Below are positions 1 through 61,383 of a DNA stretch of 61,383 nucleotides, piece by piece. This DNA comes from a virus (taxonomy: Duplodnaviria > Caudoviricetes). Both the position numbers and the translations under genes were made by a program. The notes under the pieces are model-generated. The model was not told where the DNA came from. It did no database searches and saw nothing but the letters and a program-made list of their open reading frames with translations. Where the stretch lies: IMG/VR virus record IMGVR_UViG_3300020044_005136, positions 1 through 61,383 of that record; one strand, given 5' to 3'. Position 1 is the stretch's first letter. Every line of letters starts with the position of its first letter.

Positions 1-121
1 ATGCTATGGATTGACTACGCCGATCCAGCGCTGCGGGATAGTGCAAAAAACCCGCGTTTTTTCTTGGCGCGCATGGACATGACGCTTTCAGACACTTTCG
101 AAAGTATATCGACGGATGATT
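1..121. repeat. Terminal overlap (copy 1) of circular contig, identical to 61263-61383
   Basis: 121-bp exact duplication of the window end; a reading frame runs through the junction. Confidence 0.97.
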
Positions 122-303
122 GGCTGGAAATTCAAGAGCATATCGAGAGCTATTTCCCCTATACGTTTTATTCGCTGGATGAATTGGAGGAACAGGGTTT
201 AGAGATTACTAAAAATATTCCAAATGATGACCACGCCCGCAATTGGGATTGGACAAATTTTAACGAAATTAACGACGAAATTTTCTCAAGAGGGGAAGAG
301 TAA
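1..303 (+). CDS. 3' part of an early hypothetical protein that starts at 61134 across the circular junction
   Basis: ATG at 61134 (GAGGTG RBS) reads MSYETEFPDF...SWHNNAMPCW...ELMLWIDY in frame with ORF 1..303. Confidence 0.85.
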   Translation: MLWIDYADPALRDSAKNPRFFLARMDMTLSDTFESISTDDWLEIQEHIESYFPYTFYSLDELEEQGLEITKNIPNDDHARNWDWTNFNEINDEIFSRGEE

Positions 304-473
304 TGCGCGACGCAATGATCACTATATTGATGAAATTCTGTAAGGAAAACGACTTGCCGCTTGAGTCGGCCGATGAACTGATTTTACGCGAGCAAATTAC
401 CGATTTCCAATTTGGGTTTTTAATCTGCTATTGCCGCGCATGGGACGCTATGGAGGATTTACAGTATGACTAA
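303..473 (+). CDS. Small early hypothetical protein (56 aa, MRDAMITILMKFCKENDLPLESADEL...)
   Basis: Read manually; TAATG overlap with the upstream stop and overlap with the next gene. Confidence 0.65.
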   Translation: MRDAMITILMKFCKENDLPLESADELILREQITDFQFGFLICYCRAWDAMEDLQYD

Positions 474-663
474 ATTACAAATGCAATTGCTGGACATTAT
501 TTCCGCTGATGGTGCGGAATGGAAAGACATTGTTACCGGCCTACGCAGCAATAAAATTAAAAATTGGAGCAAGGTTCGAGATGAATTACAGGCACTGATT
601 AATCTCGGCATGATTCACCGCTTGCCGGACATCAGGACGGAATTGTATGCGAGGCTGAAATGA
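466..663 (+). CDS. Small hypothetical protein, possible winged helix
   Basis: ORF with GGAGG RBS; ATGA overlap with the methyltransferase. Confidence 0.7.
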   Translation: MTKLQMQLLDIISADGAEWKDIVTGLRSNKIKNWSKVRDELQALINLGMIHRLPDIRTELYARLK

Positions 664-1262
664 GGGTGCTGGTAGCCTGTGAGTACAGCGGGACGGTGCG
701 CGATGCATTCCTTGCGCGTGGGCATTACGCCATGTCGTGCGATCTATTGCCCTGTGACAGCCTTAGTTCTGGCGATCACTATCAGGGAAATGTAGCGGAC
801 ATTCTAGACCACAATTGGGATTTACTAATCGCGCACCCGCCCTGTACGTATCTGGCGAATTCAGGTGTTAGCTGGCTATCGCGCAAGCCGGATAGATGGG
901 CGCAATTGGATGATGGTGCGGCCTTTTTTAAGATGTTTCTGGACTCGCCAATCAAACGGAAGTGCATAGAAAACCCGATCATGCATAAGTACGCAATCGA
1001 GCGCATCGGCGGCATAAAACAAACCCAGATCGTGCAGCCTTGGATGTTTGGACATATGGAGCAAAAGGCTACCGGCCTATGGTTGACCGGCTTACCGGAA
1101 TTACAGGCCACAAACAACGTTAAGGCCGCCATGATGCTGTTGCCGAAGCGGGAGCGGGAGCGCTTGCACTACCTACCGCCGAGCCCGAACCGGTGGAAAT
1201 TACGCAGCACCACTTATGCTGGAATTGCAGCCGCTATGGCAGAACAATGGGGAAAATTATGA
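660..1262 (+). CDS. Short phage C5-cytosine DNA methyltransferase-like protein
   Basis: N-terminal VLVACEYSG SAM-binding-like motif, DLLIAHPPC catalytic motif IV, ENP motif VI. Confidence 0.8.
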   Translation: MRVLVACEYSGTVRDAFLARGHYAMSCDLLPCDSLSSGDHYQGNVADILDHNWDLLIAHPPCTYLANSGVSWLSRKPDRWAQLDDGAAFFKMFLDSPIKRKCIENPIMHKYAIERIGGIKQTQIVQPWMFGHMEQKATGLWLTGLPELQATNNVKAAMMLLPKRERERLHYLPPSPNRWKLRSTTYAGIAAAMAEQWGKL

Positions 1263-1447
1263 ATCTAATCGCAACCTATCCGAATGACCAATATGGAATT
1301 GAGGCGCGGGTATATCACGACGACCGAGGATATAACGTCGAACTTGTGGACACTGATGCTGATGCCAGAGTTGTAATGTACCTGCGCCACAATACTTTGG
1401 CCGAAGCAGTGGTCAAAGCTAAACACTTAATTGGAGAATCAAAATGA
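1259..1447 (+). CDS. Hypothetical protein
   Basis: ATGA overlaps at both ends. Confidence 0.65.
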   Translation: MNLIATYPNDQYGIEARVYHDDRGYNVELVDTDADARVVMYLRHNTLAEAVVKAKHLIGESK

Positions 1448-1776
1448 AAACAAGTGAGTTAACAGGCTTAAAACTTGATTGGGCAGTAGCGAAGTGCGAA
1501 GGTGTAATCAACGGCGATGCCCTAGACGTAGGGTTTATTCTTGAGGGTGGTTACACCCCATCAGCCGGCTGGGAACAAGGCGGTGCGATCATTGAGCGGG
1601 AGAAGATCAGCTTATGGTCAAGGGGTAAAGAGTGGGCAGCGGAATCGTTTACGCCCAACGAACTAGGCCTCGAAGAAACAGGCGAAACCCCGCTCATTGC
1701 AGCCATGCGCTGCTACGTCGCGAGCAAGATGGGTGACGAGGTAGAAGTGCCAATCGAATTAACACAAGGAAAATAA
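1444..1776 (+). CDS. NinX/DUF2591-like phage protein
   Basis: LDWAVAK...WEQGGAIIERE...GETPLIAAMRCYV signature. Confidence 0.75.
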   Translation: MKTSELTGLKLDWAVAKCEGVINGDALDVGFILEGGYTPSAGWEQGGAIIEREKISLWSRGKEWAAESFTPNELGLEETGETPLIAAMRCYVASKMGDEVEVPIELTQGK

Positions 1777-1778
1777 CC

Positions 1779-1967
1779 ATGAGAACTAAAGACGAAATGA
1801 GAGAGTACGCCCGTGGATTAGCCGAATCCCACTTTTATTCAGATGATGATACCGCGTGGGAACCGTTCGAACATTGGGACGAGGATAGCTTAGAAGAAGA
1901 GATAGATACTTTAGCGGAGGCTATCTATCGGGCGATGGCTTGGGTACAAGAAGGTGAGAAAACATAA
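1779..1967 (+). CDS. Acidic hypothetical protein, paralogue of 1986-2240
   Basis: AAGGA RBS; shares AWEPFEH motif with the next gene. Confidence 0.7.
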   Translation: MRTKDEMREYARGLAESHFYSDDDTAWEPFEHWDEDSLEEEIDTLAEAIYRAMAWVQEGEKT

Positions 1968-1985
1968 TATTAAGGGGAAATTAAA

Positions 1986-2240
1986 ATGAAAACCATGCAA
2001 GAAATTATCGAATACGCAAAAGGCGCAGCATTGAGTGATGTATTTAGTAATGTTGATGAGGATGAGTGGCCTGATAACCCGATAGAACTATTGGAATCAG
2101 GCGACACATCGGATGCCACTGGAGATAAAAAGATGTTTGCTTGGGAGCCGTTCGAACACTACGAAGCCGATGATTTGCTTGAGGTAGTACAAAGCTTTAT
2201 GAAAAATTACATCGTTGCCATGCAGTGGGCAAAAGAATAA
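1986..2240 (+). CDS. Acidic hypothetical protein, paralogue of 1779-1967
   Basis: AAGGGG RBS; AWEPFEH motif and AMxW C-terminus. Confidence 0.7.
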   Translation: MKTMQEIIEYAKGAALSDVFSNVDEDEWPDNPIELLESGDTSDATGDKKMFAWEPFEHYEADDLLEVVQSFMKNYIVAMQWAKE

Positions 2241-2338
2241 TGGACGACCTGGAACTTTGGAAAATTGTCGCGATGGCAATGGCGGGTGTTTGTGTAGCCG
2301 CCATGCTATTTTTATTAATTGTATTCTCTGGAGTAGTA

Positions 2339-2520
2339 TGAAATTCCATGTGAAAATAATCCGCGAAGTGGAATTCGTGCTGGAAATTACGGCGGCAAGT
2401 AGGGATGAAGTAGCTGCAATAGTCTTGCGAACCGCGTACGATTGTGATGCAACCGATCAAAAGGAAACTAAAATTGTCTCAATTACAGAACAAGAAAATA
2501 TTTACGATTCATTTGATTGA
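2339..2520 (+). CDS. Hypothetical protein (MKFHVKIIREVEF...)
   Basis: GGAG RBS just before the internal ATG of ORF 2215..2520. Confidence 0.55.
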
Positions 2521-2683
2521 GAATGATGATGGCTGCGTCCGAATAGTATCGGATTGGACAGGGCAGGGAGAACAAGTGCTTTCATTAGGAATTGAAATAC
2601 TTGATAGCCTTGCCGATGTCCAACCCTATACGGAGGGGTTGCTGCAATTTTCCCCAGCGATCCTATCCGATGCTCAACATTAA
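2474..2683 (+). CDS. Hypothetical protein, convergent with the primase
   Basis: Probable TTG start after AAGGA; 3' end overlaps the primase 3' end. Confidence 0.5.
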   Translation: MSQLQNKKIFTIHLIENDDGCVRIVSDWTGQGEQVLSLGIEILDSLADVQPYTEGLLQFSPAILSDAQH

Positions 2684-3490
2684 TTTAGCGAGGCTTTGTG
2701 TTGATTTGAACAGGCCTACTCTCCGCCAGAAATCATTGAAGTCCTCACCTACTGAATCGCTCATCCAGTACGGCCAGCCAATCTGCTTTGCCACCCGCTC
2801 ACCTGTCCCACTCTCGTCGTTATCCGCGATCACAATCCCATCTGGAAGAGTAGCCGCAATTTTGATCATATTCCCAGCACTGAAACAAATGTGTAGCGTG
2901 TATCGTTTCTTCAGCGCCTTCAACGCAGCACGGACAGCAAGACCTGTGGCGTAACCTTCAACCAAGAAATGTGTACCATTGTTGTCGATGGTAAAGGATG
3001 CTCCACCTGTACGCTGGCCGTATAAAAACTTCTTAGTGCCATCCTCTTCTATAACCTGTACACCTACCAAAGAATTTTTTACGCGCATTGGGATAAGTAA
3101 ATAAGGTACGCCATCACGCATCCAGACATTACCCTGCTCTTGGTCGAATCCTTTGTCCTGCAAGTACTTATGCCGCATCAATCCGGAAGAGTTAAGCATA
3201 CCAACAGCCTTACGCATTGCATCCTTCTGCATCCGTAAGATATCTTCCTGTGCATCTTTAACAGCCTTGGCTACCATCGGCCTATCTATAACGTGATCCG
3301 AACCTGGCTGCCAGACGGAAACTTCGGTCTCAAGTGCGTGGTTTTGTACTAAGCCGTGTGTGCCAAGATACTTTACCGCGCCGTTGCGCTTGCGAGGATG
3401 ATCCTCTGTTGGGTATCGTTTCCATACTCCAATTGGTGGGTAATCATTAATGATCACGCCATGCTGCCGAGCAAATTGAATGAAGTCCAT
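2663..3490 (-). CDS. Toprim-domain DNA primase-like protein
   Basis: VEGYATG and IADND Toprim motifs plus DFND; adjacent to the helicase. Confidence 0.85.
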   Translation of the reverse strand: MDFIQFARQHGVIINDYPPIGVWKRYPTEDHPRKRNGAVKYLGTHGLVQNHALETEVSVWQPGSDHVIDRPMVAKAVKDAQEDILRMQKDAMRKAVGMLNSSGLMRHKYLQDKGFDQEQGNVWMRDGVPYLLIPMRVKNSLVGVQVIEEDGTKKFLYGQRTGGASFTIDNNGTHFLVEGYATGLAVRAALKALKKRYTLHICFSAGNMIKIAATLPDGIVIADNDESGTGERVAKQIGWPYWMSDSVGEDFNDFWRRVGLFKSTQSLAKLMLSIG

Positions 3491-4977
3491 TATTTTCCCA
3501 TCCGTTTCGCATAGCTTAATCGGCGAGCGTAGCTTTTGGTTTTCTTAGAAATGAAATTAGCAACCTCTAGTGTCGGCTCTTTCATTGCATCATTCAAACC
3601 TCGCGGCCAAACTCCAAACTTTTCTTTATAGGTGTGAGCAGCCCAGCCCGGCTTCTTCCCTGTCTTGGCTACATACCACTGCAACATAGACCAGAAATCC
3701 TGCTTGTTCACCGTGGACATTGCGCCCTTCAGCTCGTGCATCTGTCCCTTTACTGACTGTACTGCATTCATCCTAACCCTAACAAAACCACAGCACGCAC
3801 AGGTATCTGCTTTTGCAGGCCAGAATGCTTTGCAAGACGGACACTTGCTGGCTTCCTTTTCTTTTTGTGTTAATTCTTTCTTTGTCTTTTCTTTGCCGTC
3901 ATCCAATTCAGATACGCCAAGCTCAAATACTTCTTCCCAATCATCTCGGAATCTCAAGTAATTACCAGAGTGATCTAACCATACGGCGAAGTCTTTTCCT
4001 GGATGCGAGCGCATTACACGACCCATCTGCTGGATGTGTGAGGATAGTGATTTGCTGAATGGACGCGCTGATATTCCTATCATAACGTCAGATACATCAA
4101 ACCCTTTTGTAAGAATATCAGTGGCAATCAGACCGCAAATCTCTGTATCAGACTTCGAGAACTCTTCGATCACATCTTTTTTATATTGGTCATCATCCCG
4201 ATAACTGATACAAATAAAATTATGCCCTGCATCTTGAAACTTTTGAGCCAGATCAGCACCATGATCAACACCAGCACTGAACACAATAGTTTTGCGTGGC
4301 CTACCAAATATCTCCAGAGTTTTATTAACCCACTCAGATACCACATCGCCTGTGATTTTAATGCCCCGCTCAGTAGCTTCAGATTGAGACCATTCGCCGG
4401 CTACCTTCTTTGCTCCATCCATATTAATTTCTTTTGCGATATACACCCGCAGCGGCACAAGGTTGCCGTGATCTACTAACTGCTTCGTGGTAATGGTGGA
4501 CACAACATTCGTGTACATCTTACCCATGCCCTTGGTAAACGGCGTGGCGGTCAATCCAATTACTTTGATATGTGGATTGTTCTTTACGAACTCGGTTGTC
4601 TTTGCTCTCTGTGCGTGACACTCATCAATGATAAGCAGATCAAGACCAGGAAACTCACCGCGCTTCTCAATTGTCTGCGCAGAGCAAACCTGTATGGCTT
4701 CATACGGGCGATAGCGCCAGTGTCCTGCCTGTAGTACGCCGTGATCTATCCCATACTTTTGCAGCCTGAGACTAGTCTGATCACATAAGACAATGCGGTC
4801 TAATAACATCGCCGCTTTACTTCCCTTCTTCTTTGCAGCATCGAGCATAGCAATAGCAATTTCTGTCTTGCCACCACCAGTGCCTAAGTAAAGTACTTGA
4901 GATGTATGCCCTGCTGCAAATCCCTCGCGCAGCTTTTGGATAGCCGCTTCTTGATAATCCCGTAGTTCTAACGCCAT
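3490..4977 (-). CDS. Superfamily 2 DExH helicase with C-terminal Zn finger (RadD/YejH-like)
   Basis: GTGGGKT Walker A, DECH, TAT, QQMGRVMR and CPSC..CACC motifs. Confidence 0.92.
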   Translation of the reverse strand: MALELRDYQEAAIQKLREGFAAGHTSQVLYLGTGGGKTEIAIAMLDAAKKKGSKAAMLLDRIVLCDQTSLRLQKYGIDHGVLQAGHWRYRPYEAIQVCSAQTIEKRGEFPGLDLLIIDECHAQRAKTTEFVKNNPHIKVIGLTATPFTKGMGKMYTNVVSTITTKQLVDHGNLVPLRVYIAKEINMDGAKKVAGEWSQSEATERGIKITGDVVSEWVNKTLEIFGRPRKTIVFSAGVDHGADLAQKFQDAGHNFICISYRDDDQYKKDVIEEFSKSDTEICGLIATDILTKGFDVSDVMIGISARPFSKSLSSHIQQMGRVMRSHPGKDFAVWLDHSGNYLRFRDDWEEVFELGVSELDDGKEKTKKELTQKEKEASKCPSCKAFWPAKADTCACCGFVRVRMNAVQSVKGQMHELKGAMSTVNKQDFWSMLQWYVAKTGKKPGWAAHTYKEKFGVWPRGLNDAMKEPTLEVANFISKKTKSYARRLSYAKRMGK

Positions 4978-4991
4978 GATTTCCTTTCACT

Positions 4992-5016
4992 ACCGGCACA
5001 CCCGCCGGCGTGGGTA
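4992..5016 (-). promoter_or_regulatory. Candidate small H-type pseudoknot just upstream of the helicase RBS
   Basis: Minus strand UACCC-AC-GCCGGC-GGGUG-U-GCCGGU followed by GAAAGGAA. Confidence 0.35.
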
Positions 5017-5022
5017 ATACAT

Positions 5023-5883
5023 TTATTTTGTTTCCATCTTTTTGATTTTATTCATCAAAGATGCAATCTGTTTTTTCAACTGCGCATTTTCGGATTGAAA
5101 TGAATCTCTAGACTGCTTGACCGCTTTCATTTCCATTTCCATCATACTGATCTCAGCACGCAATCCAGAAATAATAGACTCAGCCATTTTCTTTTCCTCA
5201 TCCGTGCCATCCATTGCAGCCACGGCCAGACGATCAGATAGCTGCTGATTTTCTTCTTCCAATGTAACAACCGCATCTTCCAACTGAATTAGTTCATGGG
5301 CGCGATCCTCATCAGCTTTATTTTTATCTTCATCAGCTTTATTTTTTTCTGCTTCAGCTTTCTTATTCTCAGCATCAGATTTTTTATCTGCTACTGGCTT
5401 GCTATCAGTCTTAGTGTCACTTACCTCTGACTTTGGTGAGAATAATTCCTTTCGAACTTTAGAAACAAATGATTGATCGCACCCACATTTTTTTGCAATT
5501 TCCAATTGCGTCATCATCCCCCACTCAAAATCATTGAGCATTTTTGTTACATTCATGCGTTTATCCGCGTTATTAGGCGGCATACCGTGCGTGTTATTTG
5601 CCTCAATCGCATAAAATTGAGCATCGCGTAACAACCCCTCTCTTACCTCGCAATCCATTCCTGGGCTACCAATTTTTTTGTTGGCAAAATATCGGTGAAA
5701 TCCATCTGATAAGTAATATTCACGGCCATCATAATAAACAACTGCTGGATCAAATATTTCACCCATCAACATCTTCCCCGCATATTCTTCAATTTTTTCT
5801 GGAATATTTTTTTTGCGGCCTTGCGTATCACAATCAATCCTAATTTTGTCTAGGTTGATGTGCATGGTAACTTTCATATTCAT
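5023..5883 (-). CDS. ParB/Srx-like N-terminal domain + HTH + coiled coil
   Basis: LSDGFHR ParB-N motif; TQLEIAKKCGCDQSFVSKVR HTH; heptad C-terminus. Confidence 0.75.
   Translation of the reverse strand: MNMKVTMHINLDKIRIDCDTQGRKKNIPEKIEEYAGKMLMGEIFDPAVVYYDGREYYLSDGFHRYFANKKIGSPGMDCEVREGLLRDAQFYAIEANNTHGMPPNNADKRMNVTKMLNDFEWGMMTQLEIAKKCGCDQSFVSKVRKELFSPKSEVSDTKTDSKPVADKKSDAENKKAEAEKNKADEDKNKADEDRAHELIQLEDAVVTLEEENQQLSDRLAVAAMDGTDEEKKMAESIISGLRAEISMMEMEMKAVKQSRDSFQSENAQLKKQIASLMNKIKKMETK
5311..5375. repeat. Imperfect 21-bp in-frame tandem repeat (NKADEDK-type heptads)
   Basis: atcagctttattttt recurs at 5311 and 5332, with degenerate further copies. Confidence 0.6.
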
Positions 5884-6167
5884 AGTATTTCCACTTTTAT
5901 AAGTTTGTGTGTGTCGTAATCAAAAGTAACAAGCAAATTAGCTTTATCACTAGGGAATGATTTAAATTTGCAGTTCCCTATCTCCATGTAAACGTGCTGC
6001 TTTAATACTTTCTTTTCTTTCTTTACCCTGTACTGCACAGACTCATGCCATTCAGGATGATCTATGGTTATCCACAAGTCATCCTTACCTGCCATAAATA
6101 CTTTCATTTCTATTTCAAGGCCATCTGCCCATGCCTTGATTTCGTTGGCGTGTTTGTGTTTTTTCAT
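5880..6167 (-). CDS. Conserved phage hypothetical protein (KHKHANEIKAWADG)
   Basis: ORF overlapping both neighbours; common phage N-terminal motif. Confidence 0.75.
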   Translation of the reverse strand: MKKHKHANEIKAWADGLEIEMKVFMAGKDDLWITIDHPEWHESVQYRVKKEKKVLKQHVYMEIGNCKFKSFPSDKANLLVTFDYDTHKLIKVEIL

Positions 6168-6466
6168 TACCGCCTCAGTAAATTTATGCCTCTGAGTTTA
6201 AACATCGTAGTCTGGTCAGACGCTGGCAGCTTAGGCTTGATTGCCATGTAGTACATCTCTGGATTAAGCGTAGTGGGCTCATCCAAGAACACGCGCTTAA
6301 GCAGATCAGGATCTCTTTTCTTGGGCTCATCCTTAAATTCTTTGAAGAATACTCGTGGGTTCTGCCGCTTCAGAAACTCCGTAACTCTTTCAATTTCCTG
6401 AATCCGCTTGCCCTTTGGCGATGCCGCAGCCTCTTTCAATAAAGCAACTTCTACCTGTGTAAGCAT
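6167..6466 (-). CDS. Hypothetical protein (MLTQVEVALLKEAA...)
   Basis: GGAGG RBS at 6472-6476 places the start at 6466 rather than 6589. Confidence 0.7.
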   Translation of the reverse strand: MLTQVEVALLKEAAASPKGKRIQEIERVTEFLKRQNPRVFFKEFKDEPKKRDPDLLKRVFLDEPTTLNPEMYYMAIKPKLPASDQTTMFKLRGINLLRR

Positions 6467-6493
6467 CAATACCTCCGTGTGAAAAGAGCTTTC

Positions 6494-6522
6494 AGAATAT
6501 TCCAATCTAAACCAATGGTCAA
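6494..6522 (-). promoter_or_regulatory. sigma70-type promoter for the replication operon
   Basis: TTGACC-N17-TATTCT on the minus strand. Confidence 0.55.
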
Positions 6523-6574
6523 CAGATACTTGAAAATATTTATATGTGTTGCATAAATTATCAGAAAATTTAAG

Positions 6575-6860
6575 CGATAGGTTCCCCAAGGGTGATAAGC
6601 CCAGCTGTTAGCCTTCCGCAGGCTAGAGTGGTGTTATCTTTTCCCAGCCCAATACACAAATGTATAAACTTTCGTGTACCTAGCATTCCCGTAAGGCAGC
6701 GATTTATTCAACGTAGAGTTTGTCTCACCACTGGCCTCTACATCTATGATAGTCCCTCACTGACAGGCTATCCGACTCGCACGGGGGTGTACCGTGGCCG
6801 ATGTATTCTAGACGGCAGCCCATGTAGGCTCACTACTAACGCGGTCTGTGGCGGTCTTGG
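6575..6860 (-). ncRNA. Candidate large (~290 nt) structured ncRNA with at least two pseudoknots
   Basis: Six or more helices and two loop-distal pairings found by eye; no convincing ORF on the transcribed strand. Confidence 0.55.
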
Positions 6861-6863
6861 AAA

Positions 6864-6945
6864 GCAAAAAGCCCTTTAGGCTTGGCTCTCCGTGTATCAG
6901 GCACGTTTCCATTGAAGGAAGAGAACCAAAGCTAAAGGGCTTCGG
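6864..6945 (-). ncRNA. C4-like antisense RNA (three-way junction)
   Basis: Long outer stem (6866-6890/6921-6943), two inner hairpins whose loops UUCAAU and CCUGAUA match the upstream site UAUCAGG-C-AUUGA, U-rich 3' end. Confidence 0.7.
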
Positions 6946-6977
6946 CAGTCGTCAATGCCTGATACAGAGACACCCAA

Positions 6978-7007
6978 AGTATAGAACAAAAATAAATGTC
7001 TATGCAA
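6978..7007 (-). promoter_or_regulatory. sigma70-type promoter for the C4-like RNA
   Basis: TTGCAT-N18-TATACT on the minus strand. Confidence 0.6.
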
Positions 7008-7024
7008 GCGGTATCTGTGCAGGC

Positions 7025-7057
7025 AAAAAAAAGCCGGAGTCTCTTAGCAACTCCGGC
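7025..7057 (-). terminator. Intrinsic terminator
   Basis: GCCGGAGT/ACTCCGGC stem followed by 8 U on the minus strand. Confidence 0.8.
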
Positions 7058-7243
7058 GAACTCGGTGTGTTCACGAGCGAGGAAAAGGGCAGGGTCACTA
7101 CCGTGAAAGTTCAGACTATTGCAGTAGCCCCTGATGCCGATGTTACACGCCACTATCGGCTTGGCGTCTCTTGCCGTAATTGGTGAGACAGAACCCACAG
7201 CAAACCTACACCAAGTAAAGTTCACCATGAACGCTGTCTCTGA
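7025..7243 (-). ncRNA. Candidate ~215-nt sRNA with a pseudoknot, bounded by a TATAAT box and a terminator
   Basis: TATAAT at 7249-7254 (minus); pseudoknot 7136-7167; hairpin 7092-7131; terminator 7025-7057. Confidence 0.45.
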
Positions 7244-7255
7244 ATAAAATTATAC

Positions 7256-7537
7256 CTACATTTCTAACGCGGCCAAAGCTTCTTCTACATTATTCACAAT
7301 AATTAACGTACCACCACGCCAATCCTCAAAGAATTTAGCCTCTGCCGTCGTTAATTTACGTGCGCTTGGCACCTTATCCCCATCCTTTACTTCCATTAGA
7401 TAGGTCTTGCGGGCATATCCAACTAACAGATCCGGTATTCCATCACCCTGGCTAATGATCCTGACCGTAGCGCCAGCACCCCGCAGCGCATCTACTATGG
7501 CGTTTTGATTGGCATCAATCCTATTTGCGTATCTCAT
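7256..7537 (-). CDS. VRR-NUC-like PD-(D/E)XK nuclease (possible Holliday-junction resolvase)
   Basis: DANQNAIVDALR...GIPDLLVG...LMEVKDG motifs. Confidence 0.8.
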   Translation of the reverse strand: MRYANRIDANQNAIVDALRGAGATVRIISQGDGIPDLLVGYARKTYLMEVKDGDKVPSARKLTTAEAKFFEDWRGGTLIIVNNVEEALAALEM

Positions 7538-7560
7538 TCGAGCCCCATCGTTAGAAACAA

Positions 7561-7621
7561 TGCAACAGTTAGTACTGGTTGCAACATAACACTTGACACC
7601 GTAGGTATGTTGTCCTAAGAT
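7561..7621 (+). promoter_or_regulatory. Divergent control region: sigma70 promoter of the recombination operon with operator-like palindromes
   Basis: TTGACA(7593)-N17-TAAGAT(7616); TGCAAC..GTTGCA (7561-7583) and CAACATA..TATGTTG inverted repeats. Confidence 0.65.
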
Positions 7622-7647
7622 TCAATCTCACACACCAAGGAGCAATC

Positions 7648-8547
7648 GTGAAACTGACCAATAACCACAATATACCTGCCACTTTTGTGAACGTCATAAA
7701 GCGTCCACAGTACTCACGCGGCGATGCAAACATCAGTGTTACAGAATTACTCTCATCCCCCCGTATTGTCCAGCTGCGCGCCAAGCATGAGGCTGAGACT
7801 GAACAGGATGTATCAGAGATGATCTGGTCGTTGTTCGGCTCCGCTGTGCATAACATTCTAGAGCACGGCAAGGATGAGCATCATATCGTAGAAGAGCGTT
7901 TGTTTACACAGTTTGAAGGATGGCGTCTGTCTGGCGCGATTGATCTTCAAGAGATCTATACAGATGGCGTAGTTATTTCAGACTACAAAGTCACCGGCGC
8001 ATGGTCAGTGATGCAGGAAAAAGATGATTGGGTTACCCAGCTAAACATCTATGCATGGCTCGTCGAGAAGTGCAAAAACGTGAAAGTAAAGAAGATCCAG
8101 ATCGTAGGCATTGTCCGTGATTGGCAAGCCCGTGACGCTGCGACTAGAGAAGGATACCCATCTTCCCCTGTCGCTGTATTAGAGATGCCCCTGTGGCCGT
8201 TTGAGGAGCGTGAAGCCTATATTAAAACCCGTATCCACCTACACAACGACGCGTACTTTGCTAGCAAAACAGGTTTGGAGTTTGCTGAATGTACGCCTGC
8301 TGAAATGTGGGAGAAACCTACTATTTATGCCGTGAGAAAGATTGGCGGCGTCCGTGCCAAAGCTTTATACGGCAACAAAGAAGAAGCACAAGAGGCTCTG
8401 GCTGCCTTGAATATTAAAAAGCCAGACTACGAAATAGAAGTACGTGACGGGGAGAGAACCCGTTGCGCACGCTACTGCCAGGTTAGTAAATTCTGTACGC
8501 AGAATCAAGAGTACTTAAAAACACATTCAATTGAGGAGCAACTGTGA
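7648..8547 (+). CDS. PD-(D/E)XK (RecB/Cas4-like) exonuclease
   Basis: GSAVH, SGAID, DYK and QLNIY motifs; C-terminal RCxxYCxxxxFC. Confidence 0.85.
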   Translation: MKLTNNHNIPATFVNVIKRPQYSRGDANISVTELLSSPRIVQLRAKHEAETEQDVSEMIWSLFGSAVHNILEHGKDEHHIVEERLFTQFEGWRLSGAIDLQEIYTDGVVISDYKVTGAWSVMQEKDDWVTQLNIYAWLVEKCKNVKVKKIQIVGIVRDWQARDAATREGYPSSPVAVLEMPLWPFEEREAYIKTRIHLHNDAYFASKTGLEFAECTPAEMWEKPTIYAVRKIGGVRAKALYGNKEEAQEALAALNIKKPDYEIEVRDGERTRCARYCQVSKFCTQNQEYLKTHSIEEQL

Positions 8548-9290
8548 AACAGATAGCATCAGCTTTAGTTAAAGCACAAAAGGCATTTGGCCCGGCGCTG
8601 AAGTCTAGTACCAATCCACACTTCCGTAATAAATACGCTGACCTATCCGCGTGCGTTGAAGCCGTTATTGATGGCCTTAACAACAACGGTATTTTCTTAA
8701 TGCAGCTGACGGATGAGCATCCTGATGGCATCAAGATTCAGACCGTATTCATCCACGAATCTGGTGAGCAAATGTCTTCTGGTTGGCTGTTTGTGCCGGC
8801 ATCCAAGGCAGACCCACAGGGTTTTGGTAGCGCACTGACCTACGCTCGCCGTTATAGCCTGATGGCAGCCTGTGGTATCGCTCCAGAAGACGACGACGGC
8901 AATTCAGGCAGCAAGCCTGTACCGGCCAAGCCAGCAGCACCAGTACCCGTACCAAAAGTGGTACAGCCACCTGTAGTAGAAGCACCTGTAGCACCACCAG
9001 TAGTAGAGGAAAAGAAAGCAGAAGCATTATCACCTAAGCTTGAAGGTAAGGAAGGTGAATGGCAGTTGAAGGTATCAGCGCAGCCAGACACAGATCTTAA
9101 GTCATGGATACAAGTTATCTTTGATGCGACTAAATTTGTGCTTAGTACAGCTTCAAATGTGAACGACGTAATGTCTATTTTTAGAAGTAACCGTATTGTA
9201 TTTGACCGGTTGCAGATTGAAAGTAAAGAATCTTACGATGAATTGATGGGCATTTTTAAACAATACAGGGAGAAACTCAATGTCAAATAA
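8544..9290 (+). CDS. erf: ERF-family single-strand annealing recombinase
   Basis: NPHFRNKYADL, HESGE and GSALTYARRYSL...DDDG signatures. Confidence 0.93.
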   Translation: MKQIASALVKAQKAFGPALKSSTNPHFRNKYADLSACVEAVIDGLNNNGIFLMQLTDEHPDGIKIQTVFIHESGEQMSSGWLFVPASKADPQGFGSALTYARRYSLMAACGIAPEDDDGNSGSKPVPAKPAAPVPVPKVVQPPVVEAPVAPPVVEEKKAEALSPKLEGKEGEWQLKVSAQPDTDLKSWIQVIFDATKFVLSTASNVNDVMSIFRSNRIVFDRLQIESKESYDELMGIFKQYREKLNVK

Positions 9291-9561
9291 GTATCCAAAT
9301 AGCGGCGCACTCTTTGATGCAAACAATCGCGTGCATCCCAGTTCGCCAGATAAAAATGGTGATATCTCTATCGACAAAAGCTTGCTGCAAGACATGATGG
9401 CAGAAACGCCGGAAGACTTTGTGAAAATTAGGCTTAGTGGCTGGATGCGTCAAAGCGCCAGAGGTGAGTTCATCTCTTTGAAGGTGAACACATATAAGCC
9501 TGTTGCCGCAGCACCAGCCGTTCAAGCTTCTATCGTTGATGATTCGGACGTACCGTTCTAA
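9280..9561 (+). CDS. Small SSB-like protein
   Basis: Follows ERF; acidic DDSDVPF tail typical of SSBs. Confidence 0.65.
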   Translation: MSNKYPNSGALFDANNRVHPSSPDKNGDISIDKSLLQDMMAETPEDFVKIRLSGWMRQSARGEFISLKVNTYKPVAAAPAVQASIVDDSDVPF

Positions 9562-9563
9562 AC

Positions 9564-9992
9564 ATGAACTACAAGACCAGTAACTTTGAAGCAGTTAAGG
9601 TCGCGTTGAAACAGGATCGGACGGGGTATGTACTTACCCTGTCCATTCACCCTGATGAAGTTCCTGATGAAATCTTAAGGGACTTTGTTGGGGCCAGGTA
9701 TCAAGCGGTATTAGTTCGGCTAACAGAAGATGAAAAGCCGATGGATCGTGAGGCCGAGTTATCTCGTGACATGGTTCGTGCCGCAGGAATCCTATGCAGA
9801 GATCCTGAGTTTCATCGTTTCTTATTAGAAGCCGGACAAGTATTTGAAGGATCAGAAGAAAGCTCAATTGATTGGCTTAAGTCAGAGTTAGGCGTTGAAT
9901 CAAGATCAGATATACCTAAAAGCCAGATCGCAATTAATAAACTTATTTCAATACGACAGGAGTTCACAGCATGGAAACAGGTAAACGTCTAA
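9564..9992 (+). CDS. Conserved phage hypothetical protein
   Basis: 142-aa ORF within the operon. Confidence 0.8.
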   Translation: MNYKTSNFEAVKVALKQDRTGYVLTLSIHPDEVPDEILRDFVGARYQAVLVRLTEDEKPMDREAELSRDMVRAAGILCRDPEFHRFLLEAGQVFEGSEESSIDWLKSELGVESRSDIPKSQIAINKLISIRQEFTAWKQVNV

Positions 9993-10261
9993 TCCCCTAC
10001 TCAGTTCATTTAACTGAGAGCGTATACACAGCATTGAAGTCAGCCGCTAAAGAACGTAAAGCATCAGCCTTAGTCCGTGATGCAATCACTATGATCATTG
10101 AGGGCGACACTGCTTATAACAGTGGTTACAACAAAGGTGTACGCGACTGTATAAACATTATTAACTTAGAGCCCGTAGCTTCTGCGATTGCATTTAATAA
10201 CGTAACCATCGCAGATACATTGGTTAACCAGTTATCTGATTTAACCACGGCAACAAAATGA
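9971..10261 (+). CDS. Hypothetical protein, possible ribbon-helix-helix N-terminus
   Basis: YSVHL..VYTALK...ASALVRDAI pattern; AGGAG RBS. Confidence 0.65.
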   Translation: METGKRLIPYSVHLTESVYTALKSAAKERKASALVRDAITMIIEGDTAYNSGYNKGVRDCINIINLEPVASAIAFNNVTIADTLVNQLSDLTTATK

Positions 10262-10458
10262 GAGACATCGTTTATATCATAGGAATATTCGTAGCTGGCT
10301 CACTTGGATTTTTTGTGGGTAAGACTGAAGGCATTAATCAAACGGTTCTTGCCATACCAAAACCAGTTGAAGTTAATTTAGAGAAACAGTGCGTCGCCTG
10401 GTTCTTTAATGCGGATCTTAAGGAAGCCAAAAAACATATATGCGGAGGAAAGAAATGA
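10258..10458 (+). CDS. Small membrane-anchored hypothetical protein
   Basis: N-terminal hydrophobic helix; ATGA overlaps. Confidence 0.7.
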   Translation: MRDIVYIIGIFVAGSLGFFVGKTEGINQTVLAIPKPVEVNLEKQCVAWFFNADLKEAKKHICGGKK

Positions 10459-10697
10459 ACTTTGGAGCAAACATTCAACCTGAAGTAAGGGCGTTCCCTG
10501 TATCAGATGAATATGGAACTTCGTACGGCATGACGCTGCGTGATTACTTTGCGGCAAAAGCCATGCAGGCAATGATATCTAACCCAGCCTGGTTTGGATC
10601 ACGCCGGTGGGATACGCAAGAAGAGATGGCAGAAGACTATGCGAACGAAGCATATTTATTTGCAACAGAAATGTTGTTTACCAGAGGAGATAGATAA
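10455..10697 (+). CDS. Conserved phage protein (GMTLRDYFAAKAMQ family)
   Basis: AFP...GMTLRDYFAAKAMQ motif; GGAGG RBS. Confidence 0.75.
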   Translation: MNFGANIQPEVRAFPVSDEYGTSYGMTLRDYFAAKAMQAMISNPAWFGSRRWDTQEEMAEDYANEAYLFATEMLFTRGDR

Positions 10698-10967
10698 ATG
10701 ATTATTCAAGCGCCAGAAATGAGAGAAGTTAAAAAGAAGACAGTTCAAATGGATCGTTGTACATATAGACCGCATAAGCTATTTGATTTTTTAATCTTAG
10801 AGTGCGGGTTTGAAACTGATTTCCACATTGCAAAGAAATTAAAAACAGCGCCGTCATCTATTAGCAGAATCAGGCATGGAAGATTTAAAGTTGGCCCGAC
10901 TATGATCCTAGCTATTTATGATGAAACTGATTTAACAATTGAAGACATAAGAGAACTTTTAAAATGA
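10698..10967 (+). CDS. XRE-like HTH protein
   Basis: DFHIAKKLKTAPSSISRIRHG helix-turn-helix pattern. Confidence 0.65.
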   Translation: MIIQAPEMREVKKKTVQMDRCTYRPHKLFDFLILECGFETDFHIAKKLKTAPSSISRIRHGRFKVGPTMILAIYDETDLTIEDIRELLK

Positions 10968-11188
10968 GAGCCGAACCTACTCGTGAATGGCAGGCTACGG
11001 TTGACCACACTAGAAGCGAAGCAATGCGAACTATTAGGGATATCCGTAGTGGCGTTGTTAACGAAGAGGATATAGATAAGATGCAAAACTTTATTCTATT
11101 CGCCTTAGCTTTAATGTTAATGGAAGGAGATAAAAAATGGGCAAGGGCGAAATTAAACGCGGAAATTATGAGCTTTCTTACAAAATAG
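10964..11188 (+). CDS. Hypothetical protein
   Basis: ORF with ATGA overlap. Confidence 0.65.
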   Translation: MRAEPTREWQATVDHTRSEAMRTIRDIRSGVVNEEDIDKMQNFILFALALMLMEGDKKWARAKLNAEIMSFLTK

Positions 11189-11400
11189 GCTTAAGTAAAG
11201 AACAGCTAGCGTTACTTAATTTATGTTCAATATGTAAGCTGCCAAGAGGATCTGGTCCAGGATATGTTACTCATGGCAAGTGTGCGGAACAACTAGCTGC
11301 ACTAGAAAACAAAAGTGATACATCTAAAAAAAGACATGCAAGCAAAGCAGTTTCTACAAAATATAAAAAAGGGAAATTACCACCTTGGATGTACGATTAA
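11137..11400 (+). CDS. Basic Cys/His-containing hypothetical protein
   Basis: AAGGAG RBS; CxxC..HxxC. Confidence 0.55.
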   Translation: MGKGEIKRGNYELSYKIGLSKEQLALLNLCSICKLPRGSGPGYVTHGKCAEQLAALENKSDTSKKRHASKAVSTKYKKGKLPPWMYD

Positions 11401-11413
11401 CTAAGGAAAAATC

Positions 11414-11623
11414 ATGCAAAACGAAATAAAAAAATTTGCTGAACAAGTGTACGGTAGAGAAGCAACAGAACAAGATTTAGCTTTCGCCAAGCTAGTGTAT
11501 GAAGCAGAGCGTCTGGCCTGTGCTAATTGTTGCGAGTATGAAGTTGAGCATGGATATAGCAATGCTGAACAAATAGGCGCTGCAAATTGTGGATTAGCAA
11601 TTTACGGAAGAGGGCAAGAATGA
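11414..11623 (+). CDS. Hypothetical protein (ERxxCA family)
   Basis: AAGGA RBS; ERLACA and RGQ C-terminus shared with neighbours. Confidence 0.7.
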   Translation: MQNEIKKFAEQVYGREATEQDLAFAKLVYEAERLACANCCEYEVEHGYSNAEQIGAANCGLAIYGRGQE

Positions 11624-11898
11624 AAAAACTACTACTAAGTTTAATTCTGTCTTACGGAACAGTTAACGCAGCAGAGTATTGGGTAATGCCTACAGAAGCA
11701 GGCGGCGAAGTTGTTCTAACAAGTACGAGATCAGAAATATGCGGGGATGCGTTGCTTGTAATGTATCTAGTTAAGTCCAATCAAGAAGTTGTGTATGGCT
11801 GCTGGGCTTTGATGGATGACAGGATACATGTGCGATTTGATAACGGGATGCGTAGAGCATATGACTTATCGAACTGGACAAAAAAGGGTAAGCCATGA
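11620..11898 (+). CDS. Secreted/periplasmic hypothetical protein
   Basis: Signal-peptide-like MKKLLLSLILSYGTVNA; GCW motif. Confidence 0.7.
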   Translation: MKKLLLSLILSYGTVNAAEYWVMPTEAGGEVVLTSTRSEICGDALLVMYLVKSNQEVVYGCWALMDDRIHVRFDNGMRRAYDLSNWTKKGKP

Positions 11899-12158
11899 AT
11901 AGAGATGAAATTATCCGCTTGGCAAAGGAAGCTGAGATCGTGCAACCTGGTTGGAATGCTACTGAGAACCAATGGCGGTCACTGGAGGCGTTTGCAACGT
12001 TAGTGGTAGCAGCAGAGCGCCAGCGCAAGGCATGGGATGCGAGGCATTGGACTGAGTATGAGCATGATGTGGCGGCAGCGGAGCGGGAGTCTTGCGCCAA
12101 GATGTTATCTGAAGAAGGTTGGCTGATGGCTGCGACATTAGTGAGGGTGAAGCAATGA
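11895..12158 (+). CDS. Hypothetical protein (RDEIIRLA...ERExCAK family)
   Basis: Shares N-terminal DNA and ERExCAK with the next gene. Confidence 0.7.
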   Translation: MNRDEIIRLAKEAEIVQPGWNATENQWRSLEAFATLVVAAERQRKAWDARHWTEYEHDVAAAERESCAKMLSEEGWLMAATLVRVKQ

Positions 12159-12412
12159 CACGAGATGACATTATCCGCTTGGCCCTTATGGGAGAGCGAA
12201 GCATGAAGCAACGGATCGAGTGGGCAGTAGACATGGAGCGCGAAGAATGTGCGAAGTTGTGTGAAGTTATTAGTGATGATGAATATTATCTTGGGCGGCA
12301 ATACGCTGACATGCTACGCGCAAGGGGACTAACTAGTTTACAGCGGCAACTGATTGATGCAGATGCGTTGCAGTCTGACCCTACGGGATTGAAAGCAAGG
12401 GGGCAGGTATGA
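12155..12412 (+). CDS. Hypothetical protein (RDDIIRLA...ERExCAK family)
   Basis: As above; ATGA overlaps. Confidence 0.7.
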   Translation: MTRDDIIRLALMGERSMKQRIEWAVDMEREECAKLCEVISDDEYYLGRQYADMLRARGLTSLQRQLIDADALQSDPTGLKARGQV

Positions 12413-12786
12413 CTGACAAAGAAGTAATGCAGATGGCGTTGGATGCGTTGCAGGGAAATTGGCGAACCGATGAAAGCGATAAAGCAATCGAAGCACTACG
12501 CGCAGCACTAGCGCAGCCTGAACCGAAGCCGGTGGCGTGGATGTTGACAGAACTTGATGGCACTCCATTGATTGATTGTGGCGATTTGGTTGTTAAGCAG
12601 CGCCCAGTTTTAGTAAGCGACAAAACGGACTGCATACCACTCTACACCGCCCCATCACAGCGCGAATGGCAGGGGTTGACGGATGAGGAGATACGCAACG
12701 AAGCCAACCATCATGTATTTGATGAGTCGTTTTTTAATGGCGCAGTATGGGCAAGAGGAAAAATAAAGGAGAAGAACAATGGCTAA
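12409..12786 (+). CDS. Modular protein A-B-C-D'
   Basis: MTDKEVMQMALD / ALRAALAQPEP / REWQGLTDEE / KIKEKNN. Confidence 0.8.
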   Translation: MTDKEVMQMALDALQGNWRTDESDKAIEALRAALAQPEPKPVAWMLTELDGTPLIDCGDLVVKQRPVLVSDKTDCIPLYTAPSQREWQGLTDEEIRNEANHHVFDESFFNGAVWARGKIKEKNNG

Positions 12787-12976
12787 GTTACCGTACACAA
12801 TCACCATTTGCCCAGATGAACCGAATCCTAAACAGTTCACGGCTTTGACCCCAGCAATTGTTCGAGCTTTGCGCTATACAAACGACTTGACGATAGACCA
12901 GAGGCAACACGTTTACCCGTCAGCACCGCAAGGAATTACAAGCATCAATACGCATAAGGAAAAGAATAGTGAATAA
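12779..12976 (+). CDS. Hypothetical cargo protein in the array
   Basis: Starts at the D-linker RBS; ends HKEKNSE. Confidence 0.7.
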   Translation: MAKLPYTITICPDEPNPKQFTALTPAIVRALRYTNDLTIDQRQHVYPSAPQGITSINTHKEKNSE

Positions 12977-13214
12977 GCCAACAGGTTCTTATAGTTCGTG
13001 GGAAAACACGATGTGCAATTCACTTGCGCCGGTAGGAGAGAAAACGAGATTAGCGTGGCACGATGGATACGCTAGTGCTAAAACCGAATGGCATGGGCTG
13101 ACGGATGAGGAGATGATGCAGAGTTACGTAGCGTTAAAAAGCGTAGCGGGGTTTTATTCGTTAGAAAAATATGCGCGTGATATCGAAGCCAAGCTAAAGG
13201 AGAAGAACACATGA
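12969..13214 (+). CDS. Modular protein x-C-D
   Basis: EWHGLTDEE ... IEAKLKEKNT; GTG start. Confidence 0.75.
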   Translation: MNKPTGSYSSWENTMCNSLAPVGEKTRLAWHDGYASAKTEWHGLTDEEMMQSYVALKSVAGFYSLEKYARDIEAKLKEKNT

Positions 13215-13705
13215 ACAAAATTCGCATCAAACAATATGAGCAAACAGCTGACGAGAAAGTATCTTTTAATGGTATTAAATGGCTACGTAAGTGGGATGTC
13301 AGTGTTCAATGTGATAGCGCAGAAGAAGCAGAAGCACTACGCGCCAGACTAGCGCAGCCAGAGCCAGCAGAATGTGATGGAGGCCAATGCGGGATCGGGG
13401 GGTATTGTAAAGAGTGTCCAAAGCCGCAGCAGTCGTGGTGCAAAGCAATGAACGGCTGTGACAGTAAATGCGAGGATTGTCCAGATAAGCCAAAACCGGA
13501 TTACGAAGCCGAGTTTATAAAAGATTGGAACGAAGGCAAAGTGCGGCGCGTGTTTGACGGTAAGCGAATGGTTCCAGAACGCGAATGGGTTGGGCTAACG
13601 CGTGAAGAACTTGCAGAGATAGCAGAGTTTCATTTTCACGGCGCGTTATCTGCAAGAGAATTTTATGACGACATCGAAGCCAAGCTAAAGGAGAAGAACA
13701 CATGA
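13211..13705 (+). CDS. Modular protein x-B-(Cys-rich)-C-D
   Basis: ALRARLAQPEP, CDGGQCGIGGYC, REWVGLT, IEAKLKEKNT. Confidence 0.8.
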   Translation: MNKIRIKQYEQTADEKVSFNGIKWLRKWDVSVQCDSAEEAEALRARLAQPEPAECDGGQCGIGGYCKECPKPQQSWCKAMNGCDSKCEDCPDKPKPDYEAEFIKDWNEGKVRRVFDGKRMVPEREWVGLTREELAEIAEFHFHGALSAREFYDDIEAKLKEKNT

Positions 13706-13863
13706 CAATGCACACTTACCCGCTAAACGATTTGCGCGAACATGAAACTGATAAAGGTGCATTTTGCTGGTGCAGACCGGAGTACGACGAGGAGTATGAC
13801 TTGTACGTACATAGAAGCATGGATGGGCGCGAAGAATACGAAGAAGGAAGGAAGCCGACATGA
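13702..13863 (+). CDS. Small His/Cys protein (53 aa; PLNDLREH..CWC..H family), paralogue of 14919-15119
   Basis: Read manually; ATGA overlaps at both ends; too short for the ORF track. Confidence 0.75.
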   Translation: MTMHTYPLNDLREHETDKGAFCWCRPEYDEEYDLYVHRSMDGREEYEEGRKPT

Positions 13864-14138
13864 GCGATCCAGAAATGACCACGTTTGGTATGTACCCGAA
13901 CTGGGGTGTTGAATACTGCAAATCATATGCCGAGCAACTTAGAGATAAGACACGCGCAAACCGAGCAGAACATGCGGCGGAGTGCATTGAATATCTTTTA
14001 AGTGTGGTTCAGAAAGAATGGGTTGGGCTGACTGATGAGGAAGTTATGTCACTGTTGCCGGGAGCGGTCAGACTACCACCGGGTTGGGTGGACACAGTTC
14101 GAGCCATAGAAGCCAAGCTGAAGGAGAAGAACACATGA
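13860..14138 (+). CDS. Modular protein x-C-D
   Basis: KEWVGLTDEE ... IEAKLKEKNT. Confidence 0.75.
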   Translation: MSDPEMTTFGMYPNWGVEYCKSYAEQLRDKTRANRAEHAAECIEYLLSVVQKEWVGLTDEEVMSLLPGAVRLPPGWVDTVRAIEAKLKEKNT

Positions 14139-14503
14139 CTGACAAAGAAGTAATGCAGATGGCGTTGGATTTGGAAAAACTAGCAGATAGATTTAGTGAA
14201 GGCTGGCATGCTGGGATTCAAATTGACGCATCAGATGTTATGTTGCTTCTTGATTCCGCTGAAGCACTACGCGCAGCACTAGCGCAGCCAGAACCAGAGC
14301 CGGCGGCAGACAAGTACCTGATGGAAGTTGAATGCACAAAGTGTGGAGCAAAGCAGGATGGCATCTTGACCGTCAACGCCCCACAACAACGCAACTGGCA
14401 GAGGCTGACGGAGCAAGACTTTTCGGCTATCAATCAGTCTTGTTCAACCAAACTTCAGGCTGCGACAAGCGCAGAGTCAATACTAAAGGAGAAGAACACA
14501 TGA
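14135..14503 (+). CDS. Modular protein A-B-(CxxC)-C-D
   Basis: All four linkers present; start at the D-linker ATG 14135. Confidence 0.8.
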   Translation: MTDKEVMQMALDLEKLADRFSEGWHAGIQIDASDVMLLLDSAEALRAALAQPEPEPAADKYLMEVECTKCGAKQDGILTVNAPQQRNWQRLTEQDFSAINQSCSTKLQAATSAESILKEKNT

Positions 14504-14922
14504 CCGACAAAGAAGTAATGCAGATGGCGTTGGATATTATGGAGTCTGCAATTAAAGCTGGTGATTGGGTTGTTGACGGTGCTTGTGATCCTGATTTGGT
14601 TTTGAATGCACTACGCGCAGCACTAGCGCAGCCTGAACCGGCAGAATGTGACGGCGGGCAGTGTGGTATTGGCGGATATTGTAAGCAGTGTCCAAAGACG
14701 CAGCCTGAACAGGATTACGAAGCCGAGTTTATAAAAGATTGGAACGAAGGCAAGGTGCGGCGCGTGTCTGACGGCAAAAGAATGGTTCCTGAACGCGAAT
14801 GGCAAGGGCTGACGGATGAGGAATACGAAGCAATGGCAGAGCAGTATGTAACTAACTGCTATTTCGATACATTGGAATACGCAAAAGCCATCGAAGCAAA
14901 GCTAAAGGAGAAGAACACATGA
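14500..14922 (+). CDS. Modular protein A-B-(Cys-rich)-C-D
   Basis: All four linkers; variable segments shared with 13211-13705. Confidence 0.8.
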   Translation: MTDKEVMQMALDIMESAIKAGDWVVDGACDPDLVLNALRAALAQPEPAECDGGQCGIGGYCKQCPKTQPEQDYEAEFIKDWNEGKVRRVSDGKRMVPEREWQGLTDEEYEAMAEQYVTNCYFDTLEYAKAIEAKLKEKNT

Positions 14923-15119
14923 CATGGCAAGTATGGACAAACATAATGCAGAAGAACGGGGCTTCGACTCATGTAGTGCCATTGAATGATCTTCGAGAGC
15001 ATGTGGAAGACGCAACGTGCTGGTGTAACCCGCGAGTTGACGAGGAGTTGAACTTAGTTACGCACAACAGCGCAGACAATAGAGAGGCGTTTGAAACAGG
15101 GGAAAGGAAGCCGACATGA
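14919..15119 (+). CDS. Small His/Cys protein (PLNDLREH..CWC..H family)
   Basis: Paralogue of 13702-13863; same RKPT C-terminal linker. Confidence 0.75.
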   Translation: MTWQVWTNIMQKNGASTHVVPLNDLREHVEDATCWCNPRVDEELNLVTHNSADNREAFETGERKPT

Positions 15120-15526
15120 CTGACCGCGAACTATTGCAGCAGGCGTTGGATGCGTTGCAGGGAAATTGGCGAACCGATGAAAGCGATAAAGCAATCGAAG
15201 CACTACGCGCCAGACTAGCGCAGCCTGAGAACGACTTTAATCCAGATTGGGACGCAATGGCAGTCATGGTTGAAGAGCAGCAGCGCATGGCAAAGCGGAT
15301 TGAGGAACTCGAAGCTCGACTAGCGCAGCCAGAGCAGGAGCCGGTGGGCATTAACAAAGTTATTATAGATTCAATACGTGATTCGTCGGAAATTGTAGCG
15401 CCGCCAAAGCGCGAATGGGTTGGGCTGACTGATGAGGAAGCCAGAGAACTTTGTGTGGCGAATGTACCGTATGTTATAGATATGGTTCGTGCCCTTGAAG
15501 CCAAGCTAAAGGAGAAGAACACATGA
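15116..15526 (+). CDS. Modular protein A'-B-B-C-D
   Basis: Two B linkers; first variable segment identical to that of 12409-12786. Confidence 0.8.
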   Translation: MTDRELLQQALDALQGNWRTDESDKAIEALRARLAQPENDFNPDWDAMAVMVEEQQRMAKRIEELEARLAQPEQEPVGINKVIIDSIRDSSEIVAPPKREWVGLTDEEARELCVANVPYVIDMVRALEAKLKEKNT

Positions 15527-15708
15527 GTAGAGTACATGCAGTGACGGAAGACATTCAATTCACAGCAAAGGTCGCGTCGTTCACACCACTGCCGACTGAC
15601 ATGCTTGTTAAAGAGTTCTGTGCGTGGCTACAGGAGCGCGGCAAGGAACACAACTTTCTTGTTTGGCGCGTCACCATCGAAGGTGCAAGTACGGACTACA
15701 ACCTATGA
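15523..15708 (+). CDS. Hypothetical cargo protein, last gene of the array
   Basis: Starts at the D-linker ATG. Confidence 0.65.
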   Translation: MSRVHAVTEDIQFTAKVASFTPLPTDMLVKEFCAWLQERGKEHNFLVWRVTIEGASTDYNL

Positions 15709-15711
15709 CGG

Positions 15712-15784
15712 GTACTAACGGCCTAGCTTCAGGCCGAGTTCCCTTGTGACCACTAGGCCGCCAGACCAAGGGACAACCTAGTAC
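15712..15784 (+). ncRNA. Candidate pseudoknotted structured element closing the array
   Basis: GTACTA/TAGTAC, CGGCCTAG/CTAGGCCG and crossing TCCCTTG/CAAGGGA pairings. Strand inferred from neighbouring genes. Confidence 0.5.
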
Positions 15785-15825
15785 ATTTATTGTAAAGCAT
15801 AATAAATTAATTGTAAGGAAAAAGG

Positions 15826-16011
15826 ATGACAACACACAACGATATAACAGGCGATGCAATAAAAACAAAAGAAATTACGGACAAGTTCCGTGAGAACTTC
15901 GATAAGATATTTAACCCACCATGCGTGCGTTGCGGTAAAGCCAGCCCAGCCGACGTGCACACATGCACACCAAAGGAGAATATAAATGAAGGCATTTACA
16001 GTAACATTTAA
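15826..16011 (+). CDS. Small hypothetical protein (NDITGDAIKTK family)
   Basis: AAGGA RBS; common phage motif plus CxxC. Confidence 0.6.
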   Translation: MTTHNDITGDAIKTKEITDKFRENFDKIFNPPCVRCGKASPADVHTCTPKENINEGIYSNI

Positions 16012-16177
16012 TGGCGACAAAGATCTTACAAAAATAAAATTTACAGGAGAATTTTTACAAGAACACGTAATAACAAAGCTCGATATTCTTAAAGATTCTA
16101 TTTACGAACTTCAAGAAATATACAATAAAACATTAGTAGATTGGACGGGCGTAGAAGGCGGAGAACTTGATGATTGA
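15986..16177 (+). CDS. Hypothetical protein
   Basis: AAGGAG RBS. Confidence 0.65.
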   Translation: MKAFTVTFNGDKDLTKIKFTGEFLQEHVITKLDILKDSIYELQEIYNKTLVDWTGVEGGELDD

Positions 16178-16418
16178 TAATGTAAATAACCCAGCGCATT
16201 ACAAAGATGGTGGAGTTGAAACAATTGATTTTATTGAGGCAAAGGGTTTAGGGTTTAATCTAGGCAATGTAGTTAAATACATTAGTCGTGCTGGGAAGAA
16301 AGGAAACAAATTAGAAGACTTAAAGAAGGCGCAATGGTATCTAGCAAGAGAAATAGAGAATGAGCAGAAGGTAAAACCTGGCTCATGGGTATACACAGAT
16401 GGGAAAGAATTTAAATAG
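16167..16418 (+). CDS. DUF3310-like (SaV/T7 gp1.7-related) protein
   Basis: VNNPAHY...ETID...GNVVKYISRAGKK...EDLKKAQWYL. Confidence 0.85.
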   Translation: MMIDNVNNPAHYKDGGVETIDFIEAKGLGFNLGNVVKYISRAGKKGNKLEDLKKAQWYLAREIENEQKVKPGSWVYTDGKEFK

Positions 16419-16427
16419 GAGAATAAA

Positions 16428-16610
16428 ATGTTAAGAGATGGAAAGTTTATTAAAGAAGATCCAATTCATATTAGTGCGCACTATGTTCCAGTATTCAGGG
16501 AAAGAACTTTTACGCCAGAAGAAAGATTTACACAAGATGTTTTACTAGGGAATACTCCATACACCACATCTAAAATTACTTTGTTCTTTTCTAGATTGCT
16601 TAGTTTGTGA
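16428..16610 (+). CDS. Hypothetical protein
   Basis: AGGAG RBS. Confidence 0.6.
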   Translation: MLRDGKFIKEDPIHISAHYVPVFRERTFTPEERFTQDVLLGNTPYTTSKITLFFSRLLSL

Positions 16611-16804
16611 GAAACAATTTAGTAAAAATTGCGAAGCGGGCAGCTAAAGAAGAAGGATTAATTTACGCCCCAGATATAGCCGCGCTCGCTTGTTTGCAAC
16701 GTATCTCAAAAATTTTAATACAAAATGAACGAGAAAGTTGTGCGCAATTATGTGAAGATTTTGATGCCCCACATTTAGCAAAAGCCATTAGAGAAAAGGA
16801 ATAA
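16607..16804 (+). CDS. Hypothetical protein (ERESCAQLCE family)
   Basis: GTG start overlapping the upstream stop; ERExCA motif. Confidence 0.6.
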   Translation: MRNNLVKIAKRAAKEEGLIYAPDIAALACLQRISKILIQNERESCAQLCEDFDAPHLAKAIREKE

Positions 16805-16806
16805 GT

Positions 16807-17115
16807 ATGAGCTACAGTATGATTGAACTAGACATTATCCGATGGAGTGAAGCCAGAGGAATCATTGACAACAGCACCAGCGCAACTCAATTACTCAAAG
16901 CATTCAGTGAAATGGGTGAGCTGGCAGACGCAATCCTAAAGAAAGATCGGACTGCAATCATTGACGGACTAGGTGATGTAATGGTTTGCCTAATTAACTG
17001 TGCGGCCATTGAGGATCTAGATCTAACTAAATGCTTACAGCACGCTTACAATGAAATCAAAGACCGTAAGGGTTATTTAAATAAAGAAGGGGTATTCATT
17101 AAGGATGAACAATAA
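16807..17115 (+). CDS. MazG-like NTP pyrophosphohydrolase
   Basis: SEMGELADA...DGLGD...AYNEIKDRKG motifs. Confidence 0.85.
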   Translation: MSYSMIELDIIRWSEARGIIDNSTSATQLLKAFSEMGELADAILKKDRTAIIDGLGDVMVCLINCAAIEDLDLTKCLQHAYNEIKDRKGYLNKEGVFIKDEQ

Positions 17116-17377
17116 GCTCACAGCAAAGGAACGTGAGCATATAGGGAGGGTAAAAGCTCTCCCTTGTTCAGTCTGCGATGCGCCGGCACCAAGCTACGCA
17201 CACCACGTTAAGCAGCACCAACAGTACACGGTGGTAGCACTGTGCTACGACTGCCACCAAGGGCCACTGTTAGGCATCCACGGCCAGCGGCGTATGTGGG
17301 CAATCAAGAAGATGGATGAACTTGATGCCCTAGCCATTACCGTAGAACGCTTATTAGAGACCTGCACTTTTCCGTAA
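17105..17377 (+). CDS. Ref/DUF968-like HNH-type Zn-binding nuclease
   Basis: LPCSVC...AHH...LCYDCH motifs. Confidence 0.7.
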   Translation: MNNKLTAKEREHIGRVKALPCSVCDAPAPSYAHHVKQHQQYTVVALCYDCHQGPLLGIHGQRRMWAIKKMDELDALAITVERLLETCTFP

Positions 17378-20300
17378 ATCTTTTACATCTATAGACTTAA
17401 GAATATCCTGCTCTGTCTCGCGAAGATATTTAATCTCAGCAGCCTTTTCAGCTGAAGTGTATTCGCTAGATGGAGCATTCCTAATGTAGGTAATATTTGC
17501 GCGAATTCTAGACAAGTACTTACCAACCTTATCAACAGTCTTCTCTAGTGCCAGCTTATCAATGACGCCTTCTTTTTCAAGGTACGCATCAATCTGATCT
17601 GGGCTGCGTTTCTTTAAGTCATTTAATGTATTGGCTACCCTATCAACTTCATCCCGCAACACATAGAAGTCTGTCTTCAAGGAAGATTCATATTCCTTAG
17701 TCATGAATGAGCCGGCACCAGGCACCGCTGCAATAGCCTCTTTAAGGGATAGCTCAGGCCGCTCAATCATTGGATCACTATGCAGGATAGGGTTAGTCAG
17801 AAGGATAGTTAACCCGCCAACAGATCCAAATATCCCGCGCAGTAAATGATCAGCAGCGATAGGCGACACCATTCCTGTTTGACCAAACAACTTAGCTAGC
17901 TCAGAAGTACTGTCATTAAACTGGCGCTCAATCTCTAATCCTTTTTGCCACTGACCAATCAATGGCTTACCTTGGAATAAGTTGTAATTGATAGCGACTT
18001 CAACGATAGGCTTAATCACTTGCGGTACAGGCGTTGGAGCAAGTAGTGCAGTTCCGAGCGCAGCTTTCATTGAGTCTCTAAACTTACGGCCATCTTCAGA
18101 ACCCTTATCCGTCAGCAACAAATAGGTATGCTCAGTAATTACTTTAGGAATGGTGAATAGATCCATACGAAGTGGAATACCAAAACCACCAGTACCTGGG
18201 ATCATCAGCATCCTGTCACGGATTGTTGTGGTCTTCCGCAGGTAATCCTCATCATCACCATTCATCATGGCATACAGGAGGGATAGCGTCATTACAGAGC
18301 CAGTGGTGGCCGCTAGTGTTGCCAGAGCATCCTTGCGATCACGCGGGGAGATGCCTACGCCACTGATGGTTTTAATGGCTACATTCTGCGCTGCTAAGTA
18401 AGCATTAAAGAATGGGATAACCTGACCAGCCATAGCAAGAAACTTACTGCTACCACGCCGGCGGAAGTTAATAACTTCAAATGCTTTCTCAAGTGCTTCA
18501 GCAGGGTTTACGCCTTGGGAGATGGATGCCTCATACACAGCCTGCCGTACAGCGTTATCAGACGCCATAGCGATATGCTCTAGTATCCCCTTGATCTTAG
18601 CCTTAATACCTGGGCTAGCACGCATACCAGAATAAACTTCAGCATCAACACGAGCAGCAGCAGATGAAAAGTCTTTTACGCCTGTAGCGCCATACATCTT
18701 AAGCTTCTCATGCGTTAAGCTCTTACCGCGTAAGGTTTGGATAAACTCTTTGACGGCCAGCACTGGAATTCTCAAAGCATACTGAGGCTTTAATCCAGAT
18801 GAAAAGATGGAAGCAAACGCGTCCTGTGGCAACTGAGATACAGCAAACAATGGGTTAAGCACAATCGACTGACGCAGTAAGGTAGCCATCTTAGATGCAT
18901 ACTTAATGGTTGGAATAGCCACTGCTTCCAATCCATTGAATGCGTCCATATACATGGGGTCTTCCATGTTATAGAACTCTTGCTTACCATCACGCCAGAT
19001 GCTTACGTTGTTAGCGCCAGGCTTAGGTGCATCCATCTTGGTGCCAAGATTCATCTCAACCGCAGCATCAGCCAGCGCCACAGCAGAACGGTTACGGATA
19101 GAGCGATTGATAGCGTATTGCATCCAACGCGCCATGTTATCGAACACATCGTTAACCGGCTTGGATGAACCCTTGATCATCTTTTCTTTGGACTGAACCT
19201 GCAATCCACGAACAAACTCTTTCGGGCCCGCAAACTTCTCTAACTGTTCTTCACGGTAGAAAGGAACATAGTCGATGTTATCTAACATCTTCTCTGCATC
19301 TTCTTTTGTCCACAGCCCGCTATCCACAAGAACATCAATAGTGTTCTTACGCATTCCATTCCACGTATCAACAAGACCTTTAAGCTCTGGAATTGTTTCA
19401 AACAATCCTAAGCCAGTATCAATCTGATCATCCGTCATATGGATAAACTTAGGCTTCTCACCAGCCAAAGAAGTTAATCTAGATATCTGGTTTCTAATAT
19501 CTTTCTTTTGGTCGGCAGTAAGCTGCTCCGTTGATAGACGGTAATTTAAATCCGCGATATCACTTGGAGCGTTTTCAATGGCTTCATTAAACTTAACCAA
19601 AGACTTCAGGCGTTTAGCTTCAAAAGCTTTATGTGCTACAGCCTCGGAGTCTTCTTTGGATAGGCCATACTTTTCAGCAATAACATCAAGCTGCTTAGAC
19701 AGAGATACAAAGTTGTCCTTATCTTTTTTAACTTCCCATTTGTGCATAGCCGAATTGTATTCGACGCGGCCATGAATTAAAGCCTGCGAAGCAACAGCAT
19801 CACCATGTACAGTTTGGCTAAGGCTAATATTAAGCAAGTTACCAATGCGCTCTTCCACACCACGCCCAGCTTCGGCAATAGCACGACGGTATGAATTGTT
19901 TAATGCAGCATCAGCAGAGAACGACCAAGTCTGAACCTTATCTATAAACTTGGTGTAAGTCTTATAGCCTTCCTTGGCAGTAAGGCCTGGGTTCTGCGCA
20001 GAGTTCTTAAGCAGCTCTTTAGTTTTCTCAAAGGATGTTTGCTCCGGCGGCTTACGTACAAAGCCCATATCCTTGATAGCATCCAGCGCAGATTTACCTG
20101 CTGCCTTATTTATGTTTTCAAACGAGTTAAATTGAACACCATTACTAGTGACTAGATTTACAATCATTTCTTTGGTGATGCGATTCTTGCTACCGTTCAT
20201 AATGTCTTTGAACATTTTCTGAACAGCATAACGGTTATCAAAACCAATGACGTTTTTTAACCCTTCCCACAGCCGAGCAATAGCCCTTTTAAATTTATCC

Positions 20301-23176
20301 CATGCAGTGCCAAGTTCAGAAGCCATAAGATTTTCAGCATTTACCGCCCAGAACTCAGATGGGTTAATAAACTGATACATATCATAACTTGGCAGCAGCT
20401 CCTGCGCCTTACGAAAATTGATTTTTTTTGGATTATCAATAAAATCCATAACCGCATTAAAATACTTTTGATGCTCCTCATCTGGATGCTTTTTGATAGC
20501 AGCCTGTAAACCCTTAAACCACGCTTGAGCAACAACTAACCGTTGCTCTGAATTCATCATTTGTTCTAAGCTATGAGCCAATTCGTGACGAATAGTCGCT
20601 GGGTCATTGATGCCACTGGTTCCCTTATACAAACGCACAATTCTTTCAAATGGGAAAAACTGACCAGCGGCTGGTGTATTTTCATCAGTTTTAACACTAA
20701 GCAACAAGCCTTCTAGTACATCAGGCATCTTGTTGTAAGCTAAATTGATGACGTTAAACACCTCGTCAGATATATTCCCCGCATCAAATTCCAACGCAGC
20801 CTTAGCTAAAAATTTCTCAGCACTATCTTGGCGAGGTTTAGTGGCCTTAATTGTAGAGCTAAGGTCCTTAGCCTGTTGTATCAAGCGAGTTACAGATGCT
20901 TGCATACTTAGATCTACCTTGCCTTCGGCCACTTGTTTTGGCACGCGGGCTAACTTTGCCCGCAAACCAGCATATTCCTTAATCTGTTGTTCGCGTATAG
21001 CTTTACTACCAAAGATCAAATCCCCATCTTGTTCAGCAAGAGATGGCTCCTCAATATTCATTAAGAAATTAAGTGGCTCTGTTCTTTCAACAGCATCTCT
21101 TATTCTTTGGATAGTTTCTTCAGGCTTGGCGCTTTTACTTACATCCAAGCCAATATCTCTTGCAACATTATTTAATTTTGCAGTGCTAAGTGGCACACCA
21201 CCTTTATCAATGGCAGCAAGTAAATCTTTTGCAATTTTTATTTCAGGAGCTACACTTACTTCTTCTGCCGCCCCATCTTCTCTTTGTACTGATTCAGCAG
21301 CTCCAGCCTCGCCTTCGGGGACAAACTCTTTAGATGCTTCATCAGCTGCTCTTTGCTCATTTGTTGCTTCTTGGATGGCTGCGTTAACATCGTCTATCTC
21401 CAAATGTTCTTTAAGAAGGTTTTCAAGTTCCAATGACGTATTGCCTAACTGTTTAATTTCTAATTCAGTTTCATACGTATAGTGATTGGAGTCGCGAAGC
21501 TTCTGCTTAATAATTTCTTGGGCATCATTTTCTTTTTGCATTTGCTCAGTAGGATCTGAGTTAGCAATAACGTCACTACGCAAATCAAAAGGCAAAAAGT
21601 TATCTAATGATCCATTGCGCACTAAAGTTGAAAGCGATATGCCTTCACCATCTTTACTCTGCAAAGGCTTAAATTTAAGGCTTACACCAATATCCTTAAC
21701 ATCAGACTCAGTTAGCACGCCTTTTTTGTTTGGCATCAATGCAGTCCTGAGATTATCAAATCCCCTTGGCGCATTTTTTAGTTTATTTAATTCTTTAGTA
21801 ACATCTTCAAGATTTTTTTCTGTTTCTAATACATCTTCTGTTTTGGTTGCTGGCTCTTCACGCAAAGCTTCTTGCTTACGTAAGCTACGCAATTCTTTTG
21901 CATCAACAGACTCTTCAAATTCAGGTGGCAGCGCAGCCTCAACAGGAGCTGGAGTAATTTCTTCTGTTGTGGGTGCTGGTGGCGGAACTCCTCCAGTAAC
22001 CGGAGGGGCTATTTCCTCAGTAGCAGGCGGCGTTACTTCTTCTTCAGGGGGAGTTACTTTCTGTTGCCCAGCTTCCTGCTCTGCCATTGCCTTATCTACG
22101 ATCTGTATAGCCTGCTCAAGAGATACATCTCCATCACGAACAGCTTCGGCCAATCTAGCTAACTCTGGGTTGGTTCTAGGATCAGCCGTCTTCAATAACT
22201 CAATTATTTTCTGGGTTTTATTTTCAACAGGAGCCTGTGCTTGTTCACCACCACCTAATGGAGAGACAACAGCAGAGCCAAGCAATCCCATCAAACCTTC
22301 TTTGGTTGCCGCACCAGCCACGCCCTTTAAAGTATCTACATCAATACCTTCACGCTGGGCTGCAATGTTTGCCGCAATCTGTTCTTGGGTAGCTTGACCT
22401 GCCTCAGTTCCAAATTCAGAAGCAGCAGCAGCACCTTTGCGCGCAAAACCTTTTACGTTGCCAGAAAGAATCTGTTCAATACCATACTTACCAACAACTG
22501 CACCAATACCAGCACCAGTAACAATCTGCCCCCAGTTTTTACCTAGATAATCTTGGGCTTCAGCAGCAATCTTAGCCGCTTCTTCCGGTGGCATTTTAGT
22601 CTTCTCAAGTTCAGACTTAACGTTGTCGTAGATGGATCCCTTAACTGCGCCAGTACCCTCAATAGCGCCAAGCACTACGTTGAATACTGTACGGGCAGCA
22701 ACCGCAGCACGAGCCTCGCCAGCACCAGGGATTAACAGGCTAAGAAGGTTAGGAATGATTGAGCCAACAGCCTGTGCCGTAGACTGAATAGGCGCAGCAA
22801 GAACGGATTTAGCAGCAACCTTAGCTTCAGCAAGTGGCCCTTCTTTAGCAGCAGCCTCTTCTTGTTGCCGGTAATACTCTATTTCCTTTTGACGTTCTGG
22901 CGTATACAACCCAGACAAATGCTTCTGTGCTTCAGCCATTCCTCTGGATGCCGCATTGTCAGCGCCAAATACATCAGCAATAGACTTTGCTACACCAAGA
23001 GTACCTTGTTGTAAGGAGAGAGCTGTATCACCTAAAGAGAATGGAGCCTTGGGTGCAGGCGCATTAGCCCGTATTGATGGAAGGATATCGCTTTCAATAG
23101 CACTTGCTATTTGGTCCTGAGTCATGCCATCAGGAAACTCTACAATACCAACTCCAACAATATTTATGCGCTGCAT
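17354..23176 (-). CDS. Giant polyvalent (ejected) virion protein with zincin-like metallopeptidase and probable C-terminal LPD38 domain
   Basis: 1940 aa; IRHELAH (HExxH) with downstream EFWA; INFRRRG..IPFFNA..KPIVEVAINYNLF LPD38-like segment. Confidence 0.75.
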   Translation of the reverse strand: MQRINIVGVGIVEFPDGMTQDQIASAIESDILPSIRANAPAPKAPFSLGDTALSLQQGTLGVAKSIADVFGADNAASRGMAEAQKHLSGLYTPERQKEIEYYRQQEEAAAKEGPLAEAKVAAKSVLAAPIQSTAQAVGSIIPNLLSLLIPGAGEARAAVAARTVFNVVLGAIEGTGAVKGSIYDNVKSELEKTKMPPEEAAKIAAEAQDYLGKNWGQIVTGAGIGAVVGKYGIEQILSGNVKGFARKGAAAASEFGTEAGQATQEQIAANIAAQREGIDVDTLKGVAGAATKEGLMGLLGSAVVSPLGGGEQAQAPVENKTQKIIELLKTADPRTNPELARLAEAVRDGDVSLEQAIQIVDKAMAEQEAGQQKVTPPEEEVTPPATEEIAPPVTGGVPPPAPTTEEITPAPVEAALPPEFEESVDAKELRSLRKQEALREEPATKTEDVLETEKNLEDVTKELNKLKNAPRGFDNLRTALMPNKKGVLTESDVKDIGVSLKFKPLQSKDGEGISLSTLVRNGSLDNFLPFDLRSDVIANSDPTEQMQKENDAQEIIKQKLRDSNHYTYETELEIKQLGNTSLELENLLKEHLEIDDVNAAIQEATNEQRAADEASKEFVPEGEAGAAESVQREDGAAEEVSVAPEIKIAKDLLAAIDKGGVPLSTAKLNNVARDIGLDVSKSAKPEETIQRIRDAVERTEPLNFLMNIEEPSLAEQDGDLIFGSKAIREQQIKEYAGLRAKLARVPKQVAEGKVDLSMQASVTRLIQQAKDLSSTIKATKPRQDSAEKFLAKAALEFDAGNISDEVFNVINLAYNKMPDVLEGLLLSVKTDENTPAAGQFFPFERIVRLYKGTSGINDPATIRHELAHSLEQMMNSEQRLVVAQAWFKGLQAAIKKHPDEEHQKYFNAVMDFIDNPKKINFRKAQELLPSYDMYQFINPSEFWAVNAENLMASELGTAWDKFKRAIARLWEGLKNVIGFDNRYAVQKMFKDIMNGSKNRITKEMIVNLVTSNGVQFNSFENINKAAGKSALDAIKDMGFVRKPPEQTSFEKTKELLKNSAQNPGLTAKEGYKTYTKFIDKVQTWSFSADAALNNSYRRAIAEAGRGVEERIGNLLNISLSQTVHGDAVASQALIHGRVEYNSAMHKWEVKKDKDNFVSLSKQLDVIAEKYGLSKEDSEAVAHKAFEAKRLKSLVKFNEAIENAPSDIADLNYRLSTEQLTADQKKDIRNQISRLTSLAGEKPKFIHMTDDQIDTGLGLFETIPELKGLVDTWNGMRKNTIDVLVDSGLWTKEDAEKMLDNIDYVPFYREEQLEKFAGPKEFVRGLQVQSKEKMIKGSSKPVNDVFDNMARWMQYAINRSIRNRSAVALADAAVEMNLGTKMDAPKPGANNVSIWRDGKQEFYNMEDPMYMDAFNGLEAVAIPTIKYASKMATLLRQSIVLNPLFAVSQLPQDAFASIFSSGLKPQYALRIPVLAVKEFIQTLRGKSLTHEKLKMYGATGVKDFSSAAARVDAEVYSGMRASPGIKAKIKGILEHIAMASDNAVRQAVYEASISQGVNPAEALEKAFEVINFRRRGSSKFLAMAGQVIPFFNAYLAAQNVAIKTISGVGISPRDRKDALATLAATTGSVMTLSLLYAMMNGDDEDYLRKTTTIRDRMLMIPGTGGFGIPLRMDLFTIPKVITEHTYLLLTDKGSEDGRKFRDSMKAALGTALLAPTPVPQVIKPIVEVAINYNLFQGKPLIGQWQKGLEIERQFNDSTSELAKLFGQTGMVSPIAADHLLRGIFGSVGGLTILLTNPILHSDPMIERPELSLKEAIAAVPGAGSFMTKEYESSLKTDFYVLRDEVDRVANTLNDLKKRSPDQIDAYLEKEGVIDKLALEKTVDKVGKYLSRIRANITYIRNAPSSEYTSAEKAAEIKYLRETEQDILKSIDVKDLRKSAGL

Positions 23177-23184
23177 ATTTTTCC

Positions 23185-25197
23185 TTATTGCGCTGGAATA
23201 AACTTCTTGCTTACTGGGTCGTATGTTCCTGCAACAGCACCGCCAGGCGAAGCACCGCCACCTATCATTTTATTTGCGTTCCAATCAAATCCTAATGATC
23301 TAGCATAATCAACAATACCATTTGGATAATCTCTCTTAATTTGATATGGGTCTAATTTACCAAATGCATCTAAAATACTATCCCTATTTATATCCCCTGT
23401 TTTTTTAGAGGTTGCGGGATACATTGTTTCTGCGCGAATTTGAGCAGCAATGTTATCTTTAGTGCTTCTTATCATATGCTCTCTATCTGTAATCTGCTGA
23501 AGTTTAAGAGCATTTTCAGCTTTAGCAGTGTCTCTTGCATTAAGGCCTGCTTCTTTATACATTTCCATGCGTATTTCTTTGGTGGCATCAAATACTTTGC
23601 CAGCAACTTTATTTGTCATTTCATTATTTGCAATGTCAATTCGTTGATTGGTTTCATCAACCTTATCTTGAGCCGCAACAATAGCATCTGCATCGCGCAA
23701 TCTTTCAGCCTGCTTAAGATCCGCAAGACGATCCTCACGTTCACGCAGTAAACGCTTCTTCTCTTTAATTTCTTTGCCGTAAGTTTTGTAAGCTTCAGCA
23801 CCTTTCATCCCACCCTTAGCAATATTCTGCAAAGCATATGGGGAATCACCGGCAGCAATAGCCAAGCCAGTTTCAGCCAAAGCCATCCATTTATTCTGGC
23901 GCTCTTCTTCTGGTAATGCTTCACGCTCCGCTCTGATATCTTCTAGCTTTTTCTCATTAGCCTCATTAGTATACCCAGCCGCTGCACGAGCCGCTTGTTG
24001 CCGAGCTAATATTTCTTCTGATGTCTTTTGAGCCTGCCTTGGAATTGGTGTTGGAACATAATCAGGTAATTCCAACAACTTATCAGTAATAGGAGCTGGT
24101 TTAGATACAGCAACATTTTCATTAACAATATCAGTCATTGTTAATCTTTCATCCGCTTTTTTCTTCCCAGTTAAATATGGATCTTCTTCAAGCTTTGTAC
24201 GATCAATAGATGCAAGACCAGGTTTATTCCTATCTTCTGCATTAAATGGTACGCGGTTATTATCTTTACGAAGCGATGCTATCTCAGCATCAACCGAGGC
24301 ACCTGTTTCAACTGGAAGTTCAGATGCTTTTTTTGCTCTTGCAGCAGCTTCAGCAGCACGTTTTTTCTCAACAAGACCAGGAACTAAATAATCTGAAATA
24401 CCAACATTAGTGCTTGGACCTTCTGGACGGGTGCCGGAAAGAAGGTTTCCATCTGCATCATAAATAGCGTCAGATCCAGGCTCTACTGGTTTGTATGTTT
24501 TCTTAGGAGGTGGCAAAACACCAGTTGCTCCTGCATAAGGAATAACGTTTTCACCAGGCAAAGTTCCCAATCCAGCTTTGTTTTGTGATGTTTTACTTTT
24601 TGCATAAGCAACTTCATTTAAAGCAAGCTCTCTGTTAAGCCGCTCTATATTGCTTGGGGCCGTCCTTCTAAATTCTTTTGCTGCAATTGAATCAGTAGGA
24701 TCATTTAATTTAGCAGTTTCATCTTTTAATTCTTGTTTTAAAATTTCAATAATTGCTGGGTAATTTAATTGAGCTTTTGGAAAGTCTCTCTCAGACCGAC
24801 TAACAAAACTACCTTTTGGGCCCGCATAGCTAGGCACTTCTCCACCATTTTCAAATGAAACAATGCCGCCACCTGCATACTGCTCAGGGTTCATACGGCC
24901 TGTATCTAATGTCTCAATACCACGCTCTTGCTGCATCTGGGGAGCTGGCTGCTCTGCTACGGCGTTCTGTTGCATGATCTGCTCAAGCACCGTAGTAGGA
25001 GGCACACCGCCCTGTTGTTGAGCATTCTGCATAGCACGCGCAGCCTCAACCATCTCAGCTTTCTTGGAGAGAATTGGCATGACCATATCCTGTGCAATCT
25101 GACCCTTCTGGGCCATCTGCATAATCAGGGCTTGTGGCAGTTTTGCTAAATCAGTTAGCGTGCCAGACTGTGCTTTGATTGCGCTAAGAATGCTCAT
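23185..25197 (-). CDS. Internal virion/ejection protein
   Basis: 670 aa, helical, with YAGGG/FENGG motifs; position in the ejection-gene cluster. Confidence 0.65.
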   Translation of the reverse strand: MSILSAIKAQSGTLTDLAKLPQALIMQMAQKGQIAQDMVMPILSKKAEMVEAARAMQNAQQQGGVPPTTVLEQIMQQNAVAEQPAPQMQQERGIETLDTGRMNPEQYAGGGIVSFENGGEVPSYAGPKGSFVSRSERDFPKAQLNYPAIIEILKQELKDETAKLNDPTDSIAAKEFRRTAPSNIERLNRELALNEVAYAKSKTSQNKAGLGTLPGENVIPYAGATGVLPPPKKTYKPVEPGSDAIYDADGNLLSGTRPEGPSTNVGISDYLVPGLVEKKRAAEAAARAKKASELPVETGASVDAEIASLRKDNNRVPFNAEDRNKPGLASIDRTKLEEDPYLTGKKKADERLTMTDIVNENVAVSKPAPITDKLLELPDYVPTPIPRQAQKTSEEILARQQAARAAAGYTNEANEKKLEDIRAEREALPEEERQNKWMALAETGLAIAAGDSPYALQNIAKGGMKGAEAYKTYGKEIKEKKRLLREREDRLADLKQAERLRDADAIVAAQDKVDETNQRIDIANNEMTNKVAGKVFDATKEIRMEMYKEAGLNARDTAKAENALKLQQITDREHMIRSTKDNIAAQIRAETMYPATSKKTGDINRDSILDAFGKLDPYQIKRDYPNGIVDYARSLGFDWNANKMIGGGASPGGAVAGTYDPVSKKFIPAQ

Positions 25198-25205
25198 AAT
25201 TAACC

Positions 25206-26174
25206 TTATTTCATTGTGTTATACAAGCTCAACCCTGTCAGGCCTAAGCCTGCAAGTTGCGATGCAAAGCTAGGTGGGGGAGTAGTAGTAGTTTGTGTTT
25301 GGTCTGAACTAGGAACACCACGCAGAATATCCGACATGTACCCAATCTGCTGTTTACCAAACATATCTTTATCTGTCCGGTACTTAGCTTCTGCATCTAT
25401 TTGCTGCTGCTGAATTCCGCGTTGTAGATCACCAAATGCGCCGGTAGTTTTTAAACGGTCAATATCAGCAGCTTGTTGTGCGGTACCGAGATTACCAAAC
25501 ACGCCGGCCTGCGTAGTCATCCCTTGCGCAGCACCTAGACGTAATTGATTCTGGGCTAACTCCGCGCCACGATCACGTTCAAACTGAGACTGCGCATTTG
25601 TATATGCGTCCTGCAATCCTTTAATGCCAATATCACTCAACGAGGTACGAAGGCCAGCTTCACGCCCGCCTTGCAGCAACGCCTGACGCGCACCCCCATA
25701 AGTACCTTGCCGGCCAGCAGCTAGGTTAGTACTAAGCTGCGCCTTCTGTGCCTCTGCAATGGCATTACGTTGCGCGATGTCGGTTACGTTTTGCTGGTAT
25801 GGCGACATGTATTGTTGAGCTACAGCAGATGTAAATGCACCAGGTCCTTGTAGCCCCATCAGCCCACCATACGTGCCTGCTGCTTCTTGGCCTGCCTGCG
25901 TTCCTAGCCCAAATTGCCCCGGAGTCTGCATACCAAATAACTCTTGGCCTACTGCTGTTTGGCCTTGAGACATCCCTGCCACACTACCAAGCCCAACAAG
26001 ACCAGATGCTTCTAAGCCTGGATGTGCCGCTGAATAATCTTTAGCTGACTCCGCATAAGCACGGTTAAGAAGCCCTGGAACAGCAGCTTGCCCACCCGCA
26101 GCAGGCTGCCCAGTATAAAACCCCTTCATCCATTCAGGAATGTCCCCTGCTGTAGTTACTGTAGAAGTTGCCAT
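25206..26174 (-). CDS. DNA-transfer/ejection protein
   Basis: Q/A/G-rich; YMSPYQQNV motif; hydrophobic C-terminus. Confidence 0.65.
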   Translation of the reverse strand: MATSTVTTAGDIPEWMKGFYTGQPAAGGQAAVPGLLNRAYAESAKDYSAAHPGLEASGLVGLGSVAGMSQGQTAVGQELFGMQTPGQFGLGTQAGQEAAGTYGGLMGLQGPGAFTSAVAQQYMSPYQQNVTDIAQRNAIAEAQKAQLSTNLAAGRQGTYGGARQALLQGGREAGLRTSLSDIGIKGLQDAYTNAQSQFERDRGAELAQNQLRLGAAQGMTTQAGVFGNLGTAQQAADIDRLKTTGAFGDLQRGIQQQQIDAEAKYRTDKDMFGKQQIGYMSDILRGVPSSDQTQTTTTPPPSFASQLAGLGLTGLSLYNTMK

Positions 26175-26183
26175 GATTTTTCC

Positions 26184-29099
26184 TTATGCGGGCATTAATT
26201 TAGTAGCACGAACTTCCGGAGCCTGTGATGACCTGCCGGTACGAGCCTTGCGAATTCTATTCATCATTGCGTAAAGCTGTTTTGAGCCAGCCTTAGATGA
26301 TCCATTGCCTAAATGGGAAACAATATCAGCAGGAATAACAAACTCCCCATCTGCCAATCTTGCTGGCTGCTTATCCCCAATCATAGCTGGAATGCTATCA
26401 CTCATACCATCACCAGGACCATCTAACATACGCGGGTTTTTTGGACTATTTCCACCTGTAGCATATGAAGCCATGCCACCACCAGCCATCCCATAATTTT
26501 GTGGGAGTGGGTTGCTACGCATAATCTCTTCAACACGGCGTCGCATCTGCTCATTCTTTTCGTCTTCAACAGCTTTAATATCTGCTGCTTCTTTTGCAAA
26601 TTTCTCTTCGGCGTTTATTGCGGCTACCCCAGCTCCACCCACAGAAGTTGCGGTCAGCGCGTTTTGCATTCCTAAGTTTGGCCCTTCAGCGGCGTTCTTC
26701 GCCATTGTTTCTGTAAATGTTTTTCGTGCCGCAGGATCAGTTGCTATATTGTACGCAGTCGTCCCCATATCTTTAGCTGAACTAGCAATCTTAGTACCAT
26801 AGTCAGATACTGCTGCTAGCCCCCTATTAATTACATTTCCGGGTATTTGCTCTGCCGCCGCTTGTCCTGCTGCTGCGTTAATAGCTGGTGCTGCTTGTCG
26901 GTATGCAATAGAAGCCCCACCCTTTGCTGCTGCTTCTGCTGCTGCGGCTTTAGCTGCATCTGTAACAGGGGCAAGTCCACCTTGCATAACATTATCAATA
27001 CCAGCACCACCCGCCCTAACTGCTAATTCCGGAGTATTAGCAGCAACATATTGCTTGGCGATTGAGCCGTATCCTTGACCAATTTGCGAAGGATCAACTA
27101 AAGACTTTGCTGCTTGTGCTGCGCTAGCCCCTGAAGATGCTGCGTTTGTTGCTGCACTTGCGGCTTTAGTTGCTTCAGCTAAACTTCCTACGCCAAAACT
27201 CATAAGGCCCTGCATTAAACCTTTTTTAAGGTTAAACCCACCACCACTTGTGGCACCAGCTAACCCAGAAATTCCAGCTGAAGCAAGTGCGCCGAGCCCA
27301 GTAAATGGAAGCACAAACGGCACAACCTTCATAATATTTCTAAACAACTTACTAAACCAACCTGCCTCTGGAAGCCCAGTGTGTGGGTTAATTGGAAGAT
27401 CATGCCCTTGAGCATGAGCCAAAGCCCGAAGTCCATGAACTTCATCTGGCGTCATATGCACCAGCATGGAATCTTCTCCACGCCCTTTGCTTGCCAAGTG
27501 TTGTGCTGCATTACGTAAGCCATGCGACTGCGGCACTCTTCCGCCACGCGCCATATTCACAGAGCCCCCTTCAGTTTGACCTGCCATGTATTCTGCATAA
27601 TCTTGGTTCTCGCCAACATAGCCCCCGCCTGCACCTGTTTTAACTACTTCACCTTCAGTAGTATCTTCTGTCAACATAGGGTCTTTAGTTGTGTACGTTG
27701 TTTCTGGTGTAAACACTGCGGCATAATCTTCAGGCGAAACAAACTTCGTACCTAAATCTTTTGCAGTAACAGGAGCCATCGGAGTACCACCCATATATGC
27801 AGGTGTGCCAAAGTCTGTAGGCCCTTGAAGCGTTGCCGCTTCTCTACGTGGGGTAATTCCTTGAATGCCAGTAGGCACACGGTACTCTTGGCTACCTAAC
27901 ATACTGTTAACCAATTGATCCCTTGTTACGTTTTGGCCTTGGTAATAATCTAACCCACCCGTATCACCTGCACGACCAAGTGTCTGAAGGTACAGTTGAT
28001 TGATCTGATCTCTGCTTAATGTTTTTGGTGAAGTAGTAGTTTGCGTTGTTGCCCCACCTGTATTAGTAGTTGCCCCGCCTGTATTGGTAGTTATCCCACC
28101 TGTATCTGTTGTAGTTGGATTTTGCGTTGCATACCAGTTTTTTGCTTCTGTCGTTCCACTAATATCAGACTGTAGTTGCGCAAGCGTTTTTCCACCGTTA
28201 GTTAATTGATTAATGTAGAACCCAATATCATCTTCAGTTGGGGCCCTACCAAGATAACTGTTGAAAGTACTTTCAATATCAGCACGCGCTTTAGCCGCGC
28301 CAGCGTACCCAGTGTAGTCTCCTGAAACTTCAGGGGATGGATTAATTACTACATCACTTACATTGGTAGCTATATCAGTATCGCCAGTGTTGGTATTGGT
28401 ATTGGTATTGGTGTTGGTGTTTGCGCCAGAATCAGTAGTGCTAGTTTTAGAAGCTATTTCTTTTTTAGTAGAAGCTGAGTTAAGAAACTTAGCAAGCTCT
28501 GTAGCATCTACTTCATTACCAAACTGTTTTGTCCACGACGCCAATCCACCCGCATCAGCCTCACGCCCAAGGTATTTTGTATAAAGATCAGCAACTGTAA
28601 GCGCTGGGGTTCCGCCGGTATTTGTATTAGCGCCTGTAGCGCCTGTATTTGTGCTTGTGTTTAATTGCTGCAATGGAATGTTTGCCATCTCAGCTTTAGT
28701 AGAAGCCGCGCCTAAAAATCTAGCAAGTTCATTTGCGTCTACTGTTTGCCCAAATTGTTTTGTCCATGATTCCAAACCACCTGTATCAGCTTCACGCCCA
28801 AGGTATTTAGTATAGAGATCAGCAACTGTAGTAGGCTGCACACCAGCACCCATAGTTCCGGGGGCTACGGCCTGTCCTGACTGCATTGCAGCGGCTGAAC
28901 CTGTAGGGGCTTGTGAAGCTAAAAAAGCACGACCTTCTTCAGACCCAGCTAATTGCGCCTTTAAATCAGCTAGACTAAGGTTAGGATTAGTATAAAACTG
29001 AAGGCCACCGGCATCTGGGGCTCGGCCTAGAATATCTCTATAAGCCTGACTTACTTCCCCGCCAGTGACGTAGTTTTGCAGCGCGCCTAATCCGTTCAT
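26184..29099 (-). CDS. Internal virion protein with DUF4214-like repeats
   Basis: Five LY/F..YLGRxxDxGGLxxW/Y repeats; DSMLVHMTP..INPHTGLPEA; C-terminal GPGDGMSDSIPA..LADGEFV. Confidence 0.7.
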   Translation of the reverse strand: MNGLGALQNYVTGGEVSQAYRDILGRAPDAGGLQFYTNPNLSLADLKAQLAGSEEGRAFLASQAPTGSAAAMQSGQAVAPGTMGAGVQPTTVADLYTKYLGREADTGGLESWTKQFGQTVDANELARFLGAASTKAEMANIPLQQLNTSTNTGATGANTNTGGTPALTVADLYTKYLGREADAGGLASWTKQFGNEVDATELAKFLNSASTKKEIASKTSTTDSGANTNTNTNTNTNTGDTDIATNVSDVVINPSPEVSGDYTGYAGAAKARADIESTFNSYLGRAPTEDDIGFYINQLTNGGKTLAQLQSDISGTTEAKNWYATQNPTTTDTGGITTNTGGATTNTGGATTQTTTSPKTLSRDQINQLYLQTLGRAGDTGGLDYYQGQNVTRDQLVNSMLGSQEYRVPTGIQGITPRREAATLQGPTDFGTPAYMGGTPMAPVTAKDLGTKFVSPEDYAAVFTPETTYTTKDPMLTEDTTEGEVVKTGAGGGYVGENQDYAEYMAGQTEGGSVNMARGGRVPQSHGLRNAAQHLASKGRGEDSMLVHMTPDEVHGLRALAHAQGHDLPINPHTGLPEAGWFSKLFRNIMKVVPFVLPFTGLGALASAGISGLAGATSGGGFNLKKGLMQGLMSFGVGSLAEATKAASAATNAASSGASAAQAAKSLVDPSQIGQGYGSIAKQYVAANTPELAVRAGGAGIDNVMQGGLAPVTDAAKAAAAEAAAKGGASIAYRQAAPAINAAAGQAAAEQIPGNVINRGLAAVSDYGTKIASSAKDMGTTAYNIATDPAARKTFTETMAKNAAEGPNLGMQNALTATSVGGAGVAAINAEEKFAKEAADIKAVEDEKNEQMRRRVEEIMRSNPLPQNYGMAGGGMASYATGGNSPKNPRMLDGPGDGMSDSIPAMIGDKQPARLADGEFVIPADIVSHLGNGSSKAGSKQLYAMMNRIRKARTGRSSQAPEVRATKLMPA
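28388..28422. repeat. Hexamer microsatellite (TTGGTR)n encoding poly-(TN)
   Basis: gtgttggtattggtattggtattggtgttggtgttt. Confidence 0.75.
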
Positions 29100-29359
29100 G
29101 TTTTCACCTTTAATACGTTGCTTGCTGTGGTATCCATATACACATCACCCACACGCAAATTTGCTAGGTCAACCTGAGTTGGTATTGTTACCGACCCCTC
29201 CCTAACACTAAGAGATAAGTTATCCACAACTATTCCAGAACTGGAATCAAGCTGTTTAAAGTACAAGTTAAGTACGCGCACAAGTTGATCTGCATACTCA
29301 CGGCTATAAGCTTGAGGGGCAAGTGGAAGAGCAGGAGCCGTAAACCTTTTAAGTCCCAT
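29096..29359 (-). CDS. Small conserved virion protein
   Basis: PALPLAP..Y..QLVRVLNLYF motif; follows the gp10-like gene. Confidence 0.7.
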   Translation of the reverse strand: MGLKRFTAPALPLAPQAYSREYADQLVRVLNLYFKQLDSSSGIVVDNLSLSVREGSVTIPTQVDLANLRVGDVYMDTTASNVLKVKT

Positions 29360-29361
29360 AA

Positions 29362-31224
29362 TTATCTCTTACCATCTGCACGAGCATCCAATCTTGGAGT
29401 GCCAAGTTGCCATTGGGTATTAAGCGCACTGGATTCTATTTTAAACCCCATCTGCCGCGCTCTAACTCTTATAAATACCTGCTCAGTATAGACATTTGAT
29501 GACGTTTCTACCACACTTTTTGGGGCAACTATTGTGTATGCAGCGCCGGGGTAGTTATGTGGGGTTAATGTAATAGCAACAGTAGGGGCATCTGCGGTAG
29601 AGCCGCCAAAGTTAATGTCCGGAATAATCCGTTTAACCAACATAAAATGCTCACCGTCTTCGATGTCAAAGTCGGAAGATGTAATGTAGGCAGACATTGG
29701 CAACGTATCAGCATTGGTACCTTGCTCGTGGTTCAGAATGTAATGCGAACCTACTGCCTGTGGGTACTGACGCAATGGGCTATCTAACCAAGCAGTACGA
29801 TCCATAGTACCGTAGTACCAAACCTGCTCAAAGTAGTTGTAGATGACGTAGGCGTTTACCGTATTGCTGTTTGCCGTAGGATAGAACCACCATACTTCAT
29901 GGTATCCCTCATTAGTTCCAGAGATAATCTGGTCAATCTGGTCATAGTTTAAGTTAAGGAATACGTGGTCACGCAGCGTACAGGGGAGTGTATCAACCCG
30001 CCCACTATACACATAGAACTTATCTTGCCCCATCCAGAACGTAAGATTGTTGGCTGTAGCTACAGCGCGAGGACCAATAATAGAGGTGTTAGAGCCAAGT
30101 TCCTGCAAGCTAAATACATCTGTTGTACCCAAGTACTGAAGTGAATACAGCGCCGTATCAGTCCAAACAAGAATCTCTTGCCGAGTCCGCATAGCTCGGA
30201 CAATCTTAGAGCCGTTCGTGGCCCGAGCAAAGCCAGCAGAATTACTAGATAGTGGCCGCCAGTTAGCAGGTTCATCTTGGCTAGCCCAACGAATAAGCAT
30301 TGGGTCAAACTGCGGCACAGCCCCAGATGCGTAGTATGGCGTAGCACCAAAAGCAATTAGGTGTTTATCGTTCTGCGAGTTTAGTACCTGCATAGCCAAC
30401 TCTGGCACGTTTGCCGCACCAACTACCGCAGATAAAAGAATAGCCGGCGTGTTTAAAGCAGAAACTGGACTAGTCCCACTTCCGCGAGTCCAATAATAAA
30501 TAGCCCCATTCCGGATATTCATTACAAGGTCATTGTCAAAGTTATCAAACCACCAATCAGTTTGGTTGACCGCAATTGGCTGATTAGAACCTACGCCCCA
30601 ACCATTAACACCCCATCCATCTGTGCCCCAACCATAACCAAACGCAGAGGCTTCATTGCCAACGTGAATCTGAAACTTTGCAAAGATACTCGTACCACCA
30701 CCAGCGGCAACAGTTGAAGTAGCGGCTGTAGCTACAGAAAAGGTAAACGTATTTGTAGTTACATTAGTAATTAAATGTGTTGTGTTTATGGCAGTAGCAG
30801 CAATACCGCCCACTGCGTTAGACCCACTAAAGATTACATAGTCCCCAGCATTAGCGCCGTGCGCAGCAATAGTAGCGGTGATTACTAATGAGCCGTTTGT
30901 TGTGGCTAGGCAGTTATTTGTAGCTGGAGATGAGAAAGTAGCCCGAATAGGCGTGATGTCATACAGGATTGTGCCGGCCTCAATATAGACTTTGGCGTTA
31001 GTTCCAAGCGCAAGGAAGTTATCGTTGTATGAAGTTATCCAGCCAAACATCTGCCGGCATATCCCAATAAGCGCATTAGCTGAATACTTAAGCCAGCCAC
31101 CAATCTTCTGTGGCTTACCAGAGCGGAACCTAACTTTATCGCATTCATACCAACCACCCTCATTACTGTAGTTGGTTTGGTCCCTGTTTAACCCAGGTTT
31201 AAAGTTTAATTTTTGGAATGCCAT
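29362..31224 (-). CDS. Tail hub / packaged-DNA stabilisation protein (P22 gp10-like)
   Basis: FKPG..VRFR..KIGGW N-terminus, DPMLIRW, R.RARQ..DGKR C-terminus. Confidence 0.7.
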   Translation of the reverse strand: MAFQKLNFKPGLNRDQTNYSNEGGWYECDKVRFRSGKPQKIGGWLKYSANALIGICRQMFGWITSYNDNFLALGTNAKVYIEAGTILYDITPIRATFSSPATNNCLATTNGSLVITATIAAHGANAGDYVIFSGSNAVGGIAATAINTTHLITNVTTNTFTFSVATAATSTVAAGGGTSIFAKFQIHVGNEASAFGYGWGTDGWGVNGWGVGSNQPIAVNQTDWWFDNFDNDLVMNIRNGAIYYWTRGSGTSPVSALNTPAILLSAVVGAANVPELAMQVLNSQNDKHLIAFGATPYYASGAVPQFDPMLIRWASQDEPANWRPLSSNSAGFARATNGSKIVRAMRTRQEILVWTDTALYSLQYLGTTDVFSLQELGSNTSIIGPRAVATANNLTFWMGQDKFYVYSGRVDTLPCTLRDHVFLNLNYDQIDQIISGTNEGYHEVWWFYPTANSNTVNAYVIYNYFEQVWYYGTMDRTAWLDSPLRQYPQAVGSHYILNHEQGTNADTLPMSAYITSSDFDIEDGEHFMLVKRIIPDINFGGSTADAPTVAITLTPHNYPGAAYTIVAPKSVVETSSNVYTEQVFIRVRARQMGFKIESSALNTQWQLGTPRLDARADGKR

Positions 31225-31227
31225 TGG

Positions 31228-31707
31228 CTACCCACTTATGTACATTACTCGTTCATCGTTTCGGCGTTTAACCAAACCCTTAAGAACTTTTCCACCAGCT
31301 TTGGTGTACTTTAAAAACTCTTGCGCCGCACCCTCAAAGTCACCTCTATTGTGCTTTTGCCTAAGAGTACTTCGTTGCAGCGTGCCTAACCCTAAATTAA
31401 AACTAAAGCTGACCAATGCGTCCAGCTGCCCTTGAGAAGTAATAATAGGACAATACTTTGATACGCCTCTGATAAACCTTTCAAGGTCTTTAGCAAGTAT
31501 GGCATCTGCTTCCTGTATTGTAAATTGCCTATTCCAGCCTTCCGGTATAGGCAGGTTCTTCCTTTGCTCCAACGGTATTCTGGTGTGGTTCGGGTCGCAT
31601 ACATGCCCAACAAGGCATGTCCACAAAAGTGCGGGGCAACGGTACGGTCTGAGCTTTATACCCTCGTGGTGGCGGATCATCTTCAGGCATTGTGGGCTGA
31701 CGTTCAT
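31228..31707 (-). CDS. Endolysin, GH24 lysozyme
   Basis: HEG..YRC...WT..GH catalytic region; DALVSFSFNLG; GLVKRR. Confidence 0.9.
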   Translation of the reverse strand: MNVSPQCLKMIRHHEGIKLRPYRCPALLWTCLVGHVCDPNHTRIPLEQRKNLPIPEGWNRQFTIQEADAILAKDLERFIRGVSKYCPIITSQGQLDALVSFSFNLGLGTLQRSTLRQKHNRGDFEGAAQEFLKYTKAGGKVLKGLVKRRNDERVMYISG

Positions 31708-31889
31708 TGAGGGCACCGACGCTCAAAATCTTTTCGCTTTAATATTAGTTGGCTGTAACTTGTTTCTGGATGAGCATTAGAATACTCCCTCTGTGCCGCC
31801 TCTACACAATCTGCGTGCTTATCCGCACAGCCAAAAATATGGAACGCTACAAGAATACACAGCAGAACCAGTATTAATAGGCGGGTCAT
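31704..31889 (-). CDS. Small lipoprotein-like lysis-cassette protein
   Basis: Hydrophobic N-terminus followed by FGC. Confidence 0.5.
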   Translation of the reverse strand: MTRLLILVLLCILVAFHIFGCADKHADCVEAAQREYSNAHPETSYSQLILKRKDFERRCPQ

Positions 31890-32401
31890 TTACCAAACGC
31901 CCTACCACCAAAGTGAAACGCAATTATTGAGGCAAATAGAGCCTGAGTCTCAGAGTCCCATAACATATCGGCAAGTTCTTTAAACGGAACATTGTTGTAC
32001 CAGCCATAAGAAAACAGGCCAACATCAACAAATACCAGCAATCCAAAGAAGCCAAAGGTAATCACAGGGCGGACACTAGCGCGGAAGTTCTTCATCCACT
32101 GGCTAGTTCCCTCGTTCAGACTCATGTCGTGGGCGTAGATAGCCTGTACTTCTGCTTGCTGGGCGCTGATTAAGGATTGCTGTGTATCTGCCGAGGACTG
32201 AATCTTTATCTCGTCAAGTTTGATCTCTTCAATCTTAGCCTGACCCGCATAGCCTGCCGCAGCTAACTGCATCTCACGTTCAGTCTGCATGGCGGCCATC
32301 TTTAGCTCATGCCCTTTGTCTGCACGGTCTTGGAAGAAGTCCAGAATCTTAGGCAAACCACCCATCAAGAAACTTACTAGAGTAGAAAGTAGTGTCAGCA
32401 T
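31886..32401 (-). CDS. Holin-like membrane protein
   Basis: RASVRPVIT, TM helices and FHFGGR end; next to the lysozyme. Confidence 0.65.
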   Translation of the reverse strand: MLTLLSTLVSFLMGGLPKILDFFQDRADKGHELKMAAMQTEREMQLAAAGYAGQAKIEEIKLDEIKIQSSADTQQSLISAQQAEVQAIYAHDMSLNEGTSQWMKNFRASVRPVITFGFFGLLVFVDVGLFSYGWYNNVPFKELADMLWDSETQALFASIIAFHFGGRAFGK

Positions 32402-32934
32402 TATTCGTCACCCCCGTGTCTAAACATCCACCAAACTGCATACATAATGAAGCTGCTGATCGCTACGCCAAACACCACCGCCAGCCACTCTTGAATATCT
32501 TGGATACGCTGCTCTTTTTTGCGCTCAATTGCCCGCAGGCGCATACGCTCAAGCCTAGCTTCTTCCTCAATAGCATCACGCCGCTCTTGGATAATCTGGT
32601 CACGGCGTTGGCACATCTCTTCGTACAAGCCAGACTCATTGCCCGAGCCGTAGATCAGAGCCTCACGTAGCTCCACTTCCATCTTAAACATCTGCCTACT
32701 AGCAAACATTGCATCAAGCGCCTCGGCAGTAGCGTCTTTCTGTACTAACTTACCTAACTTCTTGTCATGCTCCTGCTGAACTACTGCCGCCTGTATCTCA
32801 CCCTGTGCCGTAAAAAAGGCACTAATATCGTGGTAGCACTCCTGTACCTCTTTGCCGAGGGCGATTGCCTCTTTTACGCCAGCAACTGCCGCCTTTGCTA
32901 CTGCGAACGCTGCCCCGATTGTGATTGGGTCCAT
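32401..32934 (-). CDS. Coiled-coil protein with C-terminal TM helix
   Basis: MDPITI N-terminus; C-terminal hydrophobic helix. Confidence 0.7.
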   Translation of the reverse strand: MDPITIGAAFAVAKAAVAGVKEAIALGKEVQECYHDISAFFTAQGEIQAAVVQQEHDKKLGKLVQKDATAEALDAMFASRQMFKMEVELREALIYGSGNESGLYEEMCQRRDQIIQERRDAIEEEARLERMRLRAIERKKEQRIQDIQEWLAVVFGVAISSFIMYAVWWMFRHGGDE

Positions 32935-32943
32935 AAGCCATTT

Positions 32944-35133
32944 TTATAAAGCAGCGATCATAAAGGCAAACAGCTCTTCGTAACGAATACCAAGCCGTGT
33001 ACGCTCCGTACCACCTTCTACAAACGTATTATGTACAACAATTTTGGTGCGCGGGACATCATTAATAACAGTGGTTTCTTCTCTCTCCCACCATGTATCT
33101 GAACAAAACATACCGTATTCCGCTGGGTTAAGACCTTCAGCTACAAACGCAGCCTGTACATCTTGGGCGATCACACCGACGTGGATTCGTGCTGCACTAC
33201 CTTTAGCGGCAACAGCATCCTTAAACCGGAACTTTTTAATCATCCCTTTTAAGTTTGTAGCTACACGAAGCTCGGCTGCATCCAGATCAGCAATATCTTG
33301 CTTGGTGTTTACGTCAGAAGTATTAATCGTGCCTGTTGTTGCATATACAGTTGTCCAGCGTAATGCTGCTGTACCAAGTGTGCGCACATTATCTGATGCT
33401 GGAGAAAACGCGGCTGAAGTCCAATCAGTAATACCAACGCTGGCAATATCCAAATTAACTGTAGAGCCCGACAAGTAAATAGAACTTGTTGTGCTGAAGT
33501 TATATGAAGTAGCAAGAATACTACTGAAAGTTTTAGTGCCCGCAAGTGTTTGAGCGCCTGTAGTAATAATGCCAGATGCTGTTGCTGATGCACTTGGAAT
33601 GGCGGCGTAGGAAACTGACGATGATCCTGATCCAGTTAGCGCACCTGTAGGGCCAGCGGTTGTCCCCGCAGTCCATGCATAAGTGGTCGGTATTCCTGTA
33701 ACAGCATGAGCGTGGGTGCCGGCAGAAACGGCATTGGTTGTTGCAGATGTCAGCGTGGTTGGCGTGCCCATCGTAACGCTACCGGAACCTGTAATGGTGG
33801 TAAACGTCATACCATTACCAGCAGCAACTGAAAATACTGTGCCGACCCCAGCGGTTGGCGTCTGCCATGTAGGAGCCGCAGCGCCATTAGATGTTAATAC
33901 TTGGCCCGCAGTCCCTTGCGCAGTGTAAGCATGTGCAGAACCATTTCCGTACCCAGCACCTCCAGCGGTTGGGGTTGCCGTGCTATTGGTGCCTCCACGA
34001 GCAATTGGTAAAGTACCACTAGAAATATTGCCCGTAGAAAGGCCAGTAATAGAGGCACCATCACCTGAAAACGCAACCGCTGTAATAGTGCCGCCAGAAA
34101 TAGTAGCGCCAGAATTATTTAAAAGTATGGTTCCGCTTGCGCCGGAATAAGTTGGAATAGCTAAGTTGGTGGAAGATAGTGGACCAGTAACATTACCTGC
34201 GGTAAAAGCCGCTGCATACCAGTTTGTACCGTTAGAAGTAAGCACCTGCCCATTCGTACCCGGGGCAATAGTATTTACTGCGCTGGTTCCATTACCAGTA
34301 AGCAGCCCATTTACAGAATGTGTTACCGCACCAGTACCACCATTAGCTACAGCAAGTGTGCCGCCCATCGTCAGCGTACCAGCACTAAGAATCGGGCCGC
34401 CTGTGAAGGTCATACCCGTTGTGCCACCAGACGCATTAACTGAAGACACGCTGCCACCACCGCCACCACTTGCCGCAGCCCATGCAGTATCAGTTCCGTT
34501 TGTGGTTAAGAACAGCCCATTACTACCGGCTTGAGCTGGCAGAAACGCATTTAAAGCCGCATTAGCTGTAACTTGTCCTGTACCACCATTAGCAATTGGC
34601 AGGGTTCCAGTAACATTAGTTACCAATGAACAGTACGCAGTTACAGCAGACCCAGTGCCACCAGACGTAATAGGAAGCGGGGAAGAAAGACTTAAGGTGC
34701 CAGCATACAGGGCGGATACGTAGTTAAACGCTTCAACCACATTATTAGAAACGCCATCATTGTAGGCATACACAAACATTGTTTTACCGCTAGGTACAGG
34801 CACCCCTGCGCCACCACTTGTCTTAACAATAATGGTCCGAGCTGTATTGTTCTCAACAATGTAAGGCTTATCAATTGATGGAACCGTTAGGCTACGTGTT
34901 GCTGTCAACGTGCCAGATACATTCAGGATAAAGTGCCGCGCAGTCTGCGAAGAGTTTGAATCCGTCAGCGTTAGCGTAAGGTCAGCATCTGAAGTAAACG
35001 CAACTTCTGCACGACCAACAATCGCTTCTTCTAAGGCTGTGCCCAGATTGGTGTTGGTAATATTGCCCCAGTAACCGGCTTGTTCGCCAGTACCAATCAG
35101 TTCAATTTTTAAGCTGCTGTATGTACTAGACAT
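32944..35133 (-). CDS. Tail fibre with C-terminal intramolecular chaperone (peptidase S74-like)
   Basis: LPIxxGGTG repeats; TSDVNTKQDI...HVGVIAQ...GIRYEEL. Confidence 0.85.
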   Translation of the reverse strand: MSSTYSSLKIELIGTGEQAGYWGNITNTNLGTALEEAIVGRAEVAFTSDADLTLTLTDSNSSQTARHFILNVSGTLTATRSLTVPSIDKPYIVENNTARTIIVKTSGGAGVPVPSGKTMFVYAYNDGVSNNVVEAFNYVSALYAGTLSLSSPLPITSGGTGSAVTAYCSLVTNVTGTLPIANGGTGQVTANAALNAFLPAQAGSNGLFLTTNGTDTAWAAASGGGGGSVSSVNASGGTTGMTFTGGPILSAGTLTMGGTLAVANGGTGAVTHSVNGLLTGNGTSAVNTIAPGTNGQVLTSNGTNWYAAAFTAGNVTGPLSSTNLAIPTYSGASGTILLNNSGATISGGTITAVAFSGDGASITGLSTGNISSGTLPIARGGTNSTATPTAGGAGYGNGSAHAYTAQGTAGQVLTSNGAAAPTWQTPTAGVGTVFSVAAGNGMTFTTITGSGSVTMGTPTTLTSATTNAVSAGTHAHAVTGIPTTYAWTAGTTAGPTGALTGSGSSSVSYAAIPSASATASGIITTGAQTLAGTKTFSSILATSYNFSTTSSIYLSGSTVNLDIASVGITDWTSAAFSPASDNVRTLGTAALRWTTVYATTGTINTSDVNTKQDIADLDAAELRVATNLKGMIKKFRFKDAVAAKGSAARIHVGVIAQDVQAAFVAEGLNPAEYGMFCSDTWWEREETTVINDVPRTKIVVHNTFVEGGTERTRLGIRYEELFAFMIAAL

Positions 35134-35142
35134 AATTTATCC

Positions 35143-37926
35143 TTATTGATCTTGCAATTGCGATGTTGGTGGCGTGAAGTTTGCCAAATATCTAGCAACG
35201 TTTTTGGTAACCCGAAAATCTGAAATATACCCAAAAAATGTTTCAATGGTTGATCCGGGATAGCCGCTACCAATAGCGCAAGGATTTGCAGTTATCACGT
35301 AAGTGCCCGTCCCCTGACCATCTAACACACCGTTTAGATACAACTTAACATTGTTTGTACCTGACCCGCTGCGAACCAATGCAACGTGGTACCAAGTATT
35401 TAAAACTAGCGCAGTTGTGCAAGTAATAATACCCGTCTTTGTTCCAGCGCCGGGGCCACCACTATTTGAGCCGCCAAGCCAGAATTGAAGTTTAGACGAA
35501 GATGCCTGTATGCGAACTAAATTACTGTTTGGGTCGGTTGTACCAATACCAAAAACACCACGCTCTGAACCTGCAATAGTGGTTGGATATATCCAGCACT
35601 CCATAGTAAAGTCGGCAACCAATTCAAAATTGGTGCTTGATGGGAACACAACATAATCGCTAGTGCCATCAAATAACATACTGCTAGGACCGTATCTTTT
35701 CACCGCTGTACTTATCTGGGCGCTATTAATAGTTTCGCCAACATTTTTAGCTGTGCTGTCTAAAATACCGGCATTGGTAAAATTAATAAGTAACGCTGTA
35801 TTAGCAATTGCAGTTGGCGGTGCCGTCGGAACGGTAATGGTTGTATTTGTGTAACCATATACATCCGCTTTTACTAACCTCAAACCAGATATGTAACCAC
35901 TCCATGTGGGACTACCACCATCATAACCAACTTGATAATTGGCTGTAGTATTAAAAGCATTAGATACGGTTCCGTTAGCAACACGCACGCCGTTTAAAAA
36001 TAAGCTAGCCTGATTTGTCCCAGTACCGCCCCTACAAGCAACTATGTGATTCCACTGATTTGCAACAGGTAGTGTTGTTGATGTTAAAAGAAAAGCACCC
36101 GCTCTTGCACCAATACCCCATGATGTTGTTGTGTTAAATCCAATTAATAGTTGGCCCGTAGTGGTAGAAGAATAAATAATTTCATTGCTTACTATTGCGC
36201 CAAAATAAATCCATGCTTCAAACGTAAACACACTATCTGGGGATAGGGCCGCCGTGCCCGTCAATGATAAATAGTCACTAGTTCCATCAAAATACCCGCT
36301 ACCGCCGATTGCCGATGGTGTGTAGGCAACTGCCGGTGCAAATGGGGCGAATGATTGAACTGCGGGATTACCGTTAACTGTTTCGGTAAAATTATTTGTA
36401 GAGTTATCTTTAAAACGGTTTGATTGGCAAGTCAATAATTTAACTGTTCCAGAAGGTACTGTTGTTGTTAATGGGTTTGTAGGAGTATAAAATACCGTAG
36501 TACCTAATACGCTACTTGATGTTGAATAAGTAGGAAAAACAGCCCCATTAATAACTCTTGCATTTGTAATATACCCACCTGCAAATGCAAAAGCACCATT
36601 TTTATTTGCCCCTATACCGCACCCAGTTTCATCAAAATTTGTACTTATAGAAATAGCATACGCGGAAAGAACTCCATTTAAAAACCCTCTTACTGTTGTT
36701 CCTGATCTTGTCCATACAATGTGGTTCCAAGTATTTTGGATTAACGCGGTGTCTCCTGTGGCAATAGTATTTGTTGATGTGGTAGCGTAAATGCACATAG
36801 TTTTACTAATAGCACCATTTGAAGCAGTTCCAAAAGCAATACCACTACCTGTGGTTGATGTCCCAATATGGGCTTGGTAATTACTATTTGCGGCAGCAGT
36901 AAAATACACAAAATACTCTACTGTAAAATCCGATGTGCCAAAATTAGTAATCCCAGCGGTAAGAGTTAAATAATCTCCCGTGCCATCAAAATAATTACTC
37001 CAGTACCCATCGGGTTGGCTAAACGGACTAAGCGATCCCTGCGTAGTATTGCCGGTTCTAGTGATCGTAAAGTTATTAGCCGACGAATCTAAAAACGTAT
37101 TGTTCTGTGCGCCGTTTGTACCTGTGCCATGCAGCAGCAGCGTAGTGCCTTTAAAGCTTGGATCGTACACAGGCCATGATTTAGTCTGCGTATAGTATGC
37201 GGCTTCGTCTAATGTCCATACACCGGGTACGGCAGCGCCTAATGCTGGATTAAGCTGTGCTGGGTTATTTGAGGGCAGATAAAAATTACTAACGGCAGCA
37301 GCCCCATTGACTGTAATAGTAGCGGGACTTGCACTTTGATCTACGATTGTAGCCGTTTGCAAACCTAAAAACTTAGTATTAGCATCATTGGCAAGTGGCA
37401 GTGAAGGAAAGCCAAAGTTGGCCGACGTTGTACTTGTGCCGCTGTATCTAGCAATATTAGATACCCGCAGGCTACTCATATAAAATTCTTTATTAACAAT
37501 ACTTCCGCCAGTATTCTCTGCGCCAATACCGTATTGCTGGGACCCACCAAAAGTTGAAGAATTACTGGCTGTTGTTGTAGATATACCGTTTACATATAAC
37601 CGCACCGTTCCACTTGTACGCACCAACGCCATATGATTCCAGCGATTTATAAATGGCATTGGAAGAGCAGGATTAATTGCCCAAGTGCCGGGCCAACCAA
37701 TAAGCATTTTTAATGCTTCTGTTGCTATATATGGGCCGGTTGTTACTCCCATATAATAAAAACCTTGGGTTGGTTGCGCAGTTAAATAAAGCCAAAACTC
37801 AACAGTAAAATCCGCAGTTAACCCCAAATCTTTTGTAAATGTTAAGTAGCTATTTACCCCGTTAAAATAAACAGAGTATCCGCTAGATGGGCCAATAATA
37901 AGATTACCCGGATATTTATCGCTCAT
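35143..37926 (-). CDS. Concanavalin A/LamG-repeat tail protein (about 4 domains)
   Basis: Repeated YFDG..DYL, DFTVE.W, WNH...R, NFTPPT motifs. Confidence 0.85.
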   Translation of the reverse strand: MSDKYPGNLIIGPSSGYSVYFNGVNSYLTFTKDLGLTADFTVEFWLYLTAQPTQGFYYMGVTTGPYIATEALKMLIGWPGTWAINPALPMPFINRWNHMALVRTSGTVRLYVNGISTTTASNSSTFGGSQQYGIGAENTGGSIVNKEFYMSSLRVSNIARYSGTSTTSANFGFPSLPLANDANTKFLGLQTATIVDQSASPATITVNGAAAVSNFYLPSNNPAQLNPALGAAVPGVWTLDEAAYYTQTKSWPVYDPSFKGTTLLLHGTGTNGAQNNTFLDSSANNFTITRTGNTTQGSLSPFSQPDGYWSNYFDGTGDYLTLTAGITNFGTSDFTVEYFVYFTAAANSNYQAHIGTSTTGSGIAFGTASNGAISKTMCIYATTSTNTIATGDTALIQNTWNHIVWTRSGTTVRGFLNGVLSAYAISISTNFDETGCGIGANKNGAFAFAGGYITNARVINGAVFPTYSTSSSVLGTTVFYTPTNPLTTTVPSGTVKLLTCQSNRFKDNSTNNFTETVNGNPAVQSFAPFAPAVAYTPSAIGGSGYFDGTSDYLSLTGTAALSPDSVFTFEAWIYFGAIVSNEIIYSSTTTGQLLIGFNTTTSWGIGARAGAFLLTSTTLPVANQWNHIVACRGGTGTNQASLFLNGVRVANGTVSNAFNTTANYQVGYDGGSPTWSGYISGLRLVKADVYGYTNTTITVPTAPPTAIANTALLINFTNAGILDSTAKNVGETINSAQISTAVKRYGPSSMLFDGTSDYVVFPSSTNFELVADFTMECWIYPTTIAGSERGVFGIGTTDPNSNLVRIQASSSKLQFWLGGSNSGGPGAGTKTGIITCTTALVLNTWYHVALVRSGSGTNNVKLYLNGVLDGQGTGTYVITANPCAIGSGYPGSTIETFFGYISDFRVTKNVARYLANFTPPTSQLQDQ

Positions 37927-37934
37927 TGTTTATC

Positions 37935-40034
37935 CTATTGCCGTGCAAATGCGATTTGTGGTGGGGTAAATGAATCTAAGTACCGCGCAGCTTTTGTAAT
38001 TCTAACGTCGTCCATATACCCAAGCATAGGATCGCCAGCCACTCTGTTCGCGCCAACATAGAGCACCTCAGTTTGAGAGAAGTCTGTCGTAATTGCTGTT
38101 GCACTTGAAGCCTGCAATGCCCCGTTTAGGTATATTTTTATATTGCCAACAGCAGAACCAGCCCGAACCATCGCAAAATGGTACCAAGTATTAATTAGAA
38201 TTGGCACTGTGCCTGTTAAGTTTGTTGCTGTATACGATGCTTGTAAAAAGTTTCCGCTAGTAATATTTACTGACCACCCTGTTGTTGCTGTTCCCTTACT
38301 AACCAATCCCCGCGCAGTACCTAATGCTGACAAGTAAAACCAACCTTCAACAGTAAAATTTCCTGTGCGCATTTGCAAATCTAAACTATTTGGTGCAATT
38401 ACCCAATCACCAGTACCATCAAATGCCATTGAGCCAGAGCCAAACTTTTTAACGCTTGTACTTACTTGAGCGTTGTTGGCAGTTTCTAAATTATTTTTTT
38501 GCGAACCGTCAACAATACCAACGTTGGTATTTTTAAGTAATAGACTGGTGTTCGTAATTACAGTCAAAGGTGCGGTTGGTGGGGTAAAATTGGCTGTGTA
38601 GACAGCAGTACCATTTACTACTCGTAAATCTACTATGTATCCTTGAGATCCAAATTCCGCAGAAGCTGCGTAATCTTTGTTATTAGTAAGAAATACATTA
38701 ATTCCTGATGATCCGTTGATGGTTCCACTGATTGTAAATGTGTTTGGATCAACTACTCCATTAATGTAATATTTTAGTGTAGTACCAGTTCTGACTACTG
38801 CCAAATGATTCCAAGCATTTGCTGGAATTCTGGTTGCGCCTTGGCGATTAGTACCAGCAGTGTAAAAGTTCAGCAAAAATCCATTGGAATACCCAGTAAT
38901 ATTCCATACCCAGTTTTGGGCTGTGCCACCAGTATTTCTAGCATCCATCAGCCCCCAATCTCCAGTTGTAGTAACCGTCGAATATGCCCATGCCTCCAGA
39001 GTAAAATCTCCAGTAAAGGTAATAAGACTAGCTGATGATATCGTTGCAAGATAATCAGTTCTTATCTTATACGTGCTACCTCCTGTAACTGCTGGCGAAT
39101 ATGCGTACTGCGGGGTGGATGGTGTGAATAATTGTACTGCTGGGTTGCCATTAACAGTAAGAGTAAAATTATTTGTTGAATTATCTTTAAAACGGTTTGA
39201 TTGGCAGGTTAATAATTGAACTGTTCCAGAAGGTACTGTTGTTGTTAATGGTGCAGTTGGCGGAGTAAAGTTTGCCGTATAAACTGCTGAATTTGTTAAC
39301 CTAAAATTAGATAAAAATCCTTGCATTTGGTTATCGTAATAACCTCTACCAATACTCCATCCAGAAAAATTAAAAGAATCGGAATTTGTTACTGTGCTTT
39401 CAGAAATTCCATTAACGTATAATTTAAAAGATGTTCCAGACCGAACATAAGCAACATGATACCAAGAACCGTATTCGGCGATTGTAGTTGAAAGAAGAAT
39501 TTCACTACTCCCATCTTTCCACCATGCGAATTTTTTTGCAGAAGTGAATGTTGGCCCGTTTGATGTTGTACCTGTTCCAACCAATTTAAAAATTCCATAA
39601 TTATTATTACCATTTGGGTTTATCCAAAACTCAATAGTAAAATTGCCGGTGCTAACATTTAATGCTGCACTTGTTGGAATTGTTAAATAATCACCAGCGC
39701 CATCAAAATAATTACTCCAGTACCCATTGGGCTGGCTATATGGACTAAATGATCCTTGCGTTTGGGTGCCGGTTCTAGTAATCGGATAATTGTTTGTGCT
39801 GCTATCTAAGAATGTATTATTCTGCGATGCGTTAGCAACATTGTCTGCTTGCAGTAATAACGTAGTGTTTTTAAAGTTTGGATCAGTGCACCATTGATTA
39901 GCTGCAACGGATTCAAAAGCAGATTGAGTTGTAAACATACCCTGAGTTTGGGCAACATTAGTTCCGGGGCCTACGTTAGCCGCTAACGGATTGTATGCCG
40001 AGGATACATATCCCCCAAGGTATCTTAAGCTCAT
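37935..40034 (-). CDS. Concanavalin A/LamG-repeat tail protein (about 3 domains), paralogue of 35143-37926
   Basis: Same repeated motifs; shared DNA tracts. Confidence 0.85.
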   Translation of the reverse strand: MSLRYLGGYVSSAYNPLAANVGPGTNVAQTQGMFTTQSAFESVAANQWCTDPNFKNTTLLLQADNVANASQNNTFLDSSTNNYPITRTGTQTQGSFSPYSQPNGYWSNYFDGAGDYLTIPTSAALNVSTGNFTIEFWINPNGNNNYGIFKLVGTGTTSNGPTFTSAKKFAWWKDGSSEILLSTTIAEYGSWYHVAYVRSGTSFKLYVNGISESTVTNSDSFNFSGWSIGRGYYDNQMQGFLSNFRLTNSAVYTANFTPPTAPLTTTVPSGTVQLLTCQSNRFKDNSTNNFTLTVNGNPAVQLFTPSTPQYAYSPAVTGGSTYKIRTDYLATISSASLITFTGDFTLEAWAYSTVTTTGDWGLMDARNTGGTAQNWVWNITGYSNGFLLNFYTAGTNRQGATRIPANAWNHLAVVRTGTTLKYYINGVVDPNTFTISGTINGSSGINVFLTNNKDYAASAEFGSQGYIVDLRVVNGTAVYTANFTPPTAPLTVITNTSLLLKNTNVGIVDGSQKNNLETANNAQVSTSVKKFGSGSMAFDGTGDWVIAPNSLDLQMRTGNFTVEGWFYLSALGTARGLVSKGTATTGWSVNITSGNFLQASYTATNLTGTVPILINTWYHFAMVRAGSAVGNIKIYLNGALQASSATAITTDFSQTEVLYVGANRVAGDPMLGYMDDVRITKAARYLDSFTPPQIAFARQ

Positions 40035-40035
40035 A

Positions 40036-40437
40036 TTAGGTAATCACTTCAAAAGTAGCAATGACGTTCAGCGCACTAGCTGTCCCAACAATAACACCAA
40101 CAGATTGGTTCTCAGTTACATAAAAACCTGTTGTCTTATCCGTTACGATCAACGTAGCTCCTGCCGGCACAGTAATCTGGTAAGCAATATAGTAGGCCGT
40201 ACCGCTTGCGTAGGTAGGATTATTTGACACACCAATTGTAATTGTTGCAGCAGAAGCCGTTACGTTAGATACCGTAATTCCTGTAATTTTATTTACAGTA
40301 CCTGCTGCTGGCGTCAATCCTGTTAGTGCTGTTGTGCCGTTATAAGTCCATGCAACGCTTACTGTAGTAGCACTTGGAATTACATACGCGGTATTGCCGT
40401 ATATGCTTGTAAGGGCTGCAATATTGGGGTTAGCCAT
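40036..40437 (-). CDS. Small tail-associated structural protein (MANPNI family)
   Basis: Beta-rich 133-aa ORF in the tail module. Confidence 0.65.
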   Translation of the reverse strand: MANPNIAALTSIYGNTAYVIPSATTVSVAWTYNGTTALTGLTPAAGTVNKITGITVSNVTASAATITIGVSNNPTYASGTAYYIAYQITVPAGATLIVTDKTTGFYVTENQSVGVIVGTASALNVIATFEVIT

Positions 40438-40446
40438 AAGTTACTC

Positions 40447-41409
40447 CTAGAATCCTAAAGTCATTGAATACGCTATAGCAGCCGCTTTTGTTACGCCACC
40501 ACCACCGCCACCAGCAGTTGCCCAAGATAGGGTGCCACTACCATTAGTTGAAAGAACTTGCCCAGTTGTACCATCAGCACTTGGTAATGTGTACGTTACA
40601 GTCCCCGCCACAGCCGCAGGAGACAAGCCAACATATCCGCTTGTAGCACCAGATAACCGCAGTGTACCTTTAACATCAAGCTGGCTACCCGGAGTTGTGG
40701 TGTTAAGGCCAAAGTATCCTGTGCTGTTATTAAACCTACCTACTTCACCACCGTTAGCAACAAAGGTTAGTGGTAGATACGTACCGGAGCCATTAATACC
40801 TGACACAACTTCAGCAGCCGTTGCGGTCGCAGCAATGAGAATCTTACCTGCATTGGTTGGGTCGCTATTGTTTGTAGCCTGCCACGATGCAGCTTGCGAT
40901 GTGCCATTAGGTAAAGCGTAAATACCTGTTGATGTATTTATTAAGCTGGATTGGAACGAGTACCGATCCGTAACAGTGCCATTATAAAAGTCAGCTTGGA
41001 ACCTACTGCCAGTACCAGTAAACGTAGCGCCATTACTACAATTTAGCGCATTCATAAAACTCGTACCGGGAATGGTAACGTTACCACTTACATCTTGATT
41101 GACTGATTTTTCAGCAGCATATGTTACGAATACTTCTTTAGCCCCAGCGGTAAACGTAACAATAAGGTTACTGTTAGAAGAAGAGAGAACAATAGTGCGA
41201 GATAGCGTTGTGCCAGAAGATGTGTACGTGCCAACACCCACTTCCCACTCATTAGTGCCGGGGTTGGTAATTGTGTAGAACGTAGTATTTCCGTTACCTA
41301 TAGCAGCAAAGGATTGAAACCCAGTAGCCGCACCTAGCAACGTAATAGGCGAAGTTGTTCCTGTGAAGGAGCTTGTTTCTTTTACGCGATCAGCTAGAAC
41401 CAATGCCAT
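40447..41409 (-). CDS. Tail fibre-like protein (MALVLADRVKET family)
   Basis: DRVKET..WEVG.G..L.R N-terminus; LPSADGT.GQVL.TNGSG.LSW motif. Confidence 0.7.
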   Translation of the reverse strand: MALVLADRVKETSSFTGTTSPITLLGAATGFQSFAAIGNGNTTFYTITNPGTNEWEVGVGTYTSSGTTLSRTIVLSSSNSNLIVTFTAGAKEVFVTYAAEKSVNQDVSGNVTIPGTSFMNALNCSNGATFTGTGSRFQADFYNGTVTDRYSFQSSLINTSTGIYALPNGTSQAASWQATNNSDPTNAGKILIAATATAAEVVSGINGSGTYLPLTFVANGGEVGRFNNSTGYFGLNTTTPGSQLDVKGTLRLSGATSGYVGLSPAAVAGTVTYTLPSADGTTGQVLSTNGSGTLSWATAGGGGGGVTKAAAIAYSMTLGF

Positions 41410-41418
41410 AATAATTCC

Positions 41419-42483
41419 TTACATGTTAATCGTGTTCCAATTCGGCACTTGCGTTGTATCTATCGGCTCGAATTTAAAGAACGGGGTAAACTCACTTGTA
41501 AACGCTATCCTTGCTGAAAGAGAGGAATTCAGTATCGCAGAAGAATTATTAATGCCGGTCAAGTTAGCTGTTTCACTTACATTAGAAATCAAGGTAGCAA
41601 TTGTTGTAGCACTATCTACAGCGGCTATAGACTCAGCGATAAGTAAATTTATACCACCTGAATCTACAATACCTGCTATGGCTGCGGTTTCAGAAACAGC
41701 TTCAGCGTAAGGGAACCCGCCATTCTCTTCCGTAGTAAATACAACTGTTTCATTTACTTGGTTGTTTAGTTCTGATGTTCCTTCGAACGTATCTTGCAGT
41801 AACGTGTATTCATTTACATTAACAAACTGTTCGTTAATGTTGTACTGATCTTCAATAAACGATGCGCTCTCATTGATTGTCTCAGCGCCGCCACTACCAT
41901 TCGTGGCATCTGTAGCAAGAATGGACTCAGCGATAGTTCCGCTAAACAGTAAATTACCTGCTTGTGAATCCGCAAAAGTTGCAGTGTCAGACAGAGCAAC
42001 TATAAAGTTTGCTAGAGATGCTTGTGAATCTGCGAGAACCGAAGACTCTGAAATAGCCGCTAAGAAATCACCTACAGAGAACAGCGTATCAGTACCAGTA
42101 ATGGACTCATTAACAAAAGAGTTAAAGGCATTATCTGTATTCTGTTCATCAAGCAGTGCAGCAGATTCTGAAATAGAACCAGCAAATACAACGCTACCAT
42201 TCTGCGTATCAGTGGCAGTAATTAAATCTGAAAGGCTTTCTACAAAATCAGCTAGCGCGATCTGTGCAGCATCTAATACCGCTGCTTCTGTTATAGAGTC
42301 AACAAAGTCAGCTAACGAATCTTGAATGTCAGTAAGCAGGACTTGCTCACTAACTGCGGAAGCATACGTAATAATTGCGTCTTCAGTTTCTGAAACTAAT
42401 ATAGCCTCAGCAACATCAGCGTTATACGTAGCTCCGCTTAGTGAAGAAAAAGGCGTTTCGGCAAAAGATGAGATACCAAACAT
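41419..42483 (-). CDS. Acidic repeat-rich structural protein
   Basis: MFGISSFAETPFS N-terminus; ~20-aa [IV]SES...D repeats. Confidence 0.7.
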   Translation of the reverse strand: MFGISSFAETPFSSLSGATYNADVAEAILVSETEDAIITYASAVSEQVLLTDIQDSLADFVDSITEAAVLDAAQIALADFVESLSDLITATDTQNGSVVFAGSISESAALLDEQNTDNAFNSFVNESITGTDTLFSVGDFLAAISESSVLADSQASLANFIVALSDTATFADSQAGNLLFSGTIAESILATDATNGSGGAETINESASFIEDQYNINEQFVNVNEYTLLQDTFEGTSELNNQVNETVVFTTEENGGFPYAEAVSETAAIAGIVDSGGINLLIAESIAAVDSATTIATLISNVSETANLTGINNSSAILNSSLSARIAFTSEFTPFFKFEPIDTTQVPNWNTINM

Positions 42484-42502
42484 GCGTTACGCCTTTTAGC
42501 TT

Positions 42503-42679
42503 TTAACCAGCAACCAATACGTCTTCTCTAAACCAACGATTTTGCGTGGCACCATTCTCATCAATCCATGAAATAAGGCAGTAGATAACCCCATCTTCAT
42601 CCATGCGATAAGCCTCAACTGGGCCTGATGGGACCACGGTATTAACCTTTACGGTTTGACCCTTAGTAAAATTAGCCAT
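42503..42679 (-). CDS. Small hypothetical protein (58 aa, MANFTKGQTVKV...)
   Basis: Read manually; AGGGGG RBS; fills the gap between structural genes. Confidence 0.65.
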   Translation of the reverse strand: MANFTKGQTVKVNTVVPSGPVEAYRMDEDGVIYCLISWIDENGATQNRWFREDVLVAG

Positions 42680-42690
42680 GTAGCCCCCTA

Positions 42691-43257
42691 TTACGCAGCG
42701 TCAGCAGAGAAGCTGTACGTTACATTAAGTGTATCGCCACTGATAACAGCGCGGTTGCCGCCAGTAAAGTTACCTTCTGAGAACAGGATACCTGCTGTAC
42801 CGCTCTTAGTGGCCGAAGTAGAAACGAATGCACCACCAATAGTAGCCGAAGCATTGATCGTAAACGTAACCGACGAAGCAGTAATCACCGATGGGTCAGC
42901 AGTGGTAGAACCACCGAAAGCCAAAGTAGGACGAGCAGCCTGCGTGTAGCTGACGTTCTCAGTCCAACCACCGTGAATTGCCATCGTATCGCCAGCAGAG
43001 AACGTAGCGCTTGAGTTAATCAGGCCAAGATACCAAGTAGCGTTGTACGAAGAGCCCGAGAAGTATTTATCGTTCAGGTCTTTAAGGCCGACGTTAACAA
43101 CCAAGTTATGGAAGTCTTCCGCCCATTTAGAATTGCCTTCTGCATCAAAGCACTCTACATGGTAAACACCACCAAATTTAATATGATCATCACTGCCAGC
43201 ACCTTTCAGTACGTCGGCGGAGACAATATCCATAGCTTTTGTCTTTGAATCAAACAT
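42691..43257 (-). CDS. Structural protein
   Basis: NLVVNVG..WYLGL..GDTLNVTY family motif; AAGGAG RBS. Confidence 0.7.
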   Translation of the reverse strand: MFDSKTKAMDIVSADVLKGAGSDDHIKFGGVYHVECFDAEGNSKWAEDFHNLVVNVGLKDLNDKYFSGSSYNATWYLGLINSSATFSAGDTMAIHGGWTENVSYTQAARPTLAFGGSTTADPSVITASSVTFTINASATIGGAFVSTSATKSGTAGILFSEGNFTGGNRAVISGDTLNVTYSFSADAA

Positions 43258-43266
43258 AGTAACTCC

Positions 43267-43686
43267 TTAAGTTATGCGAATTAGCGCCGAGGACGCTGTG
43301 TTAGCTGGCAAAGTTATTGTAAACGTGTTGGTCGATATCTTATCCGAACCAAAGTCTAATACTGCAATAGACTTATTACTCTTACTTGAGTTGTAAATCA
43401 AAGCTCCACGAGCCGTAAAAGCTCCTGGATCCCATTCTGGATTATCAAAATTAACATACGCGATTAACCCAGAAACATTGACGGACACATTAGTTAGTAG
43501 AATACCACCTGCTGTGTACCCTGTCCCAGTAATTTGCCCGGAGGTTGCTACCGAATACTCCGTCGTATCTGGGCCTAAAGATGCAAGTGCCGTATAAAGT
43601 GCGATATACAGAGAATCTGTTTGTAGGTTGTGTTGACCTAGCAGAATCTGCTGTTTAAAACTTGTTGTTAGTCCTTGCTGGATCAT
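43267..43686 (-). CDS. Structural protein
   Basis: SFK..LL..H..ALYT..GYTAGG..GALIYN..VLDFG motif. Confidence 0.7.
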   Translation of the reverse strand: MIQQGLTTSFKQQILLGQHNLQTDSLYIALYTALASLGPDTTEYSVATSGQITGTGYTAGGILLTNVSVNVSGLIAYVNFDNPEWDPGAFTARGALIYNSSKSNKSIAVLDFGSDKISTNTFTITLPANTASSALIRIT

Positions 43687-44378
43687 GTGACTTGTACCCT
43701 AGCTTGACCAGAGCGGTAAGCATCGCTGCGCTCCAGACCATCACCCAGACGTTTCAGCATAGCCAATGCGTCACCATACCGTGATGTATACATACTTATT
43801 AAATCAGGCTCACTCTTTAGGAAAGCCGCAGCCTCCATGAGCGCACCATATAGCAACGCAGAATCAAAGTTATCACCAAGCCATGTTGTGCCGGCAGTAA
43901 CAATGCTTTCTGGATAGTAGTAATAATGTAATTCTACAAAGTAGCTTGCATCCGGCGTGGGCCCAAGAATAAAACTTAGCTCATCCGTGATTGTAGAGTT
44001 GGTTACGTAGGGGCCAAAGATAGCGTAGTACTTTGGCTTGCCTGTGCTACCAGGATTTGGGTATGACTCACGAATAAAGTTAACATCCTTATTCAGAAGG
44101 AACTCATACTCTTCATTAGTAGAGCCATAGCCACTAATAACCGCAATGGAATACACCGATAAAAAATCATCAGGTGCAGCCATATACTTATTGTTGATTG
44201 ATGCAGAACCAATAATATTCTTGCGCAACGGCGGAAGCTGAACAGAGTTATAAATACGCTGTTCAGCCTGCTTAATAAACGTGTCTATCTGATCGGTAGA
44301 CGTAAATGATCCTACCGTTGCCGGGAAGTCATTCTCGCAATACCCCTTGATAGCTGACGAAAGCTGCGCGTAGTTCAT
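43683..44378 (-). CDS. Head-tail adaptor / tail tubular-like protein
   Basis: MNY.QL..I..FI.QAE.RI, GPTPD, LLYG.L.EA motifs. Confidence 0.65.
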   Translation of the reverse strand: MNYAQLSSAIKGYCENDFPATVGSFTSTDQIDTFIKQAEQRIYNSVQLPPLRKNIIGSASINNKYMAAPDDFLSVYSIAVISGYGSTNEEYEFLLNKDVNFIRESYPNPGSTGKPKYYAIFGPYVTNSTITDELSFILGPTPDASYFVELHYYYYPESIVTAGTTWLGDNFDSALLYGALMEAAAFLKSEPDLISMYTSRYGDALAMLKRLGDGLERSDAYRSGQARVQVT

Positions 44379-44380
44379 GC

Positions 44381-44650
44381 TTATGCCATTGGTCCACGGG
44401 ACATTACGCCCTTAGTTGCCGCGCCAGTACCACGCATTTTAATGCCAGTGGTCTTAACATCATCAGCACCAGGATCACCTGCGCTTACACGTTGAACGCC
44501 TTCACGGGGCCCAAGCTGACGTGCATTCAGCGTACTAGGATCAACCTTCTTTGTTGGCTTCATATCTTTACCGTCCATCGTATGGGGTTTGGCATATACA
44601 GCAGCAGAGCCTACTTCTTTGCCCATTAGCTTTTGCGAAAACTTAGCCAT
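44381..44650 (-). CDS. Small basic virion-associated protein (RGTGAATKG)
   Basis: ORF with RGxGAAxKG motif. Confidence 0.7.
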   Translation of the reverse strand: MAKFSQKLMGKEVGSAAVYAKPHTMDGKDMKPTKKVDPSTLNARQLGPREGVQRVSAGDPGADDVKTTGIKMRGTGAATKGVMSRGPMA

Positions 44651-44814
44651 TATCGGCCTCTCGAACCAGACTTTTGATTAGCAACGCGAGCCAGATTACG
44701 CCCCATACGCTTCATATCAATACTAGCTACACCGCCTTTTTTCATGCCGTGCATTTTCTTTTCGTGGACCTTAACTTCTTTATCCGCGATCTTCTTAACT
44801 TCTTTCTTGTCCAT
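44650..44814 (-). CDS. Small basic protein (54 aa, MDKKEVKK...HEKKMHGMKKGGV)
   Basis: Read manually; AGGAG RBS; stop overlaps the next start. Confidence 0.7.
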   Translation of the reverse strand: MDKKEVKKIADKEVKVHEKKMHGMKKGGVASIDMKRMGRNLARVANQKSGSRGR

Positions 44815-44823
44815 ATCAGACTC

Positions 44824-45252
44824 CTATGTAGTCGTAATCGTTACGTTGCTTACCAGACCAGGCGCTACCAAATAGTTAGGTGTTAACCCATCATCATTGG
44901 AACTTGCCCCACCAACAGGCCACCATCCCCACTGAAATATCCTGCTACCACCTTCAGGCATACCAAAAGCATTTACATTTGTTGGCGGTGTCTGCGTTAA
45001 CTGCAACCCGCTATATCCTGACTGCCTATAACTTGTATCTGGCCGTGGCTCCCTAACTGCCTGTGGGTCACTAACAGGATACAAGCCCAAAGAAAGCTGT
45101 GGCTGATCCGGTTCCCAGCAAGATGGACATACCTTAATACTAACCTGCTTAGTCTTAATAGTCAGCTTTTTAAGCTCTTTCAGCTTGTATCTAAAACCAC
45201 ATCGGTCACACTCTGCAATGCTGTGTTTACCACTAGCGTATTTACTTCCCAT
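44824..45252 (-). CDS. Conserved Cys-containing morphogenesis protein
   Basis: ASGK..CDRCGF..VCxxCWE..PQ..RP motif. Confidence 0.75.
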   Translation of the reverse strand: MGSKYASGKHSIAECDRCGFRYKLKELKKLTIKTKQVSIKVCPSCWEPDQPQLSLGLYPVSDPQAVREPRPDTSYRQSGYSGLQLTQTPPTNVNAFGMPEGGSRIFQWGWWPVGGASSNDDGLTPNYLVAPGLVSNVTITTT

Positions 45253-45255
45253 ACA

Positions 45256-45996
45256 TCACCGATAGAATGAGGTACGCGGAACAAACCGCAATGGTGCTTT
45301 ATCTCTGTCTTCATCCGCAGCCAACATCCATGCCTCATCGTACTGAGTCTTCAGAACTGGAGTACGGCCTTCTGCGCCTTGCAGCTTCATAGATAGCATA
45401 TATGCTAACCCAGCTACCAAAGCGTTCTGAAAGCGGAATGGGATATCTTCTACGTTAATACCGTTGCCAGCATCGACCATACGGCGTAAGCGCCAGTAAT
45501 AGAATACATAGAATGGTGCTGCAATCGTACCTTGATCTGGTGCCGGCCACACATTAATCTGTGGGAACGCAGGCGTAGCTCCTACCAAATCCGTTGTCTG
45601 CCCTGATCGACGATTAATCCAAACTTGGATTGGCCGACCTTGAGCTAGCTTATTTGGAATTGTGGAGTAAGTAGAAACGCTAATCCGACTTATGTTGATG
45701 TCCGTTTGGTTAGGACCTTGTCCGGAATCAGTGCGAATAACATGTTCAACCAGATCAACGGTATCATTAGGTAGATCATAAGTTACCTGCCCTTGAATCA
45801 TATTGATCGAGCCTTGCTCAATCGTCCACAAGTTGATACCGCGATTAGCCCATTCCGTCAGCAGGAAATTAAGACTACGCCTTGCTGTACGCAAATCATA
45901 ACCAGTACGCAACTCCCTACCACAACGCTCAAAAGCCTCTTCGACTAAATCGTTGAGGGTTGGGTTAAACGCTGTAGTGGAAGTTGTATATGCCAT
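45256..45996 (-). CDS. Head-tail connector-like protein
   Basis: EEAFERCG..ARRSLN..EWANRGINLW motif. Confidence 0.7.
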   Translation of the reverse strand: MAYTTSTTAFNPTLNDLVEEAFERCGRELRTGYDLRTARRSLNFLLTEWANRGINLWTIEQGSINMIQGQVTYDLPNDTVDLVEHVIRTDSGQGPNQTDINISRISVSTYSTIPNKLAQGRPIQVWINRRSGQTTDLVGATPAFPQINVWPAPDQGTIAAPFYVFYYWRLRRMVDAGNGINVEDIPFRFQNALVAGLAYMLSMKLQGAEGRTPVLKTQYDEAWMLAADEDRDKAPLRFVPRTSFYR

Positions 45997-45998
45997 TA

Positions 45999-46379
45999 TT
46001 AAGCTCTCGTTTTACCGCGTTGAGCAATACCGTCAGCACGAGCAGAAGCGGATTTAACTTTGCCGCCATTTTTAAAATCTCGGCTATATGTAACCCCAGC
46101 TTGCCACGGCTCACCCATATTTTTGTCTCTCTTCTCACCATAGAATTCAAGAGAAGAATCTTTATCCAGTTTTTTACGATACTTTGCGCCGATGCCAGGA
46201 ACTTTTACGCCGCCTTTAATGTTATCTCCACGAATACCCATTAAATCAGCATATGCCTCAAGCTCACTATCTTCATCTAATTTTTTCTTGCCGGATAAGC
46301 GGCCTCCACCAACTTGAACATTCTTTTGAAGTTCAAGAAACTGTGGTTGAAAACTTAAATCAAGATCTTTATCGGCCAT
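45999..46379 (-). CDS. Small protein with C-terminal RADGIAQRGKT tail
   Basis: FKNGGKV..SASARADGIAQRGKTRA. Confidence 0.7.
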   Translation of the reverse strand: MADKDLDLSFQPQFLELQKNVQVGGGRLSGKKKLDEDSELEAYADLMGIRGDNIKGGVKVPGIGAKYRKKLDKDSSLEFYGEKRDKNMGEPWQAGVTYSRDFKNGGKVKSASARADGIAQRGKTRA

Positions 46380-46633
46380 TATTTTCTTGCCGCCCGCATG
46401 TTTTCTATCAGGTTAGGGTATGGCCGACCCGCAGCTTTAGCCGCAGCCTTAGCAGCAGACTTCTTTGCTGGACTTAACTTCTTAGGTTTACCAAGTTTCT
46501 TAGGGCGCGCCTTATCCCATACTTCACCACCTTCTACAAACTCAGTGAAGTCAGTGTCATCCCGTCGTGCTTTCTTCGTAGCACCGGGCATTTTTGAAGG
46601 GCGAATATCGCCCATCCCACGGGACGCCATCAT
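46379..46633 (-). CDS. Small basic protein (SRGMG..GRPYPNLIENM)
   Basis: Likely start MMASRGMG; FVEGGEV motif. Confidence 0.7.
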   Translation of the reverse strand: MMASRGMGDIRPSKMPGATKKARRDDTDFTEFVEGGEVWDKARPKKLGKPKKLSPAKKSAAKAAAKAAGRPYPNLIENMRAARK

Positions 46634-46634
46634 A

Positions 46635-46976
46635 TCAGCACATACCGCCACGTTTTTTCATAACGATCTGCTTGCCTTTGGTTTTGCCTTTAACAGCAAT
46701 GCCATCCCGGCTAGGAGCAGCAGTCTTTACTTTGCCCATTTTAGAAGCAACTGCACCACCACGCTTATATTTAACTTCTGTATCTTCCTCTTTTGGTTTA
46801 AAGATATCTTTTTTCATATCTTCAACAGATTTCTTTTTTAAAGCTAATGGCATATTGCCTCCTGATTTAGTGAACTCTTTACCTACTTTTGTAGGCACGC
46901 CTACCTTCTTAGCAAATTTAGGGTTATGAGCCACGGCTTGCATGAACCGCTCTTGCTTTGCTGATACTGTAGGCAT
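46635..46976 (-). CDS. Small basic protein (MPxxSxKQ..AHNP family) with RDGIA.KGKT tail
   Basis: Motifs as named. Confidence 0.7.
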   Translation of the reverse strand: MPTVSAKQERFMQAVAHNPKFAKKVGVPTKVGKEFTKSGGNMPLALKKKSVEDMKKDIFKPKEEDTEVKYKRGGAVASKMGKVKTAAPSRDGIAVKGKTKGKQIVMKKRGGMC

Positions 46977-47212
46977 TATGCCCTTGTCTTACCACGAATG
47001 GCACAGCCATCTGCACGCTTAGAAGCACTAGATACTTTGCCGCCAGCACGCTTACTAACAGGCTTTGGCGCAGATTTAGGATTAACAACAGACTCATATC
47101 CTTTGCGGGTCAGGTCATCTTGTTTCTTATAAAGCGCATCAAGCTGGGGGACTACTTCACCCTTGGCTCTGCGTGCTTCTAATTCACGAATTTGTTCTTC
47201 AAGAGTAGCCAT
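46976..47212 (-). CDS. Small protein with C-terminal RADGCAIRGKT tail
   Basis: KRAGGKV..SASKRADGCAIRGKTRA. Confidence 0.7.
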   Translation of the reverse strand: MATLEEQIRELEARRAKGEVVPQLDALYKKQDDLTRKGYESVVNPKSAPKPVSKRAGGKVSSASKRADGCAIRGKTRA

Positions 47213-47214
47213 GA

Positions 47215-47463
47215 TTACTTACCTTTGCTAATGAGCTGGTCAATTTTTTCTTCCAAGCGGTTAAACCGTTGGTCAATGTGATCTGTAACTCTTTCAACTT
47301 CTGCTTTAGTTGCTGTATCACGAGCAATCTCTTCACGAGTCTTGTTCAAAAGAATCGTTACACGCGCAAGTTCAGAAAACTTATCATGCGCAATATACGC
47401 AAATAGACCAGTAAATAATGTTAGTCCACCGGTCCAAGCCACTGTGATTTCCATACTCAACAT
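47215..47463 (-). CDS. Small membrane protein (LLNKTREEIA family)
   Basis: N-terminal TM helix and coiled coil. Confidence 0.65.
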   Translation of the reverse strand: MLSMEITVAWTGGLTLFTGLFAYIAHDKFSELARVTILLNKTREEIARDTATKAEVERVTDHIDQRFNRLEEKIDQLISKGK

Positions 47464-47714
47464 TTCCATCTTTTCAGTGACGCCGCTTTGCGTGTCGGTT
47501 GGCCCTTCTCGTCCTTCATTGGACCGGGCATTCCGCTCATACGAGCACAAAATGATTTCTTACGTGGGCCACCTTCTGGCTGTGGAGCCTTTAGGTTAGA
47601 CCCTGTTGCTGCATTGTACTTGGCACGACCCTTGGCTGTAAGCCCAGCACCCTTTGATACGGGCAGCTTTTCACCGCGACCGATAGCAAGGGATGGGGTT
47701 TTCTTGGTAGCCAT
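47457..47714 (-). CDS. Conserved basic phage protein (GLTAKGR..SFCARM..W.C)
   Basis: Motif common in head modules of this phage type. Confidence 0.75.
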   Translation of the reverse strand: MATKKTPSLAIGRGEKLPVSKGAGLTAKGRAKYNAATGSNLKAPQPEGGPRKKSFCARMSGMPGPMKDEKGQPTRKAASLKRWKC

Positions 47715-48313
47715 TATCCTACCTGATTAACAGTGACGATTACAGAAGCTGTTGATGGGTAAGCTGGTGTTGTTGATGCGGGATAAGCAGGGCAAGTAAT
47801 GCTTGCCACACTTGGAATCCAAACGATCTGAACATACTGACCAGCCGTTAATGATAGGAAGTAATTCCAGCCAATAATTGTGCGGGCAAAGATTGTCGCT
47901 GACTTACGTGCGGCCAAACTAATATCACCAGCAGAACCCGGAACATCTACACCATCAATGCGCAACCAAACATGCACACCTTCAATATCATTCTCTACAT
48001 TCTGGAATTGCCCAGACCATTGAATGTTGTACACGCCAGTAACAGGAACCGTTAAACGTGAGCCAGAAACTAAAGTTACACCATCCGTAACGTCTGCCGT
48101 ATTAAACGTAAATGGCGTACCGGCAGTAATTGATCCTGTCTGAGTAGTCGTATCCTGCCACGCACCGTGGTTAAAATACTTTGTACGGGCATAGTCACCA
48201 TACGCACTAATCGTAGACTTTACGTTAGCGCCATCTTGGACAAGGGGCATTAGCTCCGCACCCGTTAAGGGTACAGCAGCAGTCGGCATTGCCGATATTT
48301 TCTGGTCAGCCAT
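47714..48313 (-). CDS. Structural protein with C1q/TNF-like beta-sandwich C-terminus
   Basis: MADQKIS N-terminus; GVYNIQWS..W.R.DG..WNY..GQYV pattern. Confidence 0.6.
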   Translation of the reverse strand: MADQKISAMPTAAVPLTGAELMPLVQDGANVKSTISAYGDYARTKYFNHGAWQDTTTQTGSITAGTPFTFNTADVTDGVTLVSGSRLTVPVTGVYNIQWSGQFQNVENDIEGVHVWLRIDGVDVPGSAGDISLAARKSATIFARTIIGWNYFLSLTAGQYVQIVWIPSVASITCPAYPASTTPAYPSTASVIVTVNQVG

Positions 48314-48555
48314 TAGGAGGACTCCAATACAATTTTGCTGCTATCTTCTTGCAACACGTAACCAGGGGCTGTTTCGTCAGCTATGTAGTACTTAACTTGT
48401 ACTATGCCATCGTGATACAAATCAACTACACCACTAGCGCCTACATTTTCGCCATCCCCGTTAGTAACTGGGACATTAGCTGCGCCAACACCATGACCAA
48501 AGCCATCAGTTGTATTAACTTGATTAGCAACGCCAGTGTAGCCAACGTAAGGCAT
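48313..48555 (-). CDS. Hypothetical structural protein
   Basis: ORF with stop/start overlaps; LQED..IVLE motif. Confidence 0.6.
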   Translation of the reverse strand: MPYVGYTGVANQVNTTDGFGHGVGAANVPVTNGDGENVGASGVVDLYHDGIVQVKYYIADETAPGYVLQEDSSKIVLESS

Positions 48556-48863
48556 TAGGTAATTCCTGCCTGAATCATTGTCAACGTAGCCGTTCCAGTA
48601 CCAGCAGTTACCAGCACCTTAATTCCGGAAACGGGAAATGCATAGTTACCGTCTTGATTGTCTGACTTTGCTGCAATTGTCGGGTGCGAAAACCATACTG
48701 GCGTAGCGCCAAATGCAGTCTCGGTAAACGTGTGCTGTATCGTATAAGTTACAGTGCCTGTTGCAACAACACCAAAACCCACATTAAAGGGGGTAGCATT
48801 AGTGTTAGTAACAATAGTCGCACTGGAACCTACCCCAGTTTGAGCTACAACTTGTGGACGCAT
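48555..48863 (-). CDS. Small beta-rich structural protein
   Basis: GGAG RBS before MRPQVV. Confidence 0.65.
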   Translation of the reverse strand: MRPQVVAQTGVGSSATIVTNTNATPFNVGFGVVATGTVTYTIQHTFTETAFGATPVWFSHPTIAAKSDNQDGNYAFPVSGIKVLVTAGTGTATLTMIQAGIT

Positions 48864-48885
48864 AATAATCTCCTGAATGGTCAAA

Positions 48886-48902
48886 CGGGGGCCGAAGCCC
48901 CC
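48886..48902 (-). terminator. GC hairpin (cUUCGg loop), weak terminator or stabiliser
   Basis: GGGGGC-UUCG-GCCCCC followed by only a short U tract. Confidence 0.5.
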
Positions 48903-48908
48903 AGATTA

Positions 48909-49388
48909 TTAGGCGCTTTGCATACCAACGTATGGGTCAGTAACATAGTACGTTACCGTGCCTGAGCAAGGACCAGTACCAGCCGATGCACCCGTAACTG
49001 CGGTCAGATAGACCATTTCAGTTGTGGACATTGGAACGCTAAACGAAGCGCCTGGGAGCGTAGCCGTAGCCAGCGTAGTAGCTGTACGTGTAGTTGGCTG
49101 CTCATTAACCAAGCCAGCAGGGGTAGCTGTGCCAGTAGTATAGAGCGTGAAGCCGAAGTCCAGCGTACCAGCCGTGGTTGATGCTACTTGCGTGGTAACA
49201 GCCGTGATAACAGCGCCAGCAGGAAGAATAACTGCTTGGCCGCTTGCTTTATTAAGCACATTACCAGTTTGTGTAGCGATATTAGTGACGTACCACTGAG
49301 CCGTCATCAGGCCAGTGCCACAATATGCGGTGCGCGATTGATCGCCGCCGCCCGAACGCCAGATACTTTGGGTAGTAGAAACTGCCAT
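48909..49388 (-). CDS. Capsid-associated/decoration-like protein
   Basis: ILPAGAVI motif; first gene downstream of the capsid gene. Confidence 0.65.
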   Translation of the reverse strand: MAVSTTQSIWRSGGGDQSRTAYCGTGLMTAQWYVTNIATQTGNVLNKASGQAVILPAGAVITAVTTQVASTTAGTLDFGFTLYTTGTATPAGLVNEQPTTRTATTLATATLPGASFSVPMSTTEMVYLTAVTGASAGTGPCSGTVTYYVTDPYVGMQSA

Positions 49389-49402
49389 GATAGATTGTCC
49401 TC

Positions 49403-49473
49403 ACATGCGAGTTAAGTGCGCCGATATGCATGTAACAGGCCGGGGGCCATTCGTGCGCACCGGATTACCCCGG
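49403..49473 (-). ncRNA. Pseudoknotted RNA element downstream of the capsid gene (Mu-gpT-DE-like)
   Basis: Crossing helices CCGGGG/CCCCGG, GUGCGC/GCGCAC, ACAUGC/GCAUGU ending at the GAGG RBS of the next gene. Confidence 0.65.
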
Positions 49474-49483
49474 TATTAGGTAC

Positions 49484-49512
49484 TTTATACACTACCAAAA
49501 ATAAAAAAACAA
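49484..49512 (-). promoter_or_regulatory. sigma70-like promoter
   Basis: TTGTTT-N17-TATAAA just upstream of the RNA element. Confidence 0.45.
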
Positions 49513-49517
49513 GCAAT

Positions 49518-49539
49518 AAAAAAGGGGCCGAAGCCCCTT
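49518..49539 (-). terminator. Intrinsic terminator after the major capsid gene
   Basis: GGGGC-UUCG-GCCCC followed by U6. Confidence 0.85.
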
Positions 49540-49570
49540 CTGAAACCCGCATGTAGCCTAGGTTTTGGTG

Positions 49571-50485
49571 TTATGCACCGACGCTACCATACATTCCGAG
49601 CGGATCCGACCAACCGAACGAATAACGCTCACGGGACTTGTAACGAACGTTACCAGTATCGAAGTCGCCATCCATCGAATTAGCCAGAGCCGTACGGACA
49701 AAGTGCTTCATACCATTAGGAACATCAGTGGTCAGGAACCATGCGTTCGTATCGGTAAGGAAGTTGTTGACCGTGTAGCCTTCAGCAACAGAACCATTGT
49801 TCTTGATTGCATTGATATCGTTGTCGTTCGTGCCGACGCGGAGTTCAGTTTCCAGCAGGCGGGTTGCAACGAATTGCAGCGCTGGTGGAACAATCAGTTT
49901 CTTTGGTTTAGCTGCAATCAGCAGGCCACGCTCATCAGTCCATGCAGCGATTTGAATAACGGCGGCTTCCAAGGAAGTCTCGTTCAAGTCGGCTGGGGTT
50001 GATGGGATGTTGCTGTTTGTGCCACCAGACACGATAGGGTGCGAAGCCGAAAACAGTGGAACGCCATCGCCGCCGTAATAAGCAGCGGTATTGGTGAAGC
50101 CATTGTTCAGGACGTTAGCGGCCTTAACTTGCTTGGTGTATGCCATAGCACGAGCCAGCGACTTGGTATAACGAGCCGACAGGCTGTCATACAGGTTGTC
50201 TTCGATGGCCTCTTCGGTCAGCGAGAAACCCAGTGCGATGGTTTCGTGGTTGTAACGAGCGGTCCATGCTTCTTGGCCGTTGTCATAAGCGATGGCAGAG
50301 CCCTCGTTTTTAACAGGTGCAGCCGAGAAACCAGACAGCTTGGTCTCTTCTTCGAACGAACGCTCAGAGGTCTCAGTTTCGTAGATCTCTTTGTGTTGCT
50401 CACCATAAGTAGCGTACTCGAGGCCGAACAAAGCATTCAAGCCCGGGAGCAGTTCTTTAAGTAGTTGTGCGCGTGAAATAGCCAT
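49571..50485 (-). CDS. Major capsid protein (Mu gpT-like, HK97 fold)
   Basis: MAISRAQLLKELLPGLNALFG..EEAIEDNLY..RERYSFGWSD signature; followed by a terminator. Confidence 0.9.
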   Translation of the reverse strand: MAISRAQLLKELLPGLNALFGLEYATYGEQHKEIYETETSERSFEEETKLSGFSAAPVKNEGSAIAYDNGQEAWTARYNHETIALGFSLTEEAIEDNLYDSLSARYTKSLARAMAYTKQVKAANVLNNGFTNTAAYYGGDGVPLFSASHPIVSGGTNSNIPSTPADLNETSLEAAVIQIAAWTDERGLLIAAKPKKLIVPPALQFVATRLLETELRVGTNDNDINAIKNNGSVAEGYTVNNFLTDTNAWFLTTDVPNGMKHFVRTALANSMDGDFDTGNVRYKSRERYSFGWSDPLGMYGSVGA

Positions 50486-50496
50486 GATTTAGCTCC

Positions 50497-51132
50497 TTAG
50501 ATGCCGACGGCGTTATTGTACGAATGGTAACCAAAGTTCAGCTTAACGATGAACTCAACATAGGCACCAGCCGAATTGGCGGTGTCAGGCACCACATCGA
50601 CGATTCGCAGTGGCAGACTAGCAGTGGTTGCACCAGCAGCACTGTAGATACCAACTTTAGAATTACCCGTTGTTGACGAACCTGTGTTCAACACCAGACG
50701 AGCATTGCTGCCGACCATTGTTTGACCCAGATAAGCAGGCAACAGACCTGACGAAGTATTGTTGACGGTAGTACCAGCAACGTTAACTGCTTTAAACAGT
50801 TGATCTGGATCGTCAGCAATGAAAGCCACAATATTAGTAGCGCCAGCAACGCCGGGCCAGTATTGCGAGAACGTCAGTTGATTCGTGCTTGGATTGGTAT
50901 ACGAACAACCCACAAACACACCAACAACACCAGCCAAAGGCGTAGCATCATCAGCAAGCGGGGAGTTTTCAATCGTACCACCAGCTACCAAAGTAACAAC
51001 GCCGCCATTATAAATAGCAGTGGTGTACGTAGCAGCAATAGGAAGTTGTCGGGTTGCGCCGGCAAAGACCTGACCACCAATCAGATTGATTGGTTTTAGC
51101 CCATAAGGGGCTGAGATTACAGGATAAGCCAT
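50497..51132 (-). CDS. Minor capsid/head decoration protein
   Basis: APYGLKP..GVFVGC.Y..DDPD motif; directly upstream of the MCP. Confidence 0.65.
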   Translation of the reverse strand: MAYPVISAPYGLKPINLIGGQVFAGATRQLPIAATYTTAIYNGGVVTLVAGGTIENSPLADDATPLAGVVGVFVGCSYTNPSTNQLTFSQYWPGVAGATNIVAFIADDPDQLFKAVNVAGTTVNNTSSGLLPAYLGQTMVGSNARLVLNTGSSTTGNSKVGIYSAAGATTASLPLRIVDVVPDTANSAGAYVEFIVKLNFGYHSYNNAVGI

Positions 51133-51151
51133 ATATAGCTCCTAAAGAAGT

Positions 51152-51601
51152 TTATTTGCCTTTGCCGAATGAGGTCGTAGATTTACGCTCATTAAACAAT
51201 GGCATACGAGGATCACTTTGCCGCATAAGACTGTTGTCCACCGCCTCGATCTGGCCTTCAGCTTGTTTCGCATAATGCGAGTTCCGCTGTTCTACAAACT
51301 CAATCGGGGTTTTACAGAGCAACAATCCACCAATCTCGATGTTGTCCTTAAAGCGACTCGTCGGATCAATTAGCAGTTGAAATTTTGGTTGTTCTTCAAT
51401 CTTAACCGGCTCCCAGCCTTCACGGAGTTTTGCCGAAAGGTTACGTGGGTCAGCATTATTAAGCGTTGAAGTACGAATCCATCTGTACGCGAAACCGGGT
51501 TGCTTGTCTGGTTCTGGCAAAAGCTCTGCGGGTGCCCACTGCTTGGGGCGCTCGTAAACGGCACGCGTTTCTAAATCACGACTAACTTTGTTTTCAGCCA
51601 T
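51152..51601 (-). CDS. Conserved head-module protein
   Basis: YRWIR..REGWEPV..GGLLLC motif. Confidence 0.75.
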   Translation of the reverse strand: MAENKVSRDLETRAVYERPKQWAPAELLPEPDKQPGFAYRWIRTSTLNNADPRNLSAKLREGWEPVKIEEQPKFQLLIDPTSRFKDNIEIGGLLLCKTPIEFVEQRNSHYAKQAEGQIEAVDNSLMRQSDPRMPLFNERKSTTSFGKGK

Positions 51602-52556
51602 TGTTGGCCTCCATTTTCATAATTTCACGAGCATACTGCTCATTTGTTAACCCAAGGCGTTTCGCAATATTAATTTGCGACTGCTTTAAAGTAATCCGTT
51701 TGGAGGATGTACTTCTACTAGCAGGTGCCACAACGTTAGATGGCTTTGACCTTTGTTTTTCAGGCTGTTCTTCTTGCCCTTCAAACGATTCAGGAAAGCG
51801 TCTACGCATCGTTTCATCAACACGCTTGTAATACTCGTCGGTCGTAGCATACGCCATACCGTGCTGTTTTACTAACTTCTCGTGCAGACCAAGTGCAGAT
51901 GCTGTCATCTCTTCATCCTCACCGAACCATTTATTTCGCTCTTGCCACGAAATTGCCTTTGGGTCAGGATGACTTACTTGTTTCTGTTGCAACTGATTAT
52001 TTACACTAAAGTCCTCTTCTTGTAAAGGCTGTGGTCGATAATCTTTTACTTTTTGCAATTTGTAGTTGGCGTTAGACAACTTTTCCTGCGCAGCTAATAG
52101 CTGATCTGAATCACCAGTATCATACGCTTCCTTGTATTCCTTACGGGCTGCGTCTAATTCTAGCTCAATGGACGTTTTGTATGTATTTACTAACGTCTCA
52201 TCTGTTGTGCTTGCTTTACGTTTCAGGCTCTTATTTTCCTCAAGAATCTTTTGAGCAAAGTTAATAGCCTCTTGCTGTTCACGTAATGCGCGTTCTTTCT
52301 CACGGCGCTCGTCGTGCCAGACTTTTTTCATCTGTAGCATCTTGGTTTTGACTTTGTCGGAATACTCTTCCAACTCATCATTATCAAGTTCATCTACAAT
52401 ATTTTTTGGCAGTGGTTCACGATTGCGATCTGCCGGCGGAGTATCGTCTTCTACTTCAAAATTAAAATCATCATCTTGCTTTGCTGATTTCTTTTCTTTT
52501 GTTTCAACTTCATCCGGAAATTCGAATTCAGTTTTTTCCATATTATTTGTTGCCAT
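51594..52556 (-). CDS. Probable scaffolding protein
   Basis: Acidic coiled coil; W..RN.WFG; C-terminal AKRLGL..EQYA. Confidence 0.65.
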   Translation of the reverse strand: MATNNMEKTEFEFPDEVETKEKKSAKQDDDFNFEVEDDTPPADRNREPLPKNIVDELDNDELEEYSDKVKTKMLQMKKVWHDERREKERALREQQEAINFAQKILEENKSLKRKASTTDETLVNTYKTSIELELDAARKEYKEAYDTGDSDQLLAAQEKLSNANYKLQKVKDYRPQPLQEEDFSVNNQLQQKQVSHPDPKAISWQERNKWFGEDEEMTASALGLHEKLVKQHGMAYATTDEYYKRVDETMRRRFPESFEGQEEQPEKQRSKPSNVVAPASRSTSSKRITLKQSQINIAKRLGLTNEQYAREIMKMEANNG

Positions 52557-52584
52557 TTGTATGCTCCTTCTGCATTGTCAAAAC

Positions 52585-52986
52585 TTAAGCTCTTGAGATG
52601 CCGCGTGGATCAGCTACTACTGCCTCAACTGTATCGTCATTAATAAGACGGAACTCGCGGCCATGAATCTTCAAACGTGTGCCTGAGTTTGGTCGAGCCA
52701 AAACAAAATCCCCTTCTTTACACCACGGTCCCGTAGGGAACTTTTTCTCATCCTTGTAACATTCTGGCCCCATCTTAATAACAAAAAAGACAGTAGCTAA
52801 TGCTTCTTCAAATCGTCGAGTTTCATCAGCTTTGATGAGTCCACTCTCGTACTTGTCTTCAGCTTCAGGGATCGTCACAAGGATGTGATAACCCGATGGA
52901 GTTGGAAGTTGTTTTGCTTTTTCTTCAGCTGTTTGTGGCAGCGTCGAAATTTCACCGCTTTCTGTAGCGATGGCGATTTCACTCAT
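52585..52986 (-). CDS. groES: GroES-like co-chaperonin
   Basis: P.GYHILV..SGLI..V..GP..GD.V..FRLINDD.V.AVV pattern. Confidence 0.8.
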   Translation of the reverse strand: MSEIAIATESGEISTLPQTAEEKAKQLPTPSGYHILVTIPEAEDKYESGLIKADETRRFEEALATVFFVIKMGPECYKDEKKFPTGPWCKEGDFVLARPNSGTRLKIHGREFRLINDDTVEAVVADPRGISRA

Positions 52987-53173
52987 CTGATTGCTCCATA
53001 AGTTTTACTAAGTCGAGGATATAACCTTCAGTTGTAGAGAGTCCTCGTATCTCTCCGCAAAGTTTTTGATAATCTGAAAAATCTTTAGCTGCGCTTTGTG
53101 AGACAGCTGAAATTAATTGCTCTCGTCTTTCACGAATCTGTGAAAGTATTACTTCCAATGCCTTGTCCATCAT
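52979..53173 (-). CDS. Small conserved protein (Y..LCGEI.GL)
   Basis: Lies between portal and GroES; AAAGGTG RBS. Confidence 0.7.
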   Translation of the reverse strand: MMDKALEVILSQIRERREQLISAVSQSAAKDFSDYQKLCGEIRGLSTTEGYILDLVKLMEQSDE

Positions 53174-55686
53174 TCACCTTTTGTCGGTTTTGATTTCGCA
53201 GGTTTACCATTTGGCTGCCCAAATAGTTTTTCACCCATTTGCATTCCCATTTGTATCCCTTGAGCCTCTTGTTCTAATTCAAAACGCTCGCGGTCATCTT
53301 TCTGCTTACCAACATCAACACCAATCTTTGCGCCTTCGATCTCTTCTGTCGAAGCAATTTGGGCTGCGACAATACGTTCACGAGAAGCAATTTCTTCCTT
53401 CTTCAATTCAAGTTGTGCGGTTTTGAGCGCAGCATCTGCTTGGGCTTTCTGATCTTTGGTATCAGCTTCCTTCGCCTTGATTTGAAGTTCCTGCATCTGC
53501 ATTTGGATGATTGGATCTTGTTGCTGTTGTTGCGCCTGTTGTTGTGCCGCTTGTTGCTGGTTCTTTTGCGTCAGCTGTGTTGCAGCTTTAGCGACCAAAC
53601 GAGAAATTTGCAGCTCAACTTCTTTAGGCATTTCTTCACCTGGCTCAGGCAATGGTGCGCCCAATTCTTGCTCAATCTTCTGACGATAGAGGAAGCCAAA
53701 GTGTTGTGCTACGTGTGCCTGCATTGATGCTCCCATCTGCTGCGCCATTGGGTTTTGACCAATCATTTGAGCAGTAGCTGGGTCCTGCAAGAACGCCATG
53801 TGCGCAGTAATATGCGCTTCTTGATCTTGATAAATAAAAGCTTTAAGTGGCTTGCCAGAAAGCATCGCCATGTTTTCGCTAATAGGATCTTTTGGCTTCT
53901 CATCGTCCTCTGTAGGGATGAGTTTGCCGATGTTTTTAATACCAAGCACAGCCAACATTTGTCTATGAAGTTCCGGCAAATCATAGATCTGCGGAGCCTG
54001 CTGTGCCATCTGCATTACTGCTTGATACTGAACAACTTTCTGCGACATCGTTGCCGCATTCGGATCACTAACAGGAAGAATATCTACCTGATCATAATCA
54101 GATTGCTTAACAGAACGTTGGCCTTCAACTGGCTCATAAGAGTAATCCGATGGCGTGCAATCACGAATAATATCGCGCAGCAAACGGAACTCTTGTTTCA
54201 TCGAATAATGAATACGAGCTTGAACCGCAGACATTACTTTAAGTGTGCGCTCCAGAATTGCCAGCGTCGTACCAACCGGTGAGTTAGCCGACATATCCGA
54301 TACCTTCATATCGGCAGCTGATGCAAATCGACGACCTTCTTCTACGATCTGATTCATCAACTGAGCAAGAACTTGGCTTGGCTCTTTATATGGCAGAGGT
54401 AAAATATTGTCGCGAATAGTTCCAGACGCTACATCAACATCTCGGAATTCACCTGGGCCAATTGGTGTGTCGTCACCCTTAACGCGCATACCCTTTGTCT
54501 TCAAGCCACCAGGCAAGTTAGACAACGTACCAGCGTCAACCAACTGACGAAGAATTGATGTGCCAGATTTAGCAAATGCACCAATCAAATGGATCAAACC
54601 AAAGCAATAAAAACCAAAGCCCGGCACATAACCATAGTGGACAAAGTGACTACGCTTTTGCTTAGTCTTATCTTCTGGTCGCCAGTTACGTCTAATAGCT
54701 AAAATCTCTTGAGAAGATTTATCAATAGTTACAATGTATGGCAGAGCGATACCAGTTTCTTCGCCATCTTTATCTCGATCTTCATAGCCAACGAGATCCA
54801 AAAACACCTGCATTTCAACGAGCTTATAGCGATCATCACTGGTCGCACGGAAGCCCATCTTCTCGGCAATTTTTTTCTCTACATCATCCAACGTATTAGT
54901 TGGCTCTGGCAAATCAATATCACGATAAAAGCCAGCTACTTGCAAACGACGTAAATCATTTTCGGTTTTGCGCATCACATGGGATACGCGATCTGCCGTT
55001 TCTAAATTACTCGAACCGTAGGGAACAACCACATCTTCTGCCGGCACAAACAAAGACACTTGCCGATTTAAAGCAGGGTCAAAATACACCTTCTTAAATG
55101 CATTACCAGAAAGTCCCAAGCCCCAAAGCATACGTTCATGCTCAGGACGGTACTCAACCATCTTGTCAGTCAACTGATAGTTCATGTCATCCTGCACACG
55201 AATAGCAGCTTCTTTTTTCTCTGGAGTTTCTTTGCCGATGATCTGTGTCTTAACAGGGCCCGCAGCTGGAAACGTTTCCATAATTGTTTCAGCTTGGAAC
55301 TTAACCAAAGCCTCAGACAACAGAGGGTGATATACACCGCATGCGCCTTCCCACGGCTCAGATCGTTCTTCAATCTTCATGCCCAATAACTCCAGACCGT
55401 CTACATAAGTCTGCATCCAATCTTTTCTGGAATTAATATCGTCTTCAAACTCATCTAATAAATCATTTGCCAGTGAAGATAGCTCACTCTCATCCATATA
55501 CTCGGCAAGATTATCTTCAAACTCATCATCAGAAATTTCTTTAGGCTCAATCTCAATTTCAATATCGCCCATCTTCATCTTTACAGATTCTGGATCTTCA
55601 ATCTCAATTTCAATATCCGGCTCCGGCAAAACAGAACCTAAACCCACCGGCGCTTGATAAAGCGATTTATCCATATTGGTTGCCAT
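53170..55686 (-). CDS. Portal protein
   Basis: 838 aa directly after terL; PWEGACGV.HP, GFYCFGLIH, DAGTLSNLP motifs; Q-rich barrel. Confidence 0.88.
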   Translation of the reverse strand: MATNMDKSLYQAPVGLGSVLPEPDIEIEIEDPESVKMKMGDIEIEIEPKEISDDEFEDNLAEYMDESELSSLANDLLDEFEDDINSRKDWMQTYVDGLELLGMKIEERSEPWEGACGVYHPLLSEALVKFQAETIMETFPAAGPVKTQIIGKETPEKKEAAIRVQDDMNYQLTDKMVEYRPEHERMLWGLGLSGNAFKKVYFDPALNRQVSLFVPAEDVVVPYGSSNLETADRVSHVMRKTENDLRRLQVAGFYRDIDLPEPTNTLDDVEKKIAEKMGFRATSDDRYKLVEMQVFLDLVGYEDRDKDGEETGIALPYIVTIDKSSQEILAIRRNWRPEDKTKQKRSHFVHYGYVPGFGFYCFGLIHLIGAFAKSGTSILRQLVDAGTLSNLPGGLKTKGMRVKGDDTPIGPGEFRDVDVASGTIRDNILPLPYKEPSQVLAQLMNQIVEEGRRFASAADMKVSDMSANSPVGTTLAILERTLKVMSAVQARIHYSMKQEFRLLRDIIRDCTPSDYSYEPVEGQRSVKQSDYDQVDILPVSDPNAATMSQKVVQYQAVMQMAQQAPQIYDLPELHRQMLAVLGIKNIGKLIPTEDDEKPKDPISENMAMLSGKPLKAFIYQDQEAHITAHMAFLQDPATAQMIGQNPMAQQMGASMQAHVAQHFGFLYRQKIEQELGAPLPEPGEEMPKEVELQISRLVAKAATQLTQKNQQQAAQQQAQQQQQDPIIQMQMQELQIKAKEADTKDQKAQADAALKTAQLELKKEEIASRERIVAAQIASTEEIEGAKIGVDVGKQKDDRERFELEQEAQGIQMGMQMGEKLFGQPNGKPAKSKPTKGE

Positions 55687-55694
55687 AGCTATCC

Positions 55695-57170
55695 TTAGTA
55701 ATACGATTTTTTACGGCGGAAACCAATCTCATCTTCTTGCTCATCTGAATCCAGACGTAAGAATCCGCCCTGCCTAAATCTAATTAATGCCTGTGTCGCC
55801 GAGTCAGTTAAGTCATCATGCTCTGCATTTGGAAATCTTGCCATCTCTTCAATTAGCTCATCCGCCCATCGAGTCTCCGGTGCCCAAACTTTACCTGAGC
55901 GGAACAAGTCTGTCACTGAGTTAATACGCACAAACTTATCATTGCCACGTACCGGCGTATAGTCCGAAACCATAACACCCATTGCCCGTAATTCATATAT
56001 AAGTGGAGCCCCAGCCGCCTTAGCCTCAATAATACAAGCATCTGGCTCCCATTCATCATAAAACCGTTTCGCCGTATCCTTCAATTCAGGAAACTCCATC
56101 TTATTCTTATAGGCGTCCAACAGAATAATGTTTACATCGTTCTCATTTTCGTTCAAATGGAACACACCCCACGTAGTACACGCAGAATAGTCAGACCTTT
56201 GGTTCTTAGTAAACGCCGTATCCCATGATTGGATAATAAACTCGCACCTTGGCGGCCGTTCAGGCTCCCATCTCTTCCACCAATCCCGCTTTACTATCGC
56301 ACCTTCCTCGCCAGTAGGTGTTTGCTGGTACTGAGCGTTCCATTTATACGGCGGAAGCTCCTCTTTTAGTGCAGTTAGCTCCTCTAATGACCAGAATTCA
56401 GGCCATAAAGGCTTGCCAGAAGGCATAATTGCCGGTAATTCGATGACTTCCCACTCAGAATCGGAGTTTTTTAGGATTTTGCCGGTCAAATCCTTATCCG
56501 ACCACCGTGTCATCACTATAATAATAGCGCCGCCAGGCTGTAATCGCTGCCGAGGGCCAGATGTATACCACTCATACACACTATCAAACACAGTTGGGTC
56601 AGCCTGCGCTAACCTAGCCTCCTGCTCTGAGTGCGGATCGTCAATAATAAGTAAATCAGCGCCCTTACCGGTAACAGTACCACCCACGCCAATAGCAAAA
56701 TAGTCGCCATTGTGGTTAGTAGACCAACGGCCAGCAGCCTTAGAGTCAGCCCGAAGAGCGACGCCTGGGAATATCTTCGCATATTGTTCGCTATCAACTA
56801 AATTCCTAACCTTACGTCCAAATCCAACAGCAAGGTCCGCCGTGTTAGAAGCCTGAATAACTTTTTTATCTGGGAACTTCCCCAAATACCACGCCGGCAA
56901 CATATTAGAAGCAAACTCAGACTTAGTATGCCGAGGAGCCATATTAATAATTAACCGCTTTAACTTCCCTTCAGCTATTTCCTCAAACTTCTTCGCCATA
57001 ACAGCATGATGCCGCCCATGTATAAACCCAGGCCACATAGACTTTACAAACGGCATAAAGTTCTTTTGCGCCTTCTCCCTCTCAACAGCATCCTTATACT
57101 GTGATACCTGCTCCAATAACTTTTCCTGCTCGTTAATTGGAAGCTGCGCAATCATATCGGCGATTTCCAT
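55695..57170 (-). CDS. terL: Terminase large subunit
   Basis: APRHTKS Walker A, LLIIDDP Walker B, SWDTA and HDDLTD nuclease motifs. Confidence 0.95.
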   Translation of the reverse strand: MEIADMIAQLPINEQEKLLEQVSQYKDAVEREKAQKNFMPFVKSMWPGFIHGRHHAVMAKKFEEIAEGKLKRLIINMAPRHTKSEFASNMLPAWYLGKFPDKKVIQASNTADLAVGFGRKVRNLVDSEQYAKIFPGVALRADSKAAGRWSTNHNGDYFAIGVGGTVTGKGADLLIIDDPHSEQEARLAQADPTVFDSVYEWYTSGPRQRLQPGGAIIIVMTRWSDKDLTGKILKNSDSEWEVIELPAIMPSGKPLWPEFWSLEELTALKEELPPYKWNAQYQQTPTGEEGAIVKRDWWKRWEPERPPRCEFIIQSWDTAFTKNQRSDYSACTTWGVFHLNENENDVNIILLDAYKNKMEFPELKDTAKRFYDEWEPDACIIEAKAAGAPLIYELRAMGVMVSDYTPVRGNDKFVRINSVTDLFRSGKVWAPETRWADELIEEMARFPNAEHDDLTDSATQALIRFRQGGFLRLDSDEQEDEIGFRRKKSYY

Positions 57171-57397
57171 TACTCGTTCGGTCTCCAAGGACTATTCAAC
57201 ACTTCACGCATCTTCGCCGGAGACAGCTCCACATCAACCATATGCGGATAGATCTTCACAGCCTCAATATCCCGTATAGTCTCCATAGTCCTAATGGCCT
57301 CATCCAAGTTCGCCATAGTTCTAGTAACTTCCAATACCCGATCCATCGTCTGCAAAACAATATCCTGTCTCATCTTCCACTCTTTGTATTCTTTCAT
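57170..57397 (-). CDS. Hypothetical protein
   Basis: ORF whose stop overlaps the terL start. Confidence 0.55.
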   Translation of the reverse strand: MKEYKEWKMRQDIVLQTMDRVLEVTRTMANLDEAIRTMETIRDIEAVKIYPHMVDVELSPAKMREVLNSPWRPNE

Positions 57398-57399
57398 TT

Positions 57400-57699
57400 T
57401 TAATCCAGTTTTCTAAAGTTAATGTAAACAGGCCGCACACTCCGGCTCACCCCCTTCAACCTTTTCAAAACCCCCAGCCGGACCAGCCTATCTATAATCT
57501 CCTTCGTATTCCCAAGCCCCTTCTTATTCCTAGCAATAGAAATATCCCGTATAGACGGACCAAAGCTATACCGCTTCCACCACTCATCCACAATAATAAA
57601 TACTTCCCTCTGCGTTGGCGTCATCTTCATCCCCAAACAAGCCTCTAACGTAAGCACCCTGCTACGCCTACTCATCACTCTATTAATCAATATTTCCAT
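57400..57699 (-). CDS. LexA-like DNA-binding domain protein without the peptidase domain
   Basis: MTPTQREV...GPSIRDI...L.RLGVLKR...RSVR winged-helix pattern. Confidence 0.7.
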   Translation of the reverse strand: MEILINRVMSRRSRVLTLEACLGMKMTPTQREVFIIVDEWWKRYSFGPSIRDISIARNKKGLGNTKEIIDRLVRLGVLKRLKGVSRSVRPVYINFRKLD

Positions 57700-57849
57700 A
57701 ATCAACTCTTAAGACTTTACTTTAACAAATATGACGGTCATACACTTACAATGTTTGTAGATTATCATTTATTTAACACACGGATTCTAAATTTTATATA
57801 CCCCCCCACCCATGTTATTTTGAAAACATAGGGGGTGGTTCCCTATAAG

Positions 57850-58575
57850 TTAGTCCGAGGAGTTGTCGCTCCGGAAGGTATTCGATATCTGAGTGGATCG
57901 TTCGTGTGGATTAATATGTAGAGAATCCTGGCTCCGACTTTCCTCAGTTTGGGGTGGTCGGGGGTGGGTGGGTTCGTCAGAATCAGGCATCACATTTTCC
58001 ATGTCATCCGGCTGAGTTGATGGTGCAAGCTCAGACAATAAATCGTCCGCATCAATATCGGTCACATCACCATTACTTCCCAGCATTAATGTTTTTAATT
58101 CCGCCAGTATTTTTTCCTTAATTGCCGCTGACCCGCTTGAATTAATAACTTCGCGCCGCTCGGTGAATGCTGCCACTTCCGTTACAGTGCCTAATACCTT
58201 GGCCGCTTGCACTCGCTGGGCATCTTTAGTATCTGGATTAATCAGTACCTGCGTTAGTGATTGGATTACTAGATTGCGAAGAGCTTCACTAGTTCGATAT
58301 TTCGCTGCTTCATTTGCCAGCATATAAGCCTGTATTTCCCGCTGTATTCTCTCGTCCGCTTTTAATTCACTGGCTTTGTTGCCTTGGTGTTTTGGCTTTG
58401 CTTTTGTGTCATACGCTATCCGATAACTTTCAGCTCCCGTATTACCTAATGCCACAGCCTGCGCAAAGGCTTTTTGTTTTGCCGTTAAATCCGATTTACC
58501 TACTAATAGAATGTTTTCTATTGGCATCTCTCTTATTGCCTTCCTTGCTTGTGCTCTACTCATTGTTTTGGTCAT
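57850..58575 (-). CDS. terS: Terminase small subunit
   Basis: LTAKQKAF..G....YR.AY....ASEL....I HTH pattern; upstream of terL. Confidence 0.75.
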   Translation of the reverse strand: MTKTMSRAQARKAIREMPIENILLVGKSDLTAKQKAFAQAVALGNTGAESYRIAYDTKAKPKHQGNKASELKADERIQREIQAYMLANEAAKYRTSEALRNLVIQSLTQVLINPDTKDAQRVQAAKVLGTVTEVAAFTERREVINSSGSAAIKEKILAELKTLMLGSNGDVTDIDADDLLSELAPSTQPDDMENVMPDSDEPTHPRPPQTEESRSQDSLHINPHERSTQISNTFRSDNSSD

Positions 58576-58676
58576 TATGCCGTCCCGCTGCGCTAGTTAA
58601 TTCACCCGAAATATACCAGAACAAAACCGGTATATGCAAATTCTATCAAAACCTGGATTTCATAGCCTTATTCTAT

Positions 58677-58783
58677 TGTCCCAAAATGTGACACCTGTTC
58701 GGTACACATGGAACAAATTGATACACATTATTGCGATGCAGCGACGGCAGAATGCGGGTTTTAGCCTTGGCACAATGCTTGCA
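58677..58783 (+). promoter_or_regulatory. sigma54 (-24/-12) promoter with upstream enhancer-like palindrome
   Basis: TGGCAC-N5-TTGCA at 58768-58783; TGTCnCAnnnTGnGACA at 58677-58693. Confidence 0.65.
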
Positions 58784-58842
58784 ATATGTAGCGCAGTAGT
58801 GATGCAATACAAAATTACAATCGACAACAAACAGAGGAAAAA

Positions 58843-59052
58843 ATGCTGACACTATTAGATCAAGTTAAACAGTACTGCACAGAAAACTACAATAAAGGGT
58901 TTGACGTTTTTGTAGAGTGCTATTCAGATGCAGAGTTATTAGAGGAAATCGGCACAGCCGGAACATTGACCGATGCGATTAAAAAATTAAGCAAATTTGT
59001 TTCCATTCGTGAGGAAGCAAGAGCAAATTGCCGTTTCGGCGACGAGTATTGA
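58843..59052 (+). CDS. Early hypothetical protein
   Basis: GAGG RBS; NY..G.D..VEC motif. Confidence 0.7.
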   Translation: MLTLLDQVKQYCTENYNKGFDVFVECYSDAELLEEIGTAGTLTDAIKKLSKFVSIREEARANCRFGDEY

Positions 59053-59075
59053 TCCACTAACAAAGGAAAAAGAAA

Positions 59076-59228
59076 ATGAAAACATCAGATTACAGATTCG
59101 AGCAAACAGACTGCGGTTTCCGCTTATATGTGCGACGCGGCAATGCATTCGTGCATTTTGGGCATTTCACCACTAAAAACGACGCGCTGCGGATTTATGC
59201 CGATTACTTAAACCATCAAGCAAACTAA
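59076..59228 (+). CDS. Early hypothetical protein (50 aa)
   Basis: Read manually; AAAGGA RBS. Confidence 0.65.
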   Translation: MKTSDYRFEQTDCGFRLYVRRGNAFVHFGHFTTKNDALRIYADYLNHQAN

Positions 59229-59240
59229 AGGAAAAAGAAA

Positions 59241-59420
59241 ATGCAAATCACAGTAAGAATTAAAACCGTTTACGGCATCGAAACCGTTTACCCAATTTGC
59301 CCGAAAGCAAAAATTTTCGCAGCACTGGCAGGAACCAAAACCCTGACCGGCAATTCTCTAATGCATATAAAAAGTTTGGGTTACACGCTAGCAGTAGATC
59401 AACCCGAATTTACAATTTAA
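59241..59420 (+). CDS. Early conserved hypothetical protein (59 aa; VYG...YP.C..A..FA.LAGTKTLT)
   Basis: Read manually; AAAGGA RBS; common phage motif. Confidence 0.75.
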   Translation: MQITVRIKTVYGIETVYPICPKAKIFAALAGTKTLTGNSLMHIKSLGYTLAVDQPEFTI

Positions 59421-59435
59421 TAAAGGAAAACCAAA

Positions 59436-59642
59436 ATGCTAATTTTCAATTATCCCAGCAAAAAAGTATTAAAAGAGCAAACAGGCCAACCCTTACGCTA
59501 TACGGAAACGTCTGTATTCGGTGAACAATATCGCCCCGATGGTTGGCTTACTGGTGCGAACCGTCCGCATATCACAGGCATTGGGCGTGAATTTTTTGCA
59601 CAGGTTTTGATGGAAAACGGAAAGATTACAAAAGTTAAATAA
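59436..59642 (+). CDS. Early conserved hypothetical protein (YPSKK.LKE..G..L.Y.ETS.FG.Y)
   Basis: AAAGGA RBS; common phage motif. Confidence 0.75.
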   Translation: MLIFNYPSKKVLKEQTGQPLRYTETSVFGEQYRPDGWLTGANRPHITGIGREFFAQVLMENGKITKVK

Positions 59643-59686
59643 ACCAATAGGCCGGCTAGACCGGCCACTACTTGAGGAAAAATAAA

Positions 59687-60439
59687 ATGCAAAACCCCTA
59701 CAAACTACAGTTAAAAGCCGAAGGTTTACCCTACCGCACAATTTTGGGAGAGTCCTCCGCGAAGACAATCAAGGGCGAAAAAATCGGATATCTAACCGGT
59801 ATTGTGTATTTAGTGCCAGATGCAAAATTATGCCCTTTCGCAATAATGGCAGGTTGTTTTGACCCTTGTTTAAAATCGGCAGGAAGAGGAGCATTCAATT
59901 CTGTGCAAAAAGCCCGAGCGGAAAAAACCGAATTTTTCAAAACCAATCAACGGGCATTCATGTTGTCGCTTTGTGCCGATATATGGTCACTGGCACGCAA
60001 AGCCGACCGGCTAGCACTGATCCCACTAGTCCGCCCAAATGGGACGAGTGATATACCCTTTGAAAATATTTTGATCGACGGAAAAACCATTTTTCAGATT
60101 TTCGCAAATGTTCAGTTTTACGATTACACAAAACACCCATCGCGAAATTTAGACGGCAAAACCGCAGGAAATTATGATCTTACTTATTCATTCTCAGCAA
60201 TCACGCCGAAACCGATCAGCATCAAGGGGTTGACTAATCCAGCAAACAAACGAACCGCAGTGGTTTTTTATAAGCGTTCAGAAATTCCGAATACATATAG
60301 GGGCTGGCAGGTAATAGACGGAGACGACACAGATGTGCGTCATATCGAACCGTCGCGCGTAGTAGTGGCACTGTATGCAAAAGGTAAAGCAAAGAAAGAG
60401 GAAAACGGATTCGTGCAAATTTTAGGGAGAGACTATTAA
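59687..60439 (+). CDS. GP88-like protein with a three-Cys cluster motif
   Basis: CP.A..GC..PCL, RPNGTSDI, FYDYTK, DGD..D.R motifs. Confidence 0.7.
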   Translation: MQNPYKLQLKAEGLPYRTILGESSAKTIKGEKIGYLTGIVYLVPDAKLCPFAIMAGCFDPCLKSAGRGAFNSVQKARAEKTEFFKTNQRAFMLSLCADIWSLARKADRLALIPLVRPNGTSDIPFENILIDGKTIFQIFANVQFYDYTKHPSRNLDGKTAGNYDLTYSFSAITPKPISIKGLTNPANKRTAVVFYKRSEIPNTYRGWQVIDGDDTDVRHIEPSRVVVALYAKGKAKKEENGFVQILGRDY

Positions 60440-60440
60440 A

Positions 60441-60689
60441 ATGAAAATCACTGTAAACATTGGCGGTTCCGTCACACTGACACACGCCGGCCATGAAACG
60501 ACATATTACTGCCCACCGGACGGCGGTTATATCCGCACCGATCCGGACAATCGGCAGGTATGCAACCGGCTGCAAATTATGGGCCCGACTCTCATTAGTC
60601 CATCACGCGATGCACTAGCGGACGTTATCCGCAGAGAATACCGCCGCGCATACGCTGCCGCCCGTCGTGAATTGAATAGTTATAGGTAA
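60441..60689 (+). CDS. Early hypothetical protein
   Basis: GGAG RBS; GGYI...QVC..L...G.TL motif. Confidence 0.65.
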   Translation: MKITVNIGGSVTLTHAGHETTYYCPPDGGYIRTDPDNRQVCNRLQIMGPTLISPSRDALADVIRREYRRAYAAARRELNSYR

Positions 60690-60741
60690 AACCTATCAAA
60701 ACCTGGGAAATAATAGTGTTTTTATTTTAAACAAAACATTG

Positions 60742-61059
60742 TTTTTTAATGTGGAAAAGTAGCGGACTAAACAAAGGAAAAAAATTATGCTTAACAATTA
60801 CTACGAATTTACAATCGGCGTGCACTATGCCCCAGCAATCATTAATGAGGATTATTCTGGACTAGATGATATCGAAGCAATCGAATTAGATAATTTTATG
60901 GACGAATATTACCGGCTACAAAATGCAACTTTTGATATCCCAGACACCGAATCGGAATTTTCCCGATGCGAAATCAGCAATTTAATGTCGGATTGCATCA
61001 CTCTGAAAATCCATTTTACAGATGCGGAAGAGTTGATTTTTTAATGTGGAAAAGTAGCG
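60742..61059. repeat. 23-bp direct repeat TTTTTTAATGTGGAAAAGTAGCG flanking one gene
   Basis: Copies at 60742-60764 and 61037-61059. Confidence 0.85.
60787..61044 (+). CDS. Early acidic hypothetical protein (AIIN.D.SGL family)
   Basis: AAAGGA RBS. Confidence 0.7.
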   Translation: MLNNYYEFTIGVHYAPAIINEDYSGLDDIEAIELDNFMDEYYRLQNATFDIPDTESEFSRCEISNLMSDCITLKIHFTDAEELIF

Positions 61060-61133
61060 AAAATTTTACGCAGTGGAATTTTTACGCGTTAGAATACAAC
61101 AGGCACAATTTAAATTTTATATGAGGTGATGCA

Positions 61134-61383
61134 ATGAGTTATGAAACCGAATTTCCTGATTTTATTTTAGATGTGGATTTGCCGGCAGGGTTCCGTGATC
61201 TGAGCTGGCATAACAATGCGATGCCTTGTTGGAGTAGAGCATTGGCGGATAAAACGGAATTAATGCTATGGATTGACTACGCCGATCCAGCGCTGCGGGA
61301 TAGTGCAAAAAACCCGCGTTTTTTCTTGGCGCGCATGGACATGACGCTTTCAGACACTTTCGAAAGTATATCGACGGATGATT
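61134..61383 (+). CDS. 5' part of the gene spanning the circular junction (continues to 303)
   Basis: In frame with ORF 1..303. Confidence 0.8.
   Translation, partial: MSYETEFPDFILDVDLPAGFRDLSWHNNAMPCWSRALADKTELMLWIDYADPALRDSAKNPRFFLARMDMTLSDTFESISTDD
61263..61383. repeat. Terminal overlap (copy 2), identical to 1-121
   Basis: Exact match. Confidence 0.97.

What the first reader, a model, noticed from the sequence alone, without database searches (positions are those of the whole stretch)
6575..6860. Large multi-pseudoknot non-coding RNA candidate at the head of the replication module
Seen (minus-strand RNA, plus-strand coordinates): hairpins 6817-6830, 6780-6796 (extended by flanking UCGGC/GUCGG), 6748-6772, 6711-6743, 6652-6679 and 6609-6625. 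There are also two loop-to-distal pairings: CAGUGA (6757-6762) with UCGCUG (6697-6702), and GGUGA (6725-6729) with UCACC (6591-6595). It is one of the longest gene-free stretches of a compact genome. It lies directly downstream of the C4-like RNA and upstream of the ParB-like, helicase and primase genes, and I see no replication initiator or DNA polymerase gene. Inference: an RNA I cannot assign to a known class that may act in replication initiation (primer/R-loop, as ColE1 RNA II does) or as a ribozyme or scaffold.
Basis: partly seen in the sequence, partly recalled or inferred. Interest (0 to 1): 0.78.

Follow-up and report, generated by a model that had tools for sequence, protein, structure and literature searches.

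The report
New pseudoknotted RNA family in phages
The flagged stretch encodes a real, about 285-base, tightly folded non-coding RNA from a large family carried by uncultivated freshwater phages and absent from the RNA family catalogue; its job is unknown, but it is an optional extra, not part of the replication machinery.

Summary
Window 6576-6862 (minus strand) matches, at 190.9 bits, a covariance model built from related phage sequences. GGUGA/UCACC covaries at one pair. The last two hairpins are lineage-specific insertions. On 96 distinct sequences, 95.5% of cells pair (71.4% shuffled; 34-46% slid) and 40 of 46 pairs change on both sides.

The family is large: 87 IMG/VR stretches carry the 3' 19-mer, and an internal motif hits at least 120 more viral and at least 120 metagenome stretches. 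It is almost absent from 185,579 species genomes (1 hit). Rfam 15 has no match. There is no conserved ORF.

The replication-primer idea is not supported. Only 3 of 31 helicase-relative loci carry the RNA, 3 near-complete relatives lack it, and gene contexts differ. In one phage group it occupies a slot that holds unrelated cassettes in sister phages.

Best reading: an accessory, autonomous, probably trans-acting structured RNA. Its function is inferred, not shown.

The parts
6576..6862 (-). The structured RNA as matched end to end by covariance model R1 (250 model positions; about 287 nt here because of two lineage-specific insertions)
   Evidence: 190.9 bits, E 2.6e-55; it is the only match in the window
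6811..6846 (-). Helix P2 (6846-6844 with 6813-6811), which encloses hairpin HB (6830-6827 with 6820-6817, loop UACAUG)
   Evidence: helices 1 and 2: 98.3% and 100% paired; 3 of 3 and 3 of 4 pairs change on both sides
6773..6800 (-). Helix HC (6800-6797 with 6776-6773), which encloses hairpin HD (6795-6792 with 6784-6781). The HD loop carries the conserved CACCC.
   Evidence: helix 3: 4 of 4 pairs change on both sides. HD: (score 4.49 in the MAFFT alignment); weaker (75-78% paired)
6749..6771 (-). Hairpin HE (6771-6766 with 6755-6749). Its 10-nt loop holds the 5' strand of pseudoknot 1 (CAGUGA, 6762-6757).
   Evidence: helix 6: 100% paired; 5 of 6 pairs change on both sides
6710..6744 (-). Hairpin HF (6744-6736 with 6718-6710). 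Its loop holds the conserved GGUGAGACAA, and GGUGA (6729-6725) is the 5' strand of pseudoknot 2.
   Evidence: helix 8: 9 of 9 pairs change on both sides; 93.8% paired
6697..6702 (-). 3' strand of pseudoknot 1 (UCGCUG), which pairs with 6762-6757
   Evidence: helix 7: 6 of 6 pairs change on both sides; 98.2% paired; this helix was not in the model used for the alignment
6688..6696 (-). Small hairpin P8 (CCU-UAC-GGG)
   Evidence: helix 10: 98.6% paired; 3 of 3 pairs change on both sides in a few sequences
6609..6683 (-). Variable region. P9 5' strand CUAG (6683-6680), then two lineage-specific hairpins (6679-6652 and 6625-6609). The 3' partner of P9 is ambiguous in this sequence.
   Evidence: compensatory changes against close relatives were read by eye
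6576..6595 (-). 3' tail: UCACC (6595-6591, 3' strand of pseudoknot 2), then CUUGGGGAACCUAU. Family-wide it reads YCACCCUUGGGGNNNCUAU.
   Evidence: helix 9: terminal pair AU 55, GC 39
6862..6967 (-). Upstream companion element: a long-stem hairpin whose 3' half plus U run (6883-6864) looks like an intrinsic terminator. A comparable U run lies within 40 nt upstream of the RNA in 69 of 96 family members.
   Evidence: The start of the element at about 6967 is my estimate from a promoter-like TTGCAT/TATACT pair seen by eye; it is not a tool result.

Best explanation
Window 6576-6862 (minus strand) encodes one member of a large family of phage-borne structured non-coding RNAs that I did not find catalogued.

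Fold. Family members are about 230-315 nt. They have nine nested helices and two pseudoknots. The pseudoknots tie the loop of hairpin HE to a downstream strand, and the loop of hairpin HF to the 3' tail.

Most likely mode of action (inferred, not shown). The RNA is an accessory, autonomous gene product. It is transcribed on the gene strand as part of early or read-through transcripts, usually just past a long-stem terminator-like hairpin. It probably becomes a stable RNA whose ends are protected by its own compact fold. It then acts in trans, by binding a host or phage factor or a small ligand, or by catalysis. I do not think it acts on the adjacent genes or on the replication origin.

Shown: the fold, the strand, the family, the lack of coding potential, the patchy and cassette-like distribution, and the variety of gene contexts.
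Inferred: transcription, processing, action in trans and the target.
For: Fold and family:
- Covariation on 96 distinct sequences: 95.5% of cells paired, against 71.4% shuffled (0 of 500 shuffles reach it) and 34-46% with partners slid. The covariation score is 0.634 against 0.189. 40 of 46 pairs change on both sides.
- The same helices come out of MAFFT-only alignments.
- Both pseudoknots were left out of the model, yet they pair in 98.2% and 91.4% of cells.
- The model finds one hit per locus in 100 of 100 loci, at 114-228 bits.

Not coding:
- Stop-free frames: 22 of 288 on the sense strand and 12 of 288 on the antisense strand.
- Conservation shows no 3-base periodicity.
- RNA lengths modulo 3 are 34, 28 and 34.

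Autonomous rather than a leader:
- Neighbour strands (upstream, downstream) are ++ 38, +- 19, -+ 17, -- 5, plus 17 at contig ends. At least 26 of 96 are followed by a convergent gene.
- Distance to the next ORF of 40 or more codons ranges from -2 to 191 nt.
- The most common neighbouring protein cluster occurs in only 21 of 88 loci.

Accessory:
- 3 of 31 helicase-relative loci carry it.
- 1 of 4 near-complete related genomes carries it.
- In the L017 group, homology to sister phages breaks exactly at the RNA's borders, and the slot holds unrelated cassettes.

Phage-specific:
- 1 hit in 185,579 species genomes.
- 1 of 151 genomes of that hit's order, and that one is the hit itself.

No partner protein evident: Pfam finds no reverse transcriptase, integrase, polymerase or RNA-binding family in 68 window proteins.
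Against: - No transcript has been shown.
- By a crude scan, a sigma-70-like promoter lies within 150 nt upstream in only 3 of 93 sequences (shuffles average 5.2).
- An intrinsic terminator lies within 150-160 nt downstream in only 2-3 of 92 (shuffles 0-2). A classic stand-alone small-RNA gene layout is therefore missing, and expression must be assumed to come from read-through and processing.
- 47 of 96 sequences end in AUG, and in 12 of those an ORF of 40 or more codons starts exactly there. In some phages the 3' tail may therefore double as a ribosome-binding region, which fits a cis role.
- The fold is not more stable than shuffled sequence (z = -0.33).
- No target, ligand or partner has been identified.
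Confidence: 0.5

Rival explanations
1. A cis-acting leader. On this reading the RNA works on its own transcript, in one of three ways: as a riboswitch-like sensor, as a translation operator whose 3' tail (GGGG...AUG) is the ribosome-binding region of the next gene, or as an RNA that makes RNA polymerase resistant to termination, as the put RNAs of phage HK022 do (recalled from general knowledge).
For: - The RNA lies on the same strand as the upstream gene in 61 of 96 loci and the downstream gene in 63 of 96.
- It almost never has its own terminator (2-3 of 92), so transcription should run on into what follows.
- 47 of 96 sequences end in AUG, with GGGG five bases upstream. In 12 of them a real-looking ORF starts there, including a 53-aa protein shared by 8 loci.
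- In the window it sits just upstream of the replication operon.
Against: - At least 26 of 96 are followed by a convergent gene.
- Downstream gene families are diverse and lie at distances from -2 to 191 nt.
- The window itself has AUC rather than AUG. About 55 nt downstream there is a separate promoter-like site for the next gene, at 6522-6494.
- The terminator-like hairpin lies upstream of the RNA, which is the wrong order both for a riboswitch expression platform and for a put-type element.
Confidence: 0.2
2. A catalytic or mobile RNA: either a self-cleaving or self-processing ribozyme that cuts itself out of polycistronic transcripts, or an intron-like mobile cassette.
For: - The compact double-pseudoknot fold has many invariant unpaired bases.
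- Borders are exact and cassette-like, in a slot that in sister phages holds other non-coding cassettes. Two of those carry an HNH endonuclease ORF.
- The base after the conserved CUAU is most often G: the end reads NNUAUG in 47 of 96.
Against: - No Rfam ribozyme or intron family matches, even at E up to 10. The one twister hit (11.5 bits, E 9.8) lies outside the RNA, on the opposite strand, and is noise.
- The order of helices does not fit the P3/P7 core of group I introns (the comparison is from recall).
- The RNA is intergenic in all contexts examined, so there are no exons to join.
- No empty-site allele was seen among 15 loci of the L017 group.
Confidence: 0.12
3. One reading: a replication primer or R-loop RNA (in the manner of ColE1 RNA II), or an origin-linked RNA serving the adjacent ParB-like, helicase and primase genes.
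For: - In the window and its close relative L002, the RNA lies at the head of the replication operon.
- No DNA polymerase or initiator family was found in the window's proteins.
Against: - Only 3 of 31 helicase-relative loci have it.
- Three near-complete genomes with 65-69% identical helicases lack it, and a fourth has it elsewhere in the genome.
- In 11 loci it follows the large terminase gene, and elsewhere it follows cro-like genes.
- In sister phages unrelated cassettes replace it.
- An essential origin element would not be this patchy.
Confidence: 0.05
4. Not an RNA at all: either a DNA-level site (single-stranded DNA structure, packaging or binding site) or a small protein gene (plus-strand frame 6592-6879).
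For: - A 95-codon plus-strand ORF overlaps the region.
- Strand-specific G-T pairing could in principle occur in single-stranded DNA.
Against: - No frame is conserved, and there is no codon periodicity.
- The ORF has no Pfam or PHROG match.
- Compensatory changes in 40 of 46 pairs, including two pseudoknots, point to a folded single strand.
- I know of no precedent for a 250-nt pseudoknotted DNA fold (from recall).
Confidence: 0.03

Closest known systems
Orphan 'ornate' large bacterial and phage RNAs such as GOLLD, ROOL and raiA (names recalled; a cryo-EM preprint on GOLLD and ROOL was seen only as a search listing and abstract start)
   Same: A complex, strongly covarying fold with pseudoknots. 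Found in phages and environmental sequence. No associated protein and no known function.
   Different: No sequence or structure match to any Rfam 15 family. At 230-315 nt it is much smaller than GOLLD or ROOL. So far it is found only on phage-sized contigs and one 1.6-kb contig of a genome bin.
C4 antisense RNA of phages P1/P7 and CI RNA of satellite phage P4 (properties recalled, not from a call)
   Same: The region upstream of the RNA holds a small structured element ending in a U run. In the window, the arrangement of small RNA first and replication genes downstream resembles the P4 layout.
   Different: cmscan finds no C4 match, or any other match, in 6300-7700 at E up to 10. The comparison concerns the upstream element, not the 285-nt RNA.
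ColE1 RNA II replication primer (properties recalled)
   Same: A long, folded, non-coding transcript near replication functions in the window.
   Different: The family is not linked to replication genes and is dispensable in relatives. No origin, antisense RNA I equivalent or RNase H site has been identified.
[quoted passage not shown] 2023, PMC10690425; I read only the abstract and section outline)
   Same: That screen used viral sequence collections that include IMG/VR-type data, and it reports covarying candidates of unknown function. This family may be among them.
   Different: The sections listed in the outline deal with tRNA-like structures, terminators and leaders of GP20 and GP32, none of which resembles this RNA.

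Membership tests
Any Rfam 15 family (4227 models) | A score at or above the family's gathering threshold | tested here: not met
   There were 0 matches in the whole window. Across 15 other RNA-bearing loci the only 2 matches were a tRNA and Betaproteobacteria-1, both away from the RNA. At E up to 10 only noise hits appeared, at 12.1 and 11.5 bits.
C4 antisense RNA (P1/P7 type) for the upstream neighbour | A match to Rfam's C4 covariance model | tested here: not met
   cmscan of 6300-7700 at E up to 10 lists no C4 match.
ColE1 RNA II-type replication primer | Obligate linkage to the replicon's origin and replication functions | tested here: not met
   3 of 31 helicase-relative loci carry the RNA. 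3 of 4 near-complete related genomes lack it. Contexts after the large terminase gene or cro-like genes occur.
ColE1 RNA II-type replication primer | R-loop formation and RNase H processing at an origin, with control by an antisense RNA | not testable with these tools
   This needs replication assays and transcript mapping.
Group I intron | Interrupts a gene, with exons on both sides | tested here: not met
   The RNA is intergenic in the window and in the loci examined. The gene-free gap that holds it has a median of 572 nt.
Group I intron | A match to the intron model or its conserved core | tested here: not met
   No Rfam intron match at E up to 10. The helix order differs from the core as I recall it.
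Riboswitch or cis-regulatory leader | A constant position upstream of one gene family, with an expression platform downstream of the aptamer | tested here: not met
   At least 26 of 96 are followed by a convergent gene. The largest neighbour cluster occurs in 21 of 88 loci. A downstream terminator occurs in 2-3 of 92. The terminator-like hairpin is upstream (69 of 96).
Stand-alone small-RNA gene (own promoter and own intrinsic terminator) | A promoter just upstream and a terminator just downstream | tested here: not met
   A promoter-like site occurs in 3 of 93 (shuffles average 5.2). A terminator-like site occurs in 2-3 of 92. These were crude consensus scans, and host promoter types are unknown.
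Structured RNA family in general | Compensatory base changes that preserve helices across diverged homologues | tested here: met
   40 of 46 pairs change on both sides; 95.5% of cells paired against 71.4% shuffled and 34-46% slid.

The most novel reading that the evidence does not exclude
A new class of functional RNA that phages carry as an optional counter-measure against the host. It would be either a ribozyme or a high-affinity RNA 'sponge' or decoy whose pseudoknotted pocket captures a host factor or a small signalling molecule. The evidence allows this: the RNA is accessory, swaps like a cassette, has no partner protein, keeps many invariant unpaired bases and is absent from host genomes. 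Nothing so far supports this reading directly.
Probability: 0.1. Interest if true: 0.95.

Novelty: categorically new. Interest (0 to 1): 0.82.

Why it matters
Large, strongly covarying RNAs with two pseudoknots are rare. The known ones have mostly turned out to be ribozymes, riboswitches or the cores of RNA-protein machines.

This family has at least 144 distinct sequences from the viral collection alone, and more in metagenomes. It has a well-defined fold and a clear ecological home in phages of lake and other freshwater samples. Rfam holds no entry for it.

It is small enough for in vitro probing, ligand screens and structure determination, and the covariance model gives a ready way to find members. 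Because it behaves as an accessory cassette, it may point to an RNA-based way for phages to manipulate their hosts.

It also corrects the natural but wrong inference, drawn from a single genome, that the RNA belongs to the replication module.

Tried and rejected
- Thermodynamic stability as evidence. Neither strand folds better than shuffles, so the case rests on covariation.
- Close DNA relatives in GenBank phages and in plasmids: none by blastn. At E up to 10 only 22-31 nt chance hits appeared.
- tRNA or tmRNA identity or adjacency. ARAGORN finds none in the window, and in 34 loci it finds only 4 tRNAs, all distant from the RNA. One locus (L053) has a tRNA-like 3' end upstream by eye, but ARAGORN calls no tRNA there.
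- Expression data. No RNA holder was listed. Two runs labelled RNA-Seq (one flagged by the tool as probably DNA) gave low-depth contigs spread over coding and non-coding parts alike, so I draw no conclusion on transcription.
- Pairing between the upstream element and the RNA. I asked whether the NCACC motif of the upstream element covaries with the GGUGR loop of hairpin HF. It does not.
- Homology between the RNA and the alternative cassettes in the same slot. With filters off, the model finds only noise, at most 6.8 bits, and Rfam matches none of them.
- Host-gene fragment or attachment-site idea. Rejected because host genomes lack the RNA.
- Literature. Three answered full-text searches and passages from one 2026 preprint turned up no description of this RNA.

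Full report
**What is in the window.** The window is a complete 61,383-bp phage genome with direct terminal repeats. On the minus strand lie a primase-like gene (2663-3490), an SF2 helicase (3490-4977), a ParB-like gene (5023-5883), two small ORFs (5880-6167 and 6167-6466) and, further up, a 93-aa nuclease-like ORF (7256-7537). Between 6467 and 7255 no convincing ORF exists. The frames there translate to Cys/Arg-rich junk with no Pfam or PHROG match. It is the longest gene-free stretch of the genome. Judged on energy alone the fold is ordinary: z = -0.33 on the minus strand and +0.65 on the plus strand.

**Relatives.** A ParB-based search found one related phage contig (L002). Its whole intergenic region aligns to the window's at 92% column identity, while the adjacent small gene no longer aligns at the DNA level. 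A helicase-based search gave 31 loci. Two of them (L007, L017) carry a much more diverged copy of the 6575-6860 region, with conserved blocks and visibly compensated stems.

- The invariant 19-mer at the RNA's 3' end occurs exactly in 87 stretches of the IMG/VR collection.
- An internal motif, free of that 19-mer, hits at least 120 viral stretches and at least 120 metagenome stretches.
- From the viral scans I collected 156 sequences. Of these 144 are distinct, forming 86 clusters at 90% identity and 46 at 80%.
- G+C ranges from 0.43 to 0.70.

**Structure.** RNAalifold on a 72-sequence MAFFT alignment and my own column-pair scan recovered the same helices. I built covariance model R1 from 37 diverse sequences, with nested helices only. 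It found exactly one hit in each of 100 loci, at 114-228 bits. The window's hit is 6576-6862 on the minus strand, at 190.9 bits.

On the resulting alignment (96 distinct rows) I counted an 11-helix, 46-pair structure that includes both pseudoknots:

| Measure | Observed | Shuffled | 3' partners slid |
|---|---|---|---|
| Cells forming a standard pair | 95.5% | 71.4% (0 of 500 shuffles reach it) | 34-46% |
| Covariation score | 0.634 | 0.189 | 0.05-0.12 |

- 40 of 46 pairs change on both sides.
- Pseudoknot 1 (window 6762-6757 with 6702-6697) changes on both sides in 6 of 6 pairs.
- Pseudoknot 2 (6729-6725 with 6595-6591) shows A-U in 55 and G-C in 39 sequences at its terminal pair. The rest is invariant or shifted in the alignment.
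- Neither pseudoknot was in the model, so the alignment does not favour them.
- Hairpin HD is the weakest helix in this alignment (75-78% paired), but it covaries well in the MAFFT alignment.
- Frequent G-U pairs fix the strand as minus.

**Not coding and not a known family.** Only 22 of 288 sense frames and 12 of 288 antisense frames are free of stops. Conservation has no 3-base period, and lengths are spread evenly modulo 3. Rfam 15 matches nothing at gathering thresholds in the window or on the RNA in 15 further loci. It gives only noise at E up to 10. In particular, there is no C4 match for the upstream element.

**Where the family lives.** The 19-mer occurs once in 185,579 species-representative genomes, on a 1.6-kb contig of a betaproteobacterial genome bin. 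The model finds no other copy in 150 more genomes of that bin's order. GenBank phages and plasmids give nothing by blastn. Listed contigs that hold the RNA are at most about 79 kb long. DNA runs that hold the window's own stretch are labelled lake, freshwater or drinking-water metagenomes.

**Context.**
- Among 88 loci no neighbouring protein family is constant. The largest, a cro-like helix-turn-helix protein, occurs just upstream in 21 loci. A large terminase occurs upstream in 11, the 93-aa nuclease-like protein in 10, and ParB-like and helicase clusters in 8 each.
- Neighbour orientations are mixed, and at least 26 of 96 RNAs face a convergent gene.
- A U run, which is the 3' half of a roughly 100-nt long-stem hairpin, lies within 40 nt upstream in 69 of 96.
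- Downstream terminators and upstream sigma-70-like promoters are no more frequent than in shuffles.
- 47 of 96 end in AUG, but only 12 of those open an ORF of 40 or more codons.

**Accessory and cassette-like.**
- Only 3 of 31 helicase-relative loci carry the RNA.
- Of five whole records of helicase relatives, one carries it, far from the helicase. Three genomes estimated at 95-100% complete lack it.
- In the L017 group, homology to sister phages stops and resumes at the RNA's borders. Between the same conserved flanks, other phages hold one of three alternatives: a different cassette of about 335 nt (L005, L013, L020), a 730-nt cassette with an HNH endonuclease ORF (L004, L016, L026), or a 960-nt one (L006, L015). 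No empty site was seen. These cassettes do not match R1 or Rfam.

**Interpretation.** The fold, strand, family and non-coding nature are shown. The replication-primer idea conflicts with the patchy distribution and the varied contexts. A pure 5'-leader role conflicts with the convergent neighbours and the diverse downstream genes, although the AUG-bearing tail leaves room for a cis role in some phages. The reading that fits all contexts is an autonomous accessory RNA, made from read-through early transcripts and acting in trans. Its target and chemistry are unknown. I put that reading at about 0.5, a cis leader at 0.2, a ribozyme or mobile RNA at 0.12, a replication RNA at 0.05, and a DNA-level or coding explanation at 0.03.

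**Limits.**
- No transcript evidence could be obtained.
- The promoter and terminator scans are crude.
- Pfam was run on 68 of 94 greedy ORFs. Seven further large ORFs were scanned against PHROGs only, and 19 small ones were not scanned.
- Supplementary catalogues that might list this RNA were closed.

Noticed in passing
window 7020-7256 (minus strand): A second conserved non-coding unit of about 215-235 nt. It has a promoter-like site (7276..7249, 10 of 12 matches) and a strong terminator (stem 7057-7033 plus a run of 8 U). It is 88% identical in the close relative L002 and was not found in any other fetched locus. Rfam has no match.
   Followed up: partly
window 6862-6967 (minus strand); also L222, L055, L084, L059, L130, L040, L105, L187: The 'C4-like' element folds as one long imperfect stem whose 3' half plus U run looks like a terminator. 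It has homologues next to the large RNA in 8 further loci. Many other loci carry an element of the same build: a long basal stem, inner hairpins, and a conserved GGUUYC.ACC stretch read by eye.
   Followed up: partly
L005, L013, L020 (about 335 nt); L004, L016, L026 (about 730 nt); L006, L015 (about 960 nt), between the flanks found: Alternative cassettes occupy the same slot as the RNA in sister phages. The 335-nt one shares the RNA's first roughly 18 bases and a CUAUG-like end but nothing else. The two longer ones carry an HNH endonuclease ORF after a GC-rich non-coding part. They may be further unknown RNAs.
   Followed up: partly
L004 about 660-760: Between the U-run hairpin and the slot lies another roughly 95-nt element closed by a perfect 13-bp stem (read by eye). 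It is conserved as the 'left flank' across the L017 group.
   Followed up: no
L048, L066, L071, L080, L119 and others (neighbour cluster 24, 8 loci): A 53-aa ORF starts exactly at the AUG that ends the RNA's conserved 3' tail, with GGGG five bases upstream. In these phages the tail may therefore double as a ribosome-binding site.
   Followed up: partly
L097 5269-5388: A Betaproteobacteria-1 RNA (RF02932, 82.3 bits) lies on one RNA-bearing contig. This hints at a betaproteobacterial host.
   Followed up: no
window 7256-7537 (minus strand): The 93-aa ORF matches only a central part of a PHROG 'endonuclease' family (phrog_93, positions 358-439 of 613). Relatives sit upstream of the RNA in 10 of 88 loci.
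   Followed up: no
window, whole genome: Pfam finds SU10 adaptor, NinX, MazG, ERF and a PD-(D/E)XK exonuclease, but no DNA polymerase, RNA polymerase, integrase or reverse transcriptase among the proteins scanned.
   Followed up: partly

Follow-up and report, generated by a model that had tools for sequence, protein, structure and literature searches.

Organization of the gene array

The window, meaning the whole 61,383-nt stretch of DNA that was analyzed, is the complete 61-kb genome of an uncultured freshwater phage, and its positions 12409-15708 form an operon whose small early genes are translationally coupled. Eleven successive plus-strand ORFs lie there, with neighbors overlapping stop to start by 4 or 8 nt. 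Seven of them (starting at 12409, 12969, 13211, 13860, 14135, 14500, and 15116) are built on the frame A-v1-B-v2-C-v3-D, in which linker motifs A to D alternate with variable cassettes; ORF calls, a repeat search, and a fuzzy scan all confirmed this layout, which a sequence-only reading had proposed. Of the four non-family genes, two (13702 and 14919) are paralogues matching PHROG 2864. The genes are given below with copies of their parts in related contigs (L numbers).

12409-12786, +: family gene 1 (125 aa); A, v1, B, v2, C, v3, degenerate D (KIKEKNNG); 12415-12696 has a 97.5% copy in L043
12779-12976, +: small non-family gene (65 aa) ending in a D-like HKEKNSE junction that carries the Shine-Dalgarno (SD) site for the next gene; 81-87% copies in L013, L080, and L081
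12969-13214, +: family gene 2 (81 aa, GTG start); C, v3, D
13211-13705, +: family gene 3 (164 aa); own N-terminus, B, Cys-rich cassette, insert, v2b, C, v3, D; 13182-13599, reaching into it, has a 98.3% copy in L008
13702-13863, +: interspersed PHROG 2864 gene (53 aa, E 1.5e-13) ending in an RKPT junction with SD-like GGAAGG; 100% copies in L006, L010, L017, and L018; 13676-14131 has a 93% copy in L057
13860-14138, +: family gene 4 (92 aa); own N-terminus, C, v3, D; L031 carries a 100% copy of 13848-14042
14135-14503, +: family gene 5 (122 aa); A, v1, B, v2, degenerate C (NWQRLTEQD), v3, partial D (ILKEKNT); 14135-14297 has 98% copies in L003 and L004
14500-14922, +: family gene 6 (140 aa); full A-v1-B-v2-C-v3-D; its protein was used for the structure model
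14919-15119, +: second PHROG 2864 gene (66 aa), 57% identical to 13702-13863; 14893-15119, spanning it, is 100% identical in L031
15116-15526, +: family gene 7 (136 aa); diverged A, v1, B, v2a, second B, v2b, C, v3, D; 15191-15341 has a 98.7% copy in L007
15523-15708, +: last array gene, non-family (61 aa), started from the D junction; 15497-15708 has a 95% copy in L080

The linker copies are located as follows.

12409-12444, +: A copy 1, MTDKEVMQMALD
14135-14170, +: A copy 2, 36/36 nt identical to copy 1
14500-14535, +: A copy 3, 35/36 nt
15116-15151, +: A copy 4, diverged, 29/36 nt, MTDRELLQQALD
12490-12518, +: B copy 1, EALRAALAQP
13331-13359, +: B copy 2, EALRARLAQP
14261-14289, +: B copy 3
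14605-14633, +: B copy 4, NALRAALAQP
15197-15225, +: B copy 5
15302-15330, +: B copy 6, 70%, 5' half diverged (EELEARLAQP), the extra unit of gene 15116
12664-12689, +: C copy 1, EWQGLTDEE
13086-13111, +: C copy 2
13583-13608, +: C copy 3, EWVGLTREE
14016-14041, +: C copy 4
14393-14418, +: C copy 5, degenerate
14797-14822, +: C copy 6
15413-15438, +: C copy 7
12757-12786, +: D, degenerate, containing AAGGAG and the ATG of the next gene (12779)
13182-13214, +: D, IEAKLKEKNT*, with AAGGAG, 8 nt, and an ATGA stop/start overlap
13673-13705, +: D
14106-14138, +: D, forming with the following A a conserved gene-boundary tract of ~65 nt
14480-14503, +: D, partial (ILKEKNT*), with A directly 3'
14890-14922, +: D
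15494-15526, +: D

The fuzzy scan, which covered the entire window on both strands, recovered four copies of A, five of B, six of C, and six of D, every one on the plus strand within 12409-15526 and none outside the array; this confinement is not a chance distribution. The repeat search returned families of six copies (B), six or seven (D), five or six (C), and three near-exact copies plus the diverged 15116 copy (A). Cassettes recur as well. Positions 12397-12521 match 15104-15228 at 88%, with a 69-nt exact repeat (12435-12503 = 15142-15210) that covers the end of A, the whole of v1, and the start of B, both of its ends falling within linkers. Positions 13334-13430 match 14608-14704 at 81%, and 13488-13627 match 14702-14841 at 84%. 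The recurrence previously described for v1 (genes 12409 and 15116) and v2 (13211 and 14500) thus holds, as does the extra B unit of gene 15116.

Protein family and predicted structure

The seven genes are members of a very large phage protein family that is unnamed and has no Pfam entry. At E<=1e-3 a C-D profile matched 25,526 cluster representatives, and at E<=1e-10 the count was 4,020; one family member used as query matched 1,312 proteins at E<=1e-3. D ended at most 2 residues from the C-terminus in 109 of the 133 top matches having it, and distant relatives keep the motifs as protein using other codons. No Pfam family, GP38 included, matches any array protein, and searches including Pfam and PHROG assigned no function to the array proteins, so the term "effectors" applied to them earlier is not retained. 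An accessory host-interaction or anti-defense role is a guess, possible but doubtful.

The AlphaFold2 model of the gene 14500 protein (mean pLDDT 73) contains helices at 3-19, 31-43, 106-116, and 124-139. A and B are predicted to form the helix ends of an N-terminal helical hairpin and C and D those of a C-terminal one, with a Pro-rich stretch after the N-terminal hairpin and then one or more middle cassettes. The model thus places the linkers at the outer helix ends of the two hairpins, which argues against regarding them as passive spacers. Whole domains can serve as cassettes, as illustrated by protein P0121 with a WDGH domain in cassette position. The dN/dS values of cassettes, 0.03-0.43 (dS 0.15-1.5), identify them as real coding units under purifying selection.

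Motif D as a translational-coupling signal

Motif D is a translational-coupling signal that combines the SD site and the start codon of the next gene, with AAGGAG followed by a 7-8 nt spacer and the ATG. Among 93 distinct C-terminal contexts, 83 possess an SD-like core, 90 precede a newly starting ORF of at least 40 aa, 73 have the 7-8 nt spacer, and 54 show the ATGA overlap; AAG and GAG occupy 84/93 Lys and 81/96 Glu positions, respectively. This role alone explains the nucleotide conservation of D. Its copies were correctly recognized as a fixed linker in the sequence-only reading, which overlooked the coupling function.

Cassettes shared and reassorted between phages

A copy at >=95% identity exists for 18 of the 27 cassette segments (13 at 100%), spread over 11 other contigs, and four of the 27 have no copy. 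The backbones of three near-complete carrier genomes were compared, and their structural genes are 64-88% identical to the window. The 81 full-frame proteins comprise 27 v1, 32 v2, and 32 v3 types, with 67 v1-v2 combinations and 18 four-gamete pairs, and the central AA/AR difference of B occurs in both forms in 4/13 v1 types and 5/12 v2 types. L036, a locus of the nearest relative, carries the A-v1 of gene 14500 fused to what follows B in gene 15116.

Matches at >=95% identity end within 6 nt of a linker or gene junction in 41 of 50 cases, against 32% expected. When loci were compared with each other, 89/287 ends fell at strict motifs (16% expected) and 146/287 at looser motifs plus gene ends (25% expected); across the 80 loci only 31% (strict) to 51% (loose motifs and gene ends) of high-identity ends are at motifs. 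Such ends are partly built in, because differing cassettes force a match to stop near a conserved piece, and the reassortment and codon data are therefore the independent evidence. Together, the match ends, reassortment, and synonymous conservation support the earlier proposal that the linkers may act as crossover points.

In 20 runs of independent metagenomes, drawn from 13 studies, 26-35% of the 31-mers of the array were present, and contig pieces from these runs extend linker to linker. The arrangement of the window itself was found in no sequencing run, none holding half of the 31-mers. The related sequences are all short-read metagenome assemblies and the array holds exact repeats up to 69 nt, so some combinations could be assembly chimeras.

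Codon-level conservation of the linkers

Across many viral contigs the linkers use the same codons, often minor ones, while synonymous positions of the adjoining cassettes have diverged. Where contigs share an amino acid in a linker, they also share its codon at a frequency of 0.65-0.72, versus 0.28-0.46 predicted by codon usage in these genes, indicating conservation beyond the protein level. The second Leu of B is CTA in 32 and its Ala GCG in 37 of 38 distinct versions; the Gly of C is GGG in 60/64 and its Thr ACG in 49/68; the Ala of A is GCG in 29/32. These favored codons account for only 11-18% of their families in the long ORFs of the window. Blastn matches of 70-80% identity gave 0.79-0.89 for linkers versus 0.61 for cassettes, and codon identity over 13 versions was 0.78 for B versus 0.61 for the adjoining Cys cassette, although the latter is equally conserved as protein.

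A direct RNA or DNA function (translation signals, structure, or a binding site), with recombination incidental, could also conserve linker nucleotides. This holds for D, with its AAG-GAG preference 7-8 nt before the next start, and it could extend to A, the first 12 codons of the gene, where initiation could depend on codons; codon choice in the first codons of a gene can affect initiation. B and C, however, are intragenic with no downstream start codon at a consistent distance, Rfam returned no match, and promoter- and terminator-like sites were not in excess in the scan (7 promoter-like versus 12.8 expected, 3 terminator-like versus 7.0). Cassette reassortment would also be left unexplained, making direct function an unlikely general account. 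Taken by itself, the sequence of B and C would fit direct DNA or RNA selection as well as homogenization by exchange; we infer that their uniformity is kept by exchange.

Proposed cassette exchange and candidate recombination genes

The array probably arose as phages across the population exchanged cassettes through homologous recombination in conserved coding sequence; we infer that mechanism, and likewise the choice of enzymes for it. Cassettes (v1, v2, v3, and whole neighboring genes) would be drawn from a pool common to many phages, and ordinary homologous recombination would move them between genomes and occasionally within one. Crossovers would fall in the only sequence that the partners have in common, namely the 26-36 nt coding motifs and the ~65-nt D+A gene boundary, and repeated exchange would render the motifs near-uniform at the DNA level across the pool, so that they stay recombination-proficient. 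D would perform a second job, its Lys-Glu codons being the SD site and its last codons overlapping the next start codon, so that an arriving cassette would bring the expression signal for its downstream neighbor.

Two candidate recombination genes precede the array by 3-5 kb on the same strand.

7648-8547, +: PD-(D/E)XK nuclease gene adjoining ERF (PF12705, E 1.9e-7)
8544-9290, +: ERF-family annealase gene (PF04404, E 2.2e-22), upstream of the array in the same direction, as noted earlier

The nuclease is likely the exonuclease partner of ERF. Phages' pairs of annealase and exonuclease, among them the Erf/Exo pair of D3, recombine 78%-identical substrates as well as lambda Red does (De Paepe et al. 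2014, PMC3945230). This ability to recombine diverged DNA, the position of the two genes, and the 69-nt patch with its resemblance to within-genome conversion are compatible with an in-genome combinatorial generator, in which the phage's own ERF recombines linkers within and between sister genomes and creates new small effectors in each lineage. ERF is nevertheless present in only 2 of 14 long family-carrying records (2/10 among those >=90% complete) and RecT in 2-3, with no Rad52/Sak and no above-cut-off AAA_24 in any of them, and no recombinase common to all carriers was found among the 14. Linker identity within contigs barely exceeds that between contigs (A 0.84 versus 0.81, B 0.92 versus 0.88, C 0.85 versus 0.85, D 0.90 versus 0.87; permutation p 0.15, 0.07, 0.33, and 0.02, respectively). 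A paralogous copy in the array exists for only 6/27 segments, and for four of these six another contig holds a closer one; the nearest copy of most cassettes lies in other phages and not within the array itself. Such a generator is therefore improbable. From the earlier proposal of recombinase-driven sub-gene shuffling, the shuffling at linkers is supported and the ERF drive and in-genome origin are not, and its statement that integrase and reverse transcriptase are absent agrees with the search of the 61,383-nt genome, where neither a tyrosine integrase, a reverse transcriptase, nor an HNH nuclease was found.

Assembler jumps between co-occurring related phages at repeated linkers could in principle mimic a mosaic, given the exact repeats of 69, 42, and up to 36 nt within the array, the contig of the nearest relative that stops 243 nt into its array, and Logan contigs broken at linkers. 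Against this, 12 pairs of loci taken from separate assemblies are >=99% identical across 2-12 kb that take in whole family genes, the multi-cassette stretches 13182-13599, 12415-12696, and 13676-14131 recur in other assemblies, every junction is in frame, and combinations vary among proteins of JGI, ENA, NCBI, Logan, and Tara origin, so an artefact is very improbable. Plain tandem duplication and divergence without exchange, with motifs held by protein-level purifying selection, would suit the tandem layout and the protein-conserved motifs of distant relatives with other codons, but it is hardly credible, being already contradicted by the four-gamete combinations, by 95-100% identical cassettes within phages of 64-88% backbone identity, and by synonymous conservation in the motifs that the equally conserved adjoining cassette lacks.

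Comparison with known systems

Population-wide cassette exchange invites comparison with integron cassettes, shufflons, and diversity-generating retroelements, which similarly yield varied sets of small coding cassettes within a constant frame. The array differs in that their tyrosine integrase, reverse transcriptase, or HNH nuclease was not found in the window, its repeats are all direct on one strand, and its variation swaps unrelated segments instead of introducing adenine-directed mutations.

In T-even gp38/gp37 adhesins, conserved glycine-rich motifs separate the hypervariable segments and are where recombination takes place, and Trojet et al. (2011) describe chimeras from exchange in or near these motifs and a population-wide library of interchangeable segments (PMC3157838). 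The single ORF alternating conserved motifs and variable segments is common to both. The array, however, comprises small early genes in a coupled operon and not tail-fiber adhesins, its conserved parts are the predicted helix ends of two hairpins and not a glycine core, and its family can use whole domains such as WDGH as cassettes. Motif recombination in T-even adhesins is reportedly also covered by Tetart et al. in 1996 and 1998.

For PeSL cassettes of T4-type phages, Arbiol et al. (2010) describe a promoter and stem-loop between hyperplastic-region genes that mediate modular shuffling (PMC2839356). Here too a short expression signal at the gene boundary, D or the D+A junction, would double as the homology through which small non-essential genes are swapped. 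The signal of the array, however, is an SD site and start codon inside coding sequence rather than a sigma-70 promoter with terminator, and exchange also cuts within genes, at B and C. Comeau et al. (2014) are said to treat PeSL cassettes as well.

Martinsohn et al. (2008) reportedly also addressed Rad52-like annealases and phage mosaicism. Relaxed homologous recombination by these annealases is a source of phage mosaicism, and work by De Paepe et al. (2014) on temperate coliphages and prophages reports short mosaics between more conserved flanks (median ~400 bp) and small gene fragments exchanged more often than whole modules (PMC3945230). The window phage also encodes a likely Erf/Exo pair; a recognized annealase is missing from most carrier genomes of the array family. 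The mosaics of the array consist of 45-180 nt cassettes with homologies of 26-36 nt, a known kind of recombination that would operate here at an unusually fine, within-gene scale.

Genome organization and anatomy of the array

With its 61,383 nt and direct terminal repeats, the window is a complete viral record. Its - strand encodes the terminase, portal, capsid protein, and tail fibres, and its + strand carries an early block with PD-(D/E)XK nuclease, ERF annealase, DUF3310, and MazG genes, the first two of which are located as follows:

7648-8547, + strand, PD-(D/E)XK nuclease
8544-9290, + strand, ERF annealase

The portal is 34-45% identical to portals of Pelagibacter, Caulobacter, and other aquatic phages. 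No tyrosine integrase (Phage_integrase), reverse transcriptase (RVT_1), or HNH nuclease was found in the window genome, in agreement with the sequence-only reading, which had proposed shuffling without integrase or reverse transcriptase. A NinX homologue (1444-1776; PF10765, E 1e-20) occurs in the same phage as the Erf/nuclease pair, without an integrase, placing lambdoid-type early genes in an aquatic phage that apparently does not integrate. Directly downstream of the early block, a 1,940-aa protein (17354-23176, - strand) contains an LPD38 'large polyvalent protein' domain. Two adjacent large proteins (35143-37926 and 37935-40034, - strand), each with three or four Laminin_G_3 (concanavalin-like lectin) repeats, adjoin a 729-aa protein with an endosialidase-chaperone (Peptidase_S74) C-terminus, all three being probably tail fibres or receptor-binding proteins.

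The array comprises 11 + strand genes (12409-15708, named here by their start positions) within the early operon, with the structural genes on the opposite strand, and each neighbouring pair overlaps by 4 or 8 nt. Seven of the 11 carry conserved in-frame linkers in the order A, B, C, D, enclosing the variable cassettes v1, v2, and v3. The four linker classes were recovered by repeat finding, and fuzzy scanning of the entire genome on both strands located four copies of A, five of B, six of C, and six of D, every one on the + strand within the array, so that all repeats are direct. The longest exact array repeat measures 69 nt (12435-12503 = 15142-15210), spanning the end of A, the whole of v1, and the start of B. 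Gene calls, repeat finding, and the whole-genome linker scan confirm the anatomy first proposed from sequence alone, and the sharing of cassettes between array genes is likewise present, including this 69-nt repeat.

Two PHROG 2864 genes (13702-13863 and 14919-15119) are interspersed in the array; they are 57% identical, have a PLNDLREH...CWC motif, and each terminate in an RKPT junction that has an SD-like GGAAGG of its own plus an ATGA overlap, with 100% identical copies in several other contigs. A second small paralogous family flanks the array, consisting of three genes (11895-12158, 12155-12412, and 16607-16804) of 28-42% identity that have in common an N-terminal M-x-R-D/N..I/V..A motif and an invariant ERE-x-CA motif. 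It is mosaic too, because stretches of 12069-12327 are found in other contigs at 89-97% identity. After the array there is a single intergenic gap, 15709-15825, which is conserved elsewhere (92% in locus L031 and 83% in locus L010, both related IMG/VR loci), with folding no better than that of shuffled sequence (z -0.86) and no Rfam match.

Linker D as a coupling signal

Linker D reads AAG GAG AAG AAC ACA TGA, in which a Shine-Dalgarno core is separated by a 7-8 nt spacer from an ATG that overlaps the stop codon. Among 93 distinct C-terminal D contexts from related loci, an SD-like core is present in 83, a spacer of 7-8 nt in 73, and an ATGA overlap in 54, and in 90 an ORF of 40 aa or more starts after D. 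Non-family array genes begin at the same kind of junction, and the D and D+A junctions are short conserved sequences bounding the small genes of the array. Promoter-like sites in the array region number 7 against 12.8 expected and terminator-like sites 3 against 7.0, none of them at junctions, and an Rfam search of the region gave no match. With SD/start junctions and no promoter or terminator excess, the array looks like one translationally coupled operon, in which linker D has a second, ordinary role as the Shine-Dalgarno/start signal for the next gene.

Family size and predicted protein architecture

With one family member as query, 1,312 proteins were retrieved at E<=1e-3; none has a Pfam domain and all are annotated 'hypothetical'. 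The C-D module, searched as a profile, matched 25,526 cluster representatives at E<=1e-3, of which 4,020 reached E<=1e-10. The 142 new top hits of this profile include 88 with C and D only, 19 with B, C, and D, and nine with all four motifs; D lies at most 2 residues from the C-terminus in 109 of the 133 that have it. Two C motifs occur in 26 of the 142, and such proteins look like fusions of neighbouring genes. Four family proteins (P0134, P0145, P0181, and P0208) contain two or three complete 'EPVAW ... PLYTAPP ... WxGLTDEE ... KLKEKN' units per chain and look like read-through fusions of array neighbours at the D junction. In thirteen longer proteins (246-351 aa) the frame is unchanged but encloses a larger or doubled middle, in one case a WDGH domain, a name for which the literature search returned no paper.

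Megablast of the array against GenBank phages gave no match, nor did tblastn with gene 14500, and genes 15116 and 12409 had weak matches only (E 2e-5 to 0.1) to spring-water metagenome phages and phage DSL-LC04. Nearly all of the 31 family loci in genome collections belong to metagenome bins from freshwater; many of these carry the label Burkholderiales, which hints weakly at the host. Scanning 10 array proteins against Pfam gave no family; the A-B and C-D modules had no NCBIfam match and reached PHROGs of unknown function at E 0.002-0.006 only. Structural searches of the family returned a best E of 0.017 against PDB profiles, with calmodulin-like matches driven by composition, a best E of 1.1 in Foldseek on the family model, a best Z of 5.4 in VIA-align wide, to generic helical hairpins over residues 1-56 only, and unnamed viral clusters only in the ESM Atlas (score 0.84, under its own 0.9 bar). 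None of these matches supports an assignment of fold or function. A literature search on the motif strings and on intragenic phage mosaicism, with supplementary tables outside its scope, found no description of the family.

The gene 14500 product was modelled with AlphaFold2 from 58 aligned homologues, with a mean pLDDT of 73 and a pTM of 0.36, low enough that the relative placement of modules is not confident. The first predicted hairpin consists of helices 3-19 and 31-43, with A and B at its outer ends and v1 at its tip; in the second, formed by helices 106-116 and 124-139, C and D lie at the ends and v3 lies at the tip. Residues 45-70, a Cys-rich cassette, are poorly predicted, and are followed by a small helix and two strands. 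Given these helix-end positions, the linkers in the model make up the invariant framework of two small helical modules and are not spacers.

Conservation of linkers at the DNA level

A peptide-pattern scan of IMG/VR, using six patterns of which none is a linker B or D motif, yielded 141 relatives, from which 80 loci were kept; 42 of these 80 hold two to six motif-bearing ORFs in tandem. Among 38 distinct B versions, CTA encodes the first Leu in 27 and the second in 32, GCG encodes Ala in 37, and CAG encodes Gln in 35. Linker C shows GGG for Gly in 60/64, CTG for Leu in 58/68, and ACG for Thr in 49/68, and linker A shows GCG for Ala in 29/32. Favoured linker codons are minor in the long ORFs of the phage (CTA 11%, GGG 14%, GCG 15%, ACG 18%).

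Codon identity between contigs at positions encoding the same amino acid is 0.68 for A, 0.66 for B, 0.72 for C, and 0.65 for D, against 0.38, 0.28, 0.38, and 0.46, respectively, expected from the same genes outside the motifs. In nucleotide matches of 70-80%, linkers reach 0.79-0.89 and cassettes 0.61; in those of 80-90%, the values are 0.71-0.85 and 0.64. The cleanest control is the Cys-rich cassette beside B, which is as conserved in protein (dN 0.02-0.05) and nearly saturated at synonymous sites (dS 0.8-1.5), with a codon identity over 13 versions of 0.61 versus 0.78 for B. The synonymous-site comparison that had been proposed as a check thus places linkers above cassettes, and the linkers are conserved as DNA, not just as protein. 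An overlapping antisense gene was set aside as the source of codon conservation, as the conserved blocks span 26-36 nt and an antisense gene would constrain longer stretches.

Cassette reassortment and a shared pool

The cassettes are real coding units, with dN/dS of 0.03-0.43 in those 15 of 17 segments for which homologous versions exist. Typed at 60% identity, 81 distinct four-motif proteins comprise 27 v1, 32 v2, and 32 v3 types in 67 v1-v2 combinations. The four-gamete pattern, a sign of recombination, was scored as pairs of types sharing at least two partners and occurs in 18 v1/v2, nine v1/v3, and three v2/v3 pairs, within a set that over-represents gene 14500 cassettes because it was collected by likeness to that gene. 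Both forms of the central AA/AR difference in B are found in 4/13 v1 types and 5/12 v2 types.

Eighteen of the 27 window cassette segments are copied at 95% identity or above in other contigs (13 of them at 100%), across 11 contigs; five more match at 87-93% and four are without match. A paralogous copy inside the array exists for six of the 27 only, one pair at 100% and the others at 80-92%. Three complete or near-complete carriers, that is, other phage records holding the family (62-63 kb), have structural genes (20 kb) 64-88% identical to those of the window. The only close relative is L036, a 22-kb fragment of 92-99% identity, whose array opens with A-v1 of gene 14500 and continues via B into the next segment of gene 15116, the contig stopping 243 nt later. 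Locus L031 holds 13580-13863, 13848-14042, and 14893-15119 at 99.6-100%, in an order differing from that of the window. These comparisons point to the window array as a patchwork drawn from a shared cassette pool.

Among 25 distinct array matches (at least 95% identity over at least 100 nt), 41 of 50 ends fall within 6 nt of a linker or gene junction, against 32% expected from the share of the region taken by such positions. When the 80 loci were inter-compared, 89 of 287 match ends coincided with strict motifs (16% expected), rising to 146 of 287 (25% expected) once the motifs were relaxed and gene ends and two Pro-rich junction motifs were added, so that about half lie elsewhere. This enrichment is partly built in, because matches must stop near a conserved piece where cassettes differ, and the reassortment and codon results are weighted more for that reason. 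Taken with the 41 of 50 ends, they uphold the proposal that linkers serve as crossover points; the accompanying expectation for mosaic breakpoints in relatives holds for the window array and only in part across the 80 loci.

Assemblers may be misled by exact repeats such as those in the array (69, 42, and up to 36 nt), and the mosaic could in principle be an artefact of assembly at repeated linkers. However, 12 locus pairs from different assemblies agree at 99% or above over 2-12 kb, across whole family genes, and several multi-cassette stretches of the window are found again in other contigs. Twenty sequencing runs from 13 studies, representing freshwater, estuary, drinking water, aquaculture, industrial waste, crustacean, and sponge sources, each contain 26-35% of array 31-mers and none reaches half; with no run above 35%, the full order of the window array is that of its assembly. 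Linker-to-linker contig pieces occur in four of the 20 runs, their joints being weak evidence because the short sides measure only 20-46 nt, and uncovered array parts were given no weight.

Agent of recombination

The sequence-only reading had assigned the shuffling to ERF, acting as a generator within the genome. A scan of 14 long carrier records covering ERF, RecT, AAA_24, and Rad52/Sak detected ERF in only two and RecT in two or three, with no Rad52/Sak and no AAA_24 above cut-off, which argues against a role specific to ERF. Linker copies are hardly more alike within a contig than between contigs, which, together with the scarcity of array paralogues, speaks against an in-genome generator. 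The 69-nt patch indicates at least one exchange between two array genes, or two captures of the same cassette. We infer that exchange is population-wide, by whatever homologous recombination is available, and not the device of one phage. Erf/nuclease pairs recombined 78%-identical substrates as efficiently as lambda Red, according to PMC3945230.

Significance of the cassette frame

The array is best read as a real case, and an unusually fine-grained one, of cassette exchange at conserved motifs; its small proteins belong to a very large family that has no name. A more far-reaching reading, which we consider possible though rather unlikely, is that the A/B/C/D frame is under selection as a recombinase-free system of gene cassettes, in effect an integron that works through homology. 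If so, helix-end codons would be universal in-frame homology arms, uniform across a community of unrelated freshwater phages, and the C-terminal arm would bring both signals for translating the next gene, its ribosome-binding site and its start codon. Every cassette, be it a 15-residue hairpin tip or an entire domain, would then fit the array of any phage and be expressed immediately, and the synonymous conservation of B and C would reflect selection for exchangeability, not merely exchange.

Phage mosaicism is usually described gene by gene, and good documentation of within-gene exchange comes, to our knowledge, mostly from tail-fibre adhesins. In the array, this exchange logic would operate on cassettes of 45-180 nt inside small early genes, through homologies of 26-36 nt that are nearly identical across phages with 64-88% identical backbones. 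The array offers a natural test case for how short or diverged a homology can be and still drive phage recombination in nature, and for whether selection for exchangeability can shape coding sequence. The frame also makes it easy to recognise a large pool of small, variable proteins from phages, which comprises over 25,000 sequence clusters, has no name in the databases, and merits functional testing.

Comparison with known systems

Diversity-generating retroelements use a reverse transcriptase and a template/variable repeat pair, whereas here the genome gave no RVT_1 match and variation takes the form of segment replacement. Shufflons and integrons rely on a site-specific recombinase with repeats (inverted sfx sites, or attC); in contrast, the array repeats are all direct on the + strand, and a scan of the genome for Phage_integrase gave no match. 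PeSL cassettes shuffle small genes in T4-type phages (PMC2839356). The array resembles them in having short conserved sequence at small-gene boundaries (D and D+A), but its boundary is an SD and start codon within coding sequence, whereas that of PeSL is a sigma-70-type promoter with a stem-loop terminator, and the array is not a member of that system.

Another parallel in logic is found in the gp38/gp37 adhesins of T-even phages, where recombination at conserved motifs swaps hypervariable segments (PMC3157838). Array ORFs similarly alternate conserved motifs with variable segments, and natural array chimeras have exchange points in or beside the motifs, more weakly so across the 80 loci. With no gp38 homology (Pfam, 10 proteins) and genes that are not tail-fibre genes, the array is not a member of the gp38 system but works like it.

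Follow-up and report, generated by a model that had tools for sequence, protein, structure and literature searches.

The window, the 61,383 nt of IMG/VR virus record IMGVR_UViG_3300020044_005136 (Caudoviricetes), carries on its + strand an unbroken chain of 14 small genes (11587..15708). Its 13 junctions are all stop/start overlaps, 11 of them of 4 nt and two of 8 nt. None of ten array genes gave a Pfam match above the cut-off. A Pfam scan of ten other ORFs of the 8.5–17.4 kb region returned ERF, DUF3310 and MazG only, and no site-specific recombinase, nuclease or integrase was found among them. The ERF-superfamily single-strand annealing recombinase (8544..9290, + strand; PF04404, E = 2.2e-22, 80.1 bits against a cut-off of 25) is, by this match, a candidate enzyme for exchange at short homologies. 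Between 10500 and 16500, one weak promoter-like site and no terminator-like site were detected on the + strand, and both promoter-like and terminator-like counts were below the shuffle means. Rfam models at permissive thresholds gave no match in 11000–17000, and the conserved intergenic stretch after 15708 folded no better than its shuffles (z = −1.21).

Six gene ends in this array consist of one repeated element, the D unit. The preliminary description of the locus had listed six near-exact copies in which AAGGAG, an 8-nt spacer and an ATGA overlap mark the gene end, and this was confirmed. The 18-mer AAGGAGAAGAACACATGA is present in six exact + strand copies (13197, 13688, 14121, 14486, 14905 and 15509), with 0 expected and 0 found in 100 dinucleotide-preserving shuffles. 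In all six, the codons AAG GAG AAG AAC ACA TGA encode K-E-K-N-T and the stop of the upstream ORF, AAGGAG lies within the upstream gene 8 nt before an ATG, and this ATG, part of ATGA, opens the downstream ORF with a 4-nt overlap. The surrounding repeat family (D2) has six copies of about 33–41 nt with 68–100% identity to the reference copy. The sequence is purine-rich and, on direct reading, has no inverted-repeat symmetry or self-complementarity. Predicted unpaired probability placed five of the six copies in the top 8% of the region; the copy at 15509 was predicted to be structured (18th percentile).

All six units lie on the + strand and precede genes of different families. Unit 1 (13182..13214; codons I-E-A-K-L-K-E-K-N-T) holds the stop of gene 12969..13214 and the ATG of gene 13211..13705, the N-terminus of which lacks MTDKEVMQ. 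Unit 2 (13673..13705) forms the 3′ end of the latter and the start of 13702..13863, a phrog_2864 gene (E = 1.5e-13). Unit 3 (14106..14138) connects 13860..14138 with 14135..14503, a gene of the MTDKEVMQ type, and unit 4 (14471..14503) connects this gene with 14500..14922; both downstream genes begin with MTDKEVMQMALD. The upstream half of unit 4 (..AESILKEKNT-stop) is the most diverged, with 68% identity over 41 nt. Unit 5 (14890..14922) ends 14500..14922 and starts a second phrog_2864 gene, 14919..15119 (E = 1.2e-16), while unit 6 (15494..15526) ends 15116..15526 and starts 15523..15708, an unrelated 61-aa ORF. Genes 13211, 13702, 14919 and 15523 had been singled out earlier as different cargo behind D, correctly so.

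Related junctions occur in the same array. A degenerate D at 12756..12786 (+ strand; family D8) encodes ..KIKEKNNG-stop and keeps AAGGAGAAGAAC (copy at 12766); it provides the start of 12779..12976, whose ATG at 12779 lies 5 nt upstream of the stop and creates an 8-nt overlap. The same NG-stop form was found again in relatives. A D-like tail, AAGGAAAAGAATAGTGAATAA (12956..12976, + strand), closes a protein without W.GLTDEE as ..HKEKNSE-stop and contains the GTG start of 12969..13214; the homologue of this protein in locus L055 has the C-terminus ..TKEKNT-stop with the exact 18-mer. The degenerate copies at 12766 and 12956 were absent from the preliminary list. A second junction type of family D14, GGAAGGAAGCCGACATGA, is found on the + strand at 13846..13863 (..GRKPT-stop; end of 13702..13863 and start of 13860..14138) and at 15102..15119 (..ERKPT-stop; end of 14919..15119 and start of 15116..15526). 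The remaining junctions of the array likewise combine a Shine-Dalgarno (SD) sequence with ATGA.

Proteins that end in D comprise W.GLTDEE, about 25–40 variable residues and then AIEAKLKEKN. Of 8000 candidates scored in a family search, 3521 proteins had E ≤ 0.001. No Pfam domain is recorded for any of the 120 homologues listed, and PHROG yielded no more than weak matches for the genes that carry D (E 0.0018–0.0058). A curated family name was sought and none was assigned by the Pfam and PHROG scans, phrog_2864 for 13702 and 14919 being the only assignment. A C-terminus of the L-[KR]-x-x-N type was present in 81 of 84 ORFs retrieved with a codon-neutral W.GLTDEE pattern, and in 50 homologues only three columns were invariant, K134 and N135 among them. 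AlphaFold2 modelling of 15116..15526 with 50 homologues yielded a string of helices (mean pLDDT 71.8, pTM 0.27) without a confident global fold; the global fold was set aside, and the model serves only to place the end of the predicted last helix, at N135.

The EKNT peptide had been proposed to be a by-product of selection on the nucleotide signal. This part of the preliminary description did not hold: the family conserves L-K-E-K-N within its last helix, and the peptide is not a mere by-product. The N of KEKN is retained wherever the start codon sits, and only the residues after it (T, NG, HG, YG, G, A, I, V, K and others) follow the start-codon position. In a few members that keep LKEKN, the K-E codons contain no GGAG core (AAAGAAAAAAAT in L228), and in L228, L029 and L132 LKEKN is accompanied by no SD or by no start in the vicinity. 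These observations favor a plain reading of D as no more than a C-terminus conserved among the paralogs of a compact genome, with SD and ATGA as in any packed operon, DNA identity due to ancestry or codon preference, and no special role in exchange. The SD-plus-ATGA form of the other array junctions is also in its favor. We nevertheless regard this reading as unlikely, on account of how D behaves in relatives.

Two codon-neutral family samples were drawn, each comprising the first 80 of at least 120 matches, and the next start was counted where a downstream ORF of at least 30 aa was present. Among the matches listed, the next start overlapped the gene end at 72 of the 84 first-sample sites and at 78 of the 86 second-sample sites, and the overlap was ATGA at 54 sites in each. 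The isolated phage DSL-LC04 also carries D, and in its deposited annotation two CDS share a 4-nt overlap at this point. Variants with changed residues retained a GGAG, AGGA or GGGG core: KERN is written AAGGAGCGC, RSKN is written CGGAGT or AGGAGT, KRRN is written AAACGGAGG, KGLN is written AAAGGA, and KGKN likewise keeps a core. A KEKNT peptide conserved through varied codons and devoid of an SD, named earlier as the pattern that would speak against a nucleotide signal, was thus not what the relatives displayed. In L044 and L122, where E is replaced by Q and the core is lost, an appended ..AEEK[NS]T-stop tail brings a new GAGGAG. In L199, a non-family ORF runs into D out of frame; L054 has a second intact 18-mer after the family tail; in L017 and L104, 18-mer copies are intergenic. 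The out-of-frame, appended and intergenic copies are evidence, from sequence comparison, that D behaves as a nucleic acid element beyond the peptide. Both they and the persistence of GGAG through amino-acid changes count against a mere conserved C-terminus, and the geometry at D is consistent with translational coupling.

Among the matches listed, the K-E codons of D were strongly skewed against their neighbors (AAG in 57 of 59, GAG in 48 of 59). This skew was considered as proof of SD selection and dropped. The C linker of the same family (W.GLTDEE, GGGCTGACGGATGAGGAR), which is internal and precedes no gene start, shows the same freezing: GGG in 70, CTG in 69, ACG in 70, GAT in 80 and GAG in 74 of 85 cases, against backgrounds of 15, 19, 15, 45 and 36%, respectively. 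Codons of D outside the SD are equally frozen (GAA 29/29, GCC 25/29). Because the C linker is as frozen without an RBS role, the skew in D is not creditable to the SD alone, and the C-terminus reading gains a further point. The description of D as an expression-ready junction therefore survives in part: SD, spacer, overlap and diverse downstream genes stand, whereas the frozen K-E codons are not specific to the SD. D remains the only frozen linker of the family with an evident translational role.

The shared freezing of C and D points to recombination or homogenization of all linkers. At nine synonymous positions of D, identity within a source was 0.826 against 0.740 between sources, a within-source value reached by 1 of 2000 permutations, while the 60 nt upstream of D copies within one source were unrelated (0.30). 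This is evidence that D copies have been homogenized within a genome by concerted evolution amid unrelated flanks, contrary to what a simple conserved C-terminus would give. The freezing of C and D beyond the needs of an SD could also be taken to mean that the frozen linkers are recognized by a factor of their own, be it a homing nuclease, a site-specific recombinase or a regulator that binds RNA, and the conserved start-associated sequences of Cluster K mycobacteriophages are likewise suspected of factor binding in the accessible text of their description (PMC3203893). We consider this highly improbable in view of the purine-rich, asymmetric sequence of D, the Pfam results for the ten ORFs and the ten array genes, and the lack of an Rfam match in 11000–17000.

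The specificity of the element depends on the length considered. The exact 18-mer was found in at least 120 viral contigs. Bacterial genomes contributed at least 120 further contigs, in which it is mostly intergenic and unrelated to the family. Among the bacterial matches listed, the ORF in the D frame was shorter than 45 aa at 73 of 122 sites, and an ORF of at least 30 aa followed at 117 of 122. In many bacterial phyla the 18-mer stands before unrelated genes, such as a conserved MRHTIIDASQLELEEK.. gene of several Clostridia bins, and in the accessible gene table of a Burkholderia phage AAGGAGAAGAacaGTG is entered as an RBS (PMC3483164). Given the bacterial sites, many non-family viral matches may be convergent; 29 of 43 viral sites without W.GL lacked a D-like extension, with under 10 of 15 positions matching. 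KEKNT tails on unrelated proteins (19 of the 129 listed) were considered as proof of portability and are weakened as such by this bacterial control. Tabulating downstream genes by an 18-mer search of phages, as initially suggested, did reveal the expected diversity (82 clusters among the 134 downstream ORFs listed in relatives); however, since the 18-mer is generic in unrelated bacteria, such a tabulation over-counts. Searches with an 18-nt RBS-plus-start string of this kind, which recurs convergently across bacteria, need a control.

These results raise the possibility that D itself is shared by convergence, AAGGAG, an A-rich 8-nt spacer and ATGA being an optimal RBS reached independently. 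The 15 nt upstream of the 18-mer, however, match D at a mean of 11.05 positions in the family versus 4.88 at bacterial non-family sites, and family identity spans 33 nt, including the nine synonymous positions without RBS function. An exact 33-mer shared by at least 103 contigs cannot be convergent, and we give this explanation very little credence. Judged by these comparisons, the 18-mer alone is a generic strong RBS, and the 33-nt unit is the specific element.

The exact 33-mer of the window was found at 109 sites in at least 103 viral contigs; IMG/VR contigs of related samples are incompletely independent. Nucleotide clustering of its 150-nt flanks gave 53 types upstream and 52 downstream, occurring in 72 combinations across 99 sites, and the ORFs behind it formed 32 protein clusters; an invariable downstream gene, earlier named as the observation that would contradict a portable junction, is not what these 52 flank types reveal. 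At ≥80% identity, nine site pairs were similar on the upstream side only, nine on the downstream side only and two on both; at ≥90% the corresponding numbers were five, four and one. Loci L044 and L079 share 300 nt at 95% identity up to ATGA and 0 nt thereafter, and L055 shares 273 nt at 98.3% with the window at 14121, then 0 nt. The match of the 14-kb locus L055 to the window is confined to this array, and cassette order is rearranged in L055, L166, L199, L169 and L028. Indels and replacements between relatives were bounded by D in both the flank and the cassette-order comparisons. By contrast, the control junction GGAAGGAAGCCGACATGA of the same array occurred in 31 contigs, 26 of them with the same upstream gene, and its downstream ORFs formed three clusters. 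The number of flank combinations, the 18 one-sided against two two-sided homologies at ≥80% identity and the low partner diversity of the control all weigh against D being nothing but a conserved C-terminus. Since every family gene carries D, alignments reach its end regardless of the true crossover, and the breakpoint data fit cassette exchange at D without proving it.

Public data were also searched. In four public runs, contigs carried the cassettes with 0 differences and none spanned the array; of the 24 loose contig ends shown, 11 lay no more than 5 nt from a D unit. Depth peaks at D bins in these runs may only reflect the repeat, and no ranking was drawn from them; contigs from RNA libraries indicate presence only, and runs with small shares were excluded from any reading of habitat. 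Joints in Logan contigs were set aside as evidence, as their sides measured 20–34 nt and sides below 30 nt were not used. A nucleotide search of GenBank phages with the 4-kb region returned short linker matches only, in three records, and a 47-nt D query returned five records.

Taken as a whole, D is probably a dual-coded, translationally coupling junction that also acts as a crossover site. At the protein level, the first nine codons (I-E-A-K-L-K-E-K-N) complete the predicted final helix in the family's C-terminal module. At the RNA level, the K-E codons are conserved as AAGGAG, a canonical Shine-Dalgarno sequence, the next eight bases form the spacer, and the final NNA-TGA carries the next ATG overlapping the stop. 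With stop/start overlap and SD both inside D, a ribosome terminating on the upstream gene could initiate directly on the next one. As every member ends in near-identical D DNA, the unit could also be a homology patch for cassette exchange, deletion and duplication, probably effected by phage recombinases of the single-strand-annealing type, such as the ERF protein, whose gene lies 3.9 kb upstream. Any cassette landing behind D would inherit a strong RBS. A wider and distinctly more tentative proposal is that motifs A–D are DNA-level linkers of recombinase-driven combinatorial shuffling, inside genes (C) as well as between genes (D): constant exchange through annealing recombinases would maintain linker identity, the intervening segments would be replaceable, and D would ensure translation of any cassette dropped behind it.

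Literature searches under the peptide and nucleotide motifs, coupling combined with mosaicism, and modular-theory linkers (supplements outside the scope) found no description of this element, and several known systems resemble it in part. Classical translational coupling relies on an ATGA stop/start overlap with the SD inside the upstream gene, and D has the identical geometry, with the SD 8 nt before an ATG overlapping TGA. An ordinary operon junction, however, is one fixed gene pair, whereas the D sequence joins dozens of gene pairs. Similar to integron cassettes, the D array is a head-to-tail stack of promoterless genes expressed from upstream signals, but on direct reading D lacks an attC-like imperfect inverted repeat, and exchange would use general homology.

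The closest parallel is offered by the promoter-early stem-loops (PeSLs) of T4-type phages, as portrayed in the accessible parts of Arbiol et al. 2010 (PMC2839356) and Comeau et al. 2014 (PMC4122927). Like D, PeSLs are short, conserved and regulatory, recur across a hyperplastic region rich in small genes of unknown function, bound insertions, deletions and replacements between relatives, and supply an expression signal to a newly placed gene. PeSLs are, however, intergenic and transcriptional, each combining a sigma-70 early promoter with a stem-loop terminator, whereas D resembles neither a promoter nor a terminator, lies within the coding sequence, encodes a helix end and would act in translation. 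PeSL mini-circles have been shown physically, whereas recombination at D is proposed from sequence comparison.

Start-Associated Sequences (SAS) of Cluster K mycobacteriophages, reported by Pope et al. 2011 (PMC3203893), have a 13-bp consensus, GGGATAGGAGCCC, located 3–7 bp before start codons in 11–19 copies per genome. According to the available text of that report, SAS share with D an asymmetric AGGAG-containing repeat a few bases before the starts of non-structural genes of different families, a single orientation, an upstream stop codon that sometimes overlaps the repeat, and conservation exceeding the needs of 16S pairing. The two sequences differ apart from the AGGAG core. SAS are confined to one phage cluster, whereas D is a protein-coding 33-nt unit, found in no fewer than 103 viral contigs by its exact 33-mer and no fewer than 120 by the 18-mer; in the same text, SAS are neither presented as a protein family's coding tail nor linked to mosaic breakpoints.

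The modular theory of phage evolution places short common sequences at module borders as substrates for homologous exchange. To our knowledge, such linkers have rarely been tied to a defined, widely shared sequence. D similarly provides homology at module borders in a virus that encodes a phage annealing recombinase (ERF), and differs in being a specific 33-mer with added coding and translational roles. Erf-type recombinases are reported, in the accessible text of De Paepe et al. 2014 (PMC3945230), to be efficient on diverged sequences.

If the proposed role of D is correct, it would be a defined and widespread site where phages exchange accessory genes and keep them expressed, the equivalent in translation of what PeSL cassettes are in transcription. 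The linker hypothesis of modular phage evolution would then be directly testable, for example in the isolated phage DSL-LC04, and under the combinatorial-shuffling reading the array would be a concrete, sequence-defined case of the proposed linker-mediated modular exchange. It would also mean that in a large family with thousands of members and no Pfam entry the most conserved positions are under both nucleic-acid and protein constraint, and nucleic-acid constraint on such motifs matters for annotation and for the building of protein families.

The 18-mer AAGGAGAAGAACACATGA, the 3' part of the D junction, occurs six times on the + strand of the window (sequence search; 13197, 13688, 14121, 14486, 14905 and 15509) and in none of 100 shuffles. 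Every copy opens with 15 bases encoding K-E-K-N-T, followed by the TGA stop; the next ORF starts at the ATG of ATGA, and AAGGAG is 8 nt upstream of that ATG. The repeat reaches about 33 nt going upstream (ATC GAA GCC AAG CTA ...), with some synonymous variation among the copies, and the genes behind it are of four kinds. D is therefore real and far beyond chance; the six copies with Shine-Dalgarno (SD) sequence, spacer and ATGA, and the differing genes behind them, were as the preliminary description had reported, all six 18-mers being exact. Two degenerate copies were also found: at 12766 the tail is ..KEKNNG and the ATG has moved 4 nt upstream, and at 12956 the tail is ..KEKNSE, the next start is GTG and the protein that carries the copy lacks the family W.GLTDEE motif. 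The D junctions belong to a gapless chain of 13 overlapping stop/start junctions (11587-15708), within which no terminator-like site was found on the + strand. The window is a complete contig of 61,383 bases with phage-type genes (ERF, DUF3310, MazG). A 117-nt intergenic stretch 3' of the chain (15709-15825) is conserved in loci L055 and L199, where it forms part of longer matches at 83-91% identity, and has an AT-rich segment immediately 5' of the next gene at 15826; it had no Rfam match and folded no better than shuffles (z −1.21). The early-gene block is directly followed by a 1940-aa ORF on the opposite (-) strand (17354-23176).

The following results indicate that D encodes the C-terminal end of small, mosaic phage proteins that form a very large, undescribed family. 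A codon-neutral IMG/VR scan for W-x-G-L-T-D-E-E covered at least 120 contigs, from which 85 sites in 80 rows were analysed, giving 84 distinct ORF ends; in 81 of these the protein ends, 30-50 residues past the motif, with L-[KR]-x-x-N, most often as ..AIEAKLKEKN. With 15116..15526 as query, 3521 of 8000 scored candidate proteins matched at E ≤ 0.001; the 120 listed homologues had neither a Pfam domain nor a meaningful name. Only L104, K134 and N135 are invariant when 50 homologues are aligned, and indels and replacements abound between the conserved blocks. AlphaFold2 predicts a row of helices with no confident global fold (pLDDT 71.8, pTM 0.27), the last of them (120-135) ending at N135. The EKNT peptide, earlier proposed as a possible by-product of selection on the nucleotide signal, is thus not merely that, K134 and N135 being invariant. 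A literature search for the peptide and nucleotide motifs of D found no description. Often adjoining the D-bearing genes is a second recurrent small-gene type (11895-12412 and many downstream ORFs; MTRDDIIRLA..., ..FAALVAAxEREACAK..), whose end in the window, L055, L166 and L169 is a separate conserved junction, AAGGGGGCAGGTATGA (..ARGQV before the stop).

Two samples were drawn without conditioning on the KEKNT codons, a next start being counted if its ORF had at least 30 aa. Such a start overlapped the 3' end of the family gene at 72 of 84 sites in the first and 78 of 86 in the second, as ATGA in 54 sites of each. Residues past N are set by the overlapping start: T, A, I, V, G, K or L with NNA-TGA; NG, HG or YG where the start overlaps as ..ATGGNTRA; E where the junction is AATGAGTGA; and others. 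Amino-acid-changing variants of D retained the purine G core in place, namely KERN (AAGGAGCGC), RSKN (CGGAGT or AGGAGT), KRRN (AAACGGAGG), KGLN (AAAGGA) and KGKN (AAGGGG). L044 and L122 have Q in place of the E and have lost the core; their tails read KLKQKNG[FY]AEEK[NS]T, and this short extension restores a new GAGGAG before ATGA. By predicted structure content, five of the six window copies belong to the lowest 8% of the region's 18-nt windows; 15509 is the exception. The deposited annotation of the isolated lake phage DSL-LC04, an independent call, has two CDS with a 4-nt overlap at a D copy. Together, these sequence features suggest that D serves as ribosome-binding site (RBS) and start of the following gene.

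Within D, the first K is AAG in 57 of 59 copies and E is GAG in 48 of 59 (same-ORF backgrounds 38% and 40%), compared with GAG in 6/56 for the adjacent E of IEA and AAG in 10/47 for the K of EAK. We dropped this skew as proof of SD selection because the C linker, the internal W.GLTDEE motif of the D-bearing proteins, precedes no gene start and is equally frozen: GGG, CTG, ACG, GAT and GAG are used in 70, 69, 70, 80 and 74 of 85 cases, against backgrounds of 15, 19, 15, 45 and 36%. Freezing extends to the non-SD codons of D (GAA 29/29, GCC 25/29). It is therefore a property of all family linkers and asks for a cause other than the ribosome. C linkers lie at 12664-12691, 13086-13113, 13583-13610, 14016-14043, 14797-14824 and 15413-15440 in the window. 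A single form, GGGCTGACGGATGAGGAR, makes up 47 of the 85 codon-neutral matches in viral loci, with codons far from the same-ORF background, and the 60 nt behind the linker are unrelated (mean identity 0.29). The C linker, with no translational role evident, is conserved as DNA and may be an intragenic crossover site.

In a complete scan, the exact 33-mer of the window was found at 109 sites on 103 viral contigs. Its 150-nt flanks formed 53 nucleotide clusters upstream (of 104) and 52 downstream (of 104), paired in 72 different ways across the 99 sites where both flanks were available; at the extremes, one downstream type stood behind six upstream types and one upstream type before five downstream types. 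With the overlapping starts, this supports the core idea of the preliminary description, in which D would act as an expression-ready cassette junction. The control junction GGAAGGAAGCCGACATGA from the same array, on 31 contigs, had the same upstream gene in 26 and downstream ORFs in 3 clusters, so high partner diversity is not general to junctions here. The small, CxC-containing phrog_2864 proteins (13702-13863, 14919-15119; loci L395-L422) are nearly invariant, with an identical 40-residue C-terminal part in 26 of 31 contigs with the GRKPT-stop junction.

Pairs of sites around the 18-mer were aligned in register (at least 100 nt of homology). At ≥80% identity, nine pairs matched on the upstream side only (ending ≤10 nt past ATGA), nine downstream only and two on both; at ≥90% the numbers were five, four and one. 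L044 and L079 match over 300 nt upstream at 95% and then 0 nt, and L055 matches window copy 14121 over 273 nt upstream at 98.3% and then 0 nt, and copy 15509 over 299 nt downstream at 96.8% and just 24 nt upstream. The nucleotide match of L055, a 14-kb locus, to the window is confined to the D array, where common cassettes are 91-99% identical in changed order; further orders occur in L166, L199, L169 and L028. These data are compatible with exchange at D, short of proof, because every family gene ends in D and alignments reach its end wherever the crossover lay.

D also exists as nucleic acid detached from its own reading frame. In L199 a non-family ORF enters D out of frame and stops within it, a homologue of 14919 coming next; L054 has a second intact 18-mer behind a family tail whose own core decayed; in L017 and L104 the copies are intergenic. 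In L153 (11191-11214 onward, - strand) an in-frame fusion joins two family genes at D, with ACAGAA in place of ACATGA and the stop lost, so D can also serve as an inter-domain linker. At nine synonymous positions, D copies were more alike within a source than between sources (0.826 vs. 0.740; 1 of 2000 permutations as high), while the 60 nt upstream of within-source copies were unrelated (0.30), which is a pattern of concerted evolution. The first exact D unit lies 3.9 kb downstream of the gene for an ERF-superfamily annealing recombinase (8544..9290; PF04404, E 2.2e-22); phage Rad52-like and Erf recombinases reportedly drive mosaicism at diverged homologies (PMC3945230).

Parts of 12400-15800 were present in 20 public sequencing runs of 15 studies, with at most 0.36 of the sampled words per run. 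Logan contigs from four runs, three of DNA and one of an RNA library, were compared with the array; they attest presence only, neither transcription nor crossover. All four runs had single-cassette pieces with 0 differences (13692-13863, 14129-14334, 14794-14922 and 15251-15433), and no listed piece spanned the array. Among 24 listed loose contig ends of 334, 11 lay ≤5 nt from a D unit and about seven at C linkers. One RNA-library contig joined 14902-15103 straight to 13848-14138, the gene order of L055.

The search with the 18-mer proposed earlier did return diverse neighbours, but the 18-mer alone is not specific: it occurs exactly in at least 120 bacterial genome-collection contigs from many phyla. 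The D-frame ORF was <45 aa in 73 of 122 such sites, where the 18-mer is thus intergenic, and an ORF of at least 30 aa followed in 117. A motif filter called 19 of the 122 family-like, at least five of them false by eye (four Nonomuraea records with ..CEAVLKEKNT, and L352). Because it is widespread in bacterial genomes and largely intergenic there, the 18-mer alone is a generic strong RBS arising convergently, and part of the KEKNT tails on unrelated viral-contig proteins (19/129) may be convergence too. The site classes are told apart by the 15 nt upstream, which matched the common D form at a mean of 11.05 of 15 positions at viral family sites, 7.65 at viral sites without W.GL (14 of 43 reaching 10) and 4.88 at bacterial non-family sites.

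The best explanation of D is a dual-coded junction that combines three roles: it would form the end of the family's last helix, give the following gene a canonical SD with its spacer and an overlapping start, and be one of several linkers frozen at the DNA level where cassettes may swap. In its likely way of working D is closest to two known systems, the PeSLs of T4-type phages, which are transcriptional and intergenic (PMC2839356, PMC4122927), and the Cluster K mycobacteriophage start-associated sequences (PMC3203893), but it belongs to neither.

Family-type D was also seen in the bacterial genome collection on short contigs (L277, L290, L293, L299, L314, L319, L320, L328, L331 and L340), whose bins are labelled Polynucleobacter, Rhodoferax, Burkholderiales, Betaproteobacteria, Aquiluna and Nanopelagicales. 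They probably come from phages and were binned together with freshwater hosts, which gives a lead to the host range.
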